Shown: positions 1-64,000 of the stretch, piece after piece
Layout: each line of letters starts with the position of its first letter
Position numbering within the stretch: the stretch's first letter is position 1
IMG/VR virus record: IMGVR_UViG_3300010224_000005
Origin: a virus
DNA length: 64,000 nucleotides
Reading direction: 5' to 3' (one strand)
The notes under the pieces: model-generated
Seen by the model: the letters and a program-made list of their open reading frames with translations, nothing else
The model's database searches: none
Told to the model about the DNA's origin: nothing
Made by a program: the position numbers and the translations under genes

Positions 1-1
1 G

Positions 2-259
2 GCCGCCTTCTGCCGCAGCCACGGCCACCAGATTCGCATGCTGGCACCCGCCACGTACGTGGCGTACGGCATGGCGTGGGGGCCGGCCGAGCGCGGCGTA
101 CGGCACGCCGTCTGCTGGGCCGACGGCCGCATGGCCTGGGACCCGCATCCCTCACGCGCCGGCCTGCTCGGCGTGACGGATCTGATCGCCTTCGAACCCG
201 AGCCACCGGCCCAGGCCGCCACCCTCGAGGAGCGCGCCCATGTTCCCCACCCTCACTGA
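2..259 (+). CDS. 3' end of a hypothetical protein continuing from upstream of the window
   Basis: The frame of ORF 38..259 stays open back to nt 2 (AAFCRSHGHQIR...). GC3-rich. Confidence 0.4.
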   Translation, partial: AAFCRSHGHQIRMLAPATYVAYGMAWGPAERGVRHAVCWADGRMAWDPHPSRAGLLGVTDLIAFEPEPPAQAATLEERAHVPHPH

Positions 260-578
260 CCCGGACCCCAACCACCTCGAGCAGCATCAGGCACAGCCAC
301 CGATGATCCCGCAGCTCGGGCAGCGCGTCTTCTACCGCCTCGACGACAGCGACGTCCGCGCCATCCACCGCCAGCGCCTGGCCGCCCACGTACGCGGCGC
401 CCCCGTCCGCAACGGCGACGTGCTGCCCGCCGTCATCGTCCGCGTCAGCGCCGCCACCCCGCACGCGCCGTGTAACCTCACCGTCTTCCTCGACGGACCG
501 GACACCTTCTGGGCCCAGCAAGTCGTCTGCGGCTCCGAAGCGGGCACCTGGGCGTGGCCAGCCCGGCCTGAGGGCTGA
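240..578 (+). CDS. Hypothetical small protein (possible SH3-like beta-barrel; weak paralog of the C-terminus of 26992..27462)
   Basis: ORF track. Motif GQRVFYRL...NGDVLPAVIVRV resembles VGDVVLVAA...PAVVTRVW in 26992..27462. An alternative start at 303 is possible. Confidence 0.5.
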   Translation: MFPTLTDPDPNHLEQHQAQPPMIPQLGQRVFYRLDDSDVRAIHRQRLAAHVRGAPVRNGDVLPAVIVRVSAATPHAPCNLTVFLDGPDTFWAQQVVCGSEAGTWAWPARPEG

Positions 579-579
579 C

Positions 580-792
580 GTGGTCGCGCTCCCCGCCCAA
601 GGCCACATCGTCCTCGAATGCCCGGTCTGTGATCAGCCGGTGCGGTTGCCGCTGATCCCCGGCCCCCAACAGGGCCGCACCATCCAACTCGTCCTCGACA
701 CGACACTGCTGAACGAGCACCTAGCGGACGCGCACTTCGACCTCCTCGTCGCCGCTGCAGTGACGCCTCCGCCTGCTGCCGAGCCAGGATGA
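580..792 (+). CDS. Hypothetical small protein
   Basis: ORF track, GTG start 2 nt after the previous stop. Contains CPVC. Confidence 0.45.
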   Translation: MVALPAQGHIVLECPVCDQPVRLPLIPGPQQGRTIQLVLDTTLLNEHLADAHFDLLVAAAVTPPPAAEPG

Positions 793-995
793 GCCGGGCC
801 AGGGCAGCCGCTCATCACGCCAGCGAACTACGCCTGGCCGTCCGGCGGCCGGACGGCACCGTCCAGGACCACGGTCTCGTCGCCGCCAACTACCCGAACC
901 GATGGCGCCAAGCCTGGTGGCTCAGAGTCGTCCGGCCAAGTGCGGGCATGCGTGCGGCCCGATTCCACCGCTGTCGGCGAAAACGCGCCGCATAA
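789..995 (+). CDS. Hypothetical small basic protein
   Basis: ATGA overlap with the previous gene. Moderate codon bias. Confidence 0.35.
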   Translation: MSRARAAAHHASELRLAVRRPDGTVQDHGLVAANYPNRWRQAWWLRVVRPSAGMRAARFHRCRRKRAA

Positions 996-1011
996 CCCGG
1001 AGGCGGTGACG

Positions 1012-1368
1012 GTGAGCAACCTGCCCAACCAGGTCAGTTTCACCAGCCCGGCCGGAAGCCAGTGGGCCCAAACGTTCCAGATCACGGGTGCCGACATCAC
1101 AGGCCTCGCCTGGGAATTCGTGATCCGGCCGAACGTCACCGACACCACGCAGCCGCCGCTCGTCAAGGTGACCACGACCGTGAGCAGCCAAGGTCTGATC
1201 ACCGCCAACCCGGCCACGGGCGCCGTGCAGGTCGTCCTCACACCCGCCGCCACAGCGATCCTCGGCCGCGGCGCACGACCGTACGCCTTGTGGTCCAACC
1301 CCGGCACCGCCTCTGCGACCGCTTGGTGCGAGGGCGTCTTCAACACCCAGCAGATCGCCGCGCCCTGA
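1012..1368 (+). CDS. Small virion/tail-fibre-associated structural protein (hypothetical)
   Basis: GTG about 9 nt after GGAGG. T/V/A-rich beta-type sequence directly upstream of the tail fibre gene. The ORF track start at 940 is probably too early. Confidence 0.5.
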   Translation: MSNLPNQVSFTSPAGSQWAQTFQITGADITGLAWEFVIRPNVTDTTQPPLVKVTTTVSSQGLITANPATGAVQVVLTPAATAILGRGARPYALWSNPGTASATAWCEGVFNTQQIAAP

Positions 1369-1375
1369 AGGGGAG

Positions 1376-3397
1376 GTGCCCGTGCCCGACGTCATCATCT
1401 CCCCGACCGGAGTCCAAGGCCCCCGCGGGAACGCCGTCCTCTCCGGCGCGCGGGCGCCGCAGACGTCGGACGGTATCGACGGCGACTACTGGGTCGACAC
1501 CACCCAGTACCCCACCAGCGCGCTGCTGTACGGGCCGAAGGCCAGCAACACGTGGCCCGGCTCGGGGATCACTTTCGGCGGCGGTGCGGTCGGGGCACTC
1601 CTCGCCGCGAACAACCTGAGCGATCTGCAGGACAAGCCCACGGCCCGCACGAACCTCGGGCTCGGCACGGCAGCTACTCACGCCGCTGGCGACTTCGACG
1701 GGGCCGGTGCGGCCGCAGCTGCTTACACCTCTGCCGTGTCATACACGGACGCCCAGATCGGCGGCGAGGTCTCCCGCGCGAACGGCGCCTACCAGCCGCT
1801 GCAGCCCGGCGTCTTCGACGTCACCAAGGCGCCATACAGCGCGAAGGGCGACGGGCTCGTCGTCACGGACGGCGCCATCACCACCGGCACCGCGATTCTC
1901 ACGTCCGCGTCCGCTCCGTTCGCCAACGTCATCGCGGGCATGCTCGTCATGGTCAAGGGCGCCGGCACCTTCGGCGTCACCACACACGTCACCACCGTCG
2001 CCAGCAAGCAGAGCAACGGCCAGATCACCCTGGCCGCCAACGCCCCCACGACAGTCACCGGCGCCCTCGTCCTCATCGCCACGGACGACACGGGGGCGTT
2101 CCAGGCCGCGATCAACGCGGCCACCGCCTACGCCGTCCTCCACGGGGCAGCCAAGGTCCTCATCCCGGCCCCGGCCGGACGCTTCTACGGCATCGGCGGC
2201 CCCCTGGTCTCCGGCGGCGCGACGAAGGGCAACGCCCAGCTCACTCTCCCGGTCGTGGCCACCAGCGGCAACAAGGCCGTCTTGACGATCGAAGGCCCCG
2301 GCGACGGGGCCGCGGTTCAGCACTGGGAGCAGCTCGTCCCGCAGATGTCCGGGGCCACCCTCGTCAGCTTCGGTGTCTTCGCGTCGTCATCAGCGCAGAT
2401 CGCGTCGATCAACGCAGCTGGCAACGCCTGTGTGCTCGGCGGCCCGTCACAGCCCGGCGGGTACGGCGTCGCCCCGGGCGTGTACTCCAACATGCACCTG
2501 GTGCTCAGGAACATGAGCATCCTGACCACGCACTCCGCGAACGGCCTCACCTACTCGGCCGCCGATCTGAGCGGCGTGGCCAACGCGGCCATCGAGAACA
2601 TGGCGTACGGCACCACCGGCACCGTCGCGGGCGGCGACTACTCGTCCCCGGGGAGCTTCGCCTTCGGCCTGGTACCCGGCCTGCTGCTGCCGGCCGACGG
2701 AAACAACGACCTGGTGACCGTCCGGAACCTGACCTGCCACGGCGGCTACACGTACGGGATCTTCGCCACCGAGCACTTCGACGGCAACAACATCAGGATC
2801 TTGTACGACTGGGCGGCGTTCTGCCCGGTCGGCACGTACTACGGGTCGGTCGGCTCGACGCACGCGATCGTCGCGACGCTGCTGTCGATCGAGTCGTGCT
2901 CGTACCTCGTGTACATCATCGGCGGTGGCAGCGGCGGCATCGGGCCCTTCCTTCACCTGCGGATCGACACCGAGACGGGCCTGCCGCGCTTCGGCGATAA
3001 CAACAGCGGGTTCGCCAGTTCGACGGCGCGCGGCGAAGTCGTCCTCACGGGCCTGTACACCGCGTCGTCGCTGACCCTCGACGCTCCGATCGGTTACGAC
3101 ATCATCGACGGCCAACGCTCCTACCCGAGCCTCGCCGTGAGCGCGAACTACACGGTCAGCACCCTCGACGAACTGGTCACCGTCGACGCCTCCGGCGCCG
3201 GTCGCACGATCACCCTGCCGACCGCCGTCGGCCGCAACAAACGGATCATCGTTACCAAGACCGACAGCAGCGGCAACGCCGTGACCGTCGCCACGACAGG
3301 CGGCCAGACCATCAACGGCGTCGCCACCAAGAGCCTCGCCACCCAGTGGGCCACCGCCGAATTCGTGCCCGCCGCCGGGAACTGGATCGCCCGATGA
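1376..3397 (+). CDS. Tail fibre / tailspike with pectate-lyase-superfamily (beta-helix) domain
   Basis: N-terminus GPRGNAVLSG..GDYWVDT..LYGPK and LSDLQDKPTARTNLGLGTAA are typical of actinophage fibre N-termini. FDVTKAPYSAKGDGLVVTDGAI matches the pectate_lyase_3 style start of tailspikes. An alternative GTG start at 1382 is possible. Confidence 0.8.
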   Translation: MPVPDVIISPTGVQGPRGNAVLSGARAPQTSDGIDGDYWVDTTQYPTSALLYGPKASNTWPGSGITFGGGAVGALLAANNLSDLQDKPTARTNLGLGTAATHAAGDFDGAGAAAAAYTSAVSYTDAQIGGEVSRANGAYQPLQPGVFDVTKAPYSAKGDGLVVTDGAITTGTAILTSASAPFANVIAGMLVMVKGAGTFGVTTHVTTVASKQSNGQITLAANAPTTVTGALVLIATDDTGAFQAAINAATAYAVLHGAAKVLIPAPAGRFYGIGGPLVSGGATKGNAQLTLPVVATSGNKAVLTIEGPGDGAAVQHWEQLVPQMSGATLVSFGVFASSSAQIASINAAGNACVLGGPSQPGGYGVAPGVYSNMHLVLRNMSILTTHSANGLTYSAADLSGVANAAIENMAYGTTGTVAGGDYSSPGSFAFGLVPGLLLPADGNNDLVTVRNLTCHGGYTYGIFATEHFDGNNIRILYDWAAFCPVGTYYGSVGSTHAIVATLLSIESCSYLVYIIGGGSGGIGPFLHLRIDTETGLPRFGDNNSGFASSTARGEVVLTGLYTASSLTLDAPIGYDIIDGQRSYPSLAVSANYTVSTLDELVTVDASGAGRTITLPTAVGRNKRIIVTKTDSSGNAVTVATTGGQTINGVATKSLATQWATAEFVPAAGNWIAR

Positions 3398-3900
3398 CCC
3401 GGACGGAGGCCCCCATGCCCGAACCCCTACCCGCCTTCGAGGCCCTCGCCGCGCCCGCACCGGCCATGCCGCCCGCCCGCCTGTGCGCAGCTTGCGGCGG
3501 TGAGGCCGTCGTGCACTGGCGGCGCCGGCCGACAGACGACGAACTGGCCGGCCTCGTAGCCGCAGAGCAGGCCCGCCGGGACGAGCGGCTCACGTTGGCC
3601 GACCCGCAGCTTCCGCCGCCGGTGTTCCCGCCGCTGCCGGCCGCCGACGACACCACGATCACCGTGTACTCGTGCGACCCCCACGCCATCGGCATGGAGA
3701 TGGCGGCTCGCGTCCATCAGGCCTCATGCGGGGCCCCCTTCGTGGGCGTGAACGGGAAATTGTTCCTCGACGCCGATGGCATCCCAGTATGTGACTGCAC
3801 GCCTGAGCCGCACCCGGATCCCGCGCCAGTCCCGGCGGAGAAGGCAGTCCGCATGGTGAGTCGACTGCCGGCGCACTGGCTGACTGCCGGAGACGCATGA
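3394..3900 (+). CDS. Hypothetical protein (Cys-containing)
   Basis: ATGA overlap with the fibre gene stop. In frame with ORF 3346..3900. Confidence 0.5.
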   Translation: MTRTEAPMPEPLPAFEALAAPAPAMPPARLCAACGGEAVVHWRRRPTDDELAGLVAAEQARRDERLTLADPQLPPPVFPPLPAADDTTITVYSCDPHAIGMEMAARVHQASCGAPFVGVNGKLFLDADGIPVCDCTPEPHPDPAPVPAEKAVRMVSRLPAHWLTAGDA

Positions 3901-4598
3901 TGGCGAACCGCACTGGCAACCTGCAGGAACCATCGGAGAAGCGGCGCTGCACCGCCCACAAGAAGAGCCCGACTGGGCAGAAGGGCGAGCGGTGCAAGGC
4001 CTGGGCTCTCAAGGGGCAGACCGTGTGCCGTGTGCACGGCGGCAAAGCCCCGCAGAACCTCGCGGCCGCCAGACGCCGCCAAGCCGAGGAGCGGGCCCAG
4101 GAGATTCTGGAAACGTACGGTCGTCCCATCGAGACAACCCCGAGCGAAGCCCTCCTCGACGAGGTCAAGTGGAGCGCCGGCCACGTCGCCTGGCTGCGTC
4201 AGCGTGTCCAGGAGATCGAAAGCCAGGCCGCACCCGCCCGGAACACCTCGAGCGACGACGAGGACGACGACGAGGGTGGCAGCAGCGGTCGGTCGCACCC
4301 GCTGGTCTGGGGCGTCACCCGACGCAAGACCGGCGGTGACGACTGGGGGCGTACCGAGGAAGCCGCCCCGAACATCTGGCTGCGCCTCTACCAGCAGGAG
4401 CGCACGCACCTGGTGAAGGTGTGCGAGGCCGCCATCCGTGCGGGGATCGAGGAACGCAAGGTTCGCGTGGCGGAGCAGCAGGGCGCGCAGGTCGCTGCGG
4501 TCATCCGGGGTGTCCTGGCCGAGCTGCGCCTCACTCCAGAGCAGCAGGCCCTGGTCTCGGACGTCGTGCCACGGCACCTGCGCGCGCTCGCGTCCTGA
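3897..4598 (+). CDS. Terminase small subunit candidate (HGG-motif N-terminal domain)
   Basis: Lies immediately upstream of the large terminase. CTAHKK..GERCKAWALKGQTVCRVHGGKAPQ motif followed by a helical region. Confidence 0.5.
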   Translation: MMANRTGNLQEPSEKRRCTAHKKSPTGQKGERCKAWALKGQTVCRVHGGKAPQNLAAARRRQAEERAQEILETYGRPIETTPSEALLDEVKWSAGHVAWLRQRVQEIESQAAPARNTSSDDEDDDEGGSSGRSHPLVWGVTRRKTGGDDWGRTEEAAPNIWLRLYQQERTHLVKVCEAAIRAGIEERKVRVAEQQGAQVAAVIRGVLAELRLTPEQQALVSDVVPRHLRALAS

Positions 4599-4620
4599 AG
4601 CCGAGGGGAGGCGGCTGCCC

Positions 4621-6327
4621 ATGGCCGCCACACCCGACTGGGCCGAATACGCCGCCCGCTCCTTCGAACCCCGACCGAATGCCGACCTGTGGCCCACCCC
4701 CGGCGCCCTGGCCAAAATCGTCGAGCCGGCCACCCTGCAGACACCCGCCCTCGACCTGGTCGACGAAGCCGTCGCCTGGGCGTACAGCACCCCTGACGCC
4801 CGTCTGATCATCTCGATGCCCCCGCAGGAGGGAAAGTCCCAGCGGGTCACCAAGACGGGTTCTCTGTGGGCCCTGCACCGCAACCCAGAGATGCGGATCG
4901 GCATCGTCTCCTACAACAAGCCTCTCGCCGAGTCCTTCGGCCGTGACGTCCGTAACTGGATCACCACCTACAACGGCGACGACGGCGCCACCGACCTCGG
5001 CCTGCGCATCGCCCGCGACAACGGAGCAGCCTCCCGCTGGCAGCTCGCCGGCCACGCCGGCGGCATCATCTGCGTCGGACTCAAGGGCTCCCTCACCGGC
5101 CGCCGCGTCGACGCCCTGGTCATCGACGACCCCTTCGCCGACAAGGAGCAGGCCGACTCCGCCTACTACCGCGACCGGGTGTGGGGCTGGTGGCAGTCCG
5201 TCGGCTCAACGCGCCTGTCCTCCGGCGCCCCGGTCATCGTGATCCTCACCCGCTGGCACGAGGACGACATCGCAGGCCGGCTCAAAGCCGCCGAGGACGG
5301 TCACCGCTGGCGAGTCATCAACATCCCCGCCCTCGCCGATCACAACCCCGAGAAGGGCGAGACCGACCTGCTGGGTCGCCAGCCCGGGGAGTGGCTGAAG
5401 TCCGCTCGAGGCCGAACGGACGAGCAGTGGGAAGCCATCCGTATCCAGGCCGGCACCCGGGTCTTCAACGCCCTCTACCAAGGCCGCCCATCGCCGGACT
5501 CCGGCAACGTGTGGCGCCGCCAGTGGTGGCGCCGCTACAGCGTCCCCCTGTGGTCACAGCACCCCACCGTCCCGGACGGCTACCGGGTCAATGAGTTCGA
5601 CCAAATGGTCATGTCCTGGGACATGACCTTCAAGGACACCAAGTCGTCCGACTTCGTCGTCGGGCAGGTGTGGGCGCGCCGCGGCGCCAACGTCTACCTG
5701 CTGGACCAGATCCGCAAGCGGATGACGTTCACCGAGACCCTGACCGCCTTCCAGGCCCTCGTCAGGCGCTGGCCCCAGGCCACGGCCAAGCTGGTCGAGG
5801 ACAAGGCCAACGGGACCGCGGTCATCAACACCCTCCGGTCGAAGATCCCCGGCATCGTCGAGGTCACCCCGACCGAGAGCAAGTACGCGCGCGCCAATGC
5901 CGTAGCCCCCGTCGTTCAGGCCGGCAACGTCTTCCTCCCCGAGGGGGAGATCGCTCTGTTCGACCCTGAAGAGCTCATCAATGAGGCCGCCGAGTTCCCC
6001 AACGGCGCTCACGACGACCAGGTCGACGCCACCAGCCAGGCCCTGGCCCACATGCTCCTCGACGGCACCGGCGCCCAGGCCTGGATCGAGTACGTCAAAC
6101 GCCAGGCCAAAGCCGCCGCCCAGGCCCGTGCCGAAGGCGGCCAGCCTGACGAACAACAGCCGCCGGCCGGCGAAGCCACAGACCGAGCCGGCGCCCCAGC
6201 GCCCGGTGGCGCCCCGATGCCCCCCGACACCGCAACACCCACCGCAGCCGCCGACGAACCAGATGATCCGGTGGCAGCCCGTCAGCGCGCCCGTAATGCC
6301 GCCTTCCGGCAGCAGCACCGCAGATAG
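4621..6327 (+). CDS. Terminase large subunit
   Basis: Walker-A-like PPQEGKSQ, LVIDDPF Walker B, ILTRWHEDD and a C-terminal nuclease-like DDQVDA. Start taken at ATG M62 of ORF 4438..6327. Confidence 0.9.
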   Translation: MAATPDWAEYAARSFEPRPNADLWPTPGALAKIVEPATLQTPALDLVDEAVAWAYSTPDARLIISMPPQEGKSQRVTKTGSLWALHRNPEMRIGIVSYNKPLAESFGRDVRNWITTYNGDDGATDLGLRIARDNGAASRWQLAGHAGGIICVGLKGSLTGRRVDALVIDDPFADKEQADSAYYRDRVWGWWQSVGSTRLSSGAPVIVILTRWHEDDIAGRLKAAEDGHRWRVINIPALADHNPEKGETDLLGRQPGEWLKSARGRTDEQWEAIRIQAGTRVFNALYQGRPSPDSGNVWRRQWWRRYSVPLWSQHPTVPDGYRVNEFDQMVMSWDMTFKDTKSSDFVVGQVWARRGANVYLLDQIRKRMTFTETLTAFQALVRRWPQATAKLVEDKANGTAVINTLRSKIPGIVEVTPTESKYARANAVAPVVQAGNVFLPEGEIALFDPEELINEAAEFPNGAHDDQVDATSQALAHMLLDGTGAQAWIEYVKRQAKAAAQARAEGGQPDEQQPPAGEATDRAGAPAPGGAPMPPDTATPTAAADEPDDPVAARQRARNAAFRQQHRR

Positions 6328-6342
6328 GAGGCACGGCAGCCG

Positions 6343-9300
6343 ATGGGCCTCCGCACCCGCATCACCCAGCTGGCCAAGGTCTTCGGCAACCGTCAGCCCG
6401 CGGACATGCAAGCAGGCGAAACCGCAGCCGGCATGACCCCGAGCCGGCCGTTCTCGCCCGGCGCGCCGATCGGCCCCTATGACGGGTTCTCCCGCCACCC
6501 CCGCACCCACGACTTCGTCACCGGCTACAACATCAGCGCCCGCCCGCGCAGCCACAGCGCGGTCGCGTTCGACACCCTGCGCGGACTGATCGACGCCTAC
6601 GACGTCGCCCAGATGTGCATCTGGCACCGCATCGACTCAATTCGGGCCCTGGACTGGGCGCTCGTGCCCAAGCGGGGCTTCGAAGGCGACGCCGCCGACG
6701 CGATCAGCCTCGGCATGCAGGTGCTGGCCTACCCGGACCGGCAGAACCCGTTCCCCGCGTGGCTGGCCACCTGGCTGTACGACATCCTCGCCTACGACGC
6801 TGGCACCCTGTCCCGGGTCAAGAACCGCCGTGGCGACGTCATCGGCCTGCGCGTTGTCGACGGCACCACCATCGCCCCTCTGCTGGACTACTGGGGTAAC
6901 TCCCCGGAACCACCGGCCGAGGCCTACGTCCAATACGTCAACGGGCTGCCCTGGAACTGGCTCACCCGCAGGGACCTCGTATACGTCCCCTTCAGGCCTC
7001 GCTCCAACAGCCCGTACGGATACGCGCCGCTCGAGTCGATCCTGCTCAACGCCAACACCGACCTCCGCTTCCAGGCGTACTTCCTCCAGCGGTTCACCGA
7101 GGGCAACATCCCCCAAGCGATCGGCTCCTCGCCGGAGAACTGGACCCCGGACCAGGTCCAGGAATTCCAGGGCTGGTGGGACCAGTTCATGATGGGCGAC
7201 CAGGCCATCAAGTCCCAGATCCGGTGGATCCCTGGCGGCAGCAAGATCGAATGGTCGAATGAGAAGGACTTCGACGACACCTTCTCCCTCTTCCTCATGC
7301 GCAAGACCTGCGCCGCCTACCACGTCGTCCCCGCCGACCTCGGCTTCACCGAGACCGTCAACCGCTCTTCCGGAGAGACCCAGGCCGACGTCCAGCACCG
7401 CGTCGGCGACCTGCCGCTCGTCTCCCACCTGCAGGGCATCCTCACCGCGTTCCTGCAGCACGACCTCCACCTGCCGCTCGAATTCCGCTTCGACACCGGC
7501 CAGGAGAAGGAAGACCGTCTCACCCTCGCCCAGGCCTGGCAGATCTACATCGACGCCGGCATGGCCTCCGCAGACGAGGGCCGCAAGGAACTCCTGGGCC
7601 TGCCCGTCGACCCGCGCCGGCCCGTACCGCGGTTCCACAACACGCCCCGCCTCGGACCCGTGCCGCTCCTGGCCATCCAGGGCATCGCAGGGAAGATCGA
7701 CCCGGTCACCTACGGGCCGGCCGAGGACCAGATGCCACTGCCCCAGCCATTCGTCCCGGCCCCCGGAGTCATCTCCGACGCGGGCACCACGGATGCCAAG
7801 GCCGCCGCCACCGCGGAGGACGGATACCAGACCCTCGTCCGGCAGGTCTCCCAGCAGCAGGCCGCAAACGAGGCGGCGGAGGCGGCGCAGATGTCGAAAG
7901 ACGGCGCCACCACAGCGGGCATCACCGCGCAGACGGGGCTCGTCGGCCACGACCTCATCGGCAGCGACAACGACCAGCCCCAGCACGAAGACGCGGAAAA
8001 AGACGACGGACAGGCAGCGGAGCTGGCCAAGCAGGAGCTGGCCACCTTCCGCCGCTTCCGCCAGTCCCGGCGCCGTACCGGCGCCTGGCGGGACTTCGAG
8101 TTCCGGCACGTCGACCCCGTCCAGGCGCACCGCCTCAACGACTCCGGTCGCCTCGACGTCCGCAAGGACTCAGGGCAGATCGCCGTCGCCGGCCTCGCTG
8201 TCCGGGCCGCCGACACCGGCCGCGTCCTCATGCTGCAGCGCGCCCTGACGGAAGGAGACCCAGCGGGCGGCACGTGGGAGTTTCCCGGAGGCCACCTCGA
8301 AGGCGACGAACGGCCCCTCACGGCCGCCGTACGCGAGTGGTCGGAAGAGACCGGCCTGATCCTGCCCTACGCTCCCGAAACGGCGGCCGCGCACGCCTTC
8401 GCCAACGGGCCGACCTGGACGAACGGCATCTACCAGGGGTTCGTCTACACCGTCGACACCGAGAGCATGCTCGACCTCGGCTACCGCGAGGCCGTCACCA
8501 ACCCCGACGACCCCGACGGCGACCAGGTCGAGAGCCTCGCGTGGTGGGACCCCGCGCAACTGCCCGGCAACCCAGCTGTACGGCACGAACTGCAGGACTC
8601 GATGGGGATCGTCCTCCGCCTCCTCGCCCCCTGCCCCTGCTGCAGTGGGGGAGGGGAACACGGCAACGGCTCCGAGTGCCTGCACTGCGACGCCTCCGGC
8701 ACCGCGATCGGTACCACTGGGCCCGTCCCGTGTGAAGGCGCTCTCGCGGGCACCGCGGACGTCACCGTGAGCCCGGAAGGCGTCTACACCTCAACGTGCC
8801 CCTGCGGCACACCGGCCGTGTATGACGACCTCGACGGCTGGCAGCACGCCGACGGCTCGATGGGCCACGACGACGGCACCCAGGAAACCGTCGCCGACAA
8901 GATGCGCAATGTCGCCAAGGCCGGCCGCCCAAAAGGCGAAGGCGCTGAGGGAGGGCCGCCCGGCCGGTGGCCCGGTTGGACGATGGACCTCAAGGCCATC
9001 GCCCACTGGGCTTCCCGGATCACGTCCTCGCTTCGAAGCGCCGTCAACGCCCGCCGCATCGTGGACGCATGGCTCGCCCTCAACCCCCGCTCATCGGCTG
9101 CCCGAAAAGCAGACCGTCTGCGGGAGCTCAACGAGCAGGCCCGCCAATGGCTCCAGGAGAACTCGCCCGACCTCGCCTCCGCTCTCGATGAGGTCGTCGC
9201 CGGCATCTACACCGACGGCTACCTCATCGGCGTCCTGGCGGCCGAGGCCGCCATTGAGGCCGCCGGAGCAGAGACCGGCATCGCCGCCGGAATCAACTGG

Positions 9301-9777
9301 GGCAACTGGAAACCCGGCGACACCAAGGCCGCCCAGCTCCTCCTCGGCCCGAACGCCACCGGCGCCGGCCTGCAGGATCTGCTGAACGACAGCGGCGTCA
9401 CGATCCGTTCAATCGCCGCCAACCGACTCAACGCCCTCGGCCGGCTCCTCGCCGAGGGCGCCGAGCGCGGCGACAGCCCCACCACCATCGCCAGCGCCAT
9501 CGAGGGACTACTCTCCAACCCCTCGCGCGCCGAGATGATCGCCACCACCGAACTGGCCCGGGCGGTCACCAAGGCCAGCCTGTCCACCTACCTCGCCAAC
9601 GGCATTGAAGCCGTGGAGTGGGTCAGCGCGGGCGATGGCCGGGTCTGCAACATCTGCCAGGCCAACCAAGACGCCGGCCCCGTCCGGCCCGGCAACCTTT
9701 TCCCCAACGGCCGGTCCGGTCCACCAGGCCACCCCTGGTGCCGCTGTGCTCTTGCCCCTGTAACGGGAGGTGGCTGA
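6343..9777 (+). CDS. Portal protein fused to a Nudix hydrolase domain, Cys-rich segment and MuF-like (SPP1 gp7 family) head morphogenesis domain
   Basis: N-terminal about 430 aa are SPP1 Gp6-like portal. Perfect Nudix box GGHLEGDERPLTAAVREWSEETGL. CPCCSGGGEHGNGSECLHC Zn-ribbon-like segment. C-terminal MuF signature VCNICQAN...GPPGHPWCRCALAP. Confidence 0.85.
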   Translation: MGLRTRITQLAKVFGNRQPADMQAGETAAGMTPSRPFSPGAPIGPYDGFSRHPRTHDFVTGYNISARPRSHSAVAFDTLRGLIDAYDVAQMCIWHRIDSIRALDWALVPKRGFEGDAADAISLGMQVLAYPDRQNPFPAWLATWLYDILAYDAGTLSRVKNRRGDVIGLRVVDGTTIAPLLDYWGNSPEPPAEAYVQYVNGLPWNWLTRRDLVYVPFRPRSNSPYGYAPLESILLNANTDLRFQAYFLQRFTEGNIPQAIGSSPENWTPDQVQEFQGWWDQFMMGDQAIKSQIRWIPGGSKIEWSNEKDFDDTFSLFLMRKTCAAYHVVPADLGFTETVNRSSGETQADVQHRVGDLPLVSHLQGILTAFLQHDLHLPLEFRFDTGQEKEDRLTLAQAWQIYIDAGMASADEGRKELLGLPVDPRRPVPRFHNTPRLGPVPLLAIQGIAGKIDPVTYGPAEDQMPLPQPFVPAPGVISDAGTTDAKAAATAEDGYQTLVRQVSQQQAANEAAEAAQMSKDGATTAGITAQTGLVGHDLIGSDNDQPQHEDAEKDDGQAAELAKQELATFRRFRQSRRRTGAWRDFEFRHVDPVQAHRLNDSGRLDVRKDSGQIAVAGLAVRAADTGRVLMLQRALTEGDPAGGTWEFPGGHLEGDERPLTAAVREWSEETGLILPYAPETAAAHAFANGPTWTNGIYQGFVYTVDTESMLDLGYREAVTNPDDPDGDQVESLAWWDPAQLPGNPAVRHELQDSMGIVLRLLAPCPCCSGGGEHGNGSECLHCDASGTAIGTTGPVPCEGALAGTADVTVSPEGVYTSTCPCGTPAVYDDLDGWQHADGSMGHDDGTQETVADKMRNVAKAGRPKGEGAEGGPPGRWPGWTMDLKAIAHWASRITSSLRSAVNARRIVDAWLALNPRSSAARKADRLRELNEQARQWLQENSPDLASALDEVVAGIYTDGYLIGVLAAEAAIEAAGAETGIAAGINWGNWKPGDTKAAQLLLGPNATGAGLQDLLNDSGVTIRSIAANRLNALGRLLAEGAERGDSPTTIASAIEGLLSNPSRAEMIATTELARAVTKASLSTYLANGIEAVEWVSAGDGRVCNICQANQDAGPVRPGNLFPNGRSGPPGHPWCRCALAPVTGGG

Positions 9778-9779
9778 CC

Positions 9780-10163
9780 ATGCCGACCGAGCAGCGCTAC
9801 GTCCTCGGCATCGCCTACCAGGCCGGCCCCGACCCGCGCATCCGCCGCGGCGCCGACGGCGGCCGCGACTACTTCACACCCGAGGAACTGGAGAAAGCTG
9901 CCTGGGGCTTCCTGCAAAAGGGCGCCCAGGTCGGCCTCTTCCACGGCCCCGACGCAACAGTCGGCGCCGCCACCGTCGTCGAGTCCTACATCTGGCGCGG
10001 CGACGACTGGGACCTCGGAGACGGCACGACCGTCCGCAAAGGCGACTGGCTGATCGGCGCCATCCTCGACGAGCCCGCCTGGCAGCTGTACAAGTCCGGC
10101 CGGATCACCGGTTTCTCGCCGCAGGGACAGGCGCGGCGCATCACCCGACGGAGCACCGAATGA
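9780..10163 (+). CDS. XkdF-like phage protein (putative prohead serine protease-like family)
   Basis: Pattern YVLGIAY...DYFTPEELEKAAWGF...GLFH...VVESYIW...GDWLIGAIL..WQLYKSGRITGFS matches the XkdF family layout. Confidence 0.7.
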   Translation: MPTEQRYVLGIAYQAGPDPRIRRGADGGRDYFTPEELEKAAWGFLQKGAQVGLFHGPDATVGAATVVESYIWRGDDWDLGDGTTVRKGDWLIGAILDEPAWQLYKSGRITGFSPQGQARRITRRSTE

Positions 10164-12139
10164 CCCCTGCAGAGGACGAGTTCACCGAGCTCGTCGACGC
10201 CGACATCCCACGCGTGGACCTGGTCGACAAGGCCGCCAACGGCACGCGGTTCCTCATCGCCAAGAACGCCTCCGGCAGCGGACTGCTGGATCCAGCACTG
10301 GTCCGCGAACTCCTCGGCACCAGCGAACAGCCGCCCCCAGGCCCGGAGACGGTCACGATGACGGGCAGCCCCGCGGCGATCGCCAAGATGATCCACGACG
10401 CCGCCCTCCGCTCCCGCCAAGGCGACTCCGCAGTCACTGCGGCCGCCGAGCCCGCCGACGAACAGGTCCTCAAGGCCAAGTACGACGCCGACGACCTGCG
10501 CCGCATGGCCGCCAGCGGCCAGGCCATGAGGGACGAGTCCTACCCCATCGCCGACCACGAGGACCTCACCAGAGCAATCCGCGCAGTCGGACGCGGCGGC
10601 GCCGATCACGGCTCGATCCGTCGCCACATCATCGCCCGAGCCAAGGCGCTGGGCGCCGCAAGCGAGATCCCCGACAACTGGAACAGCGATGGGAGCCTGA
10701 CAGTGGCCAAGGCCATGGAACCCGACGACGGCACCGACGGCATGGACCCCACCGTCATCATGGCCGAGCCGGCTGGCACCGCGCCCGGCAACCCCACGAC
10801 CCCTGGCAGCCCGGCCTGGGAGGCCATCGACGCGGCCACCGCCAGGAAGTGGACCGGCATTCTTGCCCGCGCGAAGGCAGCCATCGACCTCCTCGCGGAC
10901 CGGGAAATGATGGAAGCCGCGTCCGGCGCCGACCCCGACGACGCCGACCAGGCCTACGACCTCCAGGACGCCTGCTGCGCCATCGACTACGCCATCTCGG
11001 TCCTGGCCCCATTCGCAGTCGCCGAGCAGGCCGAGGCCGACTGCGGCGAGGAGATGGCCGCCGTGGGCAAGGCCCTCGCCGGTTTCGACACGGCCCCGCT
11101 CGACACGATCGAGGCCCTCGCCAGCATCACCAAGGCCGGCCGCGTCCTGTCAGCCAGTAACGAGGCCGCCATTCGCGGCGCCGTCGAGCAGCTGACGAAG
11201 GTCCTCGCCAGCCTGCCGGCACCCATCAGCGACGAGGAGAGCGGCCGGCCGGTCGCCAAGACCGCCCACGAGGAGCCCGACATGCCCCAGCCCACCCCCA
11301 GCGACGAGGCCACCGAAGCGGCCGGCCAGGAGCCCGCGATGGGAGCCGCCGAGCCCACCCCGAAGCCGGTCGCGGGCCTCCCCGTCACCGCGCTCAAGGC
11401 CGCGGAGCACCACGTTCCCGCCAGCCTGGCCAAGGGACTCGAACCGGATACCGGGACCAGGGCGGTGGCCAAGGACGGCGACAAGGAGATGGTCGCCGTC
11501 TACGACGCCAAGGGAAAGCTCGTCGGCATCGTGGCCCCTGAGAAGATCACCCGCATCGCCGGCGCCGACTCCGACACCAGCGACGACACCCCGGCAGACA
11601 GTGCCGACGGCACCGGTGCTGCCGGGCCTGAGACCACCGACCTCCAGCCGGCCCCGGCCGCCGAGGTCGGAACCCCGGCCGACGCCGTCCCCGACGACGA
11701 CGTCACCAAGCAGACCACCAACCCGAGCGACACCACCCCGGATGCCGAGAGCAGCACCGCGGATGTGGCCAAGCGGCTCGACGACTACAGCGCCACCCAG
11801 GAGCAGGTCAACTCCGAGCAGAGCGAGAAGATCGCCAAGCAGGACGCGACGCTGAAGGAACTGGCGGAAGCCGTCGAACTACTGAAGGGCCAGGTCCGGG
11901 TGCTGGAGGAGCAGCCCGCCGTGCCGCACGTGTTCACCAACGGAGCCGTCCCGCCGCCGCACATGATGCGCGGCCAGGACAACGGCGCCCCGCCTGTAGA
12001 CGTCGCCAAGGCGCAGCAACTGAAGAAGCAGCTGTACCGCGGCCCGGACGCGGGCGAGCAGAACGCCATCCACGGACAGCTGAACGAGATGGCCATCGCC
12101 GCGCTCCAGAGCATCCACCAGGGCGGCGCCCGCCCGTAA
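10160..12139 (+). CDS. Scaffolding protein (long acidic/Pro-rich protein with C-terminal coiled coil)
   Basis: ATGA overlap with the previous gene. Position between the XkdF-like gene and the capsid gene. Low-complexity D/E/P/A regions and a helical C-terminus. Confidence 0.6.
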   Translation: MTPAEDEFTELVDADIPRVDLVDKAANGTRFLIAKNASGSGLLDPALVRELLGTSEQPPPGPETVTMTGSPAAIAKMIHDAALRSRQGDSAVTAAAEPADEQVLKAKYDADDLRRMAASGQAMRDESYPIADHEDLTRAIRAVGRGGADHGSIRRHIIARAKALGAASEIPDNWNSDGSLTVAKAMEPDDGTDGMDPTVIMAEPAGTAPGNPTTPGSPAWEAIDAATARKWTGILARAKAAIDLLADREMMEAASGADPDDADQAYDLQDACCAIDYAISVLAPFAVAEQAEADCGEEMAAVGKALAGFDTAPLDTIEALASITKAGRVLSASNEAAIRGAVEQLTKVLASLPAPISDEESGRPVAKTAHEEPDMPQPTPSDEATEAAGQEPAMGAAEPTPKPVAGLPVTALKAAEHHVPASLAKGLEPDTGTRAVAKDGDKEMVAVYDAKGKLVGIVAPEKITRIAGADSDTSDDTPADSADGTGAAGPETTDLQPAPAAEVGTPADAVPDDDVTKQTTNPSDTTPDAESSTADVAKRLDDYSATQEQVNSEQSEKIAKQDATLKELAEAVELLKGQVRVLEEQPAVPHVFTNGAVPPPHMMRGQDNGAPPVDVAKAQQLKKQLYRGPDAGEQNAIHGQLNEMAIAALQSIHQGGARP

Positions 12140-12166
12140 GCGCCCCGCCCCAGCACGCCACTCCGC

Positions 12167-12200
12167 AACCCCCGAGCAGCCACCGGCAGCCGGGGGTTTT
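12167..12200 (+). terminator. Hairpin plus T-tract downstream of the scaffold gene
   Basis: AACCCCCG..(15 nt)..CGGGGGTT followed by TTTCTC. Confidence 0.45.
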
Positions 12201-12220
12201 CTCATGCCCAGGAGGCATCC

Positions 12221-13696
12221 GTGAGCGCTCCGCTCGAAAACGTGACTGAGGAGACGCTGGCCGCCATCGCCAAGGCGCAGACGACCGGCATCCTGCAGTC
12301 CACCGGCTTCTACAGCTACGACCTCTCGCCGCTGGTCCAGCTGATCCCCGTCGTCACCCCCTTCCGCGACATGGTGCCGCGCGTCCGCTCCAAGGACGGC
12401 AACCCCTTCGCCGTGTGGCGGTCCGTCATGGACGCCACGAACGCGCAGCCCGACCCGTCGATGGGCATCGACTACGCCGCGAACGAAGTCATCTTCAGGG
12501 AGCAGGACTTCCAGGCGAAGTACATGCCGACCGGTCTCGCCGGCCTCGCCACGCAGGACGCATTCGACTTCGGCACGGGATATGCCGACCCCTACCAGGT
12601 CGCAACTTTCCAGACCCTGAACCAGGTGCTCATCGCGGACGACCGCAAGCTGATGGGCGCTCAGAGCTTCGCGCTCGCCCGGCCGGCCGCCCCGACGCTG
12701 TCGCAGGCATCGACGGGCGGCACCATCGGCGCGGTCACCGCCTACGTAGGTGTCGCCGCGCGCACCGGCTCGGGCTACTACTACGGGACCGGCAACAGCC
12801 GCGGCAACTCGGCGTCGACCACGTTCGCCTCCGGCTCCACCAACAAGATCACGGCCACCGTCGCCAGCGTCCGGGGTGCCGTCGCGTACGACTGGTTCTA
12901 CTCGGCGGACGGGACGACCTGGTACTACTACACCACCACGACCACCAACACCGTCTCCATCACGAAGACGATCAACGCCAACCAGCCGCTGCCGTCGAGC
13001 ATTGTGACGCCGGACCTCTCCAGCGTCGTGCCGACTTTCAACGCGGCCGCCGACAACGGCAGCGCGAACGCCAAGGACTACGACGGCTTTCTGGCCAGCC
13101 TCGCCGGCGACTACAGCTCGGCTGGCCAGTGGGTTCAGCCCGGCACCGGCACGGCGAACCCGTCGATCAACAACAGCCTCGACGGCGCCGCGCTCACCCT
13201 CGCCGGCGGCAGCATCGCCGAGATCGAGAACCTCCTGTTCCTGCCGCTGTGGCAGCAGGTCAAGTGCTCCCCGACCGCGCTCATGATGAACGCCGTCCAG
13301 GCGCAGGAGATCGCCAACCTGGTCCTCGGCTCCAGCGCCGCGACCACGTACCTCACCACCGACGCCTCCGGCCGCATCAGCACCACGGCGGGCGGCCGCG
13401 TCGGCGAGATCGTCAACGCGCCGGCGGGCGGGGTGACCGTCCCCATCGAGGTCCACGTCTCCCTGCCCCCGGGCACGATCATCGCCCGCACGGACAGGGT
13501 GCCTTTCCCCCAGGCCAACATCACCTCGGTGCTCGAGTACCGCAACCTCCGCGACACCGCACAGTTCGACTACGGCATCAGCCGCGTCGCCAACGCGGTC
13601 GGCGGCGGCCCGCGCCGAGAGTTCGAAATCCGCTCCGTCGGCGCGTTCGTCAACCGGGCCCCGGTTGCCATGGGCGTCCTGCAGAACGTCGCCTGA
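12221..13696 (+). CDS. Major capsid protein
   Basis: GGAGG RBS and GTG start. 491 aa, in the position after the scaffold and followed by a strong terminator. Composition typical of actinophage capsid proteins. Confidence 0.85.
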   Translation: MSAPLENVTEETLAAIAKAQTTGILQSTGFYSYDLSPLVQLIPVVTPFRDMVPRVRSKDGNPFAVWRSVMDATNAQPDPSMGIDYAANEVIFREQDFQAKYMPTGLAGLATQDAFDFGTGYADPYQVATFQTLNQVLIADDRKLMGAQSFALARPAAPTLSQASTGGTIGAVTAYVGVAARTGSGYYYGTGNSRGNSASTTFASGSTNKITATVASVRGAVAYDWFYSADGTTWYYYTTTTTNTVSITKTINANQPLPSSIVTPDLSSVVPTFNAAADNGSANAKDYDGFLASLAGDYSSAGQWVQPGTGTANPSINNSLDGAALTLAGGSIAEIENLLFLPLWQQVKCSPTALMMNAVQAQEIANLVLGSSAATTYLTTDASGRISTTAGGRVGEIVNAPAGGVTVPIEVHVSLPPGTIIARTDRVPFPQANITSVLEYRNLRDTAQFDYGISRVANAVGGGPRREFEIRSVGAFVNRAPVAMGVLQNVA

Positions 13697-13710
13697 CCCT
13701 TCCCTCACCT

Positions 13711-13742
13711 GCGCAGGGTGCAGACCCCACTGCACCCTGCGC
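13711..13742 (+). terminator. Strong stem-loop after the capsid gene
   Basis: GCGCAGGGTGCAG-ACCCCA-CTGCACCCTGCGC, a 13-bp perfect stem. Confidence 0.6.
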
Positions 13743-13773
13743 CTCCCCTCGACCAGACCCCTGGAGTGCAGGC

Positions 13774-14121
13774 ATGCGCCTCTACACGCTCACGGGCGCC
13801 ACCGCGCTCGACGACGGCGAATACGGACACTTCGAAGCCGACGAGCAGGGCGGCTTCGACTTCCCCGACGATCTCTCCGACCGACTGCACCGCTTCCACT
13901 TCGGCGGGCGGCCCCAGTGGGAAACCGACGTCGAACGCCAGGAGCGCCTCATCGCTGAAGAGCTCGAGCGCCGCAAGGACCCCGCCACCCTGCTCGAGGC
14001 CGTGCAGCTACTCGTCCAGGCCGCCCAGGGCACCGCCGCACAGCCAGCACCCGAAGCTCCGGCCGAGCCGACGCCGGCGAAGAAGCCCACCAAGCGCACG
14101 TCGGCCAAGACGACCGCATGA
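13774..14121 (+). CDS. Hypothetical head-associated protein
   Basis: ATG in frame with ORF 12415..14121. Sensible sequence MRLYTLTGATALDDGEYGHFE... with a basic tail. Confidence 0.5.
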   Translation: MRLYTLTGATALDDGEYGHFEADEQGGFDFPDDLSDRLHRFHFGGRPQWETDVERQERLIAEELERRKDPATLLEAVQLLVQAAQGTAAQPAPEAPAEPTPAKKPTKRTSAKTTA

Positions 14122-14152
14122 AGCCCTGACTCTCGCCGGGAGGTGACTGTTC

Positions 14153-15010
14153 GTGGCCGCCAGCCCCTATGTGACAACGGCCGAATTCGAGGCGCACCCC
14201 ACGTACTTGGACCTGGACGACCTGCGTTCAGGCATCGAGGACCCCGACGCGCAGACGGCCGAGCTCCAGAACGTTCTACTGATGGCGTCCGGCTGGGCCG
14301 ACCGCCAGTGCAACGTCGGTCAGCTGGCCGCCCACCAGCTGACGCTGCACACGCGTGGCCGTTGCGACGCTCAGGGCGTGCTGAGCGTCTACCCCACGGA
14401 CCGGCCCGTCCTGTCCGTGTCCCAGGTGTCCTTCGGCGAGTCGTTCACCAGCACGACCACCGTCACGAACCCCTCCTACCGGGTCGACAAGGACCAGACG
14501 GTCTACCTGTCTATCGGCCGTGGCGTGGCGCGGCCGGGCGCCTGGCTGTACGTCGACATCACCTACATCGCCGGCTGGTCCTCCACCACCCTCGCGGCGG
14601 ACGCCACAGCCGGGGCGACCTCACTGAAGGTGGCCGACCCGACCGGAATCCTGCCCGGGCAGACATACCGGCTCTGGGACCCCGGCGCCGAGGAGAGCGT
14701 CACCGTCTCCCCGTCCTACACACCCGTAACCGTCACCACGCCACCCACGGCGACGTCGATCCCGCTCGCCGCCCCCACCACGGCCAACCACACGACCGGT
14801 GGTGGCTGGTCGGGGATGCACCCCGACATGAAGCTCGCGGTCATCAACTACGGCGTCTCCCAGCTGATGCGCCCGGACACTGCGGCCGAGGACTCCTACC
14901 CGGACACCGAACTCGCTGCCGGCACCCGGCAAAAGGACCCCCGCCGCGACGGCTCCGGTCTCGTCGCGGAAGCCGTACGCCTGCTCAGCCCGTTTGCGAG
15001 GCGCATGTGA
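14153..15010 (+). CDS. Head-tail connector/adaptor candidate
   Basis: N-terminus SPYVTTAEFEAH...LQNVLLMASGWADRQC resembles gp6-like connector N-termini. Gene position also fits. Confidence 0.45.
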   Translation: MAASPYVTTAEFEAHPTYLDLDDLRSGIEDPDAQTAELQNVLLMASGWADRQCNVGQLAAHQLTLHTRGRCDAQGVLSVYPTDRPVLSVSQVSFGESFTSTTTVTNPSYRVDKDQTVYLSIGRGVARPGAWLYVDITYIAGWSSTTLAADATAGATSLKVADPTGILPGQTYRLWDPGAEESVTVSPSYTPVTVTTPPTATSIPLAAPTTANHTTGGGWSGMHPDMKLAVINYGVSQLMRPDTAAEDSYPDTELAAGTRQKDPRRDGSGLVAEAVRLLSPFARRM

Positions 15011-15543
15011 GCGTCGAAACAGCCCTCGACGGGATCTGCCGCTACTTCGGCGGCCCGTACGACCCGAAGACCCGCACCTACCGGTCCTCACCGCTCGTCA
15101 ACTACGGCGTCGGCATCGTGCGCCGGGCGTGGGCCAAGCGCGACGACCACCGGGACTACACCTGGGGCCAGCCGCCAGGGGCGCGCACCGGCTGCCAGAT
15201 CGTCGTCTTCATCCCGCACCACTACGAGTTCCGTAAGGCGCTCGGCGGTGAGCACGGCGGCATGAAGCAGATCAACTACGACGTGCAGCTCCTGTGCTAC
15301 GTCCGCTCCACCACCCCCTACGCCGAGGACGCCCAGGACGACGTCTATGCCCTGCGCCGCGCCCTCGTCGAGCACATCCGTCTCGACCGCACCCTCGGCG
15401 GGGCGGTCTTCCAGGCCGGAGAGCACGTCGACGGCGGCATGGACGGCATCGACTTCAAGTACGGCCAGCCGGAGACCAAGGCCGAACTCACCAAGAGCTT
15501 CCTGCAAATCGACTTCGGCGCGGTCGAGTTCGTCAGCGCCTGA
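15007..15543 (+). CDS. Head-tail joining / neck protein candidate
   Basis: GTGA overlap with the previous gene and position in the neck module. Confidence 0.45.
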   Translation: MSVETALDGICRYFGGPYDPKTRTYRSSPLVNYGVGIVRRAWAKRDDHRDYTWGQPPGARTGCQIVVFIPHHYEFRKALGGEHGGMKQINYDVQLLCYVRSTTPYAEDAQDDVYALRRALVEHIRLDRTLGGAVFQAGEHVDGGMDGIDFKYGQPETKAELTKSFLQIDFGAVEFVSA

Positions 15544-15592
15544 CCGGCCGCACCCCCTCTTCCCGTTCGTTCCCTCTGCCTGCGGAGTCTGC

Positions 15593-15958
15593 ATGCCCAC
15601 CAAGCCCCCCAGGAACGCTGAGCCGACGCCGCAGCCGGAGACACCCGACGCTGCGGCCCCCGACATCCCCGCTGACAGCGAGCCGCCCACCGGCCTCCTC
15701 GACCCAGGGGTCTACGAGTACACGCACGTCAACGAATGCGTGTACCCGCACGTGCCACTCACGGCCCGCGCTGCACACCCCGGACGCCCCGCCCGCCCGG
15801 CCAGTGACGGCGACTCGGGCGATCCCGGAGAGCCGGCTGTCATCGCGACCGTCTTCCACTGGGCCTTCGGGGCACCGGACGACGGCCGCTGGGCGCCCAC
15901 CCGTAAGAAGCCCAACCAGGCCGCCGACAACGAGCCGGCCCCGTCCAGCGAGGAGTGA
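15593..15958 (+). CDS. Hypothetical Pro-rich protein
   Basis: ATG in frame with ORF 15347..15958. Call is based on position only. Confidence 0.35.
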   Translation: MPTKPPRNAEPTPQPETPDAAAPDIPADSEPPTGLLDPGVYEYTHVNECVYPHVPLTARAAHPGRPARPASDGDSGDPGEPAVIATVFHWAFGAPDDGRWAPTRKKPNQAADNEPAPSSEE

Positions 15959-15961
15959 CCG

Positions 15962-17209
15962 GTGCCGACCCCCACCACCTACGCACCCGCGAAGCAGTTC
16001 GTCGGCATCGCACCGGAAACGTCGCAAGGCACCCCGGTCGCGATGACCACGACGATCCTCGTCGATGAGGCGAAGCCCAAGGACAACCCCACCTGGCTCG
16101 ACGACAAGAGCTGGCGTGGGAGCATGGCCACTGACGCCTTCGCCAAGATCCAGGGCGTCAAGATGGCCGAGTTCGAACTCGGCGGACCCGCCTATGGCGA
16201 CGGCCTCGGGTTCTTCCTGCGCAACATCCTCGGCGACCTGTCCTACACCGGCACCTCCACCGGCAGTGGCGGCACCACGCTGTCCGCCAGTGCAGCGGCC
16301 GGCGCCACCTCGATCTCGACGGTCGCCACCATTCCGAACGGCACCATCGTCCAGATCGGCACCGGAGCGACCGCCGAAGTCTTCACGACCGGCACCCCGA
16401 CCGGATCCGGCCCCTACACCATCCCGCTGGCCACGCCCGCCGGCGGCCTGGCCTACGCGCACGCCTCCGCCCAGGCCGTGCAGCCGGTCACCGGCCCCTA
16501 CACGCAAGCCCACTCGCTGCTCAACTCCGGCAGCGGCCAGCCGCCCTCCCACACGATCACCCACTTCCTCGGCCCCACGGCCACGTCCGGCGCGCGCCAG
16601 TATCCGGGCGCATGCCTGTCCGAACTGGGGTTGAAGTGGAACGCCGAGAGCGAGCTCCTCACGTGGAGCGGGAAGGCGACGACCTGGCCGTCGGTGGCGC
16701 TTGGCTCAGCGCCGCTGGCCAACCCGTCGGCGGTACTGCCGATCGCGTCCTGGCGCATGCAGGTCGGCATCGGCGGCCCGGCCTCGGGAGGCACCCTCGT
16801 CCCGACCGTGACGGACGGCGAGCTCACCATCAAGCGTGAGTTGTCGCCGTACTTCACAGCGAACGGCGTGCAGACGCCGTACATCATTCAGCGCGGCGGC
16901 CTCAGCGTCGAAGGCAAGCTCACCTTCGTCGCCGCCGATGAGAGCCCCCTGCTGTACATGATCAACAACACGCAGCCCCAGCTGCAGATCCTCCTGGACA
17001 ACGGCCTCTCGGGCACCAACAAGATCACGCTCCAGATCGACTGCCAGATCGCCGCGTTCACCGAGGCCGAGCCTGACGGCTCCAAGACCGCGGTGGAGTA
17101 CGGCGACAGCTGGGTCGCCGTACTGAACACCACCAACTCCGGGGGCAGCGGCGGCTACAGCCCGGTCAAGATCAGCGTCACGAACAACGTCCCGGCCGGC
17201 ACCTACTGA
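15962..17209 (+). CDS. Major tail (tube) protein
   Basis: 415 aa, T/G/S-rich, directly upstream of the chaperone pair and the tape measure gene. Confidence 0.7.
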   Translation: MPTPTTYAPAKQFVGIAPETSQGTPVAMTTTILVDEAKPKDNPTWLDDKSWRGSMATDAFAKIQGVKMAEFELGGPAYGDGLGFFLRNILGDLSYTGTSTGSGGTTLSASAAAGATSISTVATIPNGTIVQIGTGATAEVFTTGTPTGSGPYTIPLATPAGGLAYAHASAQAVQPVTGPYTQAHSLLNSGSGQPPSHTITHFLGPTATSGARQYPGACLSELGLKWNAESELLTWSGKATTWPSVALGSAPLANPSAVLPIASWRMQVGIGGPASGGTLVPTVTDGELTIKRELSPYFTANGVQTPYIIQRGGLSVEGKLTFVAADESPLLYMINNTQPQLQILLDNGLSGTNKITLQIDCQIAAFTEAEPDGSKTAVEYGDSWVAVLNTTNSGGSGGYSPVKISVTNNVPAGTY

Positions 17210-17246
17210 CCGGCCGTCCCCACCCTCACACCCTCGGAGCACCCTC

Positions 17247-17603
17247 ATGTCCACCACACAGCGCATCAAGCTGCCCTCCGGCGCCTGGGTCCAACTGCGC
17301 GACCCTCACACCCTGCGCCGCGGCGACCGCCAGAAGGTCCTCAGGCAGGTGCAGGACACCGAGAACGACATGGCCATGGGCCTCGACATGATCAACGGCC
17401 TGCTGCGGGTCCTGGTCATCGACTGGTCCTACGACCTGCCGCTGCCCGACAAGTCACCGGAATCCCTGGACCTGCTGCCGCTTGAGGACGACGACGCCCT
17501 GAGTGAGGCCATCGAACCGATCCGCAAGCTGATCTTTCCAGAGAAGCCCGACCCGAAGGACGTCAAGGACCCGGCGTCCCCTACCGAGCCCTCCGCCGTC
17601 TGA
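17247..17603 (+). CDS. Tail assembly chaperone (G-like)
   Basis: Acidic 118-aa protein between the major tail and tape measure genes. Confidence 0.65.
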   Translation: MSTTQRIKLPSGAWVQLRDPHTLRRGDRQKVLRQVQDTENDMAMGLDMINGLLRVLVIDWSYDLPLPDKSPESLDLLPLEDDDALSEAIEPIRKLIFPEKPDPKDVKDPASPTEPSAV

Positions 17604-17827
17604 GAGCACGGCTGGAGGGACACACCGTCCCAACAGGTCACCCGATCACCCCGATCGACGAGGCCTACGACTACCTCTGGTACGCCGAGCGCTACCACTG
17701 GACCCCCGACCAAGTCGACCGGCTCCCAGCGTGGGTCGACACCTGGCTCCCGCTCATGGCCATCGAGGTCGACAACGCTCGCGAACGCGCTCACGAGAAG
17801 GCCATGAAGAAGGCCGAAAGGGGGTGA
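17247..17827 (+). CDS. Tail assembly chaperone, putative -1 frameshift extension (GT-like)
   Basis: The -1 frame is open from 17507 to the TGA at 17825-17827. It encodes ...ITPIDEAYDYLWYAERYHWTPDQVDRLPAWVDTWLPLMAIEVDNARERAHEKAMKKAERG and has no ATG/GTG/TTG of its own before MAIEV. Confidence 0.5.
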
Positions 17828-17831
17828 ACGG

Positions 17832-18287
17832 GTGGGCGGCAGCATAGAAGTGGTCGGAGTGGCCCAGCTGAACATGGCTCTCGAGAAACTGCTGGGCTCC
17901 TTCAACCTCGCCACCCGCACCGCTACCGCGCACGCAGCCCACCTCCTCGAGGCGGAGATCAAGAAGACACTGGCGACGTCCAGCCACCCCCGCGGCACCC
18001 CGACCCCCTCACGCCCAGGGGACCCGCCCTCACTGGTGACTGGCACCCTGCGCCGATCCATCAGCGTCAAGGGCCCCAACCCCTTGGGCCTGGGCCGCTG
18101 GGAGGCGCAGATCGGGCCAACGGCCGTCTATGGGCGCATCCAGGAGCTCGGTGGCGTCACCGGCCGCGGCCACGCAACGACGCTGCCGGCGCGCCCGTTC
18201 GTGCAGCCCTCCTACACCAAGCTCGTCACGACCGGCGCACTGGCCCGCGTCTACCACGAGGCGTGGCGCTCAGCCATCACGCACTGA
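17832..18287 (+). CDS. HK97 gp10-family protein (tail completion/head-tail joining type)
   Basis: Motifs TGTLRRSI, VYGRIQELGG and LPARPFVQPSY match the gp10 family pattern. Confidence 0.65.
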   Translation: MGGSIEVVGVAQLNMALEKLLGSFNLATRTATAHAAHLLEAEIKKTLATSSHPRGTPTPSRPGDPPSLVTGTLRRSISVKGPNPLGLGRWEAQIGPTAVYGRIQELGGVTGRGHATTLPARPFVQPSYTKLVTTGALARVYHEAWRSAITH

Positions 18288-18349
18288 CCTCACGCTCGCC
18301 CCCGCTCGCGCCCCCTTCGGCGCCCAACCTCGCGAAGGGGGTGGGCGCC

Positions 18350-21300
18350 ATGTCCGAGGGCGCTTTCCTGCCGCCCGTCCTGGTCCGCCTCATCGGCGAC
18401 ATGACCCAGCTGCGCGGCACGTTCCGGCAGGCAAGGGCCGAAGCGTCCGGGCTCGAGGGCAGTTTCAAGCGCTCGGGCGCCACCATCGCGGCCGGCTTGG
18501 CCAAGGCTGGCCGATCGGTGTCGCTGGTCGGCGTGGGCGTGGCCGTGGCCAGCACCAAGATGGCCGCGGACTTCCAGTCCGAGACGATGGTCCTGCACAC
18601 CGCCGCCGGTGAGACGGTCAAGGGCCTGGCCACAGTCCGCAAGGGCATCCTCTCCATCTCCGAAGGCACCGGGACGGGGATCCAGAATCTCGTCGACGGC
18701 ATGTACCAGGTCGAGAAGGCGGGGTACCGCGGCGGTGAGGGTCTCCAGGTCCTTAAGGCCGCCGCCCAGGGTGCAAGGGAAGAGAACGCCCAGCTCTCCA
18801 CGGTCACCAACGCGATGACCAGCGTCATGGCGTCGTACCACCTCAAGGCATCCGACTCCGTCCGAGTTATGAACGCGCTCAAGTCGGCCGCGGGCGAGGG
18901 CAAGATGACCATGGAGGAGTTCTCCGGGTCGCTCTCCACCGTCCTCCCGATCGCCAGCGCGAACAAGATCAGCCTGGAGCAGGTGACCGGCGCGCTCGCC
19001 ACCCTCACCCAGCACGGCACCAGCGCCCGCGAGGGCACCCAGGAGCTCGCCTCTACCATCAAGAACCTGGCATCGCCGAACAACGTTGCTACCGCCACGA
19101 TGCAGCGATTTGGCCTGTCAGCGACGGACGTGCAGACCCACTTGGGTAAGCGGGGGCTGACGGGGACGCTCGACCTCCTGTCTGAGACTGTCCTGTCCAA
19201 GATGGGCAAGTCCGGCACGATCCTGCTCAACACGTTCAATACGTCGAAGCAGGCCGCCAAGGATGCGGATCTCATGATCCGCAGCATGCCCAAGTCCATT
19301 CAGGGCCTGGCCCGCTCGTACGACGGCGGCAAGATCAGCCTGGCGGACTGGCGTAAGGAGCTGAAGGGGCTCCCGCCCGAGCAGGCCAACCTGCTGTCGC
19401 AGTACGCGACGTTGCAGAACAAGAGCAAGGGCTTCAACGACGCCCTCAAGCGCGGCGGCCCGGCCGCGACCACTTACACCGACGCCATTCGGAAGATGAC
19501 CGGCGGCGCGATCGGCCTCAACACGACGCTGCAGCTGACCGGCGAGAGCAGCGAGGGGTTCAAGGAGCGGGTCAAGAAGGTCGGGGAGAGCTTCCATAAC
19601 GGCAGCAAGGACGTCGAGGGCTGGAAAGAGACCTCCAAGCTTCTCAACACCCAGCTCGCCCAGACCAAGGCCAAGGCGCAGGTCCTCGCGATTGAGATCG
19701 GCAGCAAGCTCATCCCGGTCGTCTCGGCTGTGATCAGCTTCTTCGCCGAGCACAAGACCGCCGCGACTGCCCTGGCGGCGGTCATCGGCGGAGTCCTCGC
19801 TCTGTCGGTCGTCGCGTACGCCGCGAAACTGACGATGAGCGCGGCCAAGGGCGCCGTCGAGTTCGGGAAACTCGGCGTCTCTGCGGTCAAGGCGGGCGGC
19901 CGCGTCGTCCAGGGCTTCCGCTCGGCGCAGGTGGCCGAGTCCGCCTTCTCCGGGAAGGCCGGCAGCTTCGGCGGAGCGCTGCGCAAGGCTTTCGACGGCA
20001 CGGTCAAGGGCGCCAAGGGCGCCGCGAGCGGTATCCGCAAGGCCGGCGGCGCTGTGAAGGACTTCGCCGTCTCGGTGGGCAAGGCGTCCGCGAGCGCCGG
20101 AAAGGCAGCCTGGTCCGGACTGGTCTCCGGGATCAAGGGCGTCGGCAACGCAGCGAAGTCGGCCGGCGGCGCAGTGAAGACCTTCGCGCTGTCCGTGGGC
20201 CGCGTATCGGCGCAAGCAGGCAAGGCTGCCTGGACCGGCCTGGTCACCGGTCTGAAGAACGTCGGCATGGCGATGAAGACGGCGTCGCTCAACGCGCTGC
20301 AGTTCTTGCGCGCCATGGCGATGTCCGCCCTGTCCGCGGCCCGGGCCGCCATCGCCTACACCGCCCAGAAGGTGGCCCTCGTCGCATCGGCGATCGCGGA
20401 GAAGGCGGCCGCGATCGCCCAGTGGGCGCTGAACGTGGCCATGGACGCCAACCCGATCATGCTCATCGTTCTGGCACTTGCGGCCCTCGTCGGCGGCCTG
20501 ATCTGGGCCTATAACAAGGTCGGTTGGTTCCGCGCGTTCGTCGACGGTGCTTTCAAGGGCATCTCGGCAGTGATCGGCGCGGTGGTCGACTTCGTCAAGT
20601 CCCACTGGCCGCTGCTGCTCGCGATCCTCACCGGCCCCATCGGTATCGCCGTGCTGCTGATCGTGAAGTACTGGAAGAAGATCTCCAGCGGCTTCGAGTC
20701 TGCGTACCGCACCACGATCAATATCGGAAAAACCCTGATCAGCTGGGTCACCGGACTGCCAGGCTGGATCAAGGGCGCCCTGTCGTCACTGCGCCAGAAG
20801 ATCGTCACGACAGCCCTGGACGCCTGGTTCCGCTTCCGGGCAGCCACGATCCAGAAAGCGGGCGAGCTCCTCACCTGGGTGAAGAGCCTCCCCGGCAAGA
20901 TCAAGTCCGGGCTGGGCAGCCTGGGCCAGCTCCTCTACAACTCCGGCCGCGCTCTGCTCTCGGGCTTTATGCACGGCATCCAGTCGATGCTCGGACCCGT
21001 CGTCAACGCCGGCAAGAGCATCATGTCCCACCTAAGCGGCCTCTTCCCGCACTCCCCGGCCAAGTTCGGCCCGTTCTCCGGCAAGGGCTGGACCCTGCAC
21101 TCCGGGCGCGCCCTGATGGACGGCCTTTCCCAGGGCATCCATGCCGGCTCTTCGGGCGCGGTGGCGACGATGCGCGGAGCGGCCCAGGCCACGTCGAACG
21201 CTTTCGCGCACACCCTCGGCATCGCCTCGCCGTCGAAGGTGTTCCGGCAACTGGGCATCTACGTCAATGAGGGCCTGGTCGACGGGCTGACCGGGAGCAC

Positions 21301-22357
21301 GGCCCGGGTGAAGGCCGCCACCCGCAGGATCGAGTCCCTGCTGATCCAGACGTACAACCGTGTGTCCGATCTGCAGGCAGGCAGGGGCCGTAAGGGTCGG
21401 GCGATGCGAGCGTGGGTGGCCTCCCACGAGCGCACGATCAAACGCCTCGAGGCCTACGCGCGCAAGGAGGACAAGGTTCTGCGTGGCCTGGCAGCCAGGC
21501 GCGACTCGGTGGCCACGCAGCTCAAAGCAGCGCAGAAGCACCTCAAGGACCTGCAGAAGTCCTGGTCGGACGAGGTGAAGAACGTCGCCTCCGGGATCAT
21601 GCAGGGCTTCTCCATCGTCACCGACGCCCCGCAGGAAGGCTTCGCACTCACTGCGCAGGACGTGGTCAACCACATGCGCGACCAGATGCAGAAGGCCGTG
21701 CAGTTCGCCGCCCAGCTGAAAGAGCTGAAGAAGAAGGGCCTCAGCTCGGACCTGATCGCTCAGATCGCTGCTGCCGGTGTCGACCAGGGCGGCGCGACGG
21801 CGACCGCGCTGATGGGCGCGACCAAGGGCCAGATCGCTGCGATCAACCAGGCCCAGCAGGTGACAAAGAGCGCGGCAACCAGCGCTGGGAAGACCGTCGC
21901 CAACTCCATGTACGGGGCGGGCATCAAAGCTGCTCAGGGCCTGGTCAAGGGGCTCCAGTCGCAGGAGAAGGCGATTGAGCGGCAGATGACCAGGATCGCC
22001 AAGAAGATGGCCGCCACCATCAAGCACGAACTCAGGATCAAGAGCCCGAGCCAGGTGTTCCAGCAGATCGGCCAGTGGATCCCCAAGGGCCTCGCCAGGG
22101 GCGTCGAGCGTAACGCCCACCACGCCACCGGAGCTGTGCACCGCCTCGCCGGAGCGGTTGTCGGCGCAGGCTCGTTCGCAGGCACGGGCGTCGCGCTGGC
22201 GGGCGCCGGTGGGGGCACAGTCATCCACAACCACCACTACGAGTTCAAGATCGAGGGCAACGTGCGGACGATCGACGGACTCGCCCGCGACATCGAGACC
22301 GCGTTCCTCAAGCGCGGCATGCGGAACCCCAGCACGTACCCCGCCTACAAGCGCTGA
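18350..22357 (+). CDS. Tape measure protein
   Basis: 1335 aa, helical and A/G/K-rich with a central TM-like segment and an internal tandem repeat AGGAVK-FA-SVG--SA-AGKAAW-GLV-G-K. Position after the chaperones. Confidence 0.9.
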   Translation: MSEGAFLPPVLVRLIGDMTQLRGTFRQARAEASGLEGSFKRSGATIAAGLAKAGRSVSLVGVGVAVASTKMAADFQSETMVLHTAAGETVKGLATVRKGILSISEGTGTGIQNLVDGMYQVEKAGYRGGEGLQVLKAAAQGAREENAQLSTVTNAMTSVMASYHLKASDSVRVMNALKSAAGEGKMTMEEFSGSLSTVLPIASANKISLEQVTGALATLTQHGTSAREGTQELASTIKNLASPNNVATATMQRFGLSATDVQTHLGKRGLTGTLDLLSETVLSKMGKSGTILLNTFNTSKQAAKDADLMIRSMPKSIQGLARSYDGGKISLADWRKELKGLPPEQANLLSQYATLQNKSKGFNDALKRGGPAATTYTDAIRKMTGGAIGLNTTLQLTGESSEGFKERVKKVGESFHNGSKDVEGWKETSKLLNTQLAQTKAKAQVLAIEIGSKLIPVVSAVISFFAEHKTAATALAAVIGGVLALSVVAYAAKLTMSAAKGAVEFGKLGVSAVKAGGRVVQGFRSAQVAESAFSGKAGSFGGALRKAFDGTVKGAKGAASGIRKAGGAVKDFAVSVGKASASAGKAAWSGLVSGIKGVGNAAKSAGGAVKTFALSVGRVSAQAGKAAWTGLVTGLKNVGMAMKTASLNALQFLRAMAMSALSAARAAIAYTAQKVALVASAIAEKAAAIAQWALNVAMDANPIMLIVLALAALVGGLIWAYNKVGWFRAFVDGAFKGISAVIGAVVDFVKSHWPLLLAILTGPIGIAVLLIVKYWKKISSGFESAYRTTINIGKTLISWVTGLPGWIKGALSSLRQKIVTTALDAWFRFRAATIQKAGELLTWVKSLPGKIKSGLGSLGQLLYNSGRALLSGFMHGIQSMLGPVVNAGKSIMSHLSGLFPHSPAKFGPFSGKGWTLHSGRALMDGLSQGIHAGSSGAVATMRGAAQATSNAFAHTLGIASPSKVFRQLGIYVNEGLVDGLTGSTARVKAATRRIESLLIQTYNRVSDLQAGRGRKGRAMRAWVASHERTIKRLEAYARKEDKVLRGLAARRDSVATQLKAAQKHLKDLQKSWSDEVKNVASGIMQGFSIVTDAPQEGFALTAQDVVNHMRDQMQKAVQFAAQLKELKKKGLSSDLIAQIAAAGVDQGGATATALMGATKGQIAAINQAQQVTKSAATSAGKTVANSMYGAGIKAAQGLVKGLQSQEKAIERQMTRIAKKMAATIKHELRIKSPSQVFQQIGQWIPKGLARGVERNAHHATGAVHRLAGAVVGAGSFAGTGVALAGAGGGTVIHNHHYEFKIEGNVRTIDGLARDIETAFLKRGMRNPSTYPAYKR

Positions 22358-22384
22358 CCAGCAGAACATCCAGGGCGCCGCCGG

Positions 22385-25300
22385 GTGCCAGAAGGGCGGC
22401 ACCCGGTGGCTCCCAAGCTGTCCACACTGCAGGACTTCTTCGGCGGCACTGCACTCGACACCACGGTGTGGAACGGATCCAGCGGACCGCCCGACGTCAC
22501 GCTGGACACCAGCCTGGACAGGGTCCAGATCGCCTGCCAGTCGTACTACGCAACACTGACCGCGAATGGCCCGTTCGACGCCACAGGCAGCAGCCTCTTC
22601 GCCCGGGTCACCCCGGCACCCGTCGGCGGCGGCACCACCCAGACGATCATGCGGATCGCAGCCAACACCAGCAACAGGGTCACCTACTACTGCGATGGCG
22701 GCGGCGTCCTCACCGCCCGCGTCACCAATGCCGGCGTCAACAGCGACATCGTGATCGGCCCCTACGACGTCTACAACCACGCCTGGTGGCGGCTTCGCGA
22801 GTCGGGTGGCAACATCCTGTTCGACACCGCACCGGACGGCTGGACGTGGACCAACCGCGCGAGTATCGCGCACACCTGGGACGCCAGTTCCGTTCAGGTC
22901 ATCTTCCTGTGCGGCTACTACGGCACCGAGACCGCCGGCATGGTCGGCTACGTCGACCACGTCAACACCACCACCTCAGCACCGAACCAGCCCAACCTGA
23001 ACTGGCCGCGACTCGAAGAAAGTTGGGGCCCCTACTGGAACGCGAACGCGGGCACCACGCCGCTGGATCGGCTTGTCGAGGTCACCGACCGCACCCGCGG
23101 TTCTTCGTCCATCCAGCGAGGCCGCCAGTACGAGCTGGACCAGGTCCGCAGCGGCGAGGCCGATCTGACCCTTGCGAACACCGATGGCGCGCTCGACCCG
23201 ACGAACGCGTCCGGACCGTGGTACGGCCACATCCAGCCCTACCAGCCGTACCGGAAGCGGGCTCAGTGGCCGCCAACAAGGAATGTGTTGGACCAGGTCA
23301 TGGCCACCGGCGGTGATCTAGGAGGATTCGCGGTCGGCGCTATTAGTTCCTCGGCCACTGACATCTTCTCCAGCACCGACAGCAGTGGCGGCAGCTTCGT
23401 CACCTCGGCCACCGCGTGGCAGGGCGCCACGGTCATGCAGTTCGCGGTGCCGTCGGCCACCGCGGCGACCACCCGAATCTGCCACACTCCCCGCTGGTCC
23501 GTTGTCCCCGGCCAGACGTACACGATGCAGTTGCGCGTACGGGACGTCACCGCGGCAACGTCCTTGTCTGTGCAGGCGTTCATGGGCTGGTACACGGCCG
23601 GCGGCGGGGGCAGCCCGACCAGCTACACCTACGGCGCGAGTACCGCGCTCACCGGGTCGACAACCGCTGGATGGACCACGATCACCGTCACCGCCACCGC
23701 GCCGGCCAACGCGGCCGGTATGGACGTCGGCGTCGCAGTGGCGTCCACGGCGGCCGCCACCTGCAGCGTGCAGGTCGACGGCTGGCAGCTGGAGAAGGGC
23801 GCCACTGCCACCACGTGGGTCTGTCCCGGTGTTTGGTACCCGTTGTACGCCGGGTGGACGGAGCGATGGACGCCGTCGTGGGACCTGGCGGGTACCTACG
23901 CAAAGATCAGCCCGACAGCGGTGGACACCTTCTCACTGCTGTCGCAGCAGCAGCTATCGGACCCGCTCACCGAGGAAATCAGTTCACGCAACCCGCGGTT
24001 CGTGTACAAGCTTGATGACCCAGCCGGCTCGACTTCGGTGGCGGACTGGACGGGCAACAACCCTGCGGCCCAGCTCGCGATCAGCAAGTACGGGGCCGGA
24101 TCTCTCGTCTTCGGCACCGCGATCACGGCGACCGACGCCACTGGCACGTACACCGGCAGCACGGGCACCGTTGCCACGCTGAACAACGCCAACCCTGGCA
24201 CCAACCTGACACCCAGTCAGGCGACGTTCATCAAGCTGACCAGCGCGGGGATCAAGGGGCCAGCGGATCCCACCGTGTGGACGCGGGCGATCGCATTCCG
24301 GTACACGGGACCGACGCCGACGGCCGCGGCCTGCATGTGGTCGGCGATGGACACGCAGCGTGCGGGCGGCCAGCCGTCGGGCTCCCACATCTACGTATAC
24401 CTGTTCACCGACGGCAAGCCCGTTCTCAACATGCAGGGGCCGGGCGGCACCAACCTCAACACCTACTTCTCCGGTGCGACCAACTGCGTCGACGGAGACT
24501 GGCACCTGCTGATCTTCGGCTACAACCAAGCCACGAACCAGGTGATTCTCTCTCAGGACGGCGCGATCGGCGTCGTGGGCAGCCTCTCAACGGGTGTGAC
24601 GCCCACGGGCCTCGTCGGCGACAATCTCGGCGGCTTCGTCGACATCACCGTCGGCAACGGCACCATCTGGAACTGGAAGGGCGACATCAGTTTTGCCGTC
24701 GAGTTCCCGACCTACTTCAGCGGCACCGACATCACCCAGCTGTACACGGCATGGAAGAGCGCCGCCGCGGGTGAGTCGACGGACATGCGCTACGCCCGGA
24801 TCCTGCGCTACGCCGGCTACAGCGGCTACAACTCCATCCAGACCGGTCTCACCACCAGCATGGGTCCGGCAGCCATCGACGGCCAGGACGCCATGACCGC
24901 CCTCCAGGCCGTCGTGGACACGGAGAACGGCGCGCACTACGTCGACGGCTCCGGCACTATTACCTTTAGGTCCCGGTCAGCCCGCTACAACGCTACGACG
25001 CCGGTCTACACCTTCGGCGAGAACGCAGCGGCGGGCGAGTGGCCCTACGAAGAATGTCAGTTGGACTTCGACTCCACGCATCTCAGCAACCAGGTTGCCG
25101 TCACGCAGGAGTCGACCGGGCAGACCTTCTACGCCACGGACGCCACGTCGATCGCGAACTACTTCCCTCGCACCCTGACGCGCACGATCAACTCGTCATC
25201 CGCCAACGAGTGCCAGGACGCGGCGAGCTATCTGCTCAGCCGGTACAAGCAGTCCGCGATGCGGGTCAGCAGTATCACGCTGCATGCCTCCGCGAACCCG

Positions 25301-25828
25301 GGCTTGTGGGCGGTGTGCCTCAGCTTGGAACTCGGCACCCGGGTACGGGTCATGCGACGGGCTCAGGGTGTCCCGGCCGTCCAGGTCGACTGTTTCGTCG
25401 AGAACATCGCGTGGGCCTTCGACGACGCAGGCGAGGCCTGGTGCACGCTGCAGTGCAGTCCTGCCGACGTCACCACGTACGGGGTCTTCTCGTCGTGGCA
25501 CACCACGCTCAACTCGAGCCTCGCGGCTGGCGTAACGAGCATTGCGGTCACCGCCTCCGCAGACACCACGAACCCTCTCGCCGCCCAGTTGGCGGCCGGC
25601 GAGCAGATCGTTATCGGCCAGGGCACGGCGAACAGAGAGGTGGTCACGGTCGCCGCCGTCGGAGCAACCAGCCCGGGGTGGACGACGGCCACTATCACCC
25701 TGACCGCGGCGACGACCAAGACGCACACGGCCGGCGACATCGTCTGTGACGTGCTGCCGACCGGCGTCACCGACCCGACCACCTATGACGCGGTGTCGAA
25801 GTTCGACACCAGCGCATTCGCCTACTGA
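22385..25828 (+). CDS. Large minor tail protein (distal tail/baseplate-type) with CBM-like and LamG/concanavalin-like domains
   Basis: 1147 aa immediately after the tape measure gene. Segments resemble carbohydrate-binding jelly-rolls (..VQVDGWQLEKGATATTW..) and a Laminin_G_3-like region (..YKLDDPAGSTSVADWTGNN..). Confidence 0.75.
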   Translation: MPEGRHPVAPKLSTLQDFFGGTALDTTVWNGSSGPPDVTLDTSLDRVQIACQSYYATLTANGPFDATGSSLFARVTPAPVGGGTTQTIMRIAANTSNRVTYYCDGGGVLTARVTNAGVNSDIVIGPYDVYNHAWWRLRESGGNILFDTAPDGWTWTNRASIAHTWDASSVQVIFLCGYYGTETAGMVGYVDHVNTTTSAPNQPNLNWPRLEESWGPYWNANAGTTPLDRLVEVTDRTRGSSSIQRGRQYELDQVRSGEADLTLANTDGALDPTNASGPWYGHIQPYQPYRKRAQWPPTRNVLDQVMATGGDLGGFAVGAISSSATDIFSSTDSSGGSFVTSATAWQGATVMQFAVPSATAATTRICHTPRWSVVPGQTYTMQLRVRDVTAATSLSVQAFMGWYTAGGGGSPTSYTYGASTALTGSTTAGWTTITVTATAPANAAGMDVGVAVASTAAATCSVQVDGWQLEKGATATTWVCPGVWYPLYAGWTERWTPSWDLAGTYAKISPTAVDTFSLLSQQQLSDPLTEEISSRNPRFVYKLDDPAGSTSVADWTGNNPAAQLAISKYGAGSLVFGTAITATDATGTYTGSTGTVATLNNANPGTNLTPSQATFIKLTSAGIKGPADPTVWTRAIAFRYTGPTPTAAACMWSAMDTQRAGGQPSGSHIYVYLFTDGKPVLNMQGPGGTNLNTYFSGATNCVDGDWHLLIFGYNQATNQVILSQDGAIGVVGSLSTGVTPTGLVGDNLGGFVDITVGNGTIWNWKGDISFAVEFPTYFSGTDITQLYTAWKSAAAGESTDMRYARILRYAGYSGYNSIQTGLTTSMGPAAIDGQDAMTALQAVVDTENGAHYVDGSGTITFRSRSARYNATTPVYTFGENAAAGEWPYEECQLDFDSTHLSNQVAVTQESTGQTFYATDATSIANYFPRTLTRTINSSSANECQDAASYLLSRYKQSAMRVSSITLHASANPGLWAVCLSLELGTRVRVMRRAQGVPAVQVDCFVENIAWAFDDAGEAWCTLQCSPADVTTYGVFSSWHTTLNSSLAAGVTSIAVTASADTTNPLAAQLAAGEQIVIGQGTANREVVTVAAVGATSPGWTTATITLTAATTKTHTAGDIVCDVLPTGVTDPTTYDAVSKFDTSAFAY

Positions 25829-25873
25829 TCGATCCCAGGCCCGCGCGGGCCCCGTCCCTCTGGAGGTGCCCGC

Positions 25874-26437
25874 GTGGCCCGCACTGTGCCATCCATCGCG
25901 ACCAAGAACCCCGGCGACTTCATCACCGGCGCCCTCTGGAACGCCCAGGTCGGCTCGATCATGCAGTGGCTCGTCGGCTCCGGCGGTAACGGTTTGCCGA
26001 TGTTCTTCGGTTACCAGGCGACTGCCCAGAGCGTCGCCTCAGGCACCACCGGCGCTGCCATCAGCATCGACACAGAGATCATCGACACCGACGGCGGGCA
26101 CTCCACCGTGTCCAACACCAGCAGATACACCTGCCAGGTCGCGGGCTACTACCTCGTCTGGGGCAGCGTCGCTTGGGCGACCAACGCCACCGAGGAACGC
26201 ATCACCTACTACCAGAAGAACGGCGCACTGATCGCCGGCGGATCGAGCGTGCAGGCCAACCCGGTCACCTCTGCCCACGCCTCGGTCATCCCCGGCAACA
26301 TCATGATCCTGCCCATGGCCGTAGGGGACTACTTCGAGGTGTGGGGATCCCAGGTCTCCGGCGGCAGCCTCTCCACCCAAGCCGACATCTCCAGCGGCAA
26401 GAACTGCACCATGCTCTGCGTCTGGATCCACGCCTGA
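25874..26437 (+). CDS. Tail fibre tip protein, C1q/TNF-like jelly-roll candidate
   Basis: GGAGGTG RBS. Pattern ..RYTCQVAGYYLVWGSV..YYQKNGALI..MAVGDYFEVWG.. is typical of C1q-like domains. Confidence 0.5.
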   Translation: MARTVPSIATKNPGDFITGALWNAQVGSIMQWLVGSGGNGLPMFFGYQATAQSVASGTTGAAISIDTEIIDTDGGHSTVSNTSRYTCQVAGYYLVWGSVAWATNATEERITYYQKNGALIAGGSSVQANPVTSAHASVIPGNIMILPMAVGDYFEVWGSQVSGGSLSTQADISSGKNCTMLCVWIHA

Positions 26438-26440
26438 ACC

Positions 26441-26627
26441 GTGACTCCGGACCCCGGTCTGCAACGGGTTCCGGAACCCGTTCCCGACGGTGATTCCGGA
26501 ACCGACGGATCCCGTTCCCGCCGGGGGTTCCGGACCCCGTTCTGCAACGGGGTCCGGAACCCCCATTTCGCCGGACCCCGTTCCACGACGGGTTCCGGAA
26601 CCCGTTCCCGTCGGGAGTTCCGCACTA
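26441..26627. repeat. Iteron-like repeat array A (noncoding), 8-9 units spaced about 19-25 bp
   Basis: Repeated GCAACGGG(G/T)TCCGGAACCCGTTCC-type units. Perfect 16-bp palindrome CGGGTTCCGGAACCCG at 26465-26480 and 26589-26604. Confidence 0.8.
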
Positions 26628-26991
26628 GTACCGGGCTGAGCAACCCCCACCCGTCGGCCCTGAAACCTACCGACGCCGCTCTCGTGCCCCCTCCCCTCCG
26701 GGTCTTTGAACTCAAGCCCAGCCCTCGACTTGCCCCTCCTCGGCCTGAGCCATAGAAAGCCCGCCACAGCGATAGCCGCGGACGGACGAGTCGGCGCGCG
26801 TATGCCACCGCAACCACATCCGGTCTCAGCCACGCTTCCTTGCTGTGAAGCCCCCCAACGCCCTTTTGCCGCCGACGTGGGCCGAGTGCCCCCGGCGGGG
26901 CACCGCAAGCCCCCCTGGGGGCTGAGGAGCTGCCGCCCCCATGCGCACCGGGCAGGCCACCGCCCCCCCTCTGACAAGCTCAGGAGGCCCC

Positions 26992-27462
26992 ATGGCATCC
27001 GATGTTCCCGCGGCCCTGCAGCAGTCGCTGCGGCACTTCCGTTACGCCCACCTGCCGCCCGTTCTGCGCGATGTGAGTAAGCCCTTCCACGACCTGGCCC
27101 ACAGCCTGGCGCGGAGCGTTTCAGGCCGAGAACTGACGCGGGCGCTTGACTACCTCTTCGACGCGAAGAACTGGGCCGTCGTCGCCGTCCTCTCCGGCCT
27201 TCCCGACGCCGACGCCACACAGCCGGCGTCGCTGGTGCCTCGAGTCGGAGACGTCGTCCTGGTCGCCGCCGATCCGGCTCTCAACAACGGTGCCGAGCAG
27301 GCGCCCGCGGTCGTCACCCGAGTGTGGTCCGCGACCACGGTCAACGTCCGCGTCCTGTACGACGGGCACGCGGTCACCTGGCATACCTCGCTGAACTACG
27401 TGGACACGCTCGACGGCCTCGCCCCTGACGCCCTCGCGTGGACGTGGCCGGAGGACATGTGA
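26992..27462 (+). CDS. Hypothetical protein, first gene of the lysis cassette
   Basis: AGGAGG RBS and ATG, in frame with ORF 26941..27462. Confidence 0.5.
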   Translation: MASDVPAALQQSLRHFRYAHLPPVLRDVSKPFHDLAHSLARSVSGRELTRALDYLFDAKNWAVVAVLSGLPDADATQPASLVPRVGDVVLVAADPALNNGAEQAPAVVTRVWSATTVNVRVLYDGHAVTWHTSLNYVDTLDGLAPDALAWTWPEDM

Positions 27463-28544
27463 TGAACACCTCCTGCCGCGGCATCGACGTCTCCGCCTAC
27501 CAGAGCCCCCAGGACTGGACGGCCTGGACCAAGCAGGGCGTCGTGTTCGCCTTCGCCAAGGCATCCGAAGGCACCAACACCCGGGACCCGCGCTTCGACG
27601 CGCACATCGCCGGCATCATCAAGGCCGGGCTGCTGCCCGGCGCCTACCACTTCGCGTGGCCCACCCAGTCGGCCGCAGCGGAAGCCGCGAACTACATCGC
27701 CGCCGTCGCCCCCTACGCCCGCAGCACCCCCTTCGTGCACTGGCTCGACCTCGAGCGCTACCCCGACGGCCGCAACTACACCGGCCGCACCAGCGCGCAG
27801 ATCCTCACCTGGGCCGAAGAGTGGCTCACTACGGTGCAGGCCGCGTTCCCCGCCCAGAGAGTCGGCGCCTACACCTCCGGCGACGACATCGCCGCCGGCC
27901 ACGTCCCGGACGGCATCCCGTTGTGGTTCCCGTCCTACCCGGGCGCCAGCGCAGACACCTACGCCGAGGCCCAGGCGGCCGTCCGGCCGAGGCCGTCCGG
28001 AAGGCTGCCGCTGCTGTGGCAGTTCACCTCCACTCCCGCGGACGGCTCCCGCACCGACGAGTCCATCGCCTACCTGTCCGAAGCCGGCCTGCGGGCCTGG
28101 GCCGCGGGCACCCCCCAGGAGGACGTCATGCCGGAAGAGGTCAACCTCGGCATCGCCAAGCCCTACACGCTCGCACCCGGGGCGTGGGACAGCATCGAGT
28201 TCACCAGCGAGTGGCTCGATACCGGCGACGAGCACGCGCCCGGCGGCAGCGTGTTCGCCCGCGGAGCCTGCCGGTTCACCGGCACCGTCAGCCTCCGCGT
28301 CCACGGGCTGCCCGCGGGCGAGACCGTGCAGGTCCGCATGTCCGAATACGCCGGGGACACCCTCGTCCACGACCACCCCATCGCCGAGGTCATCGGCACC
28401 AAGGGGGACGCGTTCGCCGTGGTGCCGCTGGTCAAGCACTGCCCGGCCGGCCACGGCATGCGGGTGAGGCTGCTGAACAACACCAGCCAGCCGGTCACCA
28501 TCACCACCGCGGTGCTCACCGCGCTGATCTGGAAACAGGCCTGA
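27462..28544 (+). CDS. Endolysin, glycoside hydrolase family 25 muramidase with an uncharacterised C-terminal domain
   Basis: GIDVSAYQSPQDW...FAFAKASEGTNTRDPRF...GAYHFAWP is the GH25 signature. TGATG overlap start. Confidence 0.85.
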   Translation: MNTSCRGIDVSAYQSPQDWTAWTKQGVVFAFAKASEGTNTRDPRFDAHIAGIIKAGLLPGAYHFAWPTQSAAAEAANYIAAVAPYARSTPFVHWLDLERYPDGRNYTGRTSAQILTWAEEWLTTVQAAFPAQRVGAYTSGDDIAAGHVPDGIPLWFPSYPGASADTYAEAQAAVRPRPSGRLPLLWQFTSTPADGSRTDESIAYLSEAGLRAWAAGTPQEDVMPEEVNLGIAKPYTLAPGAWDSIEFTSEWLDTGDEHAPGGSVFARGACRFTGTVSLRVHGLPAGETVQVRMSEYAGDTLVHDHPIAEVIGTKGDAFAVVPLVKHCPAGHGMRVRLLNNTSQPVTITTAVLTALIWKQA

Positions 28545-28546
28545 GC

Positions 28547-28903
28547 GTGGCGGGCACCGACGTGCAGCTGTGGGACGCGGCGCTCGGGTATCTCCTGCCG
28601 CCCGTCATCGCGGTCGTCATCCAGCCCCGCTGGAGCGGACTGGTCAAGGGCCTGCTCATGCTCCTCGTCGCCGCTATCGACGGCCTGGGCACCGCCTACT
28701 TCAACCACCAGTTGCAGGGCCGCCCGGCGGTCACCTCGGTGCTCATCGCCGCCCTGGCGATCGGCGTCGCCTACCACACGCTGTGGAAGCCCTCAGGGAT
28801 CGCACCCGCCATCGAACAGGCCACTTCCCGGCGAAGACCGGAGCCGGGAACGCCGCAGCAGACGAGCAGCAGGAAGAGAGGCACGGCCGACCATGACCAA
28901 TGA
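28547..28903 (+). CDS. Holin candidate (about 3 TM segments, basic C-terminus)
   Basis: Hydrophobic stretches LLPPVIAVVI, LLMLLVAAIDGLG and VLIAALAIGVAY. Adjacent to the endolysin gene. Confidence 0.55.
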   Translation: MAGTDVQLWDAALGYLLPPVIAVVIQPRWSGLVKGLLMLLVAAIDGLGTAYFNHQLQGRPAVTSVLIAALAIGVAYHTLWKPSGIAPAIEQATSRRRPEPGTPQQTSSRKRGTADHDQ

Positions 28904-29213
28904 CCTCGTCGTCATCGTGGAGGGCTGCGTGTCCATCGTGGCTTGCGGCGCCTTCATGGGCGCCGTGCGCGCCTTCCAGGGACATACCCGCGACCACGAA
29001 CAAAACCGTCAGGCCCTGCAGGCGCACGGCGAGATGCTCCAGGCACAGAGCGAACGGCTGGAGCGGATCGAGAGCGAGTTCTGGCCCAACGGCGGCAGTA
29101 GCTCGCGTGACGTCCTGGAAGACCTGGTGGAAGACGTACGCCGGATCGCCGACGGCCAGGGCGTCGCACTGCCACCACGCCGAAGCCGTCCGAAGCCGGG
29201 GAAGAAACCGTGA
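28893..29213 (+). CDS. Membrane-anchored coiled-coil protein (lysis accessory candidate)
   Basis: N-terminal TM LVVIVEGCVSIVACGAFMGAV followed by a helical segment. Confidence 0.5.
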   Translation: MTNDLVVIVEGCVSIVACGAFMGAVRAFQGHTRDHEQNRQALQAHGEMLQAQSERLERIESEFWPNGGSSSRDVLEDLVEDVRRIADGQGVALPPRRSRPKPGKKP

Positions 29214-29584
29214 ACCGCCACCCCGCGAACATCCAGCGGCACGACCTACGCTCCCTCGGCGAGCGCGTCGCGGACGCGGTCGCCACCTGCATGGGCAGCT
29301 GGAGATTCATCATCATTCAGACGGCCGCGCTGACCGGCTGGGTCACCCTCAACGCGCTCGCCTGGATCCACCACTGGGATCCCTACCCCTACATCGCCCT
29401 GAACCTGGCCCTGTCCTGCCAGGCCGCCTACGCCGCGCCCATCCTGCAGCTCTCCCAGAACCGCCAGGCCGAACACGACCGGATGCGCGCCGAGCACGAC
29501 TACGACGTCAACGAACGCACCCTCGCACTCCTGCAACGCATCGCTGAGCACCTCGGCCTCGAGGACCCGACTCACGGACCGTAG
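29210..29584 (+). CDS. DUF1003-like membrane protein
   Basis: GSWRFIIIQT...WDPYPYIALNLALS.QAAYAAPILQLSQNRQAEHDR matches the DUF1003 pattern. Confidence 0.6.
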   Translation: MNRHPANIQRHDLRSLGERVADAVATCMGSWRFIIIQTAALTGWVTLNALAWIHHWDPYPYIALNLALSCQAAYAAPILQLSQNRQAEHDRMRAEHDYDVNERTLALLQRIAEHLGLEDPTHGP

Positions 29585-29631
29585 CGGGCTATGCCGGGCC
29601 GGTAGCCTGAAAGCCGATGCGCTCAACCTCA

Positions 29632-29665
29632 AGCCCCGCCGCCTTCGGGCGGCGGGGCTCTTTCG
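29632..29665 (+). terminator. Rho-independent-type terminator ending the late/lysis operon
   Basis: AGCCCCGCCGCC-TTCG-GGCGGCGGGGCT followed by CTTTCGCG. Confidence 0.75.
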
Positions 29666-29717
29666 CGCGTTACGCAGCGCCTCCGCGAGCAAACCCACTG
29701 GGCCGTAGGCTTCCCGG

Positions 29718-30359
29718 GTGATTGAGACCATCGCCTTCGACATCGGAGAGACCCTCACCCGCGACGACCGCCACTGGGCCGGATGGGCCGACTGGCTGGA
29801 CGTCCCCCGCCACACTCTCTCAGCGCTCGTCGGCGCCGTCGTCGCCCAGGGCCGCGACAACGCCGACGCCGTCCGCCTCATCCGGCCCGGCCTCGACCTC
29901 GAAGCCGAGTACCGCGCCCGCGAGACGGCCGGCCGCGGGGAGACGATCGACGACAGCGACCTGTACGACGACGTCCGGCCCGCTCTGGCCGAGCTGCGCC
30001 GGCTCGGCGTGCGGGTCGTCGTCGCCGGGAACCAGACGGCGCGCGCTGGGGAACTACTCCGTGCCCTGGAGCTGCCGGCCGATGTGGTGACCACGTCGGG
30101 CGAATGGGGCGTGGCCAAGCCGCAACGGGCTTTCTTCGAGCGTGTCCTGGAGGTGGCCGAGGCCGAGCCGGAGCGGACGCTGTACGTCGGCGATCATCCG
30201 GCCAACGACGTCCTGCCGGCGAAGGCGGCCGGGCTGCGGACAGCCCACATCCGGCGGGGCCCGTGGGGGCACCTGTGGGCAGACGACGCGCACGTCGTAG
30301 CGGCTGCGGACTGGCGGATCGACACGCTGGCCCAACTCCCGGCAATCGTCACCAGCTGA
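29718..30359 (+). CDS. HAD-superfamily hydrolase (cargo gene)
   Basis: Motif I IAFDIGETL, then VVAGNQ, GVAKP and YVGDHPANDV. The second motif I acidic residue is Gly (DxG instead of DxD). Confidence 0.7.
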   Translation: MIETIAFDIGETLTRDDRHWAGWADWLDVPRHTLSALVGAVVAQGRDNADAVRLIRPGLDLEAEYRARETAGRGETIDDSDLYDDVRPALAELRRLGVRVVVAGNQTARAGELLRALELPADVVTTSGEWGVAKPQRAFFERVLEVAEAEPERTLYVGDHPANDVLPAKAAGLRTAHIRRGPWGHLWADDAHVVAAADWRIDTLAQLPAIVTS

Positions 30360-30466
30360 GCCCAGGGGAACGGCCCCGGCCCAGCAACGCTCGGCGGGGC
30401 CGTTCCGGTACACGAGACGTCACATCCCGGGTACGGTTCGGAGTGGATGCCCGAACTGGAGCCAGT

Positions 30467-31654
30467 ATGCCCGCACTTGACCATGGGGCGGTAGGCCGCA
30501 GAATCGCCTACTACCGCAGCACCGTCCGGCCGAAGCTCACCCAGGAGCAGCTGGCCGAGGCCGCCTGCGTCGCGCTCGGCACGATCCGCAAGATCGAGCG
30601 CGGTGAGCGCGGCGTGAGCGACACCACCCTGCAGGCCATCGCGGACGCGCTCGGCGTCGATCCCACACGTCTGCGCACCGACCGCGACGGCCCCCACACA
30701 GCAGTCCAAGACGCACTGCCCGCGCTGTCAGCGTCTATCGCCTCCTACGACGTGCCCGAGGACGGCCCCACACGCCCGCTGAGCCGCCTCCGCGACGACG
30801 TCGAGGAGGCGGCCACGTGGCGGCTGGCGGCCCAGTACACGCGCCTCGTCCGCGCCCTCCCCGCGCTGCTGCCCGAACTGGCCCGCGCCTACCACCAAGC
30901 CGCAGAAGGCGATCGTCCAGCGGTGGCCGGCCTCCTGGTCAGCGCCTACCGATCAGCAGACGCGGTCGCCTTCAAATTCGGAGCACGGGACCTGTCGGCA
31001 CGCCTGGTCGAACTCATGCGGTGGGCGGTGCCCGGGGCGGACGACCCGCTCCTCACGGCCTCCGTCGCCTACGTACGCACCGAAACGTTCTTCGCCGCCC
31101 GCGCTCACGCCGCCGGGCTCCGTGCCCTCGAGCAGGCCCTCGACGCCGCGCCGCCGCCACAGATCCCAGAGCAGGCCGCCGCTCGAGGCGCCCTGCACAT
31201 GAGAGCAGCCGTCATCGCCGGCCGCGCCCGCAACGCCGCCGCGGTAAAGACCCACCTGAAGGAAGCCAGCAAACTGGCCAAGAAGGCCCCTGAGGACGTC
31301 TACCACGGCACCGCCTTCGGCCCTGACTCCGTCCGCATCCACGAGGTCTCCGTGGCCGTCAGCCTCGGCGACGACCACATCGGGCGCGCACTCGACATCG
31401 CCCGCGAGTGGAAACCGCCGCAGCGGCTCCCTGCAGAGCGCCGCAGCGGCTTCTACATCGAACTCGCCCGCGCTCAACTCTGGGCCGGGCACCCGGACCA
31501 CGCCTTCGAGTCGCTGAAAGTCGCACGTCACATCGCCCCGCAGCACGCACGCGAACACCCCTGGGTCCGTGAAGACGCCGGAACCCTGCGCCGCCTGAAG
31601 CGCGCCGACGCGGAGAGCCTCACCAACTTCGCGGAGTGGTGCGCCGCCATCTGA
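30467..31654 (+). CDS. XRE-family HTH regulator with a long helical (TPR-like) C-terminal domain
   Basis: HTH segment LTQEQLAEAACVALGTIRKIERGERGVSDTTLQAIADALGV. Architecture common in Streptomyces. Confidence 0.7.
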   Translation: MPALDHGAVGRRIAYYRSTVRPKLTQEQLAEAACVALGTIRKIERGERGVSDTTLQAIADALGVDPTRLRTDRDGPHTAVQDALPALSASIASYDVPEDGPTRPLSRLRDDVEEAATWRLAAQYTRLVRALPALLPELARAYHQAAEGDRPAVAGLLVSAYRSADAVAFKFGARDLSARLVELMRWAVPGADDPLLTASVAYVRTETFFAARAHAAGLRALEQALDAAPPPQIPEQAAARGALHMRAAVIAGRARNAAAVKTHLKEASKLAKKAPEDVYHGTAFGPDSVRIHEVSVAVSLGDDHIGRALDIAREWKPPQRLPAERRSGFYIELARAQLWAGHPDHAFESLKVARHIAPQHAREHPWVREDAGTLRRLKRADAESLTNFAEWCAAI

Positions 31655-31751
31655 CCAACTACCCCCGACTACCCCTCGCTGGGGTACTTGTGGGGTACAT
31701 AGGCCGCCACCATCTGTTTCACGCCGGAAGGCCAACAGATGGGAGACGCGC

Positions 31752-31949
31752 GTGCCGACCACCTCTCAGCTCACGCTGCTCCTTGCAGAAGACAGCGTCA
31801 GCATCGTCCGCCTCCACGCCGAAGCGTGCTTCGACTGCGGCGCCGTCTCCAAAAAGCTCAAGCCGGCCGGGCACGTCCGTGTCCGCGGCAGCAGCACCGT
31901 CTGGCCGATCGTGACCTGCGGCTGCCGCGGGAAGACAGCGGTCGCATGA
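31752..31949 (+). CDS. Small Cys-rich hypothetical protein
   Basis: ORF track. CFDC...CGC pattern. Weak support. Confidence 0.3.
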   Translation: MPTTSQLTLLLAEDSVSIVRLHAEACFDCGAVSKKLKPAGHVRVRGSSTVWPIVTCGCRGKTAVA

Positions 31950-32212
31950 CTGCCGAACGGCTCCAGCACCCCAGCACGCTGAGGCGACGGCGACGGCGAC
32001 GACTCGACCGGCCACGCACATCAAATACCCCGGCAGCCGCGGGACAACGGCGCCGGGGATGGCCAACGCTCTTTGCAGAGAGGGAGCGTCGACATGACGC
32101 AAGCTACAACCCGAAGGAAGCCTCCGGTCAAGACAGCCGGCAGGGCGCACAGTGGCACCCGAGCACGCCTGGACGTCCACTACCGGGGCCGTCGCACGTC
32201 AGGAGCGGTCCG

Positions 32213-32695
32213 GTGAACGCCGTCGAGAAGACCGCACCGGAGCTGGACACCCGCGACTTGAGGGCCCGCGCCCAGGAGTTCCTGGGCGAGGCGGTGCCAC
32301 CGCGCTACGAGATCATCCAGCAGAGCAGCCACGCGTTCAGCTGTGGCCTGTGGACGCTGATCGAGCTCATCAGCGTCATCGTGCGCGAACGGCCTGATGA
32401 CGTGCCCTCACAGGTGGCTATGGCCGGTGTAGGGGAGGCGCAGCGGCGGCTCGACCTCATCGAGCGGCCCGGCCTGCAGGGCGAGTTCGAACGGGTCAAG
32501 CGTCTCGCCCGCTCCGTCATCGCCCTGTGCGACCACCACGCTTTCCTCAGTGGCATGGTCCTGTGCGTGGCCTGCGACAAGCCCATCGAGCCCTCCGACG
32601 ACGTGCTGCCGTACGACCAGGTGAGCCCCTCGGGTGGCGCTCACCGGTCGGGCCGGATCCACGCCGAATGCGCCCAACGGGTACGACGGCACTGA
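32213..32695 (+). CDS. Hypothetical protein with C-terminal CxxC..HxxC motif
   Basis: GTG after AGGAGCGG, in frame with ORF 31739..32695. Confidence 0.45.
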   Translation: MNAVEKTAPELDTRDLRARAQEFLGEAVPPRYEIIQQSSHAFSCGLWTLIELISVIVRERPDDVPSQVAMAGVGEAQRRLDLIERPGLQGEFERVKRLARSVIALCDHHAFLSGMVLCVACDKPIEPSDDVLPYDQVSPSGGAHRSGRIHAECAQRVRRH

Positions 32696-32821
32696 ACACC
32701 CGCGAATTGGCCGGAAGGCGGCTGCAGGATGGGGCTGCTGCCCTCGCGAACCCCCTCCCGTCGCAGACATCGTGTCGCGGCGGGAGGGAGAACCCCCCGG
32801 CCGATTGCAGAGAGGACCGCG

Positions 32822-33280
32822 GTGAGCACGCACGAGACCGTCACCCATTGGCTCGCAGGCCTCCACAGCCGTCCTGCCGAGGCCGTCGCCGAGTGGACCC
32901 GGCAGGGCGTCGCTCTGCTGCCCATGGGGGGCAGTGTGTGCGCCATCCGGCTGGACAGCCAGCTCGTCCACGCGGCCATGGCCACCGAAGTTCCGGAAGA
33001 GGTCGCATCCGGCCTTGCCCGCAATGTTCAGGGGCCGGTCGCCTTCGACCGTAGGGGCGGCGCTTACTACACGTTCGTGGATGCCACGGCGGCCGCCAGC
33101 TGGGACCTCGAGGCGGTTCCATGCCTGGGCGCCGGTGTCTACGTCGGAGTGCCCGCCCTCGACCGCGTAGGACCGGCGGCCCCCTACTGGGTCGTGCAGC
33201 CTCGCTACGCGGGACACCTGTGCCCAGTGAACGCCGTACGCGCCCTCGTGGCCGCTGGCATGGCTGGCAAACGGACGTGA
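32822..33280 (+). CDS. Hypothetical protein (weak resemblance to Prim-Pol N-terminal-like proteins)
   Basis: GTG start in frame with ORF 32729..33280. The function is not established. Confidence 0.4.
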   Translation: MSTHETVTHWLAGLHSRPAEAVAEWTRQGVALLPMGGSVCAIRLDSQLVHAAMATEVPEEVASGLARNVQGPVAFDRRGGAYYTFVDATAAASWDLEAVPCLGAGVYVGVPALDRVGPAAPYWVVQPRYAGHLCPVNAVRALVAAGMAGKRT

Positions 33281-33306
33281 GAGGTTTCTACGCCGCGGTC
33301 ACACAC

Positions 33307-33591
33307 CTACCGGGCGGGGCGCTCGTCACGATGCTGGTGGCGCATGTCGACCTCGTTGGAGGCGTCCACCAGGTGCGCGAGGGAGACGTCCAGCGCGTCG
33401 GCGATCAGGACGAGCATGGACAGAGCGGGGTCGCGCAGGGCCGTCTCATACCGGTGGACGGACCGGCGGTCGATGCCGATGACGTGCGCGAGCTGCTCCT
33501 GGGTCAGCTGTCGATGCCGACGCGCGGTACGGATGCGTTCTCCGATCGCGCGGCGGCGCAGGACGCTCCAGTCCGGCTCTTGCTCAGGCAC
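33307..33591 (-). CDS. XRE-family HTH transcriptional regulator
   Basis: IGERIRTARRHRQLTQEQLAHVIGIDRRSVHRYETALRDPALSMLVLIADALDVSLAHL is a classic HTH_3 segment. Confidence 0.75.
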   Translation of the reverse strand: MPEQEPDWSVLRRRAIGERIRTARRHRQLTQEQLAHVIGIDRRSVHRYETALRDPALSMLVLIADALDVSLAHLVDASNEVDMRHQHRDERPAR

Positions 33592-33818
33592 CCCACAAAA
33601 CTTGTAGGGAAAGGATCATGTGTCAGTGCCCAATTGGGCACTTTTCAGCAGGGAGCAAAGGTGCTTCAATGCTGACTTCTCGCCAAGATTCCACTCTTGG
33701 CCCACTACTTGCCGCTCCCAGACCCTGAGTGGCGAGCCGCTCCTCACCATGCTCCGCAAAGCCGGGAGGAGCGGACCCGCTGGGGCCGGCGGCACGCCGC
33801 CGGCCCCAGACATGCGGC

Positions 33819-34064
33819 CTACCGGGCCGTCGACGACAGCGCCTGATCTGCTTCTCCTGTCTCCAGGAGCCGTACGAGGGAGGCGGTCACCACGCGTCGC
33901 ACCCCGGAGATCGGAAGGACGCGTACCGGAGCCGTCCCCGCCTTGACCTGCTCGTACAGGAGGCTCTTGCCGACGCCCATGGCAGCGGCCGCCTCGACAA
34001 GGCTCACCGTGGCGGGCCACCCGCGAACCTCGTCGAGCGTGGGGGCCTTCTTGTTCTTGCTCAT
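33819..34064 (-). CDS. Excisionase-like / MerR-type HTH_17 DNA-binding protein
   Basis: VSLVEAAAAMGVGKSLLYEQVKAGTAPVRVLPISGVRRV. Divergent from and adjacent to the integrase. Start taken at MSKNKK. Confidence 0.6.
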   Translation of the reverse strand: MSKNKKAPTLDEVRGWPATVSLVEAAAAMGVGKSLLYEQVKAGTAPVRVLPISGVRRVVTASLVRLLETGEADQALSSTAR

Positions 34065-34489
34065 GCGACGACTCCATATCGGGATGCCGGCGTCTGTGCC
34101 CCGGCGGGCGCCTCCTCCCGGCACGAACCACTCCTGCCTCGACCGCGGACACGGGCGTTGCGCCGGAACTTTCCTGGACCTTGCGGCCTGTGACGGACGG
34201 TAGGGCATCATATGGAATCCATGCAACTAACTCGCGCGCAAGCAACTTGCGGCTCCTGTCGCCGCCCGCTGCTCGCCCGCCCGAACAGTCCCCACGCCGC
34301 GTCGCTCCGGCACAGCCGGACGCCGTCGGCGACCCCGGCCCGCAAGGGGGTTTCCCGTGTCCCAACCGATCAAGCCGCGCCGAACGGTATGGCACCACCA
34401 CAGCGACCACGACCCGGACACGCCCCCGCGGCCGCCAGGCGTCGACCTGACGCCCGGCCGAGTGCGGCGATGGCGGGACGCGGTGCGCC

Positions 34490-35668
34490 ATGGATGAGCC
34501 GATCAAAGAGATCACGCTCCGCAACGGCAAGAAGCGCTACCGGTTCGTCCTCGACGTCGGCCGCCGACCGGACGGCGGCCGACGACAGCTCACCGTCACC
34601 AAGAACACGCTCAAGGAAGCGCGCGCCGAGTACGGCCGGCTCCTGACCGCGAAGAACTCCGGCACGCTGATCGTCCCCAACAAGATCACCGTCGAGCAGT
34701 GGATCGAGGAGTGGCTCAAGCTCAAGGCGGAAGACGTCGAGGTCACCACCCTCAACTCGTACGTCACCACGCTAAAGCCGGCCAGGAAACGGCTCGGGCA
34801 CATCCGCCTCCAGGAGCTCACCGAAGAGGACGTAGTCGCCTGGGTGAAGTGGCTGCTCACCGAAGGGCGCGTGCGCCCCCGGCAGGGGAACAAGGGGCTG
34901 TCGACGACGTCCGCGGACATGGCCCTCGGCCGCCTGAAGGAAGTCCTGAACAGAGCCGTCACGAAGCGCCTGGTCGGCCTGAATGTCGCCGCCGAGGTGT
35001 CCATCCCGAGCAAGGCGCGGCGGGCAGACCGCAAGGCGCGGCCCCGGGTGAAGCCGTGGAACAGCGCGGAGGTACGGGCTTTCGTGGCGGGTATCCGGGA
35101 GGAGCGGCTGTTCGCTGCGTTCCTGCTCAGCCTCATGGGACTGCGGCCCGCGGAAGTCTGCGGGCTGCGCTGGAGCGACATCGACTTCGCGGAGCGCATC
35201 CTCGTGGTCGACAACACCCGAACGATGATCAACAACAACGAGGTCGTCGAGAAGGACACCAAGTCGGCCTCCAGCGACCGCGACCTCCCCCTTCCGACGC
35301 TCTTGTTCGACGCATTGAAGAAGTTCCGGGCTCTCCAGGCCGCGGAGAAGCTTGCGCTCGGCCAGGACTACCTCGAGTCCGGCTACGTCCTGGTCGACGA
35401 GATGGGCCAGCCGCTGAACGTGCGCCTGCTGCGGGTCGAGGCGAAGAAGCTGATGGACAAGCTGGGCATGCGCAAGGTGCGCCTGTACGACGCGCGGGCC
35501 TCGTGTCTGACGTTCCTGGCGAACGAGGGAGTGCCGCGGCACATCCTGGCCCGCTGGGCCGGCCACGGCAATCCGAAGACGACCGAGCGCTTCTACCTGA
35601 AGCCCGACGTCGAGGATCTGCGGGGTGCGGCAGAGAGTTGGGGCGGCCTCGGCGGAGGGCCTTCGTGA
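34490..35668 (+). CDS. int: Tyrosine recombinase (phage integrase family)
   Basis: SAM-like N-terminal domain plus catalytic region GLRPAEVCGLRW, LYDARASCLTFL and ARWAGHGNPKTTERFYL (R..R..H..Y). Confidence 0.9.
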   Translation: MDEPIKEITLRNGKKRYRFVLDVGRRPDGGRRQLTVTKNTLKEARAEYGRLLTAKNSGTLIVPNKITVEQWIEEWLKLKAEDVEVTTLNSYVTTLKPARKRLGHIRLQELTEEDVVAWVKWLLTEGRVRPRQGNKGLSTTSADMALGRLKEVLNRAVTKRLVGLNVAAEVSIPSKARRADRKARPRVKPWNSAEVRAFVAGIREERLFAAFLLSLMGLRPAEVCGLRWSDIDFAERILVVDNTRTMINNNEVVEKDTKSASSDRDLPLPTLLFDALKKFRALQAAEKLALGQDYLESGYVLVDEMGQPLNVRLLRVEAKKLMDKLGMRKVRLYDARASCLTFLANEGVPRHILARWAGHGNPKTTERFYLKPDVEDLRGAAESWGGLGGGPS

Positions 35669-35934
35669 GAGATTGTGAGACGAGCCCTCACCGCGCAGTC
35701 CGGGCACACAGCGGCAACCTGGCGGCAATCGCCGCGCTGAGCTGCGGACGAAGGGGGTCGGGAGCGGTCGGCGGGGACGTGCTGGGACCACATCTTCACG
35801 ACACGGACTAAGTCATCAAAGCCTTCCGCCCAGGTTCCATATCTTCCGGCAGACGGCTACCGGTGCTGGTCAGGGGGGATGCTTCCCTTCCTCGCCGGAC
35901 GGTCCGTGAGATCTGTGTGAGACAACCGTGAGAC
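35665..35934 (+). other. Candidate attP: two clusters of direct GTGAGA(C/G/T) arm-type repeats flanking a lower-GC core
   Basis: GTGAGAN at 35665, 35675, 35906, 35917 and 35928, all in the same orientation and spaced 10-11 bp. The central 35682-35905 includes AT-richer stretches (aagtcatcaaagcc, ttccatatcttcc). Confidence 0.5.
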
Positions 35935-36016
35935 CGCGCCCCAGGGGCAGGGCGCGGCCGGACGCGCGGGAGCCGCCCTTCCGCAAAAGCGGGGGGCGGC
36001 TCCCGTCGCGTTGCGT

Positions 36017-36043
36017 CAACGTCTTCCACCGCAGAAGACGTTG
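36017..36043. terminator. Stem-loop between attP and the leftward immunity operon
   Basis: CAACGTCTTC-CACCGCA-GAAGACGTTG. A second inverted repeat GGGAGCCGCCC...GGGCGGCTCCC lies at about 35969-36004. Confidence 0.55.
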
Positions 36044-36047
36044 AGAA

Positions 36048-36665
36048 TCATGACGTATCGATTCGCCGTAGCGGAGGCGACGGCTCCGGCGTCATGACGC
36101 CGATGTCCTCGATGCGTTCGTGGCCGTGCGACAGCCCTGCGTCCCTTGTGCCGCCGCCGGCGACGCGCAGCCGGCCGTAGCCCCGCGGCGTGGCCTGCTC
36201 GAACTGGCCGCGCGTGGCCACCAGCTCGTTGAGGATCAGCTGGTTGCGCTCGTCGTTGACCTCGCTCACTTCCTGCTCGAGCTCGGCGATCCTCGTGCGC
36301 AGCGCCGCGAGGGTGTTGCGTGTCTCGTCGAGGGCCTTCGCTGAGCTGGCCGCGCGGAACTGCATGGCGGCTCGCTGGCGCTTGAGAGCCTCCTCCCGCC
36401 GGAACAGTTGGTGTTCCCGCTGCTGCATCGCCAGGTCGTTGCGGCGCTGCAGCTCGCTGATCTCCTGGAGCTGAGCCCGCGTGCGCGCGTCGAAAGCCCT
36501 GAGCGCATACCGCACGGTCGCTGCCACGACGCCGACGGCCCCGGCCGCCAGTGCCCCCATGCCGCTGACCGCGACCTCCCAGGAGTGGCTCCACACTCCA
36601 TCGCCGACGAGTGCCCCGCCGGCCACACACGCGCCGATCGACACGGTCGTCAATCTGTACGCCAC
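36048..36665 (-). CDS. Membrane protein with two N-terminal TM helices and a long coiled coil (candidate superinfection exclusion/abortive infection)
   Basis: TM segments VSIGACVAGGALVG and GMGALAAGAVGVVAATV, then heptad-like ELQRRNDLAMQQREHQLFRREEALKRQR.... Co-oriented with and downstream of the repressor gene. Confidence 0.6.
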   Translation of the reverse strand: MAYRLTTVSIGACVAGGALVGDGVWSHSWEVAVSGMGALAAGAVGVVAATVRYALRAFDARTRAQLQEISELQRRNDLAMQQREHQLFRREEALKRQRAAMQFRAASSAKALDETRNTLAALRTRIAELEQEVSEVNDERNQLILNELVATRGQFEQATPRGYGRLRVAGGGTRDAGLSHGHERIEDIGVMTPEPSPPLRRIDTS

Positions 36666-36668
36666 CTG

Positions 36669-37145
36669 CTACCCCCTTGCTGTAGCCCCCCGGTCGGCAG
36701 CGTCGATCTCACGCTGGAGCTGGATCGCCTGGCCGATGTTGCCGTTGAGCATCTTGCGGATCTTGGGATCGGTGATCCCCCACGCGTCCATTGCTGCATC
36801 TGGGGTGAGTGCGGCAGAGGCTACCTCCTCCTTTGGGCCGCCTGAGCCCTTTTTGGGAGGAAGCAGCCCGGACTCGATGAGCAGCTCGTCGTGGTTGATA
36901 CCGAGAACTGATGCCCAGGCGGTGAGCTGGCCGGGCAATGGGAGGGTTTTGCCCTCCAGGGTCCGGCTGACCGTTGTGATGCTCACCCCGAGCCGCTGTG
37001 CCAGCTGGGCGCGTCCGCCCGCTCGCTGGCGGACGTCGAAGCCAGCGGTCGTGGCGCGCTCGGTGAGGTAAGCACCGACGCGCGCCGCGAGGACCTGGCG
37101 TTCCTCACGTGTCTTGCCGTGGGGGGGATCTTCCATGCTCCGCAT
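36669..37145 (-). CDS. CI-like repressor candidate (HTH)
   Basis: GRAQLAQRLGVSITTVSRTLEGK HTH. Divergent from the Cro-like gene across a repeat-rich 240-bp region. Confidence 0.65.
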   Translation of the reverse strand: MRSMEDPPHGKTREERQVLAARVGAYLTERATTAGFDVRQRAGGRAQLAQRLGVSITTVSRTLEGKTLPLPGQLTAWASVLGINHDELLIESGLLPPKKGSGGPKEEVASAALTPDAAMDAWGITDPKIRKMLNGNIGQAIQLQREIDAADRGATARG

Positions 37146-37384
37146 GTGGGGAGAGTAGCGCGCACGTAAGCAACTTACGCAGCACTTGCATGCGTGAGAG
37201 TTCGCAGGTCAGGGACCGTTTTTGTGTTTCCGCAGGCCGCGCGCTCTTGCTCGCTCGCGTGTACGCATCAAAAAAATCTGCGGCCACTTCAGCGATGCAA
37301 CTTGCGTGCGCGTGAGTTAGTCGCATAGGTTGCATGCGTGCGACCGAGTTGCACGCATGAGAGTTCCAAAGGGGGAACCCACCT
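37146..37384. promoter_or_regulatory. Divergent promoter/operator region of the immunity switch
   Basis: Inverted repeats CGTAAG-CAA-CTTACG (37165-37179) and CATGCGTGC..GCACGCATG (37333-37359). Direct repeats TTGCA(T/C)GC(G/A)TGAGAGTTC (37187 and 37349). A-tract at 37269-37277. Confidence 0.7.
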
Positions 37385-37660
37385 ATGCTCCGCCTCGACA
37401 TGGCCAAGGTCCGGAAAAGGGCCAGGTCAAAGGGTGCCGAGTCCATCCCGGACATCGCCGAGAAGAGCGGCGTCAGCGAGGCCACGCTCTACCGCCTGGC
37501 CTCCCGGGACATGGAGCCGAGCCTCACCACCGCATGGAGGCTCGCCGCCTTCCTCGGCGCCCGCATCGAGTCCATCGTCCACGAAGACCCGCAGGCCACG
37601 CGCCGCACCAGCGTGCCCCGCCCGCGGAAACCGGCCGCCGCCGGACGCCGCGCCACCTGA
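37385..37660 (+). CDS. Cro-like XRE-family HTH protein
   Basis: IPDIAEKSGVSEATLYRLASRDMEPSLTTAWRLAAFLG. First gene of the rightward early operon. Confidence 0.7.
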   Translation: MLRLDMAKVRKRARSKGAESIPDIAEKSGVSEATLYRLASRDMEPSLTTAWRLAAFLGARIESIVHEDPQATRRTSVPRPRKPAAAGRRAT

Positions 37661-37757
37661 CACAGCAGGGCTGCCCCGGGCCGGCGCATGGCCCCGAGCA
37701 GCCCCGTGCGACTTCACAGCCCACCACAGTTCATCCACTCATGAACGGGAGCAGGCC

Positions 37758-38351
37758 TTGATCACAGAGGCTAACGCCGCCCGGCCGGACTTCGACACGA
37801 GAGAGCCGGCCCTCATCACCCGAGCACAGCAAGGCGACCGCGACGCCTTCGGCGAGCTGTACGCCCTCCACCGCGACGCGATCTTCTCCTTCGTCCTGCA
37901 GCGCGTTCCCTACCGGCACACCGCCGAGGACCTCACCAGCGAGGTCTTCGCCCGCGCGTTCTGCAAGCTGCACACCTTCTCCTGGAACGCGAAGTCGATC
38001 CGGGCGTGGCTGTTCACCATCGCCCGCAACGCGGTCGCCGACCACTTCAAGAAGGCCTCCACCCGGCGCTCGACCGTCGTCGACGACATCTGGGGGATCT
38101 CCGACCTGTGGAGCGCGCCCGTGGAGGGCCCGGAAGACACGACCCTTTCCCAGCTCGAGGTGGAGCTCCTGCACCAGGCGCTCGCCCGGATGACGCCCCG
38201 ACAGCGCCGCGTGCTGGAGCTGCGCTTCCTGCAGGAGCGGACCGTGCCCGAGACCGCCGGCGCGCTGGGCATCAGCGAGGGCGCCGCCAAGACGCTCACC
38301 TTCCGGGCCATGCACTCCCTGCGCGAGGCGTACAAGGGGGTGGCCGCGTGA
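37758..38351 (+). CDS. ECF-type sigma-70 family sigma factor
   Basis: Region 2 (AFGELYALHRDAIFSFVLQRV..AEDLTSEVFARAF...WLFTIARNAVADHFKK) and region 4 (RQRRVLELRFLQERTVPETAGALGISEGAAKTLTFRAMHSLRE). A TTG start is assumed and the true start is uncertain. Confidence 0.8.
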   Translation: MITEANAARPDFDTREPALITRAQQGDRDAFGELYALHRDAIFSFVLQRVPYRHTAEDLTSEVFARAFCKLHTFSWNAKSIRAWLFTIARNAVADHFKKASTRRSTVVDDIWGISDLWSAPVEGPEDTTLSQLEVELLHQALARMTPRQRRVLELRFLQERTVPETAGALGISEGAAKTLTFRAMHSLREAYKGVAA

Positions 38352-39424
38352 CGACCACACCCGAGCCCCGCACCGGCGTGGAGGCCGAGCTCGCAGCCCA
38401 GCTCAAGGACTTCGCGCACACCTTCGTCGCCCAACTCGAAGCCCAGGGACGCCTGGTCGAGGCTGGAGGCGCCAGCGCCCTCGAGCAGCTGCGTACGCAG
38501 ATCGAGGCGCGCCGGGAACCGTCGGACTCCTTCCGGGCCGCCGTCGACGCCATCGCGGAGGACTGCAGCTACCCCCGGCCGGTCGCCGTGCGGATCGCCA
38601 CCGCCCTCCAGCGCAAAGGCATCCTCGCCCCCGACACGGCGCAGCCCGAGCCGCACCCCAGCCCGGCGCCGGCGCGCGGACGGTTCGCGGTGCCCGTACG
38701 CGGCATGTCCGTGTTCAGCCGCGGCCGGACCGCAACGGCCGCGGCCGCCCAGCCCGAGCCTGCGGTGCTGCCCGTGCAGCGGCTCGAGGATCAGACGCCC
38801 CAGATCCGTCCGGCTGCCGCCGTTGCGCCGGCCTCGCAGCCCACGCGTGGGAACGAATCCGAGTGGGACAAGAAGCGGGGCAACGCCGTAGCTCTTGCCG
38901 CGGACCTGCAGCACCGGCACCAGCACCGGCTCGAGGTCATGGCGATCACCCCGGACCACGAGCGCGTCAGTGTCGCCGTCAAGGCCACCAGCCTGAGCGA
39001 CTGGGAGTACTGGCTGCAGGCGATCGGCGCACCCGGCAACGTGCCGACGCGCACCGCCGGCTACGCCCAGGTCGCCGCCGGGCGCGTCAGGGGCGTCGAC
39101 GTCCACCTCACCGCCCACGACGTCCCCCGCCTCCTGCACGAGGCAGCCAAGGCCGCCGTCGACCCCTTCTACCTGTGGGGCCGCATCTACGACCTCGGAG
39201 CCGCGCACGTCGACTCCCACCATCAGGTCTGGCTCTTCCTCGGCCAGCGCCTCGGCGACGGCATGCCCCTCCTCACCCTGCGCGGCTCGAACAAGCCCCC
39301 CTACCCGCTGGCCTCGGTCGTGATGAACTTCGGGCCGCTGTCCGCCGTCGACCCCACCCTCGTTCCCGCCGCGGCCGTAGCCCCCGCGCCGGCCTCCGAG
39401 GACGACGGGGGTGAGGAGCGGTGA
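38348..39424 (+). CDS. Hypothetical protein translationally coupled to the sigma factor gene
   Basis: GTGA overlap. No recognisable anti-sigma motif. Confidence 0.55.
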   Translation: MTTTPEPRTGVEAELAAQLKDFAHTFVAQLEAQGRLVEAGGASALEQLRTQIEARREPSDSFRAAVDAIAEDCSYPRPVAVRIATALQRKGILAPDTAQPEPHPSPAPARGRFAVPVRGMSVFSRGRTATAAAAQPEPAVLPVQRLEDQTPQIRPAAAVAPASQPTRGNESEWDKKRGNAVALAADLQHRHQHRLEVMAITPDHERVSVAVKATSLSDWEYWLQAIGAPGNVPTRTAGYAQVAAGRVRGVDVHLTAHDVPRLLHEAAKAAVDPFYLWGRIYDLGAAHVDSHHQVWLFLGQRLGDGMPLLTLRGSNKPPYPLASVVMNFGPLSAVDPTLVPAAAVAPAPASEDDGGEER

Positions 39425-40032
39425 ACATCGTCCGCGACCTGTACCTCGGCTGGAGCGATCTCGCCCACGGCCAGGACTGCCCGCTGCCCGTCTGGGAAGC
39501 CCAGCTCGGCACCGACCAAGGGCTCCGCGGACGCCTCCTCGCCCGGGAAGAGCCCCACTCCTGCCCGGTCGAGGACTGCGACCACGACAGCGTCTTCCGC
39601 CGCTTCACGATCCGGCTGGTATGCCGCTCCTGCACCGAGATCCACATCATCTACGGCGAGGACATCGGCATCTCCCGCACCACCACCACGGCCTACGGCT
39701 ACGGGCAGCAGCCCCGCCAGATCGACGGACTGTGGCTGTGGCCCGGTGAGCAGACGCTGCCCGCCCGCGACGAAGAGCCCCGCGAATACCTGATCACCCG
39801 CACCCCGAAGATCCCCACGCAGGCGTCGGACGTCGCCGGGACCATCTGCCGCTACCGCACCGCCGGCTACCACAAGCGCTGGCAGGCCAGCGCCATCGCC
39901 GACCCCGCCGGCCCCTACGGCGACGACCAACTGCGCTGGGCCCGCCGACAGGGCGAGCTGCGCAGCGTGGACAAGGCCGCCGCGTGGATCGCCGCCCAGT
40001 ACCAGCCCCAGACCGTGGAGGTGCACGTATGA
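39421..40032 (+). CDS. Hypothetical protein
   Basis: ORF track, GTGA overlap. Confidence 0.55.
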   Translation: MNIVRDLYLGWSDLAHGQDCPLPVWEAQLGTDQGLRGRLLAREEPHSCPVEDCDHDSVFRRFTIRLVCRSCTEIHIIYGEDIGISRTTTTAYGYGQQPRQIDGLWLWPGEQTLPARDEEPREYLITRTPKIPTQASDVAGTICRYRTAGYHKRWQASAIADPAGPYGDDQLRWARRQGELRSVDKAAAWIAAQYQPQTVEVHV

Positions 40033-40412
40033 GCCTCATCGACATCGCCCTCAAGGCCCACGCCGAGCAGGAAGCCGACGCCCCGCAGCGGGTCGCCGCC
40101 ATGCTCGAGGAGGCCCGGGCCGAGTTCCTCGCGATGGTCCGCGCAAGCGTCCGGCTGACGCTGGGCGCCGAGTTCGACGCGCTCCAGTGGCAGTACACGA
40201 CGGGACCGGAACTGCCGGAGGAGATCGAGCAGGCCACCGCCCAACTCGAGCAGGGGCGACCGGAGTACCTGCGCTACCGCATCAACCACGGCAAGGAGAC
40301 CATCGCCCTCGAGCTCGTGCAGCCGTGCACCGCGTGCGGCCACGACCGCATCACCGCGGTTAGCAGCGCGGCCGACCTGGGCCGGCTCCTCGCCGAAGGC
40401 GGCAACAGCTGA
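40029..40412 (+). CDS. Hypothetical protein
   Basis: ATGA overlap. In frame with ORF 39984..40412. Confidence 0.55.
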   Translation: MSLIDIALKAHAEQEADAPQRVAAMLEEARAEFLAMVRASVRLTLGAEFDALQWQYTTGPELPEEIEQATAQLEQGRPEYLRYRINHGKETIALELVQPCTACGHDRITAVSSAADLGRLLAEGGNS

Positions 40413-40699
40413 TGCGGCCGCGACTGCCGGAAACGAGCCCGGGCCAGATCAAGGCCAGGCTCGCCTGGAATGCGGGCCTGACCGGAACGGGACGCAAGCC
40501 GGCCGGCGCCCCTGTCGTCGACACCTGCACCGTCGACCTGTGCGGCACGCCGGCCAGCGGCCGGCGGCCGCCGCAGCCCGGCATGGTCCAGGTGCGCGGT
40601 GCCGCCGACGGCGCGGCCGCCCACTGGTACTGCGAAGGGCGCTGCGCGGCGATCGCCCGCGCCCACGCCGACCTGCGCACAGCGGGAGGGGCACGATGA
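40412..40699 (+). CDS. Hypothetical protein
   Basis: TGATG overlap. ORF track. Confidence 0.45.
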   Translation: MRPRLPETSPGQIKARLAWNAGLTGTGRKPAGAPVVDTCTVDLCGTPASGRRPPQPGMVQVRGAADGAAAHWYCEGRCAAIARAHADLRTAGGAR

Positions 40700-41088
40700 C
40701 GACGTTTCCCGCGCGCACGCTGACGCAGGAAGAGCTGTGGGCCGAGGCGAGGGAGCGCTTCGGGGAGAACTCCCGCGACTGGGCCTTCCAGTGCCCGGGC
40801 TGCCTCGACATCGCCACCGGTACCGAGTTCCTCCAGGCTCTCAACGAGCACCCCCGCGAGCACCCGCGCGGACACGGCCGAGAGGGGCGGCGCGTCGACT
40901 GGTCGGACGTCCTGGGGCAGGAGTGCATCGGCCGGATCCTCGGTAAGGGCGCTGGGCGGGGCTGCCAGTACGCCGCTTTCGGCTTCATCCACGGGCCCTG
41001 GCAGGTCGCCATCCCGCACGCGCGCAAGCCGGTGTACTCCTTCCCCCTGGCGCCGGCTCGGACGCCCGACGGCGGTGACGGCTCATGA
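40696..41088 (+). CDS. Hypothetical protein (CPGC motif)
   Basis: ATGA overlap. In frame with ORF 40540..41088. Confidence 0.5.
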   Translation: MTTFPARTLTQEELWAEARERFGENSRDWAFQCPGCLDIATGTEFLQALNEHPREHPRGHGREGRRVDWSDVLGQECIGRILGKGAGRGCQYAAFGFIHGPWQVAIPHARKPVYSFPLAPARTPDGGDGS

Positions 41089-41396
41089 CGTGGCTCCTCA
41101 CGGTCCTCGTGCTTGTGTCGCTCGTCGGCGGCATCGCGGTCCTGGTCGGCCGCGCCTTGTACCGGCTCGGCTTCCAAGACGCAGGCGCCCACGACCATGA
41201 CGACTTCGCCGACCAGGACGACGACCCGTCCGAAGAGGAGCAGCGGGCCATCGCCGCGGCCATCCGCCGGCATCCCGCCTCCCGCGCGCCGGTCGCGCCG
41301 CTGCTGGGTGATCCGTCGTGCACGCCCCGGTTTGTACCGGTGTACCTGCCGGGCCCCCGCACGTCGTGGGAGACGGAGGGTGAGCCGCCGTGCTGA
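41085..41396 (+). CDS. Small membrane protein with an acidic segment
   Basis: N-terminal TM LLTVLVLVSLVGGIAVLVG followed by DHDDFADQDDDPSEEE. Confidence 0.5.
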   Translation: MTWLLTVLVLVSLVGGIAVLVGRALYRLGFQDAGAHDHDDFADQDDDPSEEEQRAIAAAIRRHPASRAPVAPLLGDPSCTPRFVPVYLPGPRTSWETEGEPPC

Positions 41397-41695
41397 GCCT
41401 GTTGGAGAAGTTCACGCGGGACACCGTCGTTCTCGACGGCGGCCACATGGTGTGGACCGGTGAGCGGACGCAGGACCTCGCTCCGGTCCTCTCCCACCGC
41501 GGCCGGAAGCTGTCCGTGCGCAAGGTCGCCTACGGCCTTGAGCACGGACGGCCTCCGGCCGGGAACAGCAAGTCCGGCTGTGAGTACGGCTGGTGTGTCG
41601 CGCCCTCCCACCAGGCCGACGCCGTCGACCGCGACAGGGAGCGGAGCGTCGCGGGCCAACTCGACGATGCTGCCGCACTGTTGGGGGCGAACTGA
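41390..41695 (+). CDS. HNH-family-like small protein (degenerate)
   Basis: MVWTGERT...RKVAYGLEHGRPPAG...CEYGWCVAPSH resembles the W.G..aHR.ay...G..p...C....C..P.H layout. Confidence 0.4.
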   Translation: MLSLLEKFTRDTVVLDGGHMVWTGERTQDLAPVLSHRGRKLSVRKVAYGLEHGRPPAGNSKSGCEYGWCVAPSHQADAVDRDRERSVAGQLDDAAALLGAN

Positions 41696-42010
41696 ATGCC
41701 GACCAACGAATGGGCGCATGAGGCGGGCGTACGGGCCTGGACGCTGGAAGCCGCCTGCGGCAAGGGCGTTGGCCCGACCTCGGACGAGTTCCACTCCACG
41801 TCGAAGAAGACGGCAGAGGCCGCGGCCCGGTTCTGCATCGCCTACTGCACGGTGCGGGATGAGTGCCTCGAGGACGCGCTGCGTCGCGAGGAACAAACAG
41901 GCAGCCGGTGGGGCGTGTGGGGCGGCTACACCGCCACGGGGCGCCGCAAGCTCGCCGCGGAGCGCCAACGTGCGGCTGTGGCCCCTGTGATCGCCGGGAG
42001 CGTGTCGTGA
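41696..42010 (+). CDS. WhiB-family (Wbl) iron-sulfur transcription factor
   Basis: Four Cys (C..x..FCIAYCTVRDEC) plus the GVWGG turn and a basic C-terminus. Confidence 0.85.
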   Translation: MPTNEWAHEAGVRAWTLEAACGKGVGPTSDEFHSTSKKTAEAAARFCIAYCTVRDECLEDALRREEQTGSRWGVWGGYTATGRRKLAAERQRAAVAPVIAGSVS

Positions 42011-42318
42011 GCGCGCTCGAGCGCGACGACCCGGAGCCGCCGGTATGCGGGCACTGGATCGGCGCCGAACGCCGCTACTGCCGCGCCATCGAGATGGTGC
42101 GGCAGTACCTGCCCGGGCTGCGCTGCCCCTTACACACGCCCGCGGCGCTGGCCGGGAAACCGGAGCCGGACGCTGGGCCCGACATACCGGCCGGCGCTTG
42201 GACGACGTCGTTCCCGCAGTCCGCGTCCGTGGTCTTCGGCGAGGCCGCCGTCCGGTCCGGCGAACGCCGCGCCGTGCCTGACGTCTACCGCGCCGCCGAT
42301 CGGCCCCAACGCGAGTAG
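42007..42318 (+). CDS. Hypothetical protein
   Basis: GTGA overlap. In frame with ORF 41863..42318. Confidence 0.45.
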   Translation: MSALERDDPEPPVCGHWIGAERRYCRAIEMVRQYLPGLRCPLHTPAALAGKPEPDAGPDIPAGAWTTSFPQSASVVFGEAAVRSGERRAVPDVYRAADRPQRE

Positions 42319-42390
42319 CAGCTGTCCTATCAGTCCCCCTCGGTAGATCGGAGCCACCGTGCCCCACGCAGCCACCAGGAGTGCACTCTC

Positions 42391-43416
42391 GTGACCGTCA
42401 GCGAGCCGGTGCAGGTCCCCAGGACGGCGTGGATGAACGCTTTGCGGGACGAAGCACTGCGGATGAACCGCCCTGAGATCTCGCGCGTCGTGCACGTCGG
42501 CTGGGTCATCGCCTCCTTCACCGACGACGACGGCACCAACGCCGACCCGAAGACCGAGACCATCGCGGCCATCGTCGGCTGCAGCGACGAAACCGTGGCC
42601 CGGGCCAAGAAGGTCCTCAAAGCCCTCGGCGTCCTCGCCGAGAAACGGCGCCCGAACGCCAACTCCGCATACCGGCTGCAGTTCACGAACCTCGGCGATC
42701 TCGACTGGGACGCCCACATGCACCTGTACACGGACACACCACAGGCCCGGCGCAAGAAGCGCATCAAGGAGCAGGAGATCGCCGAGCACGTGGCGAAGCG
42801 GGAGGAGGAGCTCACCGGGCGCCGGACCCCGTCGCGCAACGGGGTCCGGAACCCGTTCCCGCCGGGGGTTCCCGACGGCGAGGAGGGGTCCGGAACCCGT
42901 TCCGCAACGGGTTCCGGACCCCGTGCGGAACGCGGCCCCGACCCCGTCTCGGACAGGGAGGAGACGGCGGGGCCGGCGCTCGCGCCCGTGCCCGCACCCG
43001 CCGGCCGCCCACGGCGGCCGGCGGGTGCGGCCGCAGCGTCGACTCAGCCGCCCCTGCTGCTTGCCGTCCCCGGCCAGGACCCGCTCACCACCGGCACCAT
43101 CCGCCCCACACCACCTGGCAGCCCGCACAGCCGGCACGGCCCCACCGAACTGAGCGTGCCCTGCGGCTACTGCGAGGCCCCCGCCGGAGCACGGTGCCGC
43201 AACACCGTCGGGCTCCGCGGAACCGCCCACCAGGCTCGCCTGGAGGCATGGACGCTCGCCCACACCGGCTGCCCCGACTGCCGGGCCCCCGCCGACAACC
43301 CCTGCACCGGCCCGGACGGCATCCCGCACACCGGCATCCACCCGGCCCGCGCCGAGCTCGGCGCCCGGATGCGGGCGACGGCCGCCCAGCAGCAGGACCG
43401 CCACACCGGAACCTGA
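42391..43416 (+). CDS. HTH (winged-helix) replication-initiator-like protein with two C-terminal Zn-finger repeats and an internal iteron array
   Basis: N-terminal TETIAAIVGCSDETVARAKKVLKALGVLAE HTH. C-terminal CGYCEAPAGARC...HQAR and CPDCRAPADNPC...HPAR. The DNA at 42821-42948 carries iterons. Confidence 0.6.
   Translation: MTVSEPVQVPRTAWMNALRDEALRMNRPEISRVVHVGWVIASFTDDDGTNADPKTETIAAIVGCSDETVARAKKVLKALGVLAEKRRPNANSAYRLQFTNLGDLDWDAHMHLYTDTPQARRKKRIKEQEIAEHVAKREEELTGRRTPSRNGVRNPFPPGVPDGEEGSGTRSATGSGPRAERGPDPVSDREETAGPALAPVPAPAGRPRRPAGAAAASTQPPLLLAVPGQDPLTTGTIRPTPPGSPHSRHGPTELSVPCGYCEAPAGARCRNTVGLRGTAHQARLEAWTLAHTGCPDCRAPADNPCTGPDGIPHTGIHPARAELGARMRATAAQQQDRHTGT
42821..42948. repeat. Iteron-like repeat array B, inside the linker-coding part of 42391..43416
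   Basis: Same unit family as array A, e.g. GCAACGGGGTCCGGAACCCGTTCCCGCCGGGGGTTCC is shared almost verbatim with 26543-26560 and 26508-26530. Units are spaced 21-23 bp. Confidence 0.8.
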
Positions 43417-43436
43417 CCCATAGGGGGACCTCTCAC

Positions 43437-43748
43437 ATGACTTCCCGCGCTGAACGCCGGCATCCCGAACTCGAGCAGCGCTGCGCCTGGTGCCACGCCG
43501 CACCCGGCAGCGCCTGCACCAACCGCCACAACAACCCGCGCACGACCCCCCACCCCAGCCGCAAGGACGCCTGGATCCTGGCCCACTTCGACTGCCCCAC
43601 CTGCGGGGCCCCGGCCGGTACGGCGTGCACGGTCGCCGAGGGCGGGGCGATGCCCGGCGTTCACACGGAGCGCGCGCAGGCCGCGGCCGCCGCGTATGAG
43701 GAGGCCCTCGAGGAGTCGTCGCGGGATGTGAAGGGACGGCCCCGGTGA
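43437..43748 (+). CDS. Zn-finger protein, paralogous to the C-terminus of 42391..43416
   Basis: CAWCHAAPGSAC...HPSR and CPTCGAPAGTAC...HTER repeats. Confidence 0.6.
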   Translation: MTSRAERRHPELEQRCAWCHAAPGSACTNRHNNPRTTPHPSRKDAWILAHFDCPTCGAPAGTACTVAEGGAMPGVHTERAQAAAAAYEEALEESSRDVKGRPR

Positions 43749-44077
43749 ACGGCCCCGGCTACTGCCCCGACTGCCACCGGCCGGTCCTGTTCACGCGCAC
43801 CGAGCCCGGCGCCACCACGGCGGGCGGCAAGCGCCTGGCCGTCGACCGCCAGCCGAACGCGGACGGCAACACCGCTGTACGCCGCGACGGCCTCGGCCGG
43901 TACGTCTCCCGCCGCGTCACCGAGCAGCAGCCGCTGCGCGGCTACGAGCGCCTCCACATGCCCCACCCCGCCACCTGCCCCAGGCAGCAGACCCAGCCCG
44001 CGCTGCCCCTGCAGCTGCCGCCCAACGTCGTCCGTCTCGACCGAGCCCGCCGCACGCGCCCGCCCGGGCGCGGCTGA
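43745..44077 (+). CDS. Hypothetical protein with N-terminal CPDC Zn-ribbon-like motif
   Basis: GTGA overlap. ORF track. Confidence 0.5.
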   Translation: MNGPGYCPDCHRPVLFTRTEPGATTAGGKRLAVDRQPNADGNTAVRRDGLGRYVSRRVTEQQPLRGYERLHMPHPATCPRQQTQPALPLQLPPNVVRLDRARRTRPPGRG

Positions 44078-44093
44078 CTGAAAGGCACACGAG

Positions 44094-44357
44094 ATGCTTG
44101 GCCTCACCACCACCAGACACCTCCGCGCCGTCCAGGCCGGCCTCGAGCAGCAGCTCACCCAGGCATGCCTGTCCGCGGAACTCGAGCGCTGCCGCGCCGA
44201 CCGGGCCCGGGCCCGCGAGCGCAAGAACCTCCGCGGCCGCCTCGACCGCGCCCTTACCGCCCTGGCCGCCACCCGCGGGGAACTGACCACCACACGAGGT
44301 GCCCTGCGCCGGGTCAGCGAGCAGCTCCTCGACCAGCGCCAGGCAGCCCGCTCATGA
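44094..44357 (+). CDS. Small coiled-coil protein
   Basis: ORF track. Heptad-like R/L/E-rich sequence. Confidence 0.45.
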   Translation: MLGLTTTRHLRAVQAGLEQQLTQACLSAELERCRADRARARERKNLRGRLDRALTALAATRGELTTTRGALRRVSEQLLDQRQAARS

Positions 44358-44830
44358 CACCTACCAGCCACGAACGCGCCCGCATGGCGGTCCTGGTGCG
44401 GGGCGACATCGCCGCCCACATCCGCGCCGACCGCCCCACCCGCGACATCATGCGTCTCCTCGGCGTCCCACGCGCCGCCGTTGAAGCCGTAGCCAACCAG
44501 CTCGGCCGCCCAGCGAGCACGCGGCGCGGATTCCGCCCCAGCAGCCTTGAAGACGCCTTCTGGGGCCAGGTACGCCACCTTCCCGACGGGCACTTGCTGT
44601 GGCTCGGCGACCACGACCCGCACGGCGCACCCGTCCTGTGGTGCACCCCGTTCGTGTACAGCGCGCGCCGCGTCTCCTACGAGCTCCGCCACGGCCGTCA
44701 CCCCGACGGCCCCCTCACCCAGACCTGTGGCCACGACCAGTGCGTCGAAGCCGATCACCTCGCAGACCCGGCCGGCCGCCAGTACCTCGCCACCGTCGTG
44801 ACCACCCTGTTCGGAGAACCCACCCGATGA
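44354..44830 (+). CDS. HTH plus HNH-family-like protein (degenerate)
   Basis: HLLWLGDHD..YSARRVSYELRHGRHPDGPLTQTCGHDQCVEADHL. ATGA overlap. Confidence 0.45.
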   Translation: MTPTSHERARMAVLVRGDIAAHIRADRPTRDIMRLLGVPRAAVEAVANQLGRPASTRRGFRPSSLEDAFWGQVRHLPDGHLLWLGDHDPHGAPVLWCTPFVYSARRVSYELRHGRHPDGPLTQTCGHDQCVEADHLADPAGRQYLATVVTTLFGEPTR

Positions 44831-54731: not shown

Positions 54732-56038
54732 GTATCTGGGCCACCATCCTCGTCCTCGACGACGACCACACCGACACCTGCACCATCTGGCAGCCGGCCG
54801 AATCCGACGCCCGCGTCCAGATCTGCACGCCCACCGGCTCGTGTGACTGCGGACGCCCGAACCAGCCCTACCTCTACAGCGGCTCCCACATCCTCCCGGC
54901 CCCCGACGACGCGCGCGGCGGCAGCGTCCAACTCGCCGAAGTGCCCTCCCACATCACCCGCGACGGCCGCGACGACAGCCCCGAAGACACCGTCCCCTGG
55001 CCATGGCTACGCCTGTCCACCACCGCCCTGGACACCATCCTTGACGTATCGCAGGCCCGGCAGCTTGCCGGCGCCCTCACCAGGTGGCTAGCCACCCAAC
55101 CCGCCACAGACCTCGCGACGTCTACCTGGGCCCACGGCCGCGTCGCCGCCCTGTACGAAACGTGGAAAGCGACCGGCGCTCCGCCGGCGGGCACCTCGCT
55201 CAGCCGGTGGTGGGACCAGCACCTGCAGCAGCTCGGCGAAGCGATCTTTACCGAGGCCGCCCCACACCACCACCTCCACCCTGCCGTCGGCGCCTGGCAC
55301 TCGGCCTTCGACCGCGCGAACACGGCCGAAACCCGCGTCCACGAACTCACCAGCCGCCTCGAGCACGTCCGCGCGACCACCGCCCGCATGCGCGCCATCA
55401 CCCGCACCTGGGAGCCAGCCGCCGACCTCGTCGACGCCGCCCTCAACGGCACCGACCCGCTCCAAGAACACAGCCCCTCACCGAGCCCGGAAGAGACGCC
55501 CCGCACCGCCGACGACAGCGCCCGCGCGGGGGCCCGCGTGCCGCTGGACGAGCTGTCGCCGCCCCTGCTGACAGCCCTGTACGACGAGCGCGACCAGCTG
55601 CGCGCCCTCGTCGACCGCGGCTGGGACCAGCACATGTCCTTCACCCTCATCCGCCCGGACGGCACCGACGAGCAGCTGCCCTGCGCCGACTGGTGTTACG
55701 CCTGCCGCCTCAGCCGCCTCGAAGCCGACACCGACGATGCCCGCGCCGAGCTGGAAGGCGCCCGGGCCACGATCGACCACATGGCCAAGGCCATGGACTG
55801 GATCTGCGGCCACGACCGTCAGGGCCTGGACCACCTCGACGAAGCCCAGTACGAAGCCCGCGCCCGCGAAGCAGCCGTCCAGCAGGCCCGCCAGTGGGCC
55901 GCACGCGCCCGACTTGCCGAGGCCACCGCCGGCCAGTTCCAGGCCGTGGTGGAGGCCCACCGCACGCACCTGGAGCTCACCGATCCAATTCTGCTGTCGA
56001 AGCTGACTGCCGCCCTCCTCGCATCCTCGAAAGGCTGA
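54728..56038 (+). CDS. Hypothetical protein (long helical C-terminal half)
   Basis: GTGA overlap. In frame with ORF 54314..56038. Confidence 0.5.
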   Translation: MSIWATILVLDDDHTDTCTIWQPAESDARVQICTPTGSCDCGRPNQPYLYSGSHILPAPDDARGGSVQLAEVPSHITRDGRDDSPEDTVPWPWLRLSTTALDTILDVSQARQLAGALTRWLATQPATDLATSTWAHGRVAALYETWKATGAPPAGTSLSRWWDQHLQQLGEAIFTEAAPHHHLHPAVGAWHSAFDRANTAETRVHELTSRLEHVRATTARMRAITRTWEPAADLVDAALNGTDPLQEHSPSPSPEETPRTADDSARAGARVPLDELSPPLLTALYDERDQLRALVDRGWDQHMSFTLIRPDGTDEQLPCADWCYACRLSRLEADTDDARAELEGARATIDHMAKAMDWICGHDRQGLDHLDEAQYEARAREAAVQQARQWAARARLAEATAGQFQAVVEAHRTHLELTDPILLSKLTAALLASSKG

Positions 56039-56041
56039 TCC

Positions 56042-56179
56042 GTGCGCGAACACCTCGCATTCCTCGGCATCGACCTGCTGCTCTTCGCCCTCCTGTTCCT
56101 CGCCATGCCCTGGCTCGCGATCGCCTTCCGGAAGTACTGCAAGGCCATCGACCGGCTGCTGACCAAGCGGAAGGGCTGA
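56042..56179 (+). CDS. Possible 45-aa membrane peptide
   Basis: My own translation gives VREHLAFLGIDLLLFALLFLAMPWLAIAFRKYCKAIDRLLTKRKG. It fills the gap between two genes and is below the ORF-track length cutoff. Confidence 0.35.
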   Translation: MREHLAFLGIDLLLFALLFLAMPWLAIAFRKYCKAIDRLLTKRKG

Positions 56180-56183
56180 CCCG

Positions 56184-57818
56184 GTGACCGACCAGACCAG
56201 CACCGACTTCGACGGCTGCAACAGCGAGTGCCGCCGCGCCGGAACCCACACCCTCCGCTGGGGTGGCTGCGAACACGCACCCGAACCCGAGCCCACCGTC
56301 AGCATGTCCGCCGTGTACACCGACCCGTCCGACGGCTACCCGGCGATCGGCTTCGACACCTACACCGCCGCCCAACTCGCCGAGCTGATCGAGCCCTCAC
56401 TCACCAGCGCCGGCCCCGGCTGGCCGATCCCGCTCGATGCGGTAACGGCGCGCGCCACCGCCCTCCGGATCGCCGGTGCGATCGTGCATCGCCATGACGA
56501 ACAGCGGCCCGCTACCCCGGTGTCCTCCCCGCCGCCGGACCAGACCGACCAGTGCTCCTGCCGGACCCACCCCACCCTGACAGCGCAGATCGGCTACCCG
56601 GTTCGGTGCCCGCACTGCCCGCCCACCGCCGGGCCTATCCCGCCCACCCACTGGACGAAGCACGTACAACGCCACCACCCAGAAGCCGCCTCTGCCGTGC
56701 GGCCGCCGGCCGCCGACCGGGGCGCCGTCTACCGCGAACTCGCGGACCAGCAGACGCAACTCGCGGTCGCCGATGACCTCGCGCGCCGACGGGACGCCGC
56801 TGCCGCGCGCCGCCAGCTCGTGAAGGAGCTGCGCCGTCTGGCCGCCGAGGCGCCCCAGCAGGTGCCGGGGCCGGGCGCCGACCTGATCGAGGACTACCTT
56901 CGGGTCCTGCGCGGCCAGGGCCCCGAGCCCGACCTGTCCAGTCTGCCGCCGGAGCAGCGGGAGGCGGCCGCAGGGCAGTCCGAGATCGTGAGGGCGCTGG
57001 CCGGCCGAGACCCGGAGCTTCCTCCTCTCGACCGCGATCCGGTTGCCCGACGGCTCGGTCTGCACGCAACCGCCGCCGAGGCGCAGCAGCCCGACGCCGA
57101 GGCGCGGCAGGCAGCGACTGAAGCGACCGAATCCTCTACCGGGCATCCGCCGGGCTGTTGGTACGACGCCGAGGCTGCCGAACACGCCATGCTCGAAGAA
57201 CGCCCGGAAGGCCAGCGCACCCGGGCCCGGGCGGTCGAGGCCGAGAAGCACGACTACATCGACGCGGTCGAGTGCGCGATCGGCCTCACCGTCGACTGCG
57301 GCGGCACCCCCGGCGTACACCGCGTCCGCGACGCCGTCCTCGCCGTCCGCGACCGGGAGATGAACCGCCTCCGCGCCGAAGTCGGACGCCTCGGCGACTG
57401 GTGCCGCACCGTCAGCGACCACGCCACCACCACGGCGGCCGAGCGGGACCGCTACCACGACGAACTCGCCGTCAACGAGAAAGACCGCGTCGCCACCCTC
57501 CAACGCGCCACCCAGTACGCCGACCTCCTCACCCAAGCCCACCAGATCATCAGCATGCAGAAAGACCTCATCGGCGCCGAACGCCGCATCGTCGCCACCG
57601 CTCTCGAGCACCGCGACCAGGAGCACGTGAAAGCCACCACCTGCCCGGGCTGCGGCCGTGACCACCTCACCCCGCCCTCCGCGAAGCCCTCGACACATAC
57701 GCCCCCATCCGCCACGAAGCCGCGACCGTCGGCCACGTCGCCGAACACCCCGTCCACCCCGACGACATCACCCGCTGGCGCGCCGCCCTCAACACCACCA
57801 ACCACGCAGGAACAGTGA
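56184..57818 (+). CDS. Hypothetical protein; the 3' end (after about 57660) is probably read in the wrong frame
   Basis: ORF track. The P/S/T-rich tail has atypical codon-position GC, while the -1 frame looks coding and ends in a GTGA overlap with the next gene. Confidence 0.5.
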   Translation: MTDQTSTDFDGCNSECRRAGTHTLRWGGCEHAPEPEPTVSMSAVYTDPSDGYPAIGFDTYTAAQLAELIEPSLTSAGPGWPIPLDAVTARATALRIAGAIVHRHDEQRPATPVSSPPPDQTDQCSCRTHPTLTAQIGYPVRCPHCPPTAGPIPPTHWTKHVQRHHPEAASAVRPPAADRGAVYRELADQQTQLAVADDLARRRDAAAARRQLVKELRRLAAEAPQQVPGPGADLIEDYLRVLRGQGPEPDLSSLPPEQREAAAGQSEIVRALAGRDPELPPLDRDPVARRLGLHATAAEAQQPDAEARQAATEATESSTGHPPGCWYDAEAAEHAMLEERPEGQRTRARAVEAEKHDYIDAVECAIGLTVDCGGTPGVHRVRDAVLAVRDREMNRLRAEVGRLGDWCRTVSDHATTTAAERDRYHDELAVNEKDRVATLQRATQYADLLTQAHQIISMQKDLIGAERRIVATALEHRDQEHVKATTCPGCGRDHLTPPSAKPSTHTPPSATKPRPSATSPNTPSTPTTSPAGAPPSTPPTTQEQ

Positions 57819-57822
57819 GCAC

Positions 57823-58008
57823 GTGACCCCCAAGCAGACGACCGTCGACGCCCTCCTCGACGCCTACGCCGACCGCGGCACCGCCATCAACAACGCCCTG
57901 GCCATCCTCAACGCCGCCATCGAAGCCCCCATCACCGACTACGCCAAACAACGACCCCTACAAGACCTCGCCCGCGACGTACGCGCCGCCCTCACCACAA
58001 CCAAATAG
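57823..58008 (+). CDS. Small hypothetical protein
   Basis: GTG in frame with ORF 57658..58008. Good GC3 from this point onwards. Confidence 0.5.
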   Translation: MTPKQTTVDALLDAYADRGTAINNALAILNAAIEAPITDYAKQRPLQDLARDVRAALTTTK

Positions 58009-58011
58009 CCC

Positions 58012-58242
58012 ATGCGCATCACCAAGCTCACACCCAACCAAGCCCGTACCGCCGGCCAACTCCTCCAGCGCGCCCTCGACTGGATGCGTCGCTTCCGCGA
58101 GCAATTCCGCCAGTTCGCCCTCCGACTCCTCGAAAAGGTCCGCGCGACCGCCTGCCACCTTCGCCGCCTAGAGCCCGAGCGCCCCCTGCCGCGCCGGCCC
58201 GCATGGGCCAGCCCCTACGGCCCACCACCGAAGCGGGCCTGA
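58012..58242 (+). CDS. Small basic hypothetical protein
   Basis: ORF track. Confidence 0.4.
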   Translation: MRITKLTPNQARTAGQLLQRALDWMRRFREQFRQFALRLLEKVRATACHLRRLEPERPLPRRPAWASPYGPPPKRA

Positions 58243-58923
58243 ACGCCCGAACCGTCACCGAGTGGCATGATGCAGCCAGGACGGAGCACCGCCCGGCCGG
58301 ATCACCGGACGGTCCACGCAGGCCCGCGCGACCGCCGCGCTCCCGGCTGGGGTCGAACCCCGGGCCTGCACCAACCCCAAGGAGCGTCCACCGCGTGAAC
58401 GAACTCCTCCAGCGGCGCCACACCCAACTCGAGCACACCGCGCCCTACACTGGGCGCCACGGCAAGACACGTACGCCGGAGCCGGACGCGGCCAAGGTCT
58501 CTCGGGACCCGTGTAGGAAACCCAAACCGCCGGCGGCCGCGGGAATCCGAGGGCGGCACGCGACGCCCGAACCGCAAGGCCAAGGGTCACAGACTCCGCG
58601 TGACGGCAGGACGCGCACGCCCAACCGGGCACCCCCGGGTGCCAGTCGGCCAAGGCCCACGGGGCCCGCGTGAACGCCCCTCTTTCGGGAGGGGCGTTCT
58701 GGCATCCTGACCGTGCGGCATCCGGGTGCAAGACCCGGCGCTCACGCCTCGCGCTGCTTGAGAGGTGGCCCGACTGCCCGCGGGAGTCGGAGGACCCCTG
58801 TGCCGCACCCGGCCCCCTGAACATGCATACGCGTTCGCACAGGTGCACCAGCAACCCATCGGCTGAGCCAGGAGTAGCGTTTCTCCTTTGCGCGTTCCGT
58901 AATGGCTCGGCTACGGTGAGCAT

Positions 58924-59063
58924 CGCCCAGGTGCGCAGGCAACGGTTACTTCATTTGGGATGACGAGGTCGCGGGTTCAAATCCCGCCCGGCCAACAGCG
59001 TTGGCCGGTGGCTCAGTTCGGCAGAGCGCGTACGTGCCCGTCGCCGACCTTGATCTCTGGGCA
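58924..59063 (+). ncRNA. Y-RNA-like module 1 with a permuted tRNA-like domain (YrlA-type)
   Basis: 5' box CCCAGGTGCGCAGGC can pair with 3' box GCCGACCTTGATCTCTGGG. Internal T-arm GCGGG-TTCAAAT-CCCGC, capped helix CCGGCCAA-CAGCG-TTGGCCGG and D-arm GCTC-AGTTCGGCA-GAGC. Confidence 0.7.
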
Positions 59064-59082
59064 ACAACTTCAGATTTCTGCA

Positions 59083-59142
59083 CCTCCCGGTGCGCAGGCC
59101 GCGGCTACTTCATTGCATGGAACCCGCCGCAGCCGTCCTTGA
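59083..59142 (+). ncRNA. Y-RNA-like module 2 (short, no tRNA-like domain; YrlB-type)
   Basis: CCTCCCGGTGCGCAGGC...CCGTCCTTGATCTCGGGAGG has the same boxes closing a small GCGG...CCGC hairpin. Confidence 0.6.
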
Positions 59143-59164
59143 TCTCGGGAGGCCCAAGCATCCG

Positions 59165-59327
59165 GGGGCGCCCGGTGCGCAGGCAGGTGGTACTTCTCCT
59201 GCTAAGAGAGAGACCCGGGTTCGAATCCCGGCCGATGCTGCTGAAGATCCCTCGGGGTCTGAGGCTCGGTAGCTCAGCGGCCCAGAGCGCTTCGTCCCAT
59301 CCGCCGACCTTGATCTCGGGCGCCCCA
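59165..59327 (+). ncRNA. Y-RNA-like module 3 with a permuted tRNA-like domain (YrlA-type, longer acceptor-like arm)
   Basis: GGGGCGCCCGGTGCGCAGGC...GCCGACCTTGATCTCGGGCGCCCC. T-arm CCGGG-TTCGAAT-CCCGG and D-arm GCTC-AGCGGCCCA-GAGC. Confidence 0.7.
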
Positions 59328-59364
59328 CTGCTTGCGCTTCCCCTCCACAGCGAGGGGCTTTCCC

Positions 59365-61008
59365 ATGGCTAGGTTCAACCAGCGCGGCACGCGGCCGACA
59401 GCCGTATCCCCGGTCACCACGACCGGCGAGACGGCCCGCACCCACGAGGGCGGCGTCGGCCATCTCCGCGATGCACGCTCCGAGCTCTACCTGCTCGCGG
59501 TGTCGAACATGGTCGGCACCGACACCTTCTACGAGGACGGCAACGGCCGCGACGACCGCTACGAGCGACTCGTGCGCCAGCTCGCTGTCGAGGACCCGGA
59601 GTGGTCCGCGGGCCTCCTCGGCTGGCTGCGTGGCGAGGGCAACATGCGCACCGCGGCGATCGTCGGCGCCGCGGAGTTTGTCAAGGCACGGCTGGACGCT
59701 GGGCCGGAGTCACTGCGGAACTACGGCACCACTGGTCTGAACCGGAAGGTCGTCGCCTCCGTCCTCCAGCGACCCGACGAGCCCGGCGAGTTGCTGGCCT
59801 ACTGGACGTCGCGGTACGGGCGCCGGATTCCGAAGCCGGTGAAGCGCGGCATCGAGGACGCGCTCGGAGAGCTGTACACCGAACGCTCGCTGCTGAAGTA
59901 CGACACCGACAGCAAGGGCTTCCGCTTCGGCGACGTCATCGAACTCGTCCACCCGGCCCCGTCCGCGCTCTGGCAGGGCGACCTTTTCGAGCACGCCATC
60001 GACCGCCGCCACAACCGGGATAAGCCGATCCCCGAGTCGCTGCAGCTCCTGCACACCCGCGCGGAGATCGCGAAGTGGGACGTCGAGAAGCGGCGCGCGC
60101 TCCTGGCGCGGCCGGATGCCGCGGACTTCCTGAAGCACGCCGGCATGACGTGGGAGGCACTGGCCGGCTGGCTACAGGGCCCGATGGACAAGACCGCATG
60201 GGAAGCGGCCATCCCGTCCATGGGCTACATGGCCCTCCTCAGGAACCTCCGCAACTTCGACCAGGCTGGTGTCTCGGACGAGGTCGCCGAGACCGTGGCC
60301 CGGAAGCTCGCGGACCCGGAGCAGGTCGCGCGGTCCCGTCAGCTGCCGATGCGGTTCTACTCGGCGTACCGCGCGGCCCCGTCGCTGCGGTGGGGACATG
60401 CGCTGGAGAAGGCGCTCACGCTGTCCCTGGACAACATCCCGGCGCTGCCGGGCCGGACGCTGGTTCTGGTGGACACGTCGTCGTCGATGGAGGACACGTT
60501 CTCGAAGGACGGCACGCTCATGCGGTGGGATGCCGCAGCGCTGTTCGGCATCGCGCTCGGGCAGCGGTGCGCGCAGGCGGACGTGGTGTCGTTCTCGTCG
60601 AGCCGCTACTACATGAGTGACCCGCCCGGCGCGAAGACAAAGGCGTTCCCGCTGCAGCGCGGCGAGTCCGTACTGCGCGCGGTCGGCAGGTGGAAGGACG
60701 GCGGCTGGTTCCTCGGTGGCGGCACAGACACGGCACTCGCCCTCCGCCAGGAATTCAAGGCGCATGACCGGGTCGTCATCGTCACGGACGAGCAGGCCGG
60801 CCACGACCTCACCGAAGTAGACCGGTCCATCCCGCAGACGACCCCCATGTACACCTGGAACCTCGCCGGATACGAAGCCGGACACGCCCCCTCCGGCAAA
60901 AGCCAGCGACACACCTTCGGAGGACTCACCGACGCGGCCTTCCGCACGATCCCGCTCCTCGAAGCAGGCCAGCACACATCGTGGCCCTGGACCACCCCCG
61001 TAGCCTGA
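59365..61008 (+). CDS. rsr: Ro60-related protein (TROVE domain plus vWA domain)
   Basis: N-terminal TROVE-like region (HEGGVGHLRDARSELYLLAVSNMVGTDTFYEDG...EWSAGLLGWLRGEGNMRTAAIVGAAEF). C-terminal vWA with MIDAS LVLVDTSSSMED. Immediately downstream of the Y-RNA-like modules. Confidence 0.85.
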   Translation: MARFNQRGTRPTAVSPVTTTGETARTHEGGVGHLRDARSELYLLAVSNMVGTDTFYEDGNGRDDRYERLVRQLAVEDPEWSAGLLGWLRGEGNMRTAAIVGAAEFVKARLDAGPESLRNYGTTGLNRKVVASVLQRPDEPGELLAYWTSRYGRRIPKPVKRGIEDALGELYTERSLLKYDTDSKGFRFGDVIELVHPAPSALWQGDLFEHAIDRRHNRDKPIPESLQLLHTRAEIAKWDVEKRRALLARPDAADFLKHAGMTWEALAGWLQGPMDKTAWEAAIPSMGYMALLRNLRNFDQAGVSDEVAETVARKLADPEQVARSRQLPMRFYSAYRAAPSLRWGHALEKALTLSLDNIPALPGRTLVLVDTSSSMEDTFSKDGTLMRWDAAALFGIALGQRCAQADVVSFSSSRYYMSDPPGAKTKAFPLQRGESVLRAVGRWKDGGWFLGGGTDTALALRQEFKAHDRVVIVTDEQAGHDLTEVDRSIPQTTPMYTWNLAGYEAGHAPSGKSQRHTFGGLTDAAFRTIPLLEAGQHTSWPWTTPVA

Positions 61009-61013
61009 CCAGG

Positions 61014-61226
61014 ATGACCGACGCTGACACAGCACGGCGCCTCGAGACGGCGATGCTACGCATCGGCGCCCGCATGCAACGCTCCCTCAAGCGGACGCTC
61101 ACGATCCCGCCGGAGCCGTCGCCTCTGCCCTCGCCAGACGACCCGCTGCACGACCTGCTCCGAGCACAGCACCGCCTCATCGCACACCTACGTGGCCGGA
61201 GCTGCAGGTATGGCACTTGCGGCTGA
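61014..61226 (+). CDS. Small hypothetical protein downstream of the Ro60 gene
   Basis: ATG in frame with ORF 60981..61226. Confidence 0.35.
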   Translation: MTDADTARRLETAMLRIGARMQRSLKRTLTIPPEPSPLPSPDDPLHDLLRAQHRLIAHLRGRSCRYGTCG

Positions 61227-61418
61227 TCACCGCCCGACGCTGAACCTGAAGACCGGGCCGACCGGATGACAACCAGCACCAGAGTGAGAGCCACACCCCT
61301 CCGACCCTGGAAACCGATTCACGCGAGGCTCCCTTGAACCGCCTCCGCTCAGCGCCCCTCATCGGCACACTGGCCCGTACACGAACTCGCCGCCCCAGAA
61401 AGCCCTGAGAGGACCACC

Positions 61419-61631
61419 ATGGCCGTGAAGAAGGTCGAACACTCCGCCCCGAAGAAACAAGCCATGACCCTCGACGACCTCGACGCCTTCGTACAAGACG
61501 CCCGCCGCTCCGGAGCCACCGGCACCGAGCACCTCGACGCCGGCGTCACCTGGGGCGGCAAGCTGCAGAAACTCGCCGTCGAAGTCGACCCGGCCCCCAC
61601 CGACCAACCGTCCCTCACCAAGGAGAGCTGA
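61419..61631 (+). CDS. Small hypothetical protein
   Basis: ORF track. GAGAGGA RBS-like sequence upstream. Confidence 0.45.
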   Translation: MAVKKVEHSAPKKQAMTLDDLDAFVQDARRSGATGTEHLDAGVTWGGKLQKLAVEVDPAPTDQPSLTKES

Positions 61632-61804
61632 CAACCGCCAAGCCCCAGGCCCTCGCTCACCGGCCCAGGCACAGCCCCCGGCCCCCGAACGCCCCTGCAC
61701 ACGAAGGGCGTTCGCCTTGTGCACGCAGCATGAAGGTCCTGAGCGTTTGTCAGACGAACGTGCCATGCTTCCTTCAGCTCCGCCAGGAAGGAGGTGAAGC
61801 AAGC

Positions 61805-61960
61805 ATGTCGAAGAAGGAGAAGGCCAGCCTCATCATGGCCGTCGCCCTGATCGGAAGCGCGTACCTCGGCAGGGTCGCCAAGCAGCAGGGCGCCGCCCTC
61901 GGACTGTCCGCAGCCGTCGTCAGCATGATCGGCTACGCCGTGGCCTACACCATCGCATAA
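61805..61960 (+). CDS. 51-aa hydrophobic peptide (two TM-like segments)
   Basis: Strong GGAAGGAGGTG RBS then ATG. MSKKEKASLIMAVALIGSAYLG...LSAAVVSMIGYAVAYTIA. The local GC dips. Confidence 0.5.
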   Translation: MSKKEKASLIMAVALIGSAYLGRVAKQQGAALGLSAAVVSMIGYAVAYTIA

Positions 61961-62049
61961 CCCGCAGCACCAGGGCCCCGCCCTCCCCGTGGCCAGCAGG
62001 GAGGCCGGGGCCCCGTCATACCGCGCACCAGTCTGCACCCAAGCGCACC

Positions 62050-62457
62050 TCAACACACCCCGACGGCGAACGCCTCAATCTCAGCCAGCGTGTACCCCTG
62101 CGGCCGCGGCCGCGCGAGCTCCTCAAGGCACCCGCCGCCCTCACCGCCCAGGACGTACCCGTACGCCACGAGAGCAGCCTGCCGAGTCGCATAGTGGCCC
62201 GGCAACCAGCCGAACCACTCGCAGGCCAGGGTGAAGTCTCCATCAGCGTGCGGGTAGAGGCGCAGCATCCCCTTCTCACCGACGGACCGAAACCCGCCCT
62301 CCTCGCCAGAGGCGTAGAGATCCGGCCGGGCGAGACGTTCCAGGGCTTCAACGGTCAGGGCAGAGCCCGCAGAGGCCGCCTCGAGGACGCCACCGCGCCC
62401 GCCGAGGCGAATACCGTGCGCAACGTGCTCGGCGTCGAGACTCTCGTACAAGGACAT
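62050..62457 (-). CDS. Hypothetical protein
   Basis: ATG (MSLYESLDAEH) in frame with ORF 62050..62505. Confidence 0.5.
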   Translation of the reverse strand: MSLYESLDAEHVAHGIRLGGRGGVLEAASAGSALTVEALERLARPDLYASGEEGGFRSVGEKGMLRLYPHADGDFTLACEWFGWLPGHYATRQAALVAYGYVLGGEGGGCLEELARPRPQGYTLAEIEAFAVGVC

Positions 62458-62695
62458 GCGGGCCACGCTACGGCTCCCATACACCGCGGCCACTAGACTC
62501 CCCACAGGCGCTCAACGCCGCAGCACTCCCACCCCCCACACAGGGGCGGCCAGGGAAGGGATACCGGACCAGCCCCACGGGGCCACCCGGCAAGGCTGCC
62601 GCACCACGGCCTGAACGCGGACCCTGCCACCCCACCCACAAAAACTCGGACAACGACACCAGCAACACCGGGAAGGTGCACGCCCCGAGTCAACC

Positions 62696-62722
62696 GAAGG
62701 CCCCGCCACGGCGGGGCCTTCG
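62696..62722. terminator. GC-rich stem-loop downstream of the leftward GIY-YIG operon
   Basis: GAAGGCCCCGC-CACG-GCGGGGCCTTC. Confidence 0.55.
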
Positions 62723-62832
62723 GCGTACCCCCAGCCCCCACACCCACAACCCCATAGACCGGCCGCGCCACGCCCGAACCCATCACCCGTAGGAAGACAC
62801 TGCCGCCGCGCCACAGAGCCCGCTTCGGTGAG

Positions 62833-64000: not shown

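What the first reader, a model, noticed from the sequence alone, without database searches (positions are those of the whole stretch)
6343..9777. Single 1144-aa polypeptide fusing portal, a canonical Nudix hydrolase, a Cys-rich module and a MuF-like domain
Seen in sequence:
- One uninterrupted ORF has an SPP1-Gp6-like portal N-terminus.
- At about aa 620-700 there is a textbook Nudix box (G-x5-E-x7-REWSEETGL).
- This is followed by CPCCSGGGEHGNGSECLHC and TCPCG motifs.
- The C-terminus is MuF/SPP1-gp7-like (..VCNICQAN..GHPWCRCALAP).

Established knowledge: MuF-family proteins are packaged in the head, are often ejected, and frequently carry fused enzymatic or toxin domains. Portal-MuF fusions occur in some actinophages.

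Inference: a Nudix enzyme tethered at the portal vertex would be delivered with, or sit next to, the entering DNA. It could hydrolyse nucleotide-derived signals or caps (NAD/ADPR-type defence messengers, NAD-capped RNA, dNTP-derived alarmones) at the start of infection. The substrate cannot be read from the sequence.
Basis: partly seen in the sequence, partly recalled or inferred. Interest (0 to 1): 0.65.

Follow-up and report, generated by a model that had tools for sequence, protein, structure and literature searches.

The report
Phage portal–Nudix–MuF fusion protein
A temperate actinobacterial phage makes one 1144-residue head protein that joins its DNA-entry portal to an apparently active Nudix hydrolase and a MuF head domain; the design is real but common in related phages and already noted in the literature, and its enzymatic role is untested.

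Summary
ORF 6343-9777 (+) is one uninterrupted 1144-aa gene. It carries Pfam-significant Phage_portal (aa 89-416), NUDIX (616-743, canonical box 650-672) and Phage_Mu_F (1035-1137) domains, with a Cys-rich module in between. One correction: the portal is HK97-type (PF04860), not SPP1-Gp6-type.

It is not unusual. 110 of the 120 closest homologue clusters have the same layout, and cultured Arthrobacter phages Sonali and Mufasa8 carry it. Iyer et al. 2022 already described phage Nudix domains fused to portal, MuF or prohead protease and proposed that they are packaged and injected.

New here:
- The Nudix is conserved almost as well as the portal core, with catalytic residues intact in 119/120.
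- The same Nudix clade is almost never free-standing. It is also fused to ADP-ribosyltransferases, 2H/Acb1-like phosphoesterases and prohead proteases.
- Nearly invariant phi-A-K motifs flank the Nudix module. They are strongly enriched in the neighbouring scaffold-like protein, so they are candidate cleavage sites for the adjacent XkdF-like protease.

The substrate cannot be assigned. Verdict: a real new member of a known kind, of moderate interest.

The parts
6343..9777 (+). Whole gene: portal-Nudix-(Cys module)-MuF fusion protein, 1144 aa, 123 kDa
   Evidence: ORF. RBS and stop. Domains. Identical protein called twice on a JGI contig.
6550..7677 (+). Portal core (aa 70-445), HK97-type
   Evidence: PF04860, 61.1 bits. 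phrog_2662, E=2.7e-64. AF2 pLDDT mostly 80-95. Foldseek hits to the phage 812, GTA and HK97 portals, E down to 3e-10. Mean identity to relatives 0.73.
7678..7998 (+). Low-complexity A/Q/G/D-rich linker (aa 446-552) containing candidate cleavage site (M)SK517-519 (K519 codon 7897-7899)
   Evidence: pLDDT below 50 at aa 513-553. Identity to relatives 0.39. K519 kept in 117/121 sequences, with V/L/I at -2.
7999..8175 (+). Arg-rich helical segment before the Nudix (aa 553-611) with LAK561-563 (K563 codon 8029-8031)
   Evidence: Helices 553-579 and 592-610 in the AF2 model. 19% Arg. K563 kept in 114/121 and E565 in 120/121. Absent from Sonali and Mufasa8.
8176..8628 (+). Nudix hydrolase domain (aa 612-762). 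Nudix box at aa 650-672 = nt 8290-8358. Invariant acidic loop NPDDPDGD at aa 720-727.
   Evidence: PF00293, 58.5 bits. phrog_1198. AF2 pLDDT about 83-90. Foldseek hits to Nudix folds. Catalytic core conserved in 119/120. Identity to relatives 0.66.
8629..8754 (+). Cys knuckle (aa 763-804): C764xxC767xGxG ... C779xxC782 ... C797. DnaJ-like CxxCxGxG motif.
   Evidence: Read directly from the sequence. Present in only 10 of 120 relatives. pLDDT below 50. No Pfam or PDB match.
8755..8922 (+). Cys/His mini-module (aa 805-860): TC819PC821G...GWxH835xDGSxGH842DD, then helix, then VAK857-859 (K859 codon 8917-8919)
   Evidence: Three short strands plus a helix, pLDDT 72-85. A local HMM finds it in 44/120 relatives, always next to or inside the Nudix. 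K859 kept in 118/121. No Pfam or PDB match.
8977..9774 (+). MuF / SPP1-gp7-like head morphogenesis domain (aa 879-1144) with C1102xxC1105 ... H1130PWC1133RC1135
   Evidence: PF04233, 38.8 bits. TIGR01641, 39.9 bits. phrog_115 and phrog_595. AF2 pLDDT 87-96. C1102, C1105, H1130 and C1135 are invariant.
4621..6327 (+). Terminase large subunit, immediately upstream
   Evidence: phrog_38, E=1e-106. PF03237/PF17289 on the identical JGI gene.
9780..10163 (+). XkdF-like prohead serine protease (127 aa), starting 3 nt after the fusion gene's stop
   Evidence: PF14550 Peptidase_S78_2, 57.8 bits. phrog_3017. Junction sequence. Same gene order in L005, L009 and L010.
10160..12139 (+). Scaffold-position protein (659 aa) carrying nine phi-A-K motifs
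   Evidence: 9 observed vs 1.14 expected, with 0 of 2000 shuffles reaching 9. Replicated in L005 (8 vs 0.86), L009 (9 vs 1.26) and L010 (4 vs 1.02).
12221..13696 (+). Major-capsid-position protein (491 aa) with IAK at residues 16-18
   Evidence: phrog_13692. Motif. ISK or IAK at the same position in L005 and L010.

Best explanation
The gene encodes a genuine single polypeptide. An HK97-type portal protein is extended at its C-terminus, through a flexible linker, by a catalytically competent Nudix hydrolase. This is followed by a small Cys/His (probably metal-binding) accessory module and a MuF/gp7-type head domain.

The portal C-terminus points into the capsid, so assembly of the portal dodecamer would place up to twelve copies of the Nudix and MuF modules inside the head at the portal vertex (inferred from established portal topology). 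The fusion replaces the non-covalent portal-gp7 recruitment known from SPP1.

The Nudix is best read as head-internal enzymatic cargo of the 'polyvalent / MuF-effector' type. I propose that the XkdF-like prohead protease encoded by the next gene cuts after conserved phi-A-K motifs (K12, K519, K563, K859). That would separate a ~56 kDa portal, a ~32 kDa Nudix+Cys module and a ~30 kDa MuF. The freed Nudix module could then leave with the DNA and hydrolyse a nucleoside-diphosphate-X compound in the newly infected cell. By association, the substrate is most plausibly an NAD/ADP-ribose-derived or other nucleotide immune signal.

Shown: the architecture, the intact and conserved catalytic motif, the head-gene context, the promiscuous fusion partners and the motif enrichment. 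Inferred: packaging, cleavage, ejection and substrate.
For: Architecture and reality of the fusion:
- Domains and ORF.
- 110 of 120 closest homologue clusters have the same layout.
- Cultured phages Sonali and Mufasa8 share it.

Active enzyme:
- The Nudix box is canonical.
- The core G-x5-E-x7-REWxEE is kept in 119/120 relatives.
- The domain is 66% identical on average, against 73% for the portal core and 40-50% for MuF.
- The fold is confident and Nudix-like.

Cargo logic:
- In split variants the Nudix stays on the portal gene and MuF is a separate gene 87 nt downstream.
- The Nudix clade gives 284 representative clusters at E<=1e-30. The top 150 are 46-69% identical over the domain but sit in proteins of 177-4688 aa, and only one is 250 aa or shorter.
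- Both orders relative to MuF occur.
- In a systematic sample of 48, partner domains include portal (10), MuF (8), S78 protease (2), ADP-ribosyltransferases (ADPrib_exo_Tox 4, ART 2, ART-PolyVal 1), 2H phosphoesterases (2_5_RNA_ligase2 3, LigT 1, Acb1 1) and a zeta-toxin kinase (1).
- Pam4 gp13 is MuF-Nudix. Gilgamesh gp52 sits directly upstream of the capsid gene.

Processing:
- phi-A-K is enriched in the scaffold-position protein of four related phages and occurs at capsid residues 16-18.
- The four lysines in the fusion are kept in 114-118 of 121 sequences despite variable flanks.
- K12, K519 and K859 lie in segments with pLDDT below 50.

Literature:
- SPP1 gp6 recruits gp7 into the procapsid, and gp7 aids the start of infection (PMC6316719).
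- Nudix fused to MuF, portal or protease is proposed to be packaged and injected (PMC9503650).
- The SPN3US protease cuts the capsid protein, portal and ejected proteins at one shared motif (PMC10052503).
Against: - No experimental data exist for any member. My literature searches found only computational statements.
- The cleavage motif is a statistical inference. The specificity of XkdF/S78_2 proteases is unknown to me, and K563 lies in a predicted helix.
- The motif enrichment is absent from Sonali and Mufasa8, which have the same fusion. Processing there would need another motif, or may not occur.
- In SPP1 only a few gp7 copies are packaged, whereas a fusion forces twelve. The analogy is therefore imperfect.
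- Substrate: sequence, profile and fold comparisons all give generic MutT/RppH/Dcp2/Ap4A-type matches driven by the Nudix box.
- The other ORFs of this window show no NAD/ADPr genes among the 25 Pfam families listed, of 28 matched.
- The link to T4 NudE is weak: a different PHROG, and 34% identity over 67 aa.
Confidence: 0.5

Rival explanations
1. The Nudix module is built into the head but stays attached to the portal, or trapped in the capsid, and is never delivered. Any enzymatic role is played late in the producing cell before or during assembly, or inside the procapsid. One example would be removing nucleotide signals or damaged nucleotides while late proteins accumulate.
For: - The domain is covalently joined to the portal, and in split variants it remains on the portal gene rather than on MuF.
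- Canonical MuF cargo sits C-terminal to MuF, but here MuF is last.
- Cleavage is only predicted.
- No phi-A-K enrichment is seen in Sonali or Mufasa8.
Against: - The same Nudix clade also occurs C-terminal to MuF and in polyvalent proteins with ARTs and 2H domains, which are typical injected effectors.
- Nearly invariant lysine motifs flank the module in otherwise variable linkers.
- A portal is made in small amounts, which makes it a poor vehicle for a cytoplasmic housekeeping enzyme (inference).
Confidence: 0.22
2. The enzyme is delivered or active as above, but its substrate is an RNA 5' end, making it an RppH/Dcp2-like pyrophosphohydrolase or decapping enzyme. It would serve host mRNA destabilisation, or act in concert with the phage's own RNA-repair genes, rather than hydrolysing a small-molecule immune signal.
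For: - The top fold matches are the Dcp2 Nudix domains and BdRppH.
- BdRppH is second in the profile search.
- The phage encodes a Ro60/TROVE protein, a YrlA-like Y RNA and an RLIG1-type RNA ligase.
- Nudix decapping enzymes are known from large DNA viruses (PMC9503650).
Against: - Scores for RNA-acting, MutT-type, Ap4A and ADP-sugar Nudix enzymes are nearly the same, and matches are dominated by the Nudix box.
- No NCBIfam RppH model comes near its cut-off.
- Across the clade the fusion partners are ARTs and 2H/Acb1-like domains, not RNA-binding modules.
Confidence: 0.15
3. The Nudix domain is a catalytically dead structural spacer or plug in the portal-MuF assembly.
For: - About 25 of 120 relatives replace the last Gly of the box (EExG) with R, H, A or T.
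- One relative (P0114) lacks the Nudix altogether.
Against: - All metal-binding and catalytic residues (E656, R664, E665, E668, E669) are kept in 119/120.
- The domain is better conserved than MuF.
- The clade keeps 46-69% identity across very different architectures. That fits a conserved activity rather than a context-specific structural role.
Confidence: 0.04
4. The single ORF is an artefact, such as a frameshift or mis-assembly joining separate portal, Nudix and MuF genes.
For: The window comes from a metagenome assembly. Split portal-Nudix plus MuF versions do exist in relatives.
Against: - The same 1144-aa product is called at two places 86,335 bp apart on the contig.
- 110 independent homologue clusters, including NCBI genomes and two cultured, finished phage genomes, have the same uninterrupted layout.
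- Third-position GC is uniform.
Confidence: 0.01

Closest known systems
Arthrobacter phage Sonali gp3 ('portal and MuF-like fusion protein', MK411746) and Mufasa8 gp3 ('MutT/NUDIX hydrolase' in NC_049478)
   Same: Same three-domain order, portal (PF04860) - NUDIX - Phage_Mu_F. Same position after the terminase and before the prohead protease. 40% and 37% identity, with an invariant Nudix box.
   Different: They are about 145 aa shorter. They lack the Arg-rich pre-Nudix helices, the NPDDPDGD loop and the whole Cys-rich module. Their scaffold-position proteins show no phi-A-K enrichment.
Phage Nudix domains fused to MuF, portal or the capsid-processing peptidase (Iyer, Burroughs, Anand, de Souza & Aravind 2022, Viruses 14:1977, PMC9503650)
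   Same: Exactly this class of architecture, and the same functional proposal: packaged into the head, injected, and acting in NAD/ADPr conflicts.
   Different: That paper calls the fused versions T4 NudE-like. Here the Nudix falls in phrog_1198, while T4 NudE is in phrog_1185, and the pairwise match is only 34% over 67 aa. The published claim is computational. It does not address release from the portal or the Cys module.
SPP1 gp7 / MuF family and MuF polymorphic toxins (Jamet et al. 2017, PMC5576092; SPP1 review PMC6316719)
   Same: The C-terminal domain is a MuF/gp7 homologue. MuF proteins are brought into the procapsid by the portal and often carry enzymatic domains proposed to be delivered to the host.
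   Different: MuF toxins have the variable enzyme C-terminal to MuF, and MuF is a separate gene after the portal. Here MuF is the last domain, the enzyme lies between portal and MuF, and everything is one polypeptide. Nudix is not mentioned in the main text of Jamet et al..
Polyvalent proteins of phages and conjugative elements (Iyer et al. 2017, PMC5512222)
   Same: Multi-domain, head-associated proteins that combine portal or MuF with effector enzymes. The same Nudix clade is found with ART, 2H/Acb1-like and zeta-toxin domains.
   Different: The window protein carries only one recognisable effector enzyme, so it is a minimal case.
Portal-MuF fusions of actinobacteriophages (Microbacterium clusters EA3/EA5/EA8/EB; Jacobs-Sera et al. 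2020, PMC7302621)
   Same: Portal and MuF encoded as one gene in phages of actinobacterial hosts.
   Different: No inserted enzyme is described in those fusions. A Herbaspirillum plasmid prophage hit likewise matched only parts of the query, in two pieces covering 40% of it, but its domains were not scanned.
Protease-processed internal or ejected head proteins of T4-like and giant phages (SPN3US gp245, AXE motif; PMC10052503)
   Same: One short motif is shared by the scaffold or propeptides, the capsid protein, the portal and the ejected proteins. It is cut by the prohead protease. This is the model for the phi-A-K prediction.
   Different: A different protease family and a different motif. 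Here the motif is only inferred from enrichment and conservation.

Membership tests
Nudix hydrolase superfamily | Nudix box GX5EX7REUXEEXGU | tested here: met
   G650-HLEGD-E656-RPLTAAV-R664 E W S E E T G L672, read from the translation. Kept in relatives.
Nudix hydrolase superfamily | Profile match above the curated threshold | tested here: met
   PF00293, 58.5 bits vs cut-off 21.1.
Nudix hydrolase superfamily | Alpha/beta/alpha Nudix fold | tested here: met
   AF2 pLDDT about 83-90 for aa 611-760. Foldseek probability 1.00 to many solved Nudix enzymes, TM(target) about 0.55-0.65.
Nudix hydrolase superfamily | Divalent-cation-dependent hydrolysis of an NDP-X substrate | not testable with these tools
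   Needs enzyme assays.
Substrate-specific Nudix subfamilies (MutT, RppH, NudC, ADPRase, NadM-Nudix, CoAse) | Equivalog-level profile match or subfamily signature motif | tested here: not met
   All NCBIfam equivalog hits are far below their cut-offs, e.g. MutT 27 vs 98 bits and RppH about 20 vs 116 bits. The NudC signature SQPWPFPxS is absent from the sequence downstream of the box.
T4 NudE-like phage Nudix clade | Closest phage family is that of T4 NudE | tested here: inconclusive
   T4 NudE matches phrog_1185 at E=5e-74. The window Nudix matches phrog_1198 at E=3e-17 and phrog_1185 only over the box, at E=2e-9. BLASTP gives 34% over 67 aa, E=1e-4.
Phage portal protein, HK97 type (PF04860) | Profile match above threshold and portal fold | tested here: met
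   61.1 bits vs 39.1. phrog_2662, E=2.7e-64. Foldseek hits to the phage 812, RcGTA and HK97 portals.
Phage portal protein, HK97 type (PF04860) | Gene immediately downstream of the large terminase, upstream of protease, scaffold and capsid genes | tested here: met
Phage portal protein, HK97 type (PF04860) | Dodecameric ring at one capsid vertex | not testable with these tools
   Needs cryo-EM or biochemistry.
SPP1 Gp6-like portal (PF05133) | Profile match to PF05133 | tested here: not met
No PF05133 hit even at E<=1.
MuF / SPP1 gp7 head morphogenesis family | Profile match above threshold | tested here: met
   PF04233, 38.8 vs 29.6 bits. TIGR01641, 39.9 vs 39.65 bits. phrog_115, E=4e-19.
MuF / SPP1 gp7 head morphogenesis family | Encoded directly after the portal | tested here: met
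   Fused here. A separate gene 87 nt after portal-Nudix in L005.
MuF polymorphic toxins (Jamet et al. 2017) | Variable toxin or enzyme domain C-terminal to the MuF domain | tested here: not met
   MuF ends the protein at aa 1144, and the enzyme is N-terminal to it. Other members of the Nudix clade do have MuF-Nudix order.
Polyvalent (multi-effector, head-packaged) proteins (Iyer et al. 2017) | Several effector or anchor domains in one polypeptide encoded among virion genes | tested here: met
   Portal + Nudix + MuF in the head module. The Nudix clade recurs with ART, 2H and zeta-toxin domains.
Polyvalent (multi-effector, head-packaged) proteins (Iyer et al. 2017) | Physical presence in the virion and entry into the host | not testable with these tools
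   Needs virion proteomics and infection assays.
DnaJ-type CR zinc finger | Paired CxxCxGxG motifs that bind zinc | tested here: inconclusive
   The first motif fits (C764xxC767xGxG). The second is imperfect (C779xxC782xxxG). There is no Pfam or PDB match, and the AF2 confidence is low.

The most novel reading that the evidence does not exclude
The gene encodes a capsid-internal polyprotein. The neighbouring XkdF-like prohead protease would cut it at conserved phi-A-K sites into a portal, a free ~32 kDa Nudix + zinc-module enzyme and a MuF protein. The freed enzyme would be ejected with the DNA and destroy an NAD/ADP-ribose-derived or other nucleotide immune signal, or an NAD-type RNA cap, in the first moments of infection. 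That would make it a pre-made, virion-delivered enzymatic counter-defence in Streptomyces-group phages.
Probability: 0.2. Interest if true: 0.6.

Novelty: new member of a known kind. Interest (0 to 1): 0.35.

Why it matters
If the packaged-and-released reading is right, these phages carry a ready-made enzyme into the cell. It could act before any phage gene is expressed, which is the window in which signalling defences such as Thoeris, CBASS-like and NAD-depleting systems decide the outcome.

The family is large: 110 of the 120 closest homologue clusters share the layout, and the Nudix clade has 284 representative clusters at E<=1e-30. It also has cultured members (Sonali, Mufasa8). That makes a published but untested computational idea directly testable.

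The predicted phi-A-K processing scheme gives a concrete and cheap first experiment, namely virion mass spectrometry. It would also define the specificity of a poorly known prohead protease family.

As it stands, the finding is a well-populated, already noted architecture rather than a surprise.

Tried and rejected
**Substrate assignment.**
- NCBIfam equivalogs were all far below their cut-offs.
- PDB searches with the single sequence and with a profile, and Foldseek against PDB and BFVD, gave only generic, box-driven Nudix matches. RNA-decapping, MutT, Ap4A and ADP-sugar enzymes scored about equally.
- I looked for the NudC motif SQPWPFPxS and a CoA-type upstream motif by eye. Neither is present.

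**T4 NudE-like membership.** Different PHROG and a weak pairwise match. Left as inconclusive.

**Cys-rich module.** No Pfam hit at E<=0.1 and no PDB sequence hit below E=0.78.

**Genomic hints to the substrate.** A Pfam scan of 63 other ORFs of the window listed no NAD, ADPr, macro, ART or sirtuin domains among the 25 families shown, of 28 matched. Rfam at gathering threshold found nothing.

**Literature.** I found no paper with experimental data on a portal- or MuF-fused Nudix.

**phi-A-K motif in the Arthrobacter phages.** Not enriched there, so the processing prediction is limited to the Streptomyces/Kitasatospora group.

**Artefact hypothesis.** Rejected.

**Plasmid collection.** No close full-length relative. 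It held only Nudix-only matches on 114-130 kb Streptomyces plasmids and partial portal or MuF matches, the largest a two-piece match on a Herbaspirillum plasmid.

Full report
**1. Observation**

The window holds one uninterrupted ORF at 6343..9777 on the + strand, 1144 aa, exactly as reported.
- An AGGAGG ribosome-binding site ends 11 nt before the ATG. The TGA stop is at 9775-9777, and the next gene starts at 9780.
- Third-position GC is 0.89 across the ORF, typical of real genes in this 70% G+C sequence.
- Pfam gives three hits above the curated cut-offs: Phage_portal PF04860 (aa 89-416, 61.1 bits), NUDIX PF00293 (aa 616-743, 58.5 bits) and Phage_Mu_F PF04233 (aa 1035-1137, 38.8 bits). TIGR01641 (SPP1 gp7) also passes.
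- PHROGs agree: portal phrog_2662 at E=2.7e-64, Nudix phrog_1198, and several MuF/head-morphogenesis families.
- The Nudix box G650-x5-E656-x7-REWSEETGL672 is canonical. The quoted Cys motifs and the C-terminal CxxC...HPWCRC motif are present.

The one inaccuracy is the label 'SPP1-Gp6-like'. The portal belongs to the HK97-type Pfam family, and its best fold matches are the phage 812, GTA and HK97 portals.

**2. The fusion is real and common**

- The identical protein is called twice, 86,335 bp apart, on a 179-kb JGI metagenome contig. This also suggests an ~86-kb genome assembled as a concatemer.
- A search of 5.8 billion protein clusters found 628 homologues at E<=1e-10.
- Local HMMs applied to the best 120 give 110 portal-Nudix-MuF, 9 portal-Nudix and 1 portal-MuF without Nudix.
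- Those with a source name are from Streptomyces, Kitasatospora and Streptacidiphilus genomes. NCBI simply calls them 'phage portal protein'.
- Two cultured Arthrobacter phages, Sonali and Mufasa8, have the same layout at 40% and 37% identity. They are annotated 'portal and MuF-like fusion protein' and 'MutT/NUDIX hydrolase'.

**3. Anatomy**

The full-length AlphaFold model built on 67 homologues shows, in order:
- a confident portal core, aa ~70-445;
- a low-complexity, low-confidence linker, aa 446-552;
- Arg-rich helices, aa 553-611;
- a confident Nudix fold, aa 612-762;
- a poorly predicted CxxCxGxG knuckle, aa 763-804;
- a small three-strand-plus-helix Cys/His module, aa 805-860;
- a short Gly/Pro linker;
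- a very confident helical MuF domain, aa 879-1144.

The gene order around the fusion is standard for a head module: large terminase, fusion protein, XkdF-like prohead protease (PF14550), a 659-aa scaffold-position protein, then a capsid-position protein.

**4. Is the Nudix functional?**

- Across the 120 relatives the catalytic core G-x5-E-x7-REWxEE is kept in 119. Only the last Gly of the box varies.
- Mean identity to relatives is 0.66 for the Nudix, 0.73 for the portal core and 0.40-0.50 for MuF.
- This argues for a selected enzymatic activity and against a dead spacer.

**5. Which part does the Nudix belong to?**

- In the ~780-aa Kitasatospora variants the Nudix remains on the portal gene. 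MuF is a separate 209-aa gene 87 nt downstream. The Nudix is therefore a C-terminal portal extension, and fusion to MuF is optional.
- A full HMMER scan of 1.84 billion representatives with the Nudix domain alone gave 775 hits at E<=1e-10 and 284 at E<=1e-30. The top 150 are 46-69% identical over the whole domain but lie in proteins of 177-4688 aa, at N-terminal, central or C-terminal positions. Only one is 250 aa or shorter.
- Among 147 of these, 49 have a portal of this family and 41 have a MuF. All orders occur: portal-Nudix-MuF, portal-MuF-Nudix, MuF-Nudix and Nudix-MuF.
- In a systematic one-in-three sample of 48 proteins, Pfam partner domains were portal (10), MuF (8), S78 prohead protease (2), ADP-ribosyltransferases (ADPrib_exo_Tox 4, ART 2, ART-PolyVal 1), 2H phosphoesterases (2_5_RNA_ligase2 3, LigT 1, Acb1 1) and a zeta-toxin kinase (1).
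- Explicit examples are portal-2H/Acb1-Nudix (P0163), Nudix-DUF5661-2H (P0178) and Nudix...ART (P0208).
- Cyanophage Pam4 gp13 is MuF-Nudix-(protease). In Streptomyces phage Gilgamesh the Nudix sits in a 641-aa protein directly upstream of the capsid gene.

This is the signature of the head-packaged 'polyvalent' effector proteins described by Iyer et al. 2017 (PMC5512222).

**6. What is already known**

- Iyer et al. [quoted passage not shown]
- In SPP1, portal gp6 recruits MuF-type gp7 into the procapsid in a few copies, and gp7 supports the start of infection (PMC6316719).
- MuF proteins with C-terminal toxins are proposed to be delivered to the host (PMC5576092).
- Portal-MuF fusions are known in Microbacterium phages (PMC7302621).
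- I found no experimental study of a portal- or MuF-fused Nudix.

**7. Substrate**

Nothing discriminates between candidate substrates.
- NCBIfam equivalog models all fall far below their cut-offs.
- PDB sequence and profile searches give small MutT/RppH-type enzymes, matched mainly over the box.
- Foldseek puts Dcp2, BdRppH, Ap4A hydrolase, MutT, NUDT15 and others at similar scores.
- T4 NudE is in a different PHROG, and the direct match is weak.
- The recurrent fusion with ARTs and 2H/Acb1-like enzymes favours NAD/ADPr-type or nucleotide-signal substrates by association only.
- An RNA 5'-end substrate remains a live alternative.
- The window's other genes show no NAD/ADPr functions among the 25 Pfam families listed, of 28 matched.

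**8. The topological problem and a proposed solution**

A domain covalently tied to the portal cannot leave the head. I noticed nearly invariant lysines within otherwise variable linkers, in a hydrophobic-small-Lys context: LAK10-12, (M)SK517-519 (VAK in relatives), LAK561-563 and VAK857-859.
- K12, K519, K563 and K859 are kept in 117, 117, 114 and 118 of 121 sequences.
- Three of the four lie in segments with pLDDT below 50.
- The same [VILM][AS]K motif occurs nine times in the scaffold-position protein, against 1.14 expected; none of 2000 composition-preserving shuffles reaches nine. It also occurs at residues 16-18 of the capsid-position protein. It is not enriched in the terminase, tail or other proteins.
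- The pattern replicates in three independent relatives. Scaffold-position proteins show 8 vs 0.86, 9 vs 1.26 and 4 vs 1.02. Fusion proteins show 6 vs 0.54 and 5 vs 0.76.
- It is absent from Sonali and Mufasa8.

SPN3US and T4-like prohead proteases cut the scaffold, capsid, portal and ejected proteins at one shared short motif (PMC10052503). By analogy I propose that phi-A-K marks cleavage sites of the adjacent XkdF-like protease. The products would be a 56-kDa portal, a 4.5-kDa acidic peptide, a 31.7-kDa Nudix+Cys module and a 29.5-kDa MuF. This is an inference. The motif could instead be an interaction motif.

**9. The Cys-rich module**

- The CxxCxGxG knuckle occurs in only 10 of 120 relatives. 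Other relatives carry a different CCGxxCC-type Cys-rich linker.
- The second part (CPCG...W-x-H-x-DGS-x-x-HDD) is found in 44 of 120. It always accompanies the Nudix, even in proteins without a recognisable portal domain, and in P0086 it is inserted inside the Nudix domain.
- It has no Pfam or PDB relative.
- It is probably a small metal-binding accessory of the Nudix. Its role is unknown.

**10. Verdict**

The object is a new member of a known kind. The added value here is the quantified conservation, the demonstration that this Nudix clade is an almost obligately fused, head-associated cargo domain that also pairs with ART and 2H enzymes, and a concrete, testable processing model.

Noticed in passing
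window 58942-59050 (+), 59167-59241 (+), 59332-61008 (+), 52097-52891 (+): A Ro60/TROVE-like gene (PF05731, 55.8 bits) lies just after a ~1.1 kb non-coding gap. The gap holds a full-length but sub-threshold YrlA-like Y RNA match (44.1 bits, E=4e-8; gathering score 69). It also holds a tRNA-like element that ARAGORN calls tRNA-Ser(gct) but that Rfam's tRNA model scores below gathering (22.5 vs 29 bits). An RLIG1-type RNA ligase gene lies 6.4 kb upstream. Together these look like a phage-borne Ro60/Y-RNA/RNA-ligase module. A related Kitasatospora element also has a TROVE gene (L005:1-1298).
   Followed up: partly
JGI contig Ga0136212_1000005 (loci L003, L004): The fusion gene and its neighbours occur twice, 86,335 bp apart and in the same orientation, on a 178,992-bp metagenome contig. 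The contig probably holds about two copies of an ~86-kb phage genome, either a concatemer or a circularly permuted assembly.
   Followed up: no
homologue-bearing contigs listed: About 15 relatives sit on contigs of 94-99 kb, and one is labelled a plasmid of Streptomyces graminifolii (99,246 bp). This suggests a family of ~97-kb extrachromosomal phage-plasmids or complete phage genomes. The PLSDB plasmid collection held no close full-length relative.
   Followed up: partly
window 10160-12139 (+): Nine of the 30 lysines of the scaffold-position protein lie in a [VIL]-A-K context (p<0.0005 by shuffling). The pattern is conserved in three related phages. Its N-terminus (VDLVDKAANGTRFLIAK) matches the start of the phrog_3017 'head maturation protease' profile, although the protease domain itself is encoded by the preceding gene.
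   Followed up: partly
proteins P0070, P0083, P0085, P0107, P0116: Some portal-Nudix(-MuF) homologues are 1410-1608 aa long and carry intein or LAGLIDADG domains (PF14890, PF14528). These are inteins inserted into a portal fusion gene.
   Followed up: no
window 8500-8523 (aa 720-727): An invariant acidic loop, NPDDPDGD, lies inside the Nudix domain of the Streptomyces-group family. N720, P721, D722, D723, D725, D727 and E730 are invariant in 67 sequences. The AF2 confidence is low there, and the loop is absent from Sonali and Mufasa8. It is possibly a metal-binding or interaction loop.
   Followed up: no
protein P0086: The Cys/His mini-module (CTCG...YQHSDGSISHDD) is inserted inside the Nudix domain, upstream of the Nudix box, instead of after it. 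It therefore behaves as a small mobile insert.
   Followed up: no
L008:1-3101 (Streptomyces phage Gilgamesh gene 48; record 31978-45852): A single annotated 13.9-kb gene lies just upstream of the Nudix-containing gp52 and the capsid gene. This resembles the very large virion-associated genes reported in Microbacterium phages.
   Followed up: no
window 1376-3397 (+): A 673-aa protein with weak pectin-lyase-like and tail-fibre PHROG matches is encoded upstream of the terminase genes, away from the tail module.
   Followed up: no
window 34490-35668 (+): A tyrosine integrase gene (PF00589, 58 bits). Several HTH regulators and a WhiB-like gene are also present, their coordinates not mapped. These indicate a temperate lifestyle, consistent with the many prophage homologues.
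   Followed up: no

What the first reader, a model, noticed from the sequence alone, without database searches (positions are those of the whole stretch)
26441..26627. Iteron-like repeat array in a noncoding gap between the tail and lysis genes, homologous to a second array inside the initiator-like gene 16 kb away
Seen in sequence: 8-9 units of the family GCAACGGG(G/T)TCCGGA(A/C)CCCGTTCC, spaced about 19-25 bp (about two helical turns). They include two copies of the perfect 16-bp palindrome CGGGTTCCGGAACCCG (26465-26480 and 26589-26604). Stretches such as CCGGACCCCGTTCTGCAACGGGGTCCGGAACCC and GGATCCCGTTCCCGCCGGGGGTTCC recur almost verbatim at 42821-42875. Scanning the ORF track for the tell-tale GSGT/FRNP translations showed only these two loci.

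Inference: both arrays are binding sites for one phage DNA-binding protein. Array A is outside any gene and far from the replication genes. It could therefore be a second origin, a partition/centromere-like or handcuffing site, or a late-operon control element. I do not recognise this arrangement as a described actinophage element.
Basis: partly seen in the sequence, partly recalled or inferred. Interest (0 to 1): 0.7.

Follow-up and report, generated by a model that had tools for sequence, protein, structure and literature searches.

The report
Second phage replication-origin repeat array
A noncoding block of six 24-bp repeats between the tail and lysis genes of a Streptomyces temperate phage is most likely a second copy of the phage's replication origin, matching the repeats inside its initiator gene, much as Bacillus phage SPP1 has oriL and oriR.

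Summary
Array A (26446-26621) and array B (42824-42938) hold 13 of the 14 window matches to the repeat core, against about 2 expected by chance.

The unit is a 24-25 bp dyad iteron, GGAMCCCGT-N6-ACGGGKTCC. A has three abutting pairs and B has two.

B lies in the linker of an initiator-like protein with an HTH_36 winged-helix N-terminus and a PF24623 zinc-finger C-terminus, as in lambda ori/O and SPP1 oriL/gene 38.

Relatives are roughly 90-kb Streptomyces prophages, and A and B are nearly complementary among them:
- Four prophages whose intact initiator gene lost B all carry A.
- Three prophages without A have full B arrays of 7-8 iterons.
- Two, including this window, have A plus a shortened B.
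- None has neither.

B was lost at three or more separate points in a rough initiator tree, by different deletions. A is an insertion/deletion difference between homologous flanks and occurs with two lysis cassette types. A and many B arrays share a downstream CCTCAGCCACAG motif.

Best reading (confidence 0.58): A is an extragenic initiator-binding origin, like SPP1 oriR. It is a new member of a known kind, not found described for actinophages. No binding or replication data exist.

The parts
26446..26621 (.). Array A. Six 24-25 bp dyad iterons (26449-26472, 26473-26497, 26507-26531, 26532-26555, 26573-26596, 26597-26621) in three abutting pairs, plus two partial half-sites at about 26497-26505 and 26556-26564.
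   Evidence: Conserved in register in L137, L139, L140, L141 and L142. Iteron maps of L173, L174 and L239 show the same organisation.
26622..26650 (+). Conserved junction GCACTAGTACCGGGCTGAGCAACCCCCAC directly after the last iteron. It contains TGGCTGAG, the inverted partner of the CTCAGCCA motif further downstream.
   Evidence: Present only in loci that carry array A, with 0-3 mismatches; alignment.
26651..26940 (.). Rest of the roughly 500-nt noncoding insert that always accompanies array A.
   Evidence: No GC3 coding signal. Partly conserved among A-carrying loci. Absent from loci without A that have homologous flanks.
26744..26836 (.). Conserved element of about 95 nt, bounded by CCTGAGCCATAG and GGTCTCAGCCACGC. 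In relatives the first motif reads CCTCAGCCACAG. Its orientation is flipped in L140, L141 and L173.
   Evidence: No covariation supports an RNA fold.
42824..42938 (.). Array B. Four iterons of the same family (42824-42847, 42848-42872, 42892-42915, 42916-42938) in two abutting pairs, inside the linker of the initiator-like gene. It is shortened relative to the 7-8 iteron arrays of relatives.
   Evidence: protein alignment.
42391..43416 (+). Initiator-like gene. The product has an N-terminal winged-helix domain (HTH_36, residues 37-80), a linker that contains array B, and a C-terminal PF24623 zinc-finger domain.
   Evidence: Pfam HTH_36 at 28.1 bits (cut-off 25) and PF24623 at E 5e-12. PHROG replication-initiation and O-like families at E 7e-6 to 2e-4. 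Weak PDB profile hits to RepA_N initiators at E 0.009.
43437..43748 (+). Adjacent small gene encoding a PF24623 zinc-finger protein, a paralogue of the initiator's C-terminal domain.
   Evidence: E 2.6e-16. The gene pair is conserved in relatives.
25874..26437 (+). Last tail or virion gene upstream of array A.
   Evidence: PHROG virion structural and tail spike families; GC3 frame signal.
26941..27462 (+). First ORF downstream of the noncoding insert, of unknown function. It precedes the GH25 endolysin gene at 27438-28544.
   Evidence: phrog_1761 at E 6e-19 and endolysin Glyco_hydro_25 at E 2e-28.

Best explanation
Array A is an extragenic cluster of replication-initiator binding sites (iterons). 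It is effectively a second copy of the phage origin, placed in a roughly 500-nt noncoding insert between the tail and lysis genes.

Proposed mechanism:
- Dimers of the initiator-like protein encoded at 42391-43416 bind each 24-bp dyad iteron. This protein has an HTH_36 winged-helix N-terminus and a zinc-finger C-terminus.
- The resulting nucleoprotein complex recruits the host replisome. No phage helicase, primase or polymerase was recognised among the ten right-arm ORFs scanned.
- The complex forms at A as it does at the ancestral origin, array B, which lies inside the initiator gene.

In this phage both arrays are present, but B is shortened to 4 iterons and has lost the segment that follows the array in relatives. 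A may therefore be the main origin here. Alternatively, the two may work together as proposed for SPP1 oriL and oriR.

Shown: the anatomy, the conservation, the distribution among relatives and the shared flanking motif.
Inferred: which protein binds, and that replication starts at A.
For: 1. The same iteron family fills the same linker position of homologous initiator genes. This holds in L001, L004, L007, L056, L131, L133, L177, L178, L271 and L272, and, read from the translated signature RNPFPPGVPEPVPAGG / GTRSGTG, in most of P0002-P0024. This is the lambda O / SPP1 gene 38 layout.

2. A more distant initiator subfamily carries a different repeat in the same linker, translated as PDSVRG, PDSVHG or PEGVRG. 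The repeat sequence therefore tracks the protein.

3. Array A is conserved at the same junction in nine related loci (L137, L139-L142, L173, L174, L239 and the window). Left half-sites are almost invariant while spacers vary. One lineage shows a symmetric T-to-G / A-to-C change that keeps the dyad.

4. A and B have a complementary distribution:
- A present, B absent in four: S. prunicolor (L132 + L173, 71 kb apart on one contig), S. griseorubiginosus (P0012 + L174), NPDC088794 (P0015/L169 + L140) and IMG contig 2657245709 (L176 + L239).
- A absent, B present in three, with 7-8 iterons where the DNA was read (two of them): S. anandii, S. bauhiniae and NPDC003656.
- Both present in two: the window and S. 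cylindrosporus, whose B has two good iterons plus one weak match.
- Neither present: none.
- Array A is rare overall: 5 of 34 tail loci that could be scored in genomes and 1 of 80 in IMG/VR.

5. Initiators that lost B are intact, with a conserved winged-helix domain. No other tandem repeat array lies within 10 kb of their genes.

6. B was lost by different deletions at three or more separate points in a rough neighbour-joining tree.

7. CCTCAGCCACAG lies 48-68 nt after the last B iteron in the four of six relatives where I read the offset, and about 125-137 nt after A (inverted in three loci). It is otherwise rare in these loci.

8. A is an insertion/deletion difference between homologous flanks and occurs with two lysis cassette types.

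9. A precedent exists: SPP1 oriL lies inside the initiator gene and oriR is intergenic among late genes, and gp38 binds both (PMC5737612, PMC6316719).
Against: - There is no direct evidence of protein binding or of replication initiation.
- The initiator assignment rests on modest HMM scores (HTH_36 28 bits against a cut-off of 25; PHROG E about 1e-5; PDB RepA_N E 0.009).
- No clear AT-rich unwinding element adjoins array A in the window. The lowest-GC 30-mers lie in the tail gene, not after the array.
- The tally covers only nine prophages that share ancestry. A plain Fisher test on the 2x2 table (my hand calculation) gives one-sided p of about 0.12.
- Two of the four A-present, B-absent pairings rest on matching contig length, not on checked coordinates.
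- GC skew is uninformative.
- In SPP1, the best-studied analogue, oriR has not been shown to fire in vivo and is thought to act as a fork barrier.
- The strong fold of the array leaves room for a transcript-level role as well.
Confidence: 0.58

Rival explanations
1. Array A binds the initiator but is not an origin. It could be a replication-fork barrier that triggers the switch from theta to sigma (concatemer) replication, as proposed for SPP1 oriR. It could also be a titration or pairing (handcuffing) site that modulates firing at B.
For: A has the same iterons as B in the window. The SPP1 model has gp38 bound at oriR stalling forks (PMC3485210, PMC6316719). No obvious AT-rich unwinding element lies next to A.
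Against: Four prophages have A but no B, and no other repeat array lies near the initiator gene in the two checked. Three prophages do without A, so a barrier is not needed by phages that have only B. Handcuffing is a plasmid copy-control device, whereas these elements integrate.
Confidence: 0.17
2. Array A is an operator cluster that controls the downstream lysis genes or the end of the tail operon. The binding protein would be the initiator acting as a regulator, the PF24623 zinc-finger protein, or another phage regulator.
For: Its position between the tail and lysis genes. A conserved noncoding stretch lies downstream. A phage ECF sigma factor and several HTH genes are encoded in the early region of relatives.
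Against: A occurs with two unrelated lysis cassettes, and both cassette types also exist without A. Regulation does not explain why B decays only where A is present. No sigma-70-type promoter was found. The 95-nt element next to A flips orientation relative to the lysis genes.
Confidence: 0.1
3. Array A acts at the RNA level, as a stack of GC-rich hairpins that terminates or stabilises the tail-operon transcript. On this view its likeness to B is incidental or due to a shared repeat family.
For: A starts 4 nt after the tail-gene stop codon. The RNA fold is -115.6 kcal/mol with z = -6.6. Streptomyces terminators often lack U tracts (my own knowledge, not tested here).
Against: Half-site sequence is conserved far beyond what base pairing needs. 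The degenerate right halves pair poorly yet are conserved as sequence. The same units lie inside a coding region in the linker of a DNA-binding protein. No terminator-like site was found in the array and no Rfam family reached its gathering score. The complementary distribution with B is left unexplained.
Confidence: 0.08
4. Array A is a functionless leftover, either a recombination scar copied from an origin or a small mobile repeat.
For: A sits at a mosaic junction and is an insertion/deletion difference relative to related phages. Short-read contigs may break in these repeats, since several homologues are truncated there.
Against: The iterons are kept in register and nearly unchanged in nine loci whose flanking genes are only 65-77% identical. 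No terminal inverted repeats or target duplications were noticed. No other copies exist in the window.
Confidence: 0.05

Closest known systems
Bacillus subtilis phage SPP1 oriL / oriR with origin-binding protein gp38 (G38P)
   Same: There are two clusters of the same repeats. One is embedded in the initiator's own gene. The other lies in a noncoding insert that interrupts the late (virion and lysis) gene block, 12-13 kb away in SPP1 and 16 kb away here. In SPP1 both are bound by the one initiator (PMC5737612, PMC6316719, PMC3485210).
   Different: - The initiator here shows no detectable sequence relation to G38P (pfam09524). It has HTH_36 plus a PF24623 zinc finger.
- No phage helicase or loader was recognised.
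- The host is a 70% GC Streptomyces, and the phage is temperate and roughly 90 kb.
- No clear AT-rich unwinding element lies next to A.
- Relatives show the extragenic array standing alone after loss of the intragenic one, which is not reported for SPP1.
Lambda ori inside gene O (lambdoid phages)
   Same: Dyad-symmetric iterons (four in lambda, four in window array B) lie in the linker between the N-terminal DNA-binding domain and the C-terminal domain of the initiator. Repeat sequence co-varies with initiator type (textbook knowledge; here).
   Different: Lambda has a single origin and no second distant array. Pfam scans returned only HTH_36, PF24623 and a weak HTH_Crp_2 match. Only weak PHROG 'O-like' hits were found.
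Satellite phage P4 ori and crr, bound by the alpha protein
   Same: Two separated clusters of the same initiator-binding repeats sit on one phage genome, several kb apart (from my own knowledge, not checked here).
   Different: In P4 the crr cluster is required in cis together with ori. Here either array can be absent. The initiator type also differs (P4 alpha is a primase-helicase).
Plasmid-prophage P1 oriR / incA and other iteron plasmids
   Same: An extra iteron array lies outside the origin and binds the same initiator (from my own knowledge).
   Different: Those arrays control plasmid copy number by titration or handcuffing. This phage family integrates through a tyrosine integrase.

Membership tests
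Iteron origin embedded in the initiator gene (lambda ori/O, SPP1 oriL/gene 38 type); applies to array B | Three or more repeats of about 19-25 bp inside the initiator ORF, between its DNA-binding domain and its C-terminal domain | tested here: met
   Four 24-bp iterons at 42824-42938, after the HTH_36 domain (residues 37-80) and before the zinc-finger domain (residues 246-335). Relatives whose array DNA was mapped have 5-8 iterons (S. cylindrosporus only two to three) at the same place.
Iteron origin embedded in the initiator gene (lambda ori/O, SPP1 oriL/gene 38 type); applies to array B | The host gene encodes a replication initiator | tested here: inconclusive
   HTH_36 at 28.1 bits (cut-off 25). 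PHROG replication-initiation and O-like families at E 7e-6 to 2e-4. PDB profile hits to RepA_N initiators at E 0.009, but CAP-type HTH hits score equally. Pfam returned only HTH_36, PF24623 and a weak HTH_Crp_2 match.
Iteron origin embedded in the initiator gene (lambda ori/O, SPP1 oriL/gene 38 type); applies to array B | An AT-rich DNA unwinding element next to the repeats | tested here: inconclusive
   Window B has no low-GC stretch after the array. In relatives with full B arrays, the lowest-GC 30-mers of the region (50-57% against 70%) mostly lie just after the last iteron.
SPP1-type dual origin (oriL + oriR) | Two clusters of the same repeat family, one inside the initiator gene and one noncoding among the late genes | tested here: met
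   A lies between the last tail gene and the lysis genes; B lies inside 42391-43416.
SPP1-type dual origin (oriL + oriR) | Both clusters bound by the one origin-binding protein | not testable with these tools
   Needs EMSA, footprinting or ChIP. Indirect support: identical half-sites, and the complementary distribution of A and B.
SPP1-type dual origin (oriL + oriR) | The extragenic cluster has its own AT-rich unwinding element | tested here: not met
   In the window the 30-mers after A are 63% GC or more. Only a 9-nt ACTAGTAC patch is present. L173 has AGGTAATAAAC at that spot.
SPP1-type dual origin (oriL + oriR) | Initiator homologous to G38P | tested here: not met
   Pfam scans of 14 family members returned only HTH_36, PF24623 and HTH_Crp_2. 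The resemblance is in how it works, not in ancestry.
Plasmid copy-control iteron array (P1 incA type) | The element is maintained as a plasmid with partition functions | tested here: not met
   A tyrosine integrase lies at 34490-35668. Relatives sit in chromosomes flanked by host genes. No ParA or ParB was seen in the ORFs scanned, though the scan was not exhaustive.
Intrinsic terminator | A GC-rich hairpin followed by a U tract | tested here: not met
   No terminator-like site was found in 26438-26640. Hairpins are plentiful but no T run follows.
Known structured RNA (Rfam 15) | A match at the family's gathering score | tested here: not met
   Only sub-threshold hairpin and miRNA look-alikes, at most 31.5 bits against gathering scores of 52-128.

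The most novel reading that the evidence does not exclude
The iteron block, together with its TGGCTGA / CCTCAGCCACAG flank, is a portable origin cassette. In this Streptomyces prophage family the origin has moved out of the initiator gene to a distant intergenic site. The old intragenic copy is then free to decay, and it has done so repeatedly and independently. The window would be a transitional genome with both copies, and A would be a true firing origin rather than only a fork barrier. That would be natural evidence, missing for SPP1 oriR, that an extragenic late-region array can be the sole origin of a tailed phage.
Probability: 0.35. Interest if true: 0.6.

Novelty: new member of a known kind. 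Interest (0 to 1): 0.45.

Why it matters
- It gives a concrete, testable origin map for a large family of roughly 90-kb Streptomyces prophages. No close relative exists among sequenced phage isolates.
- It extends the SPP1 two-origin layout to an unrelated initiator family in a high-GC host.
- The set of related genomes, with both arrays, A only or B only, offers a way to ask what a second origin is for. That question is still open for SPP1 oriR.
- If A works as an origin, A plus the initiator gene could be the basis of a small replicon for Streptomyces vectors.
- The repeats may also break short-read assemblies, since several homologues are truncated within the array. That would matter for prophage annotation.

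Tried and rejected
Searches that found nothing useful:
- Megablast of the region, and tblastn of the initiator and of the 1147-aa tail protein, against 50,697 phage records. The results were no hit or only distant N-terminal hits, so no annotated relative was available.
- A single-protein locus search for the initiator in IMG/VR found nothing.
- A wide-gap two-unit DNA pattern in IMG/VR returned mostly chance or unrelated coding repeats.
- A profile search with the initiator N-terminal domain returned only 10 truncated proteins. It was useless for pairing A and B status, though it did show a different repeat in a sister subfamily.

Ideas tested and dropped:
- A known RNA family or tRNA at array A: none.
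- A sigma-70 promoter or intrinsic terminator in the array: none.
- An ECF-sigma promoter reading of GGAAC...CGTT: rejected by eye because the spacing does not fit 16-18 nt.
- The 95-nt conserved element as a structured RNA: no compensatory pairs on either strand.
- GC skew as an origin marker: monotonic and uninformative.
- The motif cluster in L226: a coding acidic repeat, so a false positive.
- A as a decayed copy of the initiator gene: BLAST similarity between the A region and other loci is limited to the repeats and the noncoding flank.

Full report
**Setting**

The window is 70% GC. It reads as a temperate siphovirus-type genome in non-integrated gene order:
- Structural and tail genes run to 26437.
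- A GH25 endolysin lies at 27438-28544 and a tyrosine integrase at 34490-35668.
- A divergent pair of small ORFs follows (36669-37145 on the minus strand, 37385-37660 on the plus strand), then a long rightward early region. In relatives the syntenic genes are HTH regulators.

Nothing similar exists among 50,697 deposited phage genomes. Homologues of its proteins are found only in prophages of Streptomyces, Kitasatospora and related genera, and in metagenomes. In integrated relatives the initiator gene and the tail gene lie 56-71 kb apart on the same contig. The element is therefore roughly 90 kb, and the window is only part of it.

The repeat core is confined to two loci and is far above chance. 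There are 14 matches against 1.9 expected, eight in 26446-26607 and five in 42837-42926. A is noncoding: it starts 4 nt after the tail-gene stop, and no frame has a GC3 signal until 26941.

**Anatomy**

The unit is best described as a 24-25 bp iteron with dyad symmetry, GGAMCCCGT-N6-(A/C)CGGGKTCC.
- The left half-site is almost invariant.
- The right half is either a good mirror image or a degenerate CGGGGGTTCC form.
- Iterons come in abutting pairs, and the TTCC|GGAA joint creates the "perfect palindromes".
- A has six iterons in three pairs plus two partial half-sites. B has four iterons in two pairs.

**Array B is a gene-embedded origin of the lambda / SPP1 oriL type**

- B lies in the linker of a 341-aa protein. 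That protein has an N-terminal winged helix (Pfam HTH_36, just above its cut-off). It also gives weak PHROG hits to replication-initiation and O-like families, and weak PDB profile hits to RepA_N initiators.
- Its C-terminus is a PF24623 zinc-finger domain, and the next gene encodes a second copy of that domain.
- The same iterons occupy the same linker in homologues that are only 40-59% identical. This is seen directly in DNA (L001, L004, L007, L056, L131, L133, L177, L178, L271, L272). It is also seen as a conserved translated signature (RNPFPPGVPEPVPAGG, GTRSGTG, ERVPEPVPAGG) in most of P0002-P0024.
- A sister subfamily with a different winged-helix sequence has a different translated repeat at that position (PDSVRG, PDSVHG or PEGVRG). 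That is the expected pattern when the repeats are the protein's own binding sites.
- None of the ten right-arm ORFs I scanned matched a phage helicase, primase or polymerase family, so the host replisome is probably recruited.

**Array A in relatives**

A profile of the 1147-aa tail protein retrieved 35 genome loci and 80 IMG/VR loci, each with up to 10 kb of flanking sequence.
- The same iteron array sits at the same junction in L137, L139, L140, L141, L142 and L239. It is also there in L173 and L174, which were fetched by exact protein look-up.
- Iterons align in register, half-sites are preserved and spacers vary. One lineage (S. doudnae, L142/L239) shows a symmetric change to GGAACCCGG...CCGGGTTCC.
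- A is always followed by GCACTAGTACCTGGCTGAGCAACCCCCAC or a variant of it, then about 300 nt of partly conserved noncoding DNA.
- A is rare overall: 5 of 34 genome loci that could be scored and 1 of 80 IMG/VR loci.

**The key result: A and B are nearly complementary**

| A status | B status | Prophages | Evidence |
|---|---|---|---|
| present | absent | S. prunicolor | P0007/L132 with L173, 71 kb apart on one contig |
| present | absent | IMG contig 2657245709 | L176 with L239, same contig |
| absent | present | S. anandii, S. bauhiniae, NPDC003656 | tail gene followed within 100 nt by the lysis cassette; 7-8 iterons in the two whose DNA I read (L272, L271); |
| present | present, shortened | this window, S. 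cylindrosporus | window B has 4 iterons; S. cylindrosporus B has two good iterons plus one weak match (L131 + L139) |
| absent | absent | none | |

Further points:
- The initiators that lost B are full length, with a conserved winged helix and zinc finger.
- No alternative tandem repeat array lies within 10 kb of the two such genes I checked.
- The linker deletions differ from lineage to lineage.
- B-less initiators fall at three or more separate places in a rough neighbour-joining tree. B therefore seems to have decayed repeatedly, each time in a genome that has A.

**Two further links between A and B**

- The 12-mer CCTCAGCCACAG lies 48-68 nt after the last iteron of B in the four relatives where I read the offset, and downstream of the array in two more. 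An inverted TGGCTGA sits a few nt upstream of it.
- The same 12-mer lies about 125-137 nt after A, and TGGCTGAG directly abuts A. In three A loci the 95-nt piece carrying the 12-mer is inverted. The motif is otherwise rare in these loci.
- A is an insertion/deletion difference between homologous flanks. It occurs with both a GH25 lysis cassette and a different 292-aa lysin cassette, and each cassette also exists without A. This argues against A being a control element tied to one lysis module.

**Interpretation**

The simplest account is that A is a second, extragenic set of initiator-binding iterons that can do the job of the intragenic origin. The published precedent is SPP1. There, oriL lies inside initiator gene 38 and oriR lies in a noncoding insert among late genes. 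Gp38 binds both with similar affinity (PMC5737612, PMC6316719). For SPP1, oriR-bound gp38 is proposed to stall forks and trigger the theta-to-sigma switch (PMC3485210).

That barrier role remains a rival here, but it does not explain prophages that have A alone. RNA-level roles also cannot be excluded as side functions. The array folds strongly (z = -6.6). However, there is no U-tract terminator and no Rfam family, and half-site conservation exceeds what base pairing requires.

**Limits**

- There are no binding or replication data.
- The initiator assignment rests on modest scores.
- No clear AT-rich unwinding element lies next to A in the window.
- The tally covers nine related prophages. 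My hand-calculated Fisher one-sided p is about 0.12. The stronger argument is that all B-loss lineages have an otherwise rare feature.
- Two of the pairings rest on matching contig length only.
- GC skew is uninformative.

**Verdict**

The feature is real and conserved. Most likely it is an SPP1-oriR-like second origin in a Streptomyces prophage family that has an unrelated initiator. It is a new member of a known kind, and the comparative pattern is a useful lead. My one full-text search on Streptomyces phage iterons found no description in actinophages.

Noticed in passing
window 26744-26836; also L139 about 14386-14490, L174 about 14381-14490, and inverted in L140, L141 and L173: A conserved noncoding element of about 95 nt lies downstream of array A. 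It is bounded by CCTCAGCCACAG and GGTCTCAGCCACGC and has an invariant GGCGCGCGTRTG core. Its orientation is flipped in three of eight relatives. RNAalifold found no compensatory pairs on either strand.
   Followed up: partly
L001 about 568-596, L056 about 764-792, L177 about 10588-10615, L272 about 3644-3672: Downstream of the initiator-gene iteron arrays there is a small inverted repeat, TGGCTGA-N8-9-TCAGCCA, followed by GCGCGCG. It is conserved at the DNA level across divergent initiators and could be a second protein-binding site or part of the origin.
   Followed up: partly
window 43437-43748 and 42391-43416 (C-terminal residues about 246-335): The PF24623 'phage zinc finger' domain occurs twice in tandem genes, once fused to the initiator and once as a free-standing 103-aa protein. 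The gene pair is conserved in all relatives examined.
   Followed up: partly
window 52097-52891, 59167-59241 and 59332-61008; relatives L131-L133: There is an apparent RNA-repair module. It comprises an RNA ligase (phrog_14301), a tRNA-Ser(GCT) gene and a 558-aa 'RNA-binding protein' (phrog_850). Relatives add a T4-type RNA ligase, a PNKP-like kinase/phosphatase and Thg1. This may counter host tRNA-cleaving defences.
   Followed up: no
L131 3911-4522, L132 5018-5614, L169 5792-6388 (early regions of relatives); the window equivalent, near 37.7-38.4 kb, was not scanned: An ECF-type sigma factor gene lies in the early operon of relatives, just after the divergent HTH pair. It may drive late transcription.
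   Followed up: no
window 34490-36665: The gene order is integrase, then a gap of about 380 nt (probably attP), then leftward genes. In relatives the syntenic leftward genes directly abut host genes. The window is therefore in the excised or virion configuration, not an integrated prophage.
   Followed up: partly
P0145-P0152; L136 and L181 (S. prunicolor NBRC 13075): Many database homologues of the initiator are 'partial' proteins that end inside the repeat region. One genome contig ends 567-613 nt after the tail protein, close to where array A would be. The arrays may break short-read assemblies.
   Followed up: no
L161 (Kitasatospora sp. CMC57 plasmid pCMC57_01, 97,860 bp): A homologue of the tail protein lies on a 98-kb record annotated as a plasmid. 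This hints that some members of this phage group persist as plasmid-prophages. No iteron cluster was seen within 10 kb of the tail gene there.
   Followed up: no

What the first reader, a model, noticed from the sequence alone, without database searches (positions are those of the whole stretch)
58924..61008. Phage-borne Ro60 (TROVE-vWA) gene preceded by three tandem Y-RNA-like modules, two of which carry a circularly permuted tRNA-like domain
Seen in sequence:
- A 547-aa CDS has a TROVE-like N-terminus and a vWA MIDAS motif (DTSSSM).
- In the 440 nt just upstream, three units are each closed by the same 5' box (CC[C/S]RGGTGCGCAGGC) and 3' box (CCG[A/T]CCTTGATCTC[T/G]GG). These can pair into a long bulged helix.
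- Units 1 and 3 contain, in this order, a T-arm (GCGGG-TTCAAAT-CCCGC; CCGGG-TTCGAAT-CCCGG), a loop-capped acceptor-like helix and a D-arm (GCTC-AGTTCGGCA-GAGC; GCTC-AGCGGCCCA-GAGC). That is a tRNA opened at the anticodon and closed at the acceptor end.

Established knowledge: bacterial Rsr binds YrlA/YrlB Y RNAs encoded next to rsr. YrlA mimics tRNA with this topology, and the CUUGA-type strand is part of the Ro-binding helix.

Inference: this temperate phage carries a complete Ro-Y RNA ribonucleoprotein kit. The three-module array (long, short, long) and its context in a Streptomyces-type phage that also encodes an RNA ligase look unusual. They suggest manipulation of host RNA decay or tRNA surveillance, or a decoy function against tRNA-targeting defences.
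Basis: partly seen in the sequence, partly recalled or inferred. Interest (0 to 1): 0.8.

Follow-up and report, generated by a model that had tools for sequence, protein, structure and literature searches.

The report
Phage Ro60 gene with three Y RNAs
A temperate actinobacterial phage carries a Ro60-type RNA-binding protein gene preceded by three small Y RNA genes (two tRNA-like, one short hairpin), a cassette already known from bacteria and other phages and laid out exactly as in Streptomyces-family chromosomes.

Summary
CDS 59365-61008 is a Ro60/TROVE-vWA protein: Pfam TROVE E=5.5e-15, and a family profile hits solved Ro60 rings from Thermus phage phiLo, human, Xenopus and Deinococcus. The 440 nt upstream hold exactly three Y-RNA modules on the same strand (58924-59063, 59083-59152, 59168-59323). 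A covariance model built only from bacterial-genome homologues, with no window or viral sequence, finds all three (109, 96 and 60 bits) and nothing else in 64 kb. The shared structure is strongly supported by covariation (97% paired, 23 of 33 pairs compensatory).

The long-short-long array is not unusual. The same position-specific A/B/C layout lies upstream of the Ro gene in 24-30 of 80 genome loci (mostly Streptomycetaceae, some other actinomycetes) and in many viral contigs, which carry up to 7 modules. The RNA ligase shows no conserved linkage: 0 shared contigs. The tRNA-like cores appear to keep an anticodon-arm mimic, so the break lies inside the anticodon stem, not the loop. That explains why ARAGORN and GenBank annotators call false tRNAs here.

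Phage Ro60 with upstream Y RNAs is published (Chen 2014; Hu 2025). Verdict: a real, well-formed new member of a known kind, of modest interest.

The parts
58912..58917 (+). Putative -10 promoter hexamer TACGGT. It places the transcription start at about 58923-58925, the first base of unit 1.
   Evidence: A TAnnGT hexamer lies exactly 12 nt before the start of module A in the window and in every A-first homologous locus listed: TACAGT, TATCGT, TAAGGT, TAGAGT, TAAAGT, TATGGT. The sigma-70 consensus scan found nothing, as expected for high-GC actinobacteria. This is an inference; no transcript data exist.
58924..59063 (+). Unit 1 (module A): a long, tRNA-like Y RNA of YrlA type.
- 5' box 58930-58940
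- inner stem 58938-58945 with 59038-59045
- hairpin with 7-nt loop UUUGGGA 58951-58963
- variable loop 58966-58970
- T arm 58971-58987
- acceptor-like hairpin 58988-59008
- D arm 59011-59027
- C59029-G58965 and G59030-C58964 complete the anticodon-arm mimic
- 3' box 59048-59057
   Evidence: Rfam YrlA RF02553 matches over the full model at 44.1 bits, E=2e-8, below the gathering score of 69. Model R1 gives 129 bits. The leave-out model R2 gives 108.8 bits.
59083..59152 (+). Unit 2 (module B): a short hairpin Y RNA of YrlB type.
- closing helix CCUCCCGG / CUCGGGAGG
- 5' box 59089-59099
- inner stem GGC.CGCGG / CCGC.GCC
- apical hairpin
- 3' box 59137-59146
   Evidence: It was not in any training set, yet scores 61.9 bits with R1 and 59.6 bits with R2. 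Of 30 homologues, 27 fold independently into the same closing-helix, inner-stem and apical-hairpin architecture although their inner-stem sequences differ; the other 3 keep the closing helix. The closing helix covaries CG<->GC.
59156..59333 (+). Unit 3 (module C): a long, tRNA-like Y RNA. The covariance-model core is 59168-59323.
- extended basal helix AAGCA 59156-59160 / UGCUU 59329-59333, plus GGGGCGCCCG 59165-59174 / CGGGCGCCCC 59317-59326
- 5' box 59174-59184
- anticodon-arm mimic 59194-59210 with loop CUGCUAA 59199-59205
- T arm 59215-59231
- enlarged acceptor-like arm 59232-59269
- D arm 59272-59288
- 3' box 59308-59317
   Evidence: R1 gives 113.1 bits and R2 95.8 bits. Rfam YrlA matches the core only partially, at 20 bits. 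Inverted repeat I2 was found. The basal helix covaries with CAGCA/UGCUG in homologues (alignment A1). ARAGORN miscalls 59167-59241 as tRNA-Ser(gct).
59340..59357 (+). Conserved hairpin CCCCUC (59340-59345) / GAGGGG (59352-59357), followed by CUUUCCC and the ATG. GAGGGG is the likely ribosome-binding site, 7 nt before the start codon. The hairpin may occlude it, or may act as an attenuator or processing stop.
   Evidence: It is present in nearly all 14 loci of alignment A1, often followed by a U-rich run. It is almost invariant, so covariation cannot test it. Its function is inferred.
59365..61008 (+). Ro60/Rsr-like protein, 547 aa. It has a TROVE (HEAT-repeat ring) region and a C-terminal vWA domain with MIDAS residues D370, S372, S374, T454 and D475.
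   Evidence: - Pfam TROVE: 55.9 bits against a cut-off of 23.
- phrog_850 'RNA-binding protein': E=3e-48.
- Single sequence against phiLo phage Ro60 (9kop): E=8e-23 over residues 24-536.
- Family profile A4: 9kop E=9e-56, human RO60 E=2e-15, Xenopus Ro60 E=1e-14, D. radiodurans Rsr E=1e-11.
- The MIDAS residues are invariant in 28 homologues.
- The start at ATG 59365, rather than TTG 59332, is supported by the conserved M-x-R-F-N N-terminus.

Best explanation
This is a phage-borne copy of the actinobacterial rsr (Ro60) locus. It holds one Ro60 ring protein gene and, in its leader, three Y RNA genes.

**Proposed sequence of events**
1. *Transcription (inferred).* A promoter just upstream (-10 TACGGT, 58912-58917) starts transcription at the first base of unit 1 and reads through units 1-3 into the Ro gene.
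2. *Processing (inferred).* Host RNases release three stable RNAs of about 135, 65 and 150-178 nt. This is how Mycobacterium smegmatis YrlA and YrlB are cut from a single precursor.
3. *Ro binding (structure shown by conservation and covariation; binding inferred by homology).* Each RNA closes into a bulged helix made by the invariant 5' box (GGUGCGCAGGC, a relative of the metazoan GGUCCGA and bacterial GNCGAA motifs) and the 3' box (CCUUGAUCUC). This helix is the Ro60-binding module.
4. *Effector modules (inferred).* Units 1 and 3 carry a tRNA-shaped module beyond that helix, and unit 2 carries a plain hairpin. The modules probably recruit host partners to the Ro ring, most likely polynucleotide phosphorylase, as in the Deinococcus and Salmonella RYPER complex and in Thermus phage phiLo. 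The phage could thereby redirect or damp host structured-RNA decay during infection or lysogeny.

The cassette was probably captured from a host chromosome, because the A/B/C module order and the position-specific closing helices match those of cellular loci.

The confidence of 0.85 applies to the identity (a Ro60 gene with three Y RNA genes). The PNPase-directed mechanism on its own deserves about 0.5.
For: **Protein**
- TROVE is above Pfam's cut-off.
- The family profile hits four solved Ro60 structures.
- The MIDAS residues are invariant.

**RNA**
- Rfam YrlA matches unit 1 at E=2e-8.
- On 49 non-redundant long modules, the RNAalifold structure has 33 pairs, 23 with compensatory changes.
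- 97.0% of cells are paired, against 35-50% when partners are slid. The covariation score is 0.513 against at most 0.136, and 0 of 500 shuffles reach it.
- The leave-out model R2 finds only the three units.

**Layout**
- Modules lie upstream of the Ro gene, on the same strand, in 80 of 80 genome loci and 44 of 48 viral or phage loci.
- The A, B and C closing helices are position-specific.
- A cellular example, S. massasporeus, is flanked by PhoX, a GntR regulator and a PLP enzyme, not by phage genes.

**Promoter**
- TAnnGT lies at -12 in all A-first loci listed.

**Phage context**
-.

**Literature**
- YrlA-related RNAs lie next to Ro60 in 254 bacteria and 22 phages. M. smegmatis YrlA and YrlB lie upstream of rsr and are processed from one precursor (PMC4201824).
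- phiLo Ro60 binds two upstream Y-like RNAs and, with them, host PNPase, whose activity it attenuates (PMC12135203).
Against: - There are no expression, processing or binding data for this phage or any close relative.
- Both long units are below Rfam's YrlA gathering score (44.1 and 20 bits against 69).
- The protein fails NCBIfam's Rsr equivalog model (17 bits against 900), so this is a divergent subfamily. Its partners need not be those of Deinococcus or Salmonella.
- The box motif here is CGCA, not the canonical CGAA.
- Single-sequence folding z-scores are weak.
- The PNPase link is carried over from distant systems. In phiLo the effect is inhibition; in Deinococcus it is specialisation of the enzyme. 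The direction of any effect here is therefore unknown.
Confidence: 0.85

Rival explanations
1. The three units are mainly a cis-acting leader of the Ro mRNA. Ro protein would bind its own 5' UTR and, together with the hairpin over the ribosome-binding site, autoregulate translation or mRNA stability. On this view the units are not trans-acting Y RNAs.
For: The units lie between the predicted promoter and the start codon on the coding strand. A conserved CCCCUC/GAGGGG hairpin covers the likely ribosome-binding site 7 nt before the ATG. No terminator-like site separates the RNAs from the gene.
Against: In M. smegmatis, S. Typhimurium and D. radiodurans the homologous RNAs accumulate as discrete Ro-bound species (PMC4201824). 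A tRNA-like core conserved with covariation in about 150 modules is not needed for a simple operator. In large phages, modules lie far upstream of the Ro gene and are interspersed with true tRNA genes. The two roles are not mutually exclusive.
Confidence: 0.12
2. The tRNA-like units act as decoys or baits for tRNA-directed host defences (anticodon nucleases, tRNA-cleaving toxins) or for tRNA-modifying enzymes. Ro would serve as a stabilising cap. PNPase tethering would not be their role.
For: Of 146 parsed long modules, 81 (including both in the window) can form a complete anticodon-arm mimic with a CU-NNN-AA type 7-nt loop. The central triplet varies freely among homologous modules: GCU, CAU, GAU, GUU, CUU. 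In large phages the Ro gene and its modules sit inside tRNA gene arrays. YrlA RNAs are known substrates of tRNA-modifying enzymes, and M. smegmatis YrlA is cut by RNase P (PMC4201824).
Against: The same modules occur in 80 of 80 related genome loci, the one examined (L020) having an ordinary chromosomal neighbourhood, so the feature is not phage-specific. No defence or counter-defence gene was identified next to the locus. Triplet counts are inflated by shared ancestry. There is no experimental support.
Confidence: 0.08
3. The units are genuine or decayed phage tRNA genes, as ARAGORN and GenBank annotators read them. Their proximity to the Ro gene would then be incidental.
For: ARAGORN calls tRNA-Ser(gct) at 59167-59241. 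It makes equivalent calls in about 20 of 50 related loci. GenBank lists tRNA-Arg just upstream of the Ro-like gene in Gordonia phage VanLee and Streptomyces phage GiJojo.
Against: Rfam's tRNA model scores only 22.5 and 18.6 bits, below its gathering score of 29. Those alignments have no D arm and two mismatched acceptor pairs. The called 'tRNA' consists of the 5' box, the anticodon-arm mimic and the T arm of a larger covarying structure, whose real D arm lies downstream of a loop-closed acceptor hairpin. Neither RNA end can form an aminoacylatable acceptor stem.
Confidence: 0.02
4. The boxes are DNA-level repeats, for example binding sites for a phage regulator or recombination sites, and not RNA structure.
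For: There are three exact direct repeats of 10-11 bp within 400 bp.
Against: Compensatory base changes keep pairing between distant segments in 23 of 33 pairs across 49 sequences. This is a signature of RNA, not of DNA sites. All units are on one strand.
Confidence: 0.01

Closest known systems
Mycobacterium smegmatis rsr locus (YrlA-YrlB-rsr; Chen et al. 2014, PMC4201824)
   Same: It is also actinobacterial. Its Y RNAs are encoded directly upstream of the Ro gene on the same strand and are processed from one precursor. YrlA has the order T arm, loop-closed acceptor-like stem, D arm, plus a hairpin 5' of the T arm and a YUAY motif (UUAC in unit 1, GUAC in unit 3). YrlB is a shorter hairpin RNA that may carry a T arm. 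Some homologues of unit 2 also carry an inserted T-arm-like hairpin.
   Different: This locus has three modules, two of them tRNA-like. The box is GGUGCGCAGGC (CGCA) rather than GNCGAA. The locus is on a temperate phage. Both long units score below the Rfam YrlA gathering threshold.
Thermus phage phiLo Ro60 with Yrl1 and Yrl2 (Hu et al. 2025, PMC12135203; PDB 9KOP, 9L5Y)
   Same: It is a phage-encoded Ro60 with Y-like RNAs in the upstream non-coding region. It is the best solved-structure match to this protein (E=8e-23 for the single sequence, 9e-56 for the family profile). It provides an experimentally shown mechanism: Ro binds the RNAs, and the complex engages and attenuates host PNPase.
   Different: The published description mentions two RNAs and no tRNA-like domain (0 occurrences of 'tRNA-like'). 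The host is a thermophile, and the phage is a 178-kb genome. The tblastn alignment shows about 26% protein identity.
Salmonella Typhimurium rsr-yrlBA-rtcBA and Deinococcus radiodurans Rsr/Yrn1/Yrn2 (RYPER)
   Same: A Ro60 ring, at least two Y RNAs encoded next to the gene, one of them tRNA-like. The Y RNA tethers Ro to PNPase.
   Different: In Salmonella the locus is an operon with the RtcB ligase and RtcA cyclase. Here the only RNA ligase lies 6.5 kb away, belongs to another family (PF17720 / phrog_14301) and is not co-inherited with Ro. The NCBIfam Rsr equivalog model is not met.
'Ro-like RNA binding protein' genes of isolated actinophages (Streptomyces GiJojo, BRock, Alone3; Gordonia VanLee; Arthrobacter Atuin)
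   Same: They are homologous proteins, 41-50% identical, found in 93 phage records. R1 finds Y modules upstream in VanLee and GiJojo.
   Different: Most are large phages whose Ro gene sits in a tRNA gene array. In VanLee and GiJojo, the two records examined, the Y RNA is not annotated and its 5' half is annotated as tRNA-Arg. The window phage is temperate and carries no true tRNA gene.
Metazoan Ro60 with Y RNAs
   Same: Homologous protein. The Y RNA ends pair into a conserved bulged helix whose 5' strand (GGUCCGA) resembles GGUGCGC/A here (PMC4201824).
   Different: No Rfam family other than YrlA and tRNA gave a meaningful hit at E<=10, so the metazoan Y RNA model does not match. Metazoan Y RNAs have no tRNA-like module and are separate RNA polymerase III genes.

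Membership tests
Ro60 / TROVE-vWA proteins | TROVE domain detectable by profile | tested here: met
   Pfam PF05731 scores 55.9 bits against a cut-off of 23, E=5.5e-15, although only residues 276-335 align. phrog_850 matches at E=3e-48 over residues 20-542.
Ro60 / TROVE-vWA proteins | Homology to solved Ro60 rings across the HEAT-repeat region and the vWA domain | tested here: met
   The single sequence matches 9kop at E=8e-23, aligning residues 24-213 and 259-536. Family profile A4 matches 9kop at 9e-56, human 9nen at 2e-15, Xenopus 1yvp at 1e-14 and Deinococcus 2nvo at 1e-11. The ring fold itself was not modelled.
Ro60 / TROVE-vWA proteins | vWA domain with MIDAS motif DxSxS...T...D | tested here: met
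   D370, S372, S374, T454 and D475 are invariant in 28 homologues. DTSSSM aligns with DVSGSM of 9kop. Pfam VWA_2 alone is below its cut-off, at 19.4 bits against 27.
Bacterial Rsr (NCBIfam NF041674 equivalog) | Score above the curated equivalog cut-off | tested here: not met
   17.1 bits against a cut-off of 900. This is a divergent actinobacterial and phage subfamily, so it should not be filed as an Rsr equivalog.
YrlA (Rfam RF02553) | Score at or above the Rfam gathering threshold | tested here: not met
   Unit 1 scores 44.1 bits over the full model (E=2e-8). Unit 3 scores 20 bits over the core only. The gathering score is 69.
YrlA (Rfam RF02553) | The order T arm, loop-closed acceptor-like stem, D arm, enclosed by stems that lead to the Ro-binding helix, with tRNA-type invariant bases | tested here: met
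   The T loop is UUCRAAU, U8, A14, GG in the D loop and A21 are present, and G15 can pair with C48. All helices covary.
YrlA (Rfam RF02553) | Encoded within 4 kb of a Ro60 gene on the same strand (criterion of Chen et al. 2014) | tested here: met
   The units end 302, 213 and 42 nt before the start codon, on the same strand.
YrlA (Rfam RF02553) | GNCGAAN0-1G motif near the 5' end | tested here: inconclusive
   All three units have GGUGCGCAGG, with CGCA. Many homologues have GGUGCGAAGG, with CGAA, at the same column. It is a variant of the motif, not an exact match.
YrlA (Rfam RF02553) | Bound by Ro60; carries tRNA-type modifications; substrate of tRNA enzymes | not testable with these tools
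   This needs RIP, modification mapping and RNase P assays.
YrlB-type short Y RNA | [quoted passage not shown] | tested here: met
   Unit 2 and 27 of its 30 homologues fold alike. Both covariance models match it through the shared stems. No curated model exists for this class.
tRNA | Standard cloverleaf with an acceptor stem formed by the 5' and 3' ends, scoring above the Rfam threshold | tested here: not met
   RF00005 scores 22.5 and 18.6 bits, below its gathering score of 29. The D arm is missing and two acceptor pairs are mismatched. The ARAGORN call at 59167-59241 is an artefact of the 5' half of unit 3.
Metazoan Y RNA (Rfam) | Match to the curated model | tested here: not met
   The model is absent from the hits at E<=10 over 58700-59500.

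The most novel reading that the evidence does not exclude
The long Y RNAs of this clade are complete tRNA cloverleaf mimics, and the Ro-binding stem branches out from inside the 5' strand of the anticodon stem. They display an intact anticodon-arm mimic: 5 stacked pairs and a CU-NNN-AA loop. The central triplet drifts freely between homologous modules.

If this arm is what a partner recognises, phage copies could act as Ro-capped baits or decoys for anticodon-directed nucleases or tRNA-modifying enzymes. Alternatively, the 39-43 strand could switch between local and long-range pairing. Either would be a new mode of tRNA mimicry, and in a phage a new anti-defence device.
Probability: 0.08. Interest if true: 0.75.

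Novelty: new member of a known kind. Interest (0 to 1): 0.3.

Why it matters
It adds a clean, temperate-phage example to the Ro60/Y RNA systems and corrects a systematic annotation error. The 'tRNA' called just upstream of Ro-like genes in actinophages is the 5' half of a Y RNA.

It also shows that Streptomyces-family bacteria and their phages share a fixed two- or three-module Y RNA array with its own promoter. This gives a large, covarying data set (about 180 non-identical modules). That data set could be used to build a better model than Rfam's current YrlA, and to design experiments on what phage Ro60 does to host RNA decay.

It does not reveal a new kind of system.

Tried and rejected
- **Rfam at gathering thresholds:** nothing found in the whole window. 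Only the permissive search showed YrlA.
- **Energy-only folding:** the three units gave weak z-scores, and for unit 3 a wrong fold that pairs the D arm with the acceptor arm. This evidence was set aside in favour of comparative evidence.
- **Near-identity DNA search against isolated phages:** it found only the tRNA-like core in Gordonia phage VanLee.
- **Exact-protein look-up:** not on record.
- **Review papers:** two reviews (PMC10870794, PMC6542706) and the supplement of Chen 2014 are not held. I therefore could not check whether multi-YrlA arrays in Streptomyces are already tabulated.
- **MAFFT alignment of the short modules:** it misaligned the inner stem, so RNAalifold saw only the closing helix. 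Independent folds were used instead.
- **Flawed scripts:** the first script for the hairpin 5' of the T arm failed to parse 78 modules and relied on minimum-free-energy folds; a direct pattern test replaced it. A D-arm parser bug was fixed.
- **Fourth, degenerate module:** the partial repeat at 58835-58855 was examined and rejected.
- **Ro-RNA ligase functional kit:** rejected for lack of co-occurrence.
- **Protein structure prediction:** not run. Profile matches to four solved Ro60 structures made it unnecessary.


Full report
**1. Observation**

- The CDS runs from ATG 59365 to the stop at 61006-61008, 547 aa. The mechanical ORF list starts it at TTG 59332, but 28 homologues share the N-terminus M-x-R-F-N, which favours 59365.
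- The 5' box GGTGCGCAGGC occurs exactly three times on the + strand within 250 nt. The only other exact copy in 64 kb is on the other strand.
- The 3' box CCTTGATCTC occurs exactly three times and nowhere else.

**2. The protein**

- Pfam TROVE is well above its cut-off (55.9 against 23 bits), although only a 60-residue stretch aligns. VWA_2 is just below its cut-off.
- PHROGs places the protein in phrog_850 'RNA-binding protein' (E=3e-48, residues 20-542).
- Against solved structures, the single sequence matches the Ro60 of Thermus phage phiLo (9KOP, 9L5Y) over nearly its whole length (E=8e-23).
- A profile of 28 homologues also reaches human RO60, Xenopus Ro60 and Deinococcus Rsr (E=2e-15, 1e-14, 1e-11).
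- The MIDAS residues D370, S372, S374, T454 and D475 are invariant.
- The curated NCBIfam Rsr equivalog is not met (17 against 900 bits).

The protein is therefore a Ro60 homologue of a divergent actinobacterial and phage subfamily.

**3. The RNAs are real**

- Rfam's gathering search found nothing. The permissive search matched the full YrlA model to unit 1 (44.1 bits, E=2e-8) and the tRNA-like core of unit 3 (20 bits). It gave sub-threshold tRNA hits and no meaningful hit to any other family.
- I collected 80 genome loci (mostly Streptomyces, Kitasatospora and Streptacidiphilus, with Catenulispora, Actinocrispum, Sciscionella and others; 57-75% protein identity) and 46 IMG/VR viral contigs (up to 82%).
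- An alignment of 49 non-redundant long modules, including units 1 and 3, gives a consensus of 33 pairs, 23 with compensatory changes.
- With controls, 97.0% of cells pair, against 35-50% when partners are slid by 1-3 columns. The covariation score is 0.513 against at most 0.136. No shuffle out of 500 reaches any measure.
- To avoid circularity I built a second model, R2, from 26 genome-contig modules only. It finds units 1, 3 and 2 at 108.8, 95.8 and 59.6 bits, and nothing else in the window below E=0.17.
- A filter-free scan found no fourth unit.
- Unit 2 and 27 of its 30 homologues fold independently into the same closing helix, inner stem and apical hairpin, although the inner-stem sequences differ.

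**4. The array is ordinary for this clade**

- Model R1 finds modules upstream of the Ro gene, on the same strand, in all 80 genome loci: 48 have two and 30 have three.
- The layouts are short-long in 35, long-short-long in 24, and long-long in 12.
- It finds modules in 44 of 48 viral or phage loci, with 1 to 7 per locus. These are lower bounds, because some short modules fall below the threshold.
- The closing helices are position-specific: CCAGG/CUCUGG for the distal long module, CCUCCCGG/CUCGGGAGG for the short one, and GYGCCCGG/CUCGGGCRC for the proximal long one. The window's units 1, 2 and 3 carry exactly these.
- One cellular locus, S. massasporeus, is flanked by PhoX, a GntR regulator and a PLP-dependent enzyme, which is not a prophage context.

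The phage cassette is thus homologous, module for module, to cellular rsr loci. It was most likely captured from a host.

**5. Anatomy**

Each unit has four parts:

- a closing helix that covaries;
- the invariant box region, where G10-C186, C13-G183 and G14-U/C182 can pair around unpaired bases;
- an inner stem of seven pairs, all with compensatory changes;
- the invariant YUAC-UUC, followed by the effector part.

In units 1 and 3 the effector part contains a hairpin, a 4-5-nt variable loop, the T arm, a loop-closed acceptor-like hairpin, U8-N9, the D arm, N26 and a linker back to the inner stem.

Chen et al. called the hairpin 5' of the T arm 'V' and modelled it as a variable arm. In this clade the picture differs:

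- 74 of 183 non-identical modules have at least 4 pairs (mostly 5) closing a 7-nt YU-NNN-RN loop, usually CU-NNN-AA. Composition-matched shuffles give 3.0 +/- 1.8.
- Among 146 modules that could be parsed, the strand after the D arm pairs with the strand before the variable loop far more than when partners are swapped (3.62 against 1.82 +/- 0.09 contiguous pairs).
- 61 modules form the full 5-bp long-range stem. This is the 'opened in the anticodon loop' picture.
- 81 modules fit a composite arm. Pairs 27:43 and 28:42 come from the post-D strand. Pairs 39-41 come from the incoming 5' strand and close the 7-nt loop. Swapping post-D strands gives 44.3 +/- 3.2, with a maximum of 54. Position 28:42 covaries among C-G, U-A and G-C.
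- Both long units of the window are of the composite type. In unit 1, C42 cannot pair with the invariant U of the local strand but does pair with G28. This favours the composite model over a simple 5-bp local hairpin.

This reading is inferred from sequence. It needs structure probing.

It also explains the false tRNA calls:

- ARAGORN's tRNA-Ser(gct) at 59167-59241;
- similar calls in about 20 of 50 related loci;
- GenBank's tRNA-Arg immediately upstream of the Ro-like genes of phages VanLee and GiJojo.

**6. Expression signals (inferred)**

- A TAnnGT hexamer lies exactly 12 nt before the distal module in the window (TACGGT, 58912-58917) and in all A-first loci listed. Arrays that start with the short module have TACAGT about 24 nt upstream.
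- Unit 3's basal helix extends to about 15 pairs (AAGCA/UGCUU plus GGGGCGCCCG/CGGGCGCCCC) and covaries with homologues. It may be a processing site.
- A nearly invariant CCCCUC/GAGGGG hairpin covers the likely ribosome-binding site 7 nt before the ATG.

**7. Context**

- The window is a temperate siphovirus-type genome in virion order: large terminase 4438-6327, portal fusion 6343-9777, tape measure 18263-22357, endolysin 27438-28544 and tyrosine integrase 34490-35668.
- ORF 52097-52891 is an RNA ligase homologue (PF17720 at 38 bits; phrog_14301 at E=4e-45).
- None of the 44 viral contigs holding a ligase relative is among the 46 holding a Ro relative. The pairing is therefore specific to this phage and is not a conserved kit.
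- The terminase is at most 57% identical to that of any isolated phage, and the nearest are Arthrobacter phages. The host is a high-GC actinobacterium, probably related to Streptomyces, but this is unproven.
- Several related 75-90 kb viral contigs carry the Ro locus near one contig end.

**8. Mechanism and rivals**

The best-supported reading is a Ro60/Y RNA ribonucleoprotein kit. One promoter drives a precursor that is processed into three Ro-binding RNAs, whose distal modules recruit host factors. The closest experimental precedents are:

- M. smegmatis, where YrlA and YrlB are cut from a single precursor;
- the Deinococcus and Salmonella Ro-Y RNA-PNPase machine;
- phage phiLo, where Ro60 and its two upstream RNAs bind and attenuate host PNPase.

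What is shown here is homology, conserved and covarying structure, conserved layout and phage context. What is inferred is transcription, processing, binding, the partner and the effect.

The rivals rank as follows:

- A purely cis-acting leader and a decoy for tRNA-targeting defences remain possible but lack support.
- The true-tRNA reading fails on the Rfam tRNA score and on covariation.
- The DNA-repeat reading fails on covariation alone.

**9. Novelty**

- Phage Ro60 genes have been known since mycobacteriophage genomics.
- YrlA-like RNAs next to Ro60 were reported in 22 phages in 2014.
- A phage Ro60 with two upstream Y-like RNAs was characterised structurally and biochemically in 2025.
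- 'Ro-like RNA binding protein' is a routine actinophage annotation (93 records).

The finding is therefore a new member of a known kind. The points that may be new, as far as the held literature shows, are:

- the fixed A/B/C array shared by cellular actinomycete genomes and phages;
- the composite anticodon-arm mimic;
- the systematic misannotation as tRNA.

I could not read the two main reviews or the 2014 supplement, so priority for these details is uncertain.

Noticed in passing
L001 2703-2840 (Gordonia phage VanLee) and L002 2765-2909 (Streptomyces phage GiJojo); window 59167-59241: GenBank's tRNA-Arg(tct) and tRNA-Arg(cct) just upstream of the 'Ro-like RNA binding protein' genes lie inside Y-RNA modules found by model R1. 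ARAGORN makes such calls in about 20 of 50 related loci. These appear to be annotation errors: each is the 5' half of a Y RNA.
   Followed up: yes
L002, L099, L103, L107, L116, L118, L121, L125 (viral loci): In large phages the Ro gene and its Y modules sit inside arrays of genuine tRNA genes, with up to 21 tRNAs in 7.6 kb in L107. In several, Y modules are interspersed between tRNAs. L112 has seven modules and L118 and L125 have six. This suggests co-transcription and co-processing with tRNAs.
   Followed up: partly
window 59340-59357: A nearly invariant hairpin CCCCUC/GAGGGG, often followed by a U-rich run, covers the likely ribosome-binding site 7 nt before the Ro start codon. It occurs in both cellular and viral loci. 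It may be a translational occluder, an attenuator or a 5' stabiliser.
   Followed up: partly
L004 ~2714-2810, L005 ~2732-2833, L087 ~2705-2805, L023 ~2734-2834: Some homologues of the short unit 2 carry an inserted T-arm-like hairpin, for example GGGUGGGUUCGAUCCCCAC. This recalls the possible T arm reported in M. smegmatis YrlB.
   Followed up: no
window 58243-58923: About 680 nt upstream of unit 1 has no ORF with the codon-position GC bias of the surrounding genes and no Rfam hit. A 21-nt stretch at 58835-58855 is 81% identical to the start of unit 1, but neither covariance model detects a module there.
   Followed up: partly
window 6343-9777: A 1144-aa ORF combines a portal protein (residues 59-520), a NUDIX/MutT hydrolase segment (613-742) and a MuF-like minor head or head-morphogenesis domain (about 1005-1141) in one reading frame.
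   Followed up: no
window 52097-52891: An RNA ligase homologue (PF17720 RLIG1-type; phrog_14301). Its relatives occur on 44 viral contigs, none of which carries a Ro relative. The last 70 or so residues of the 264-aa ORF lie outside the ligase profile.
   Followed up: partly
Streptomyces genome loci, about 35-50 nt upstream of the first module (e.g. L020 2658-2670): A conserved AATTCGCTCGC-type motif precedes the TAnnGT hexamer in many chromosomal loci, both A-first and B-first. The window lacks it. It may be a -35 element or an operator for host-specific regulation of rsr.
   Followed up: no
window 62833-63402 (- strand) and 61014-61226 (+): An endonuclease homologue (phrog_16880 / phrog_3312) lies downstream on the opposite strand. 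A small ORF starts 6 nt after the Ro stop codon, so the Ro gene may be co-transcribed with it.
   Followed up: no
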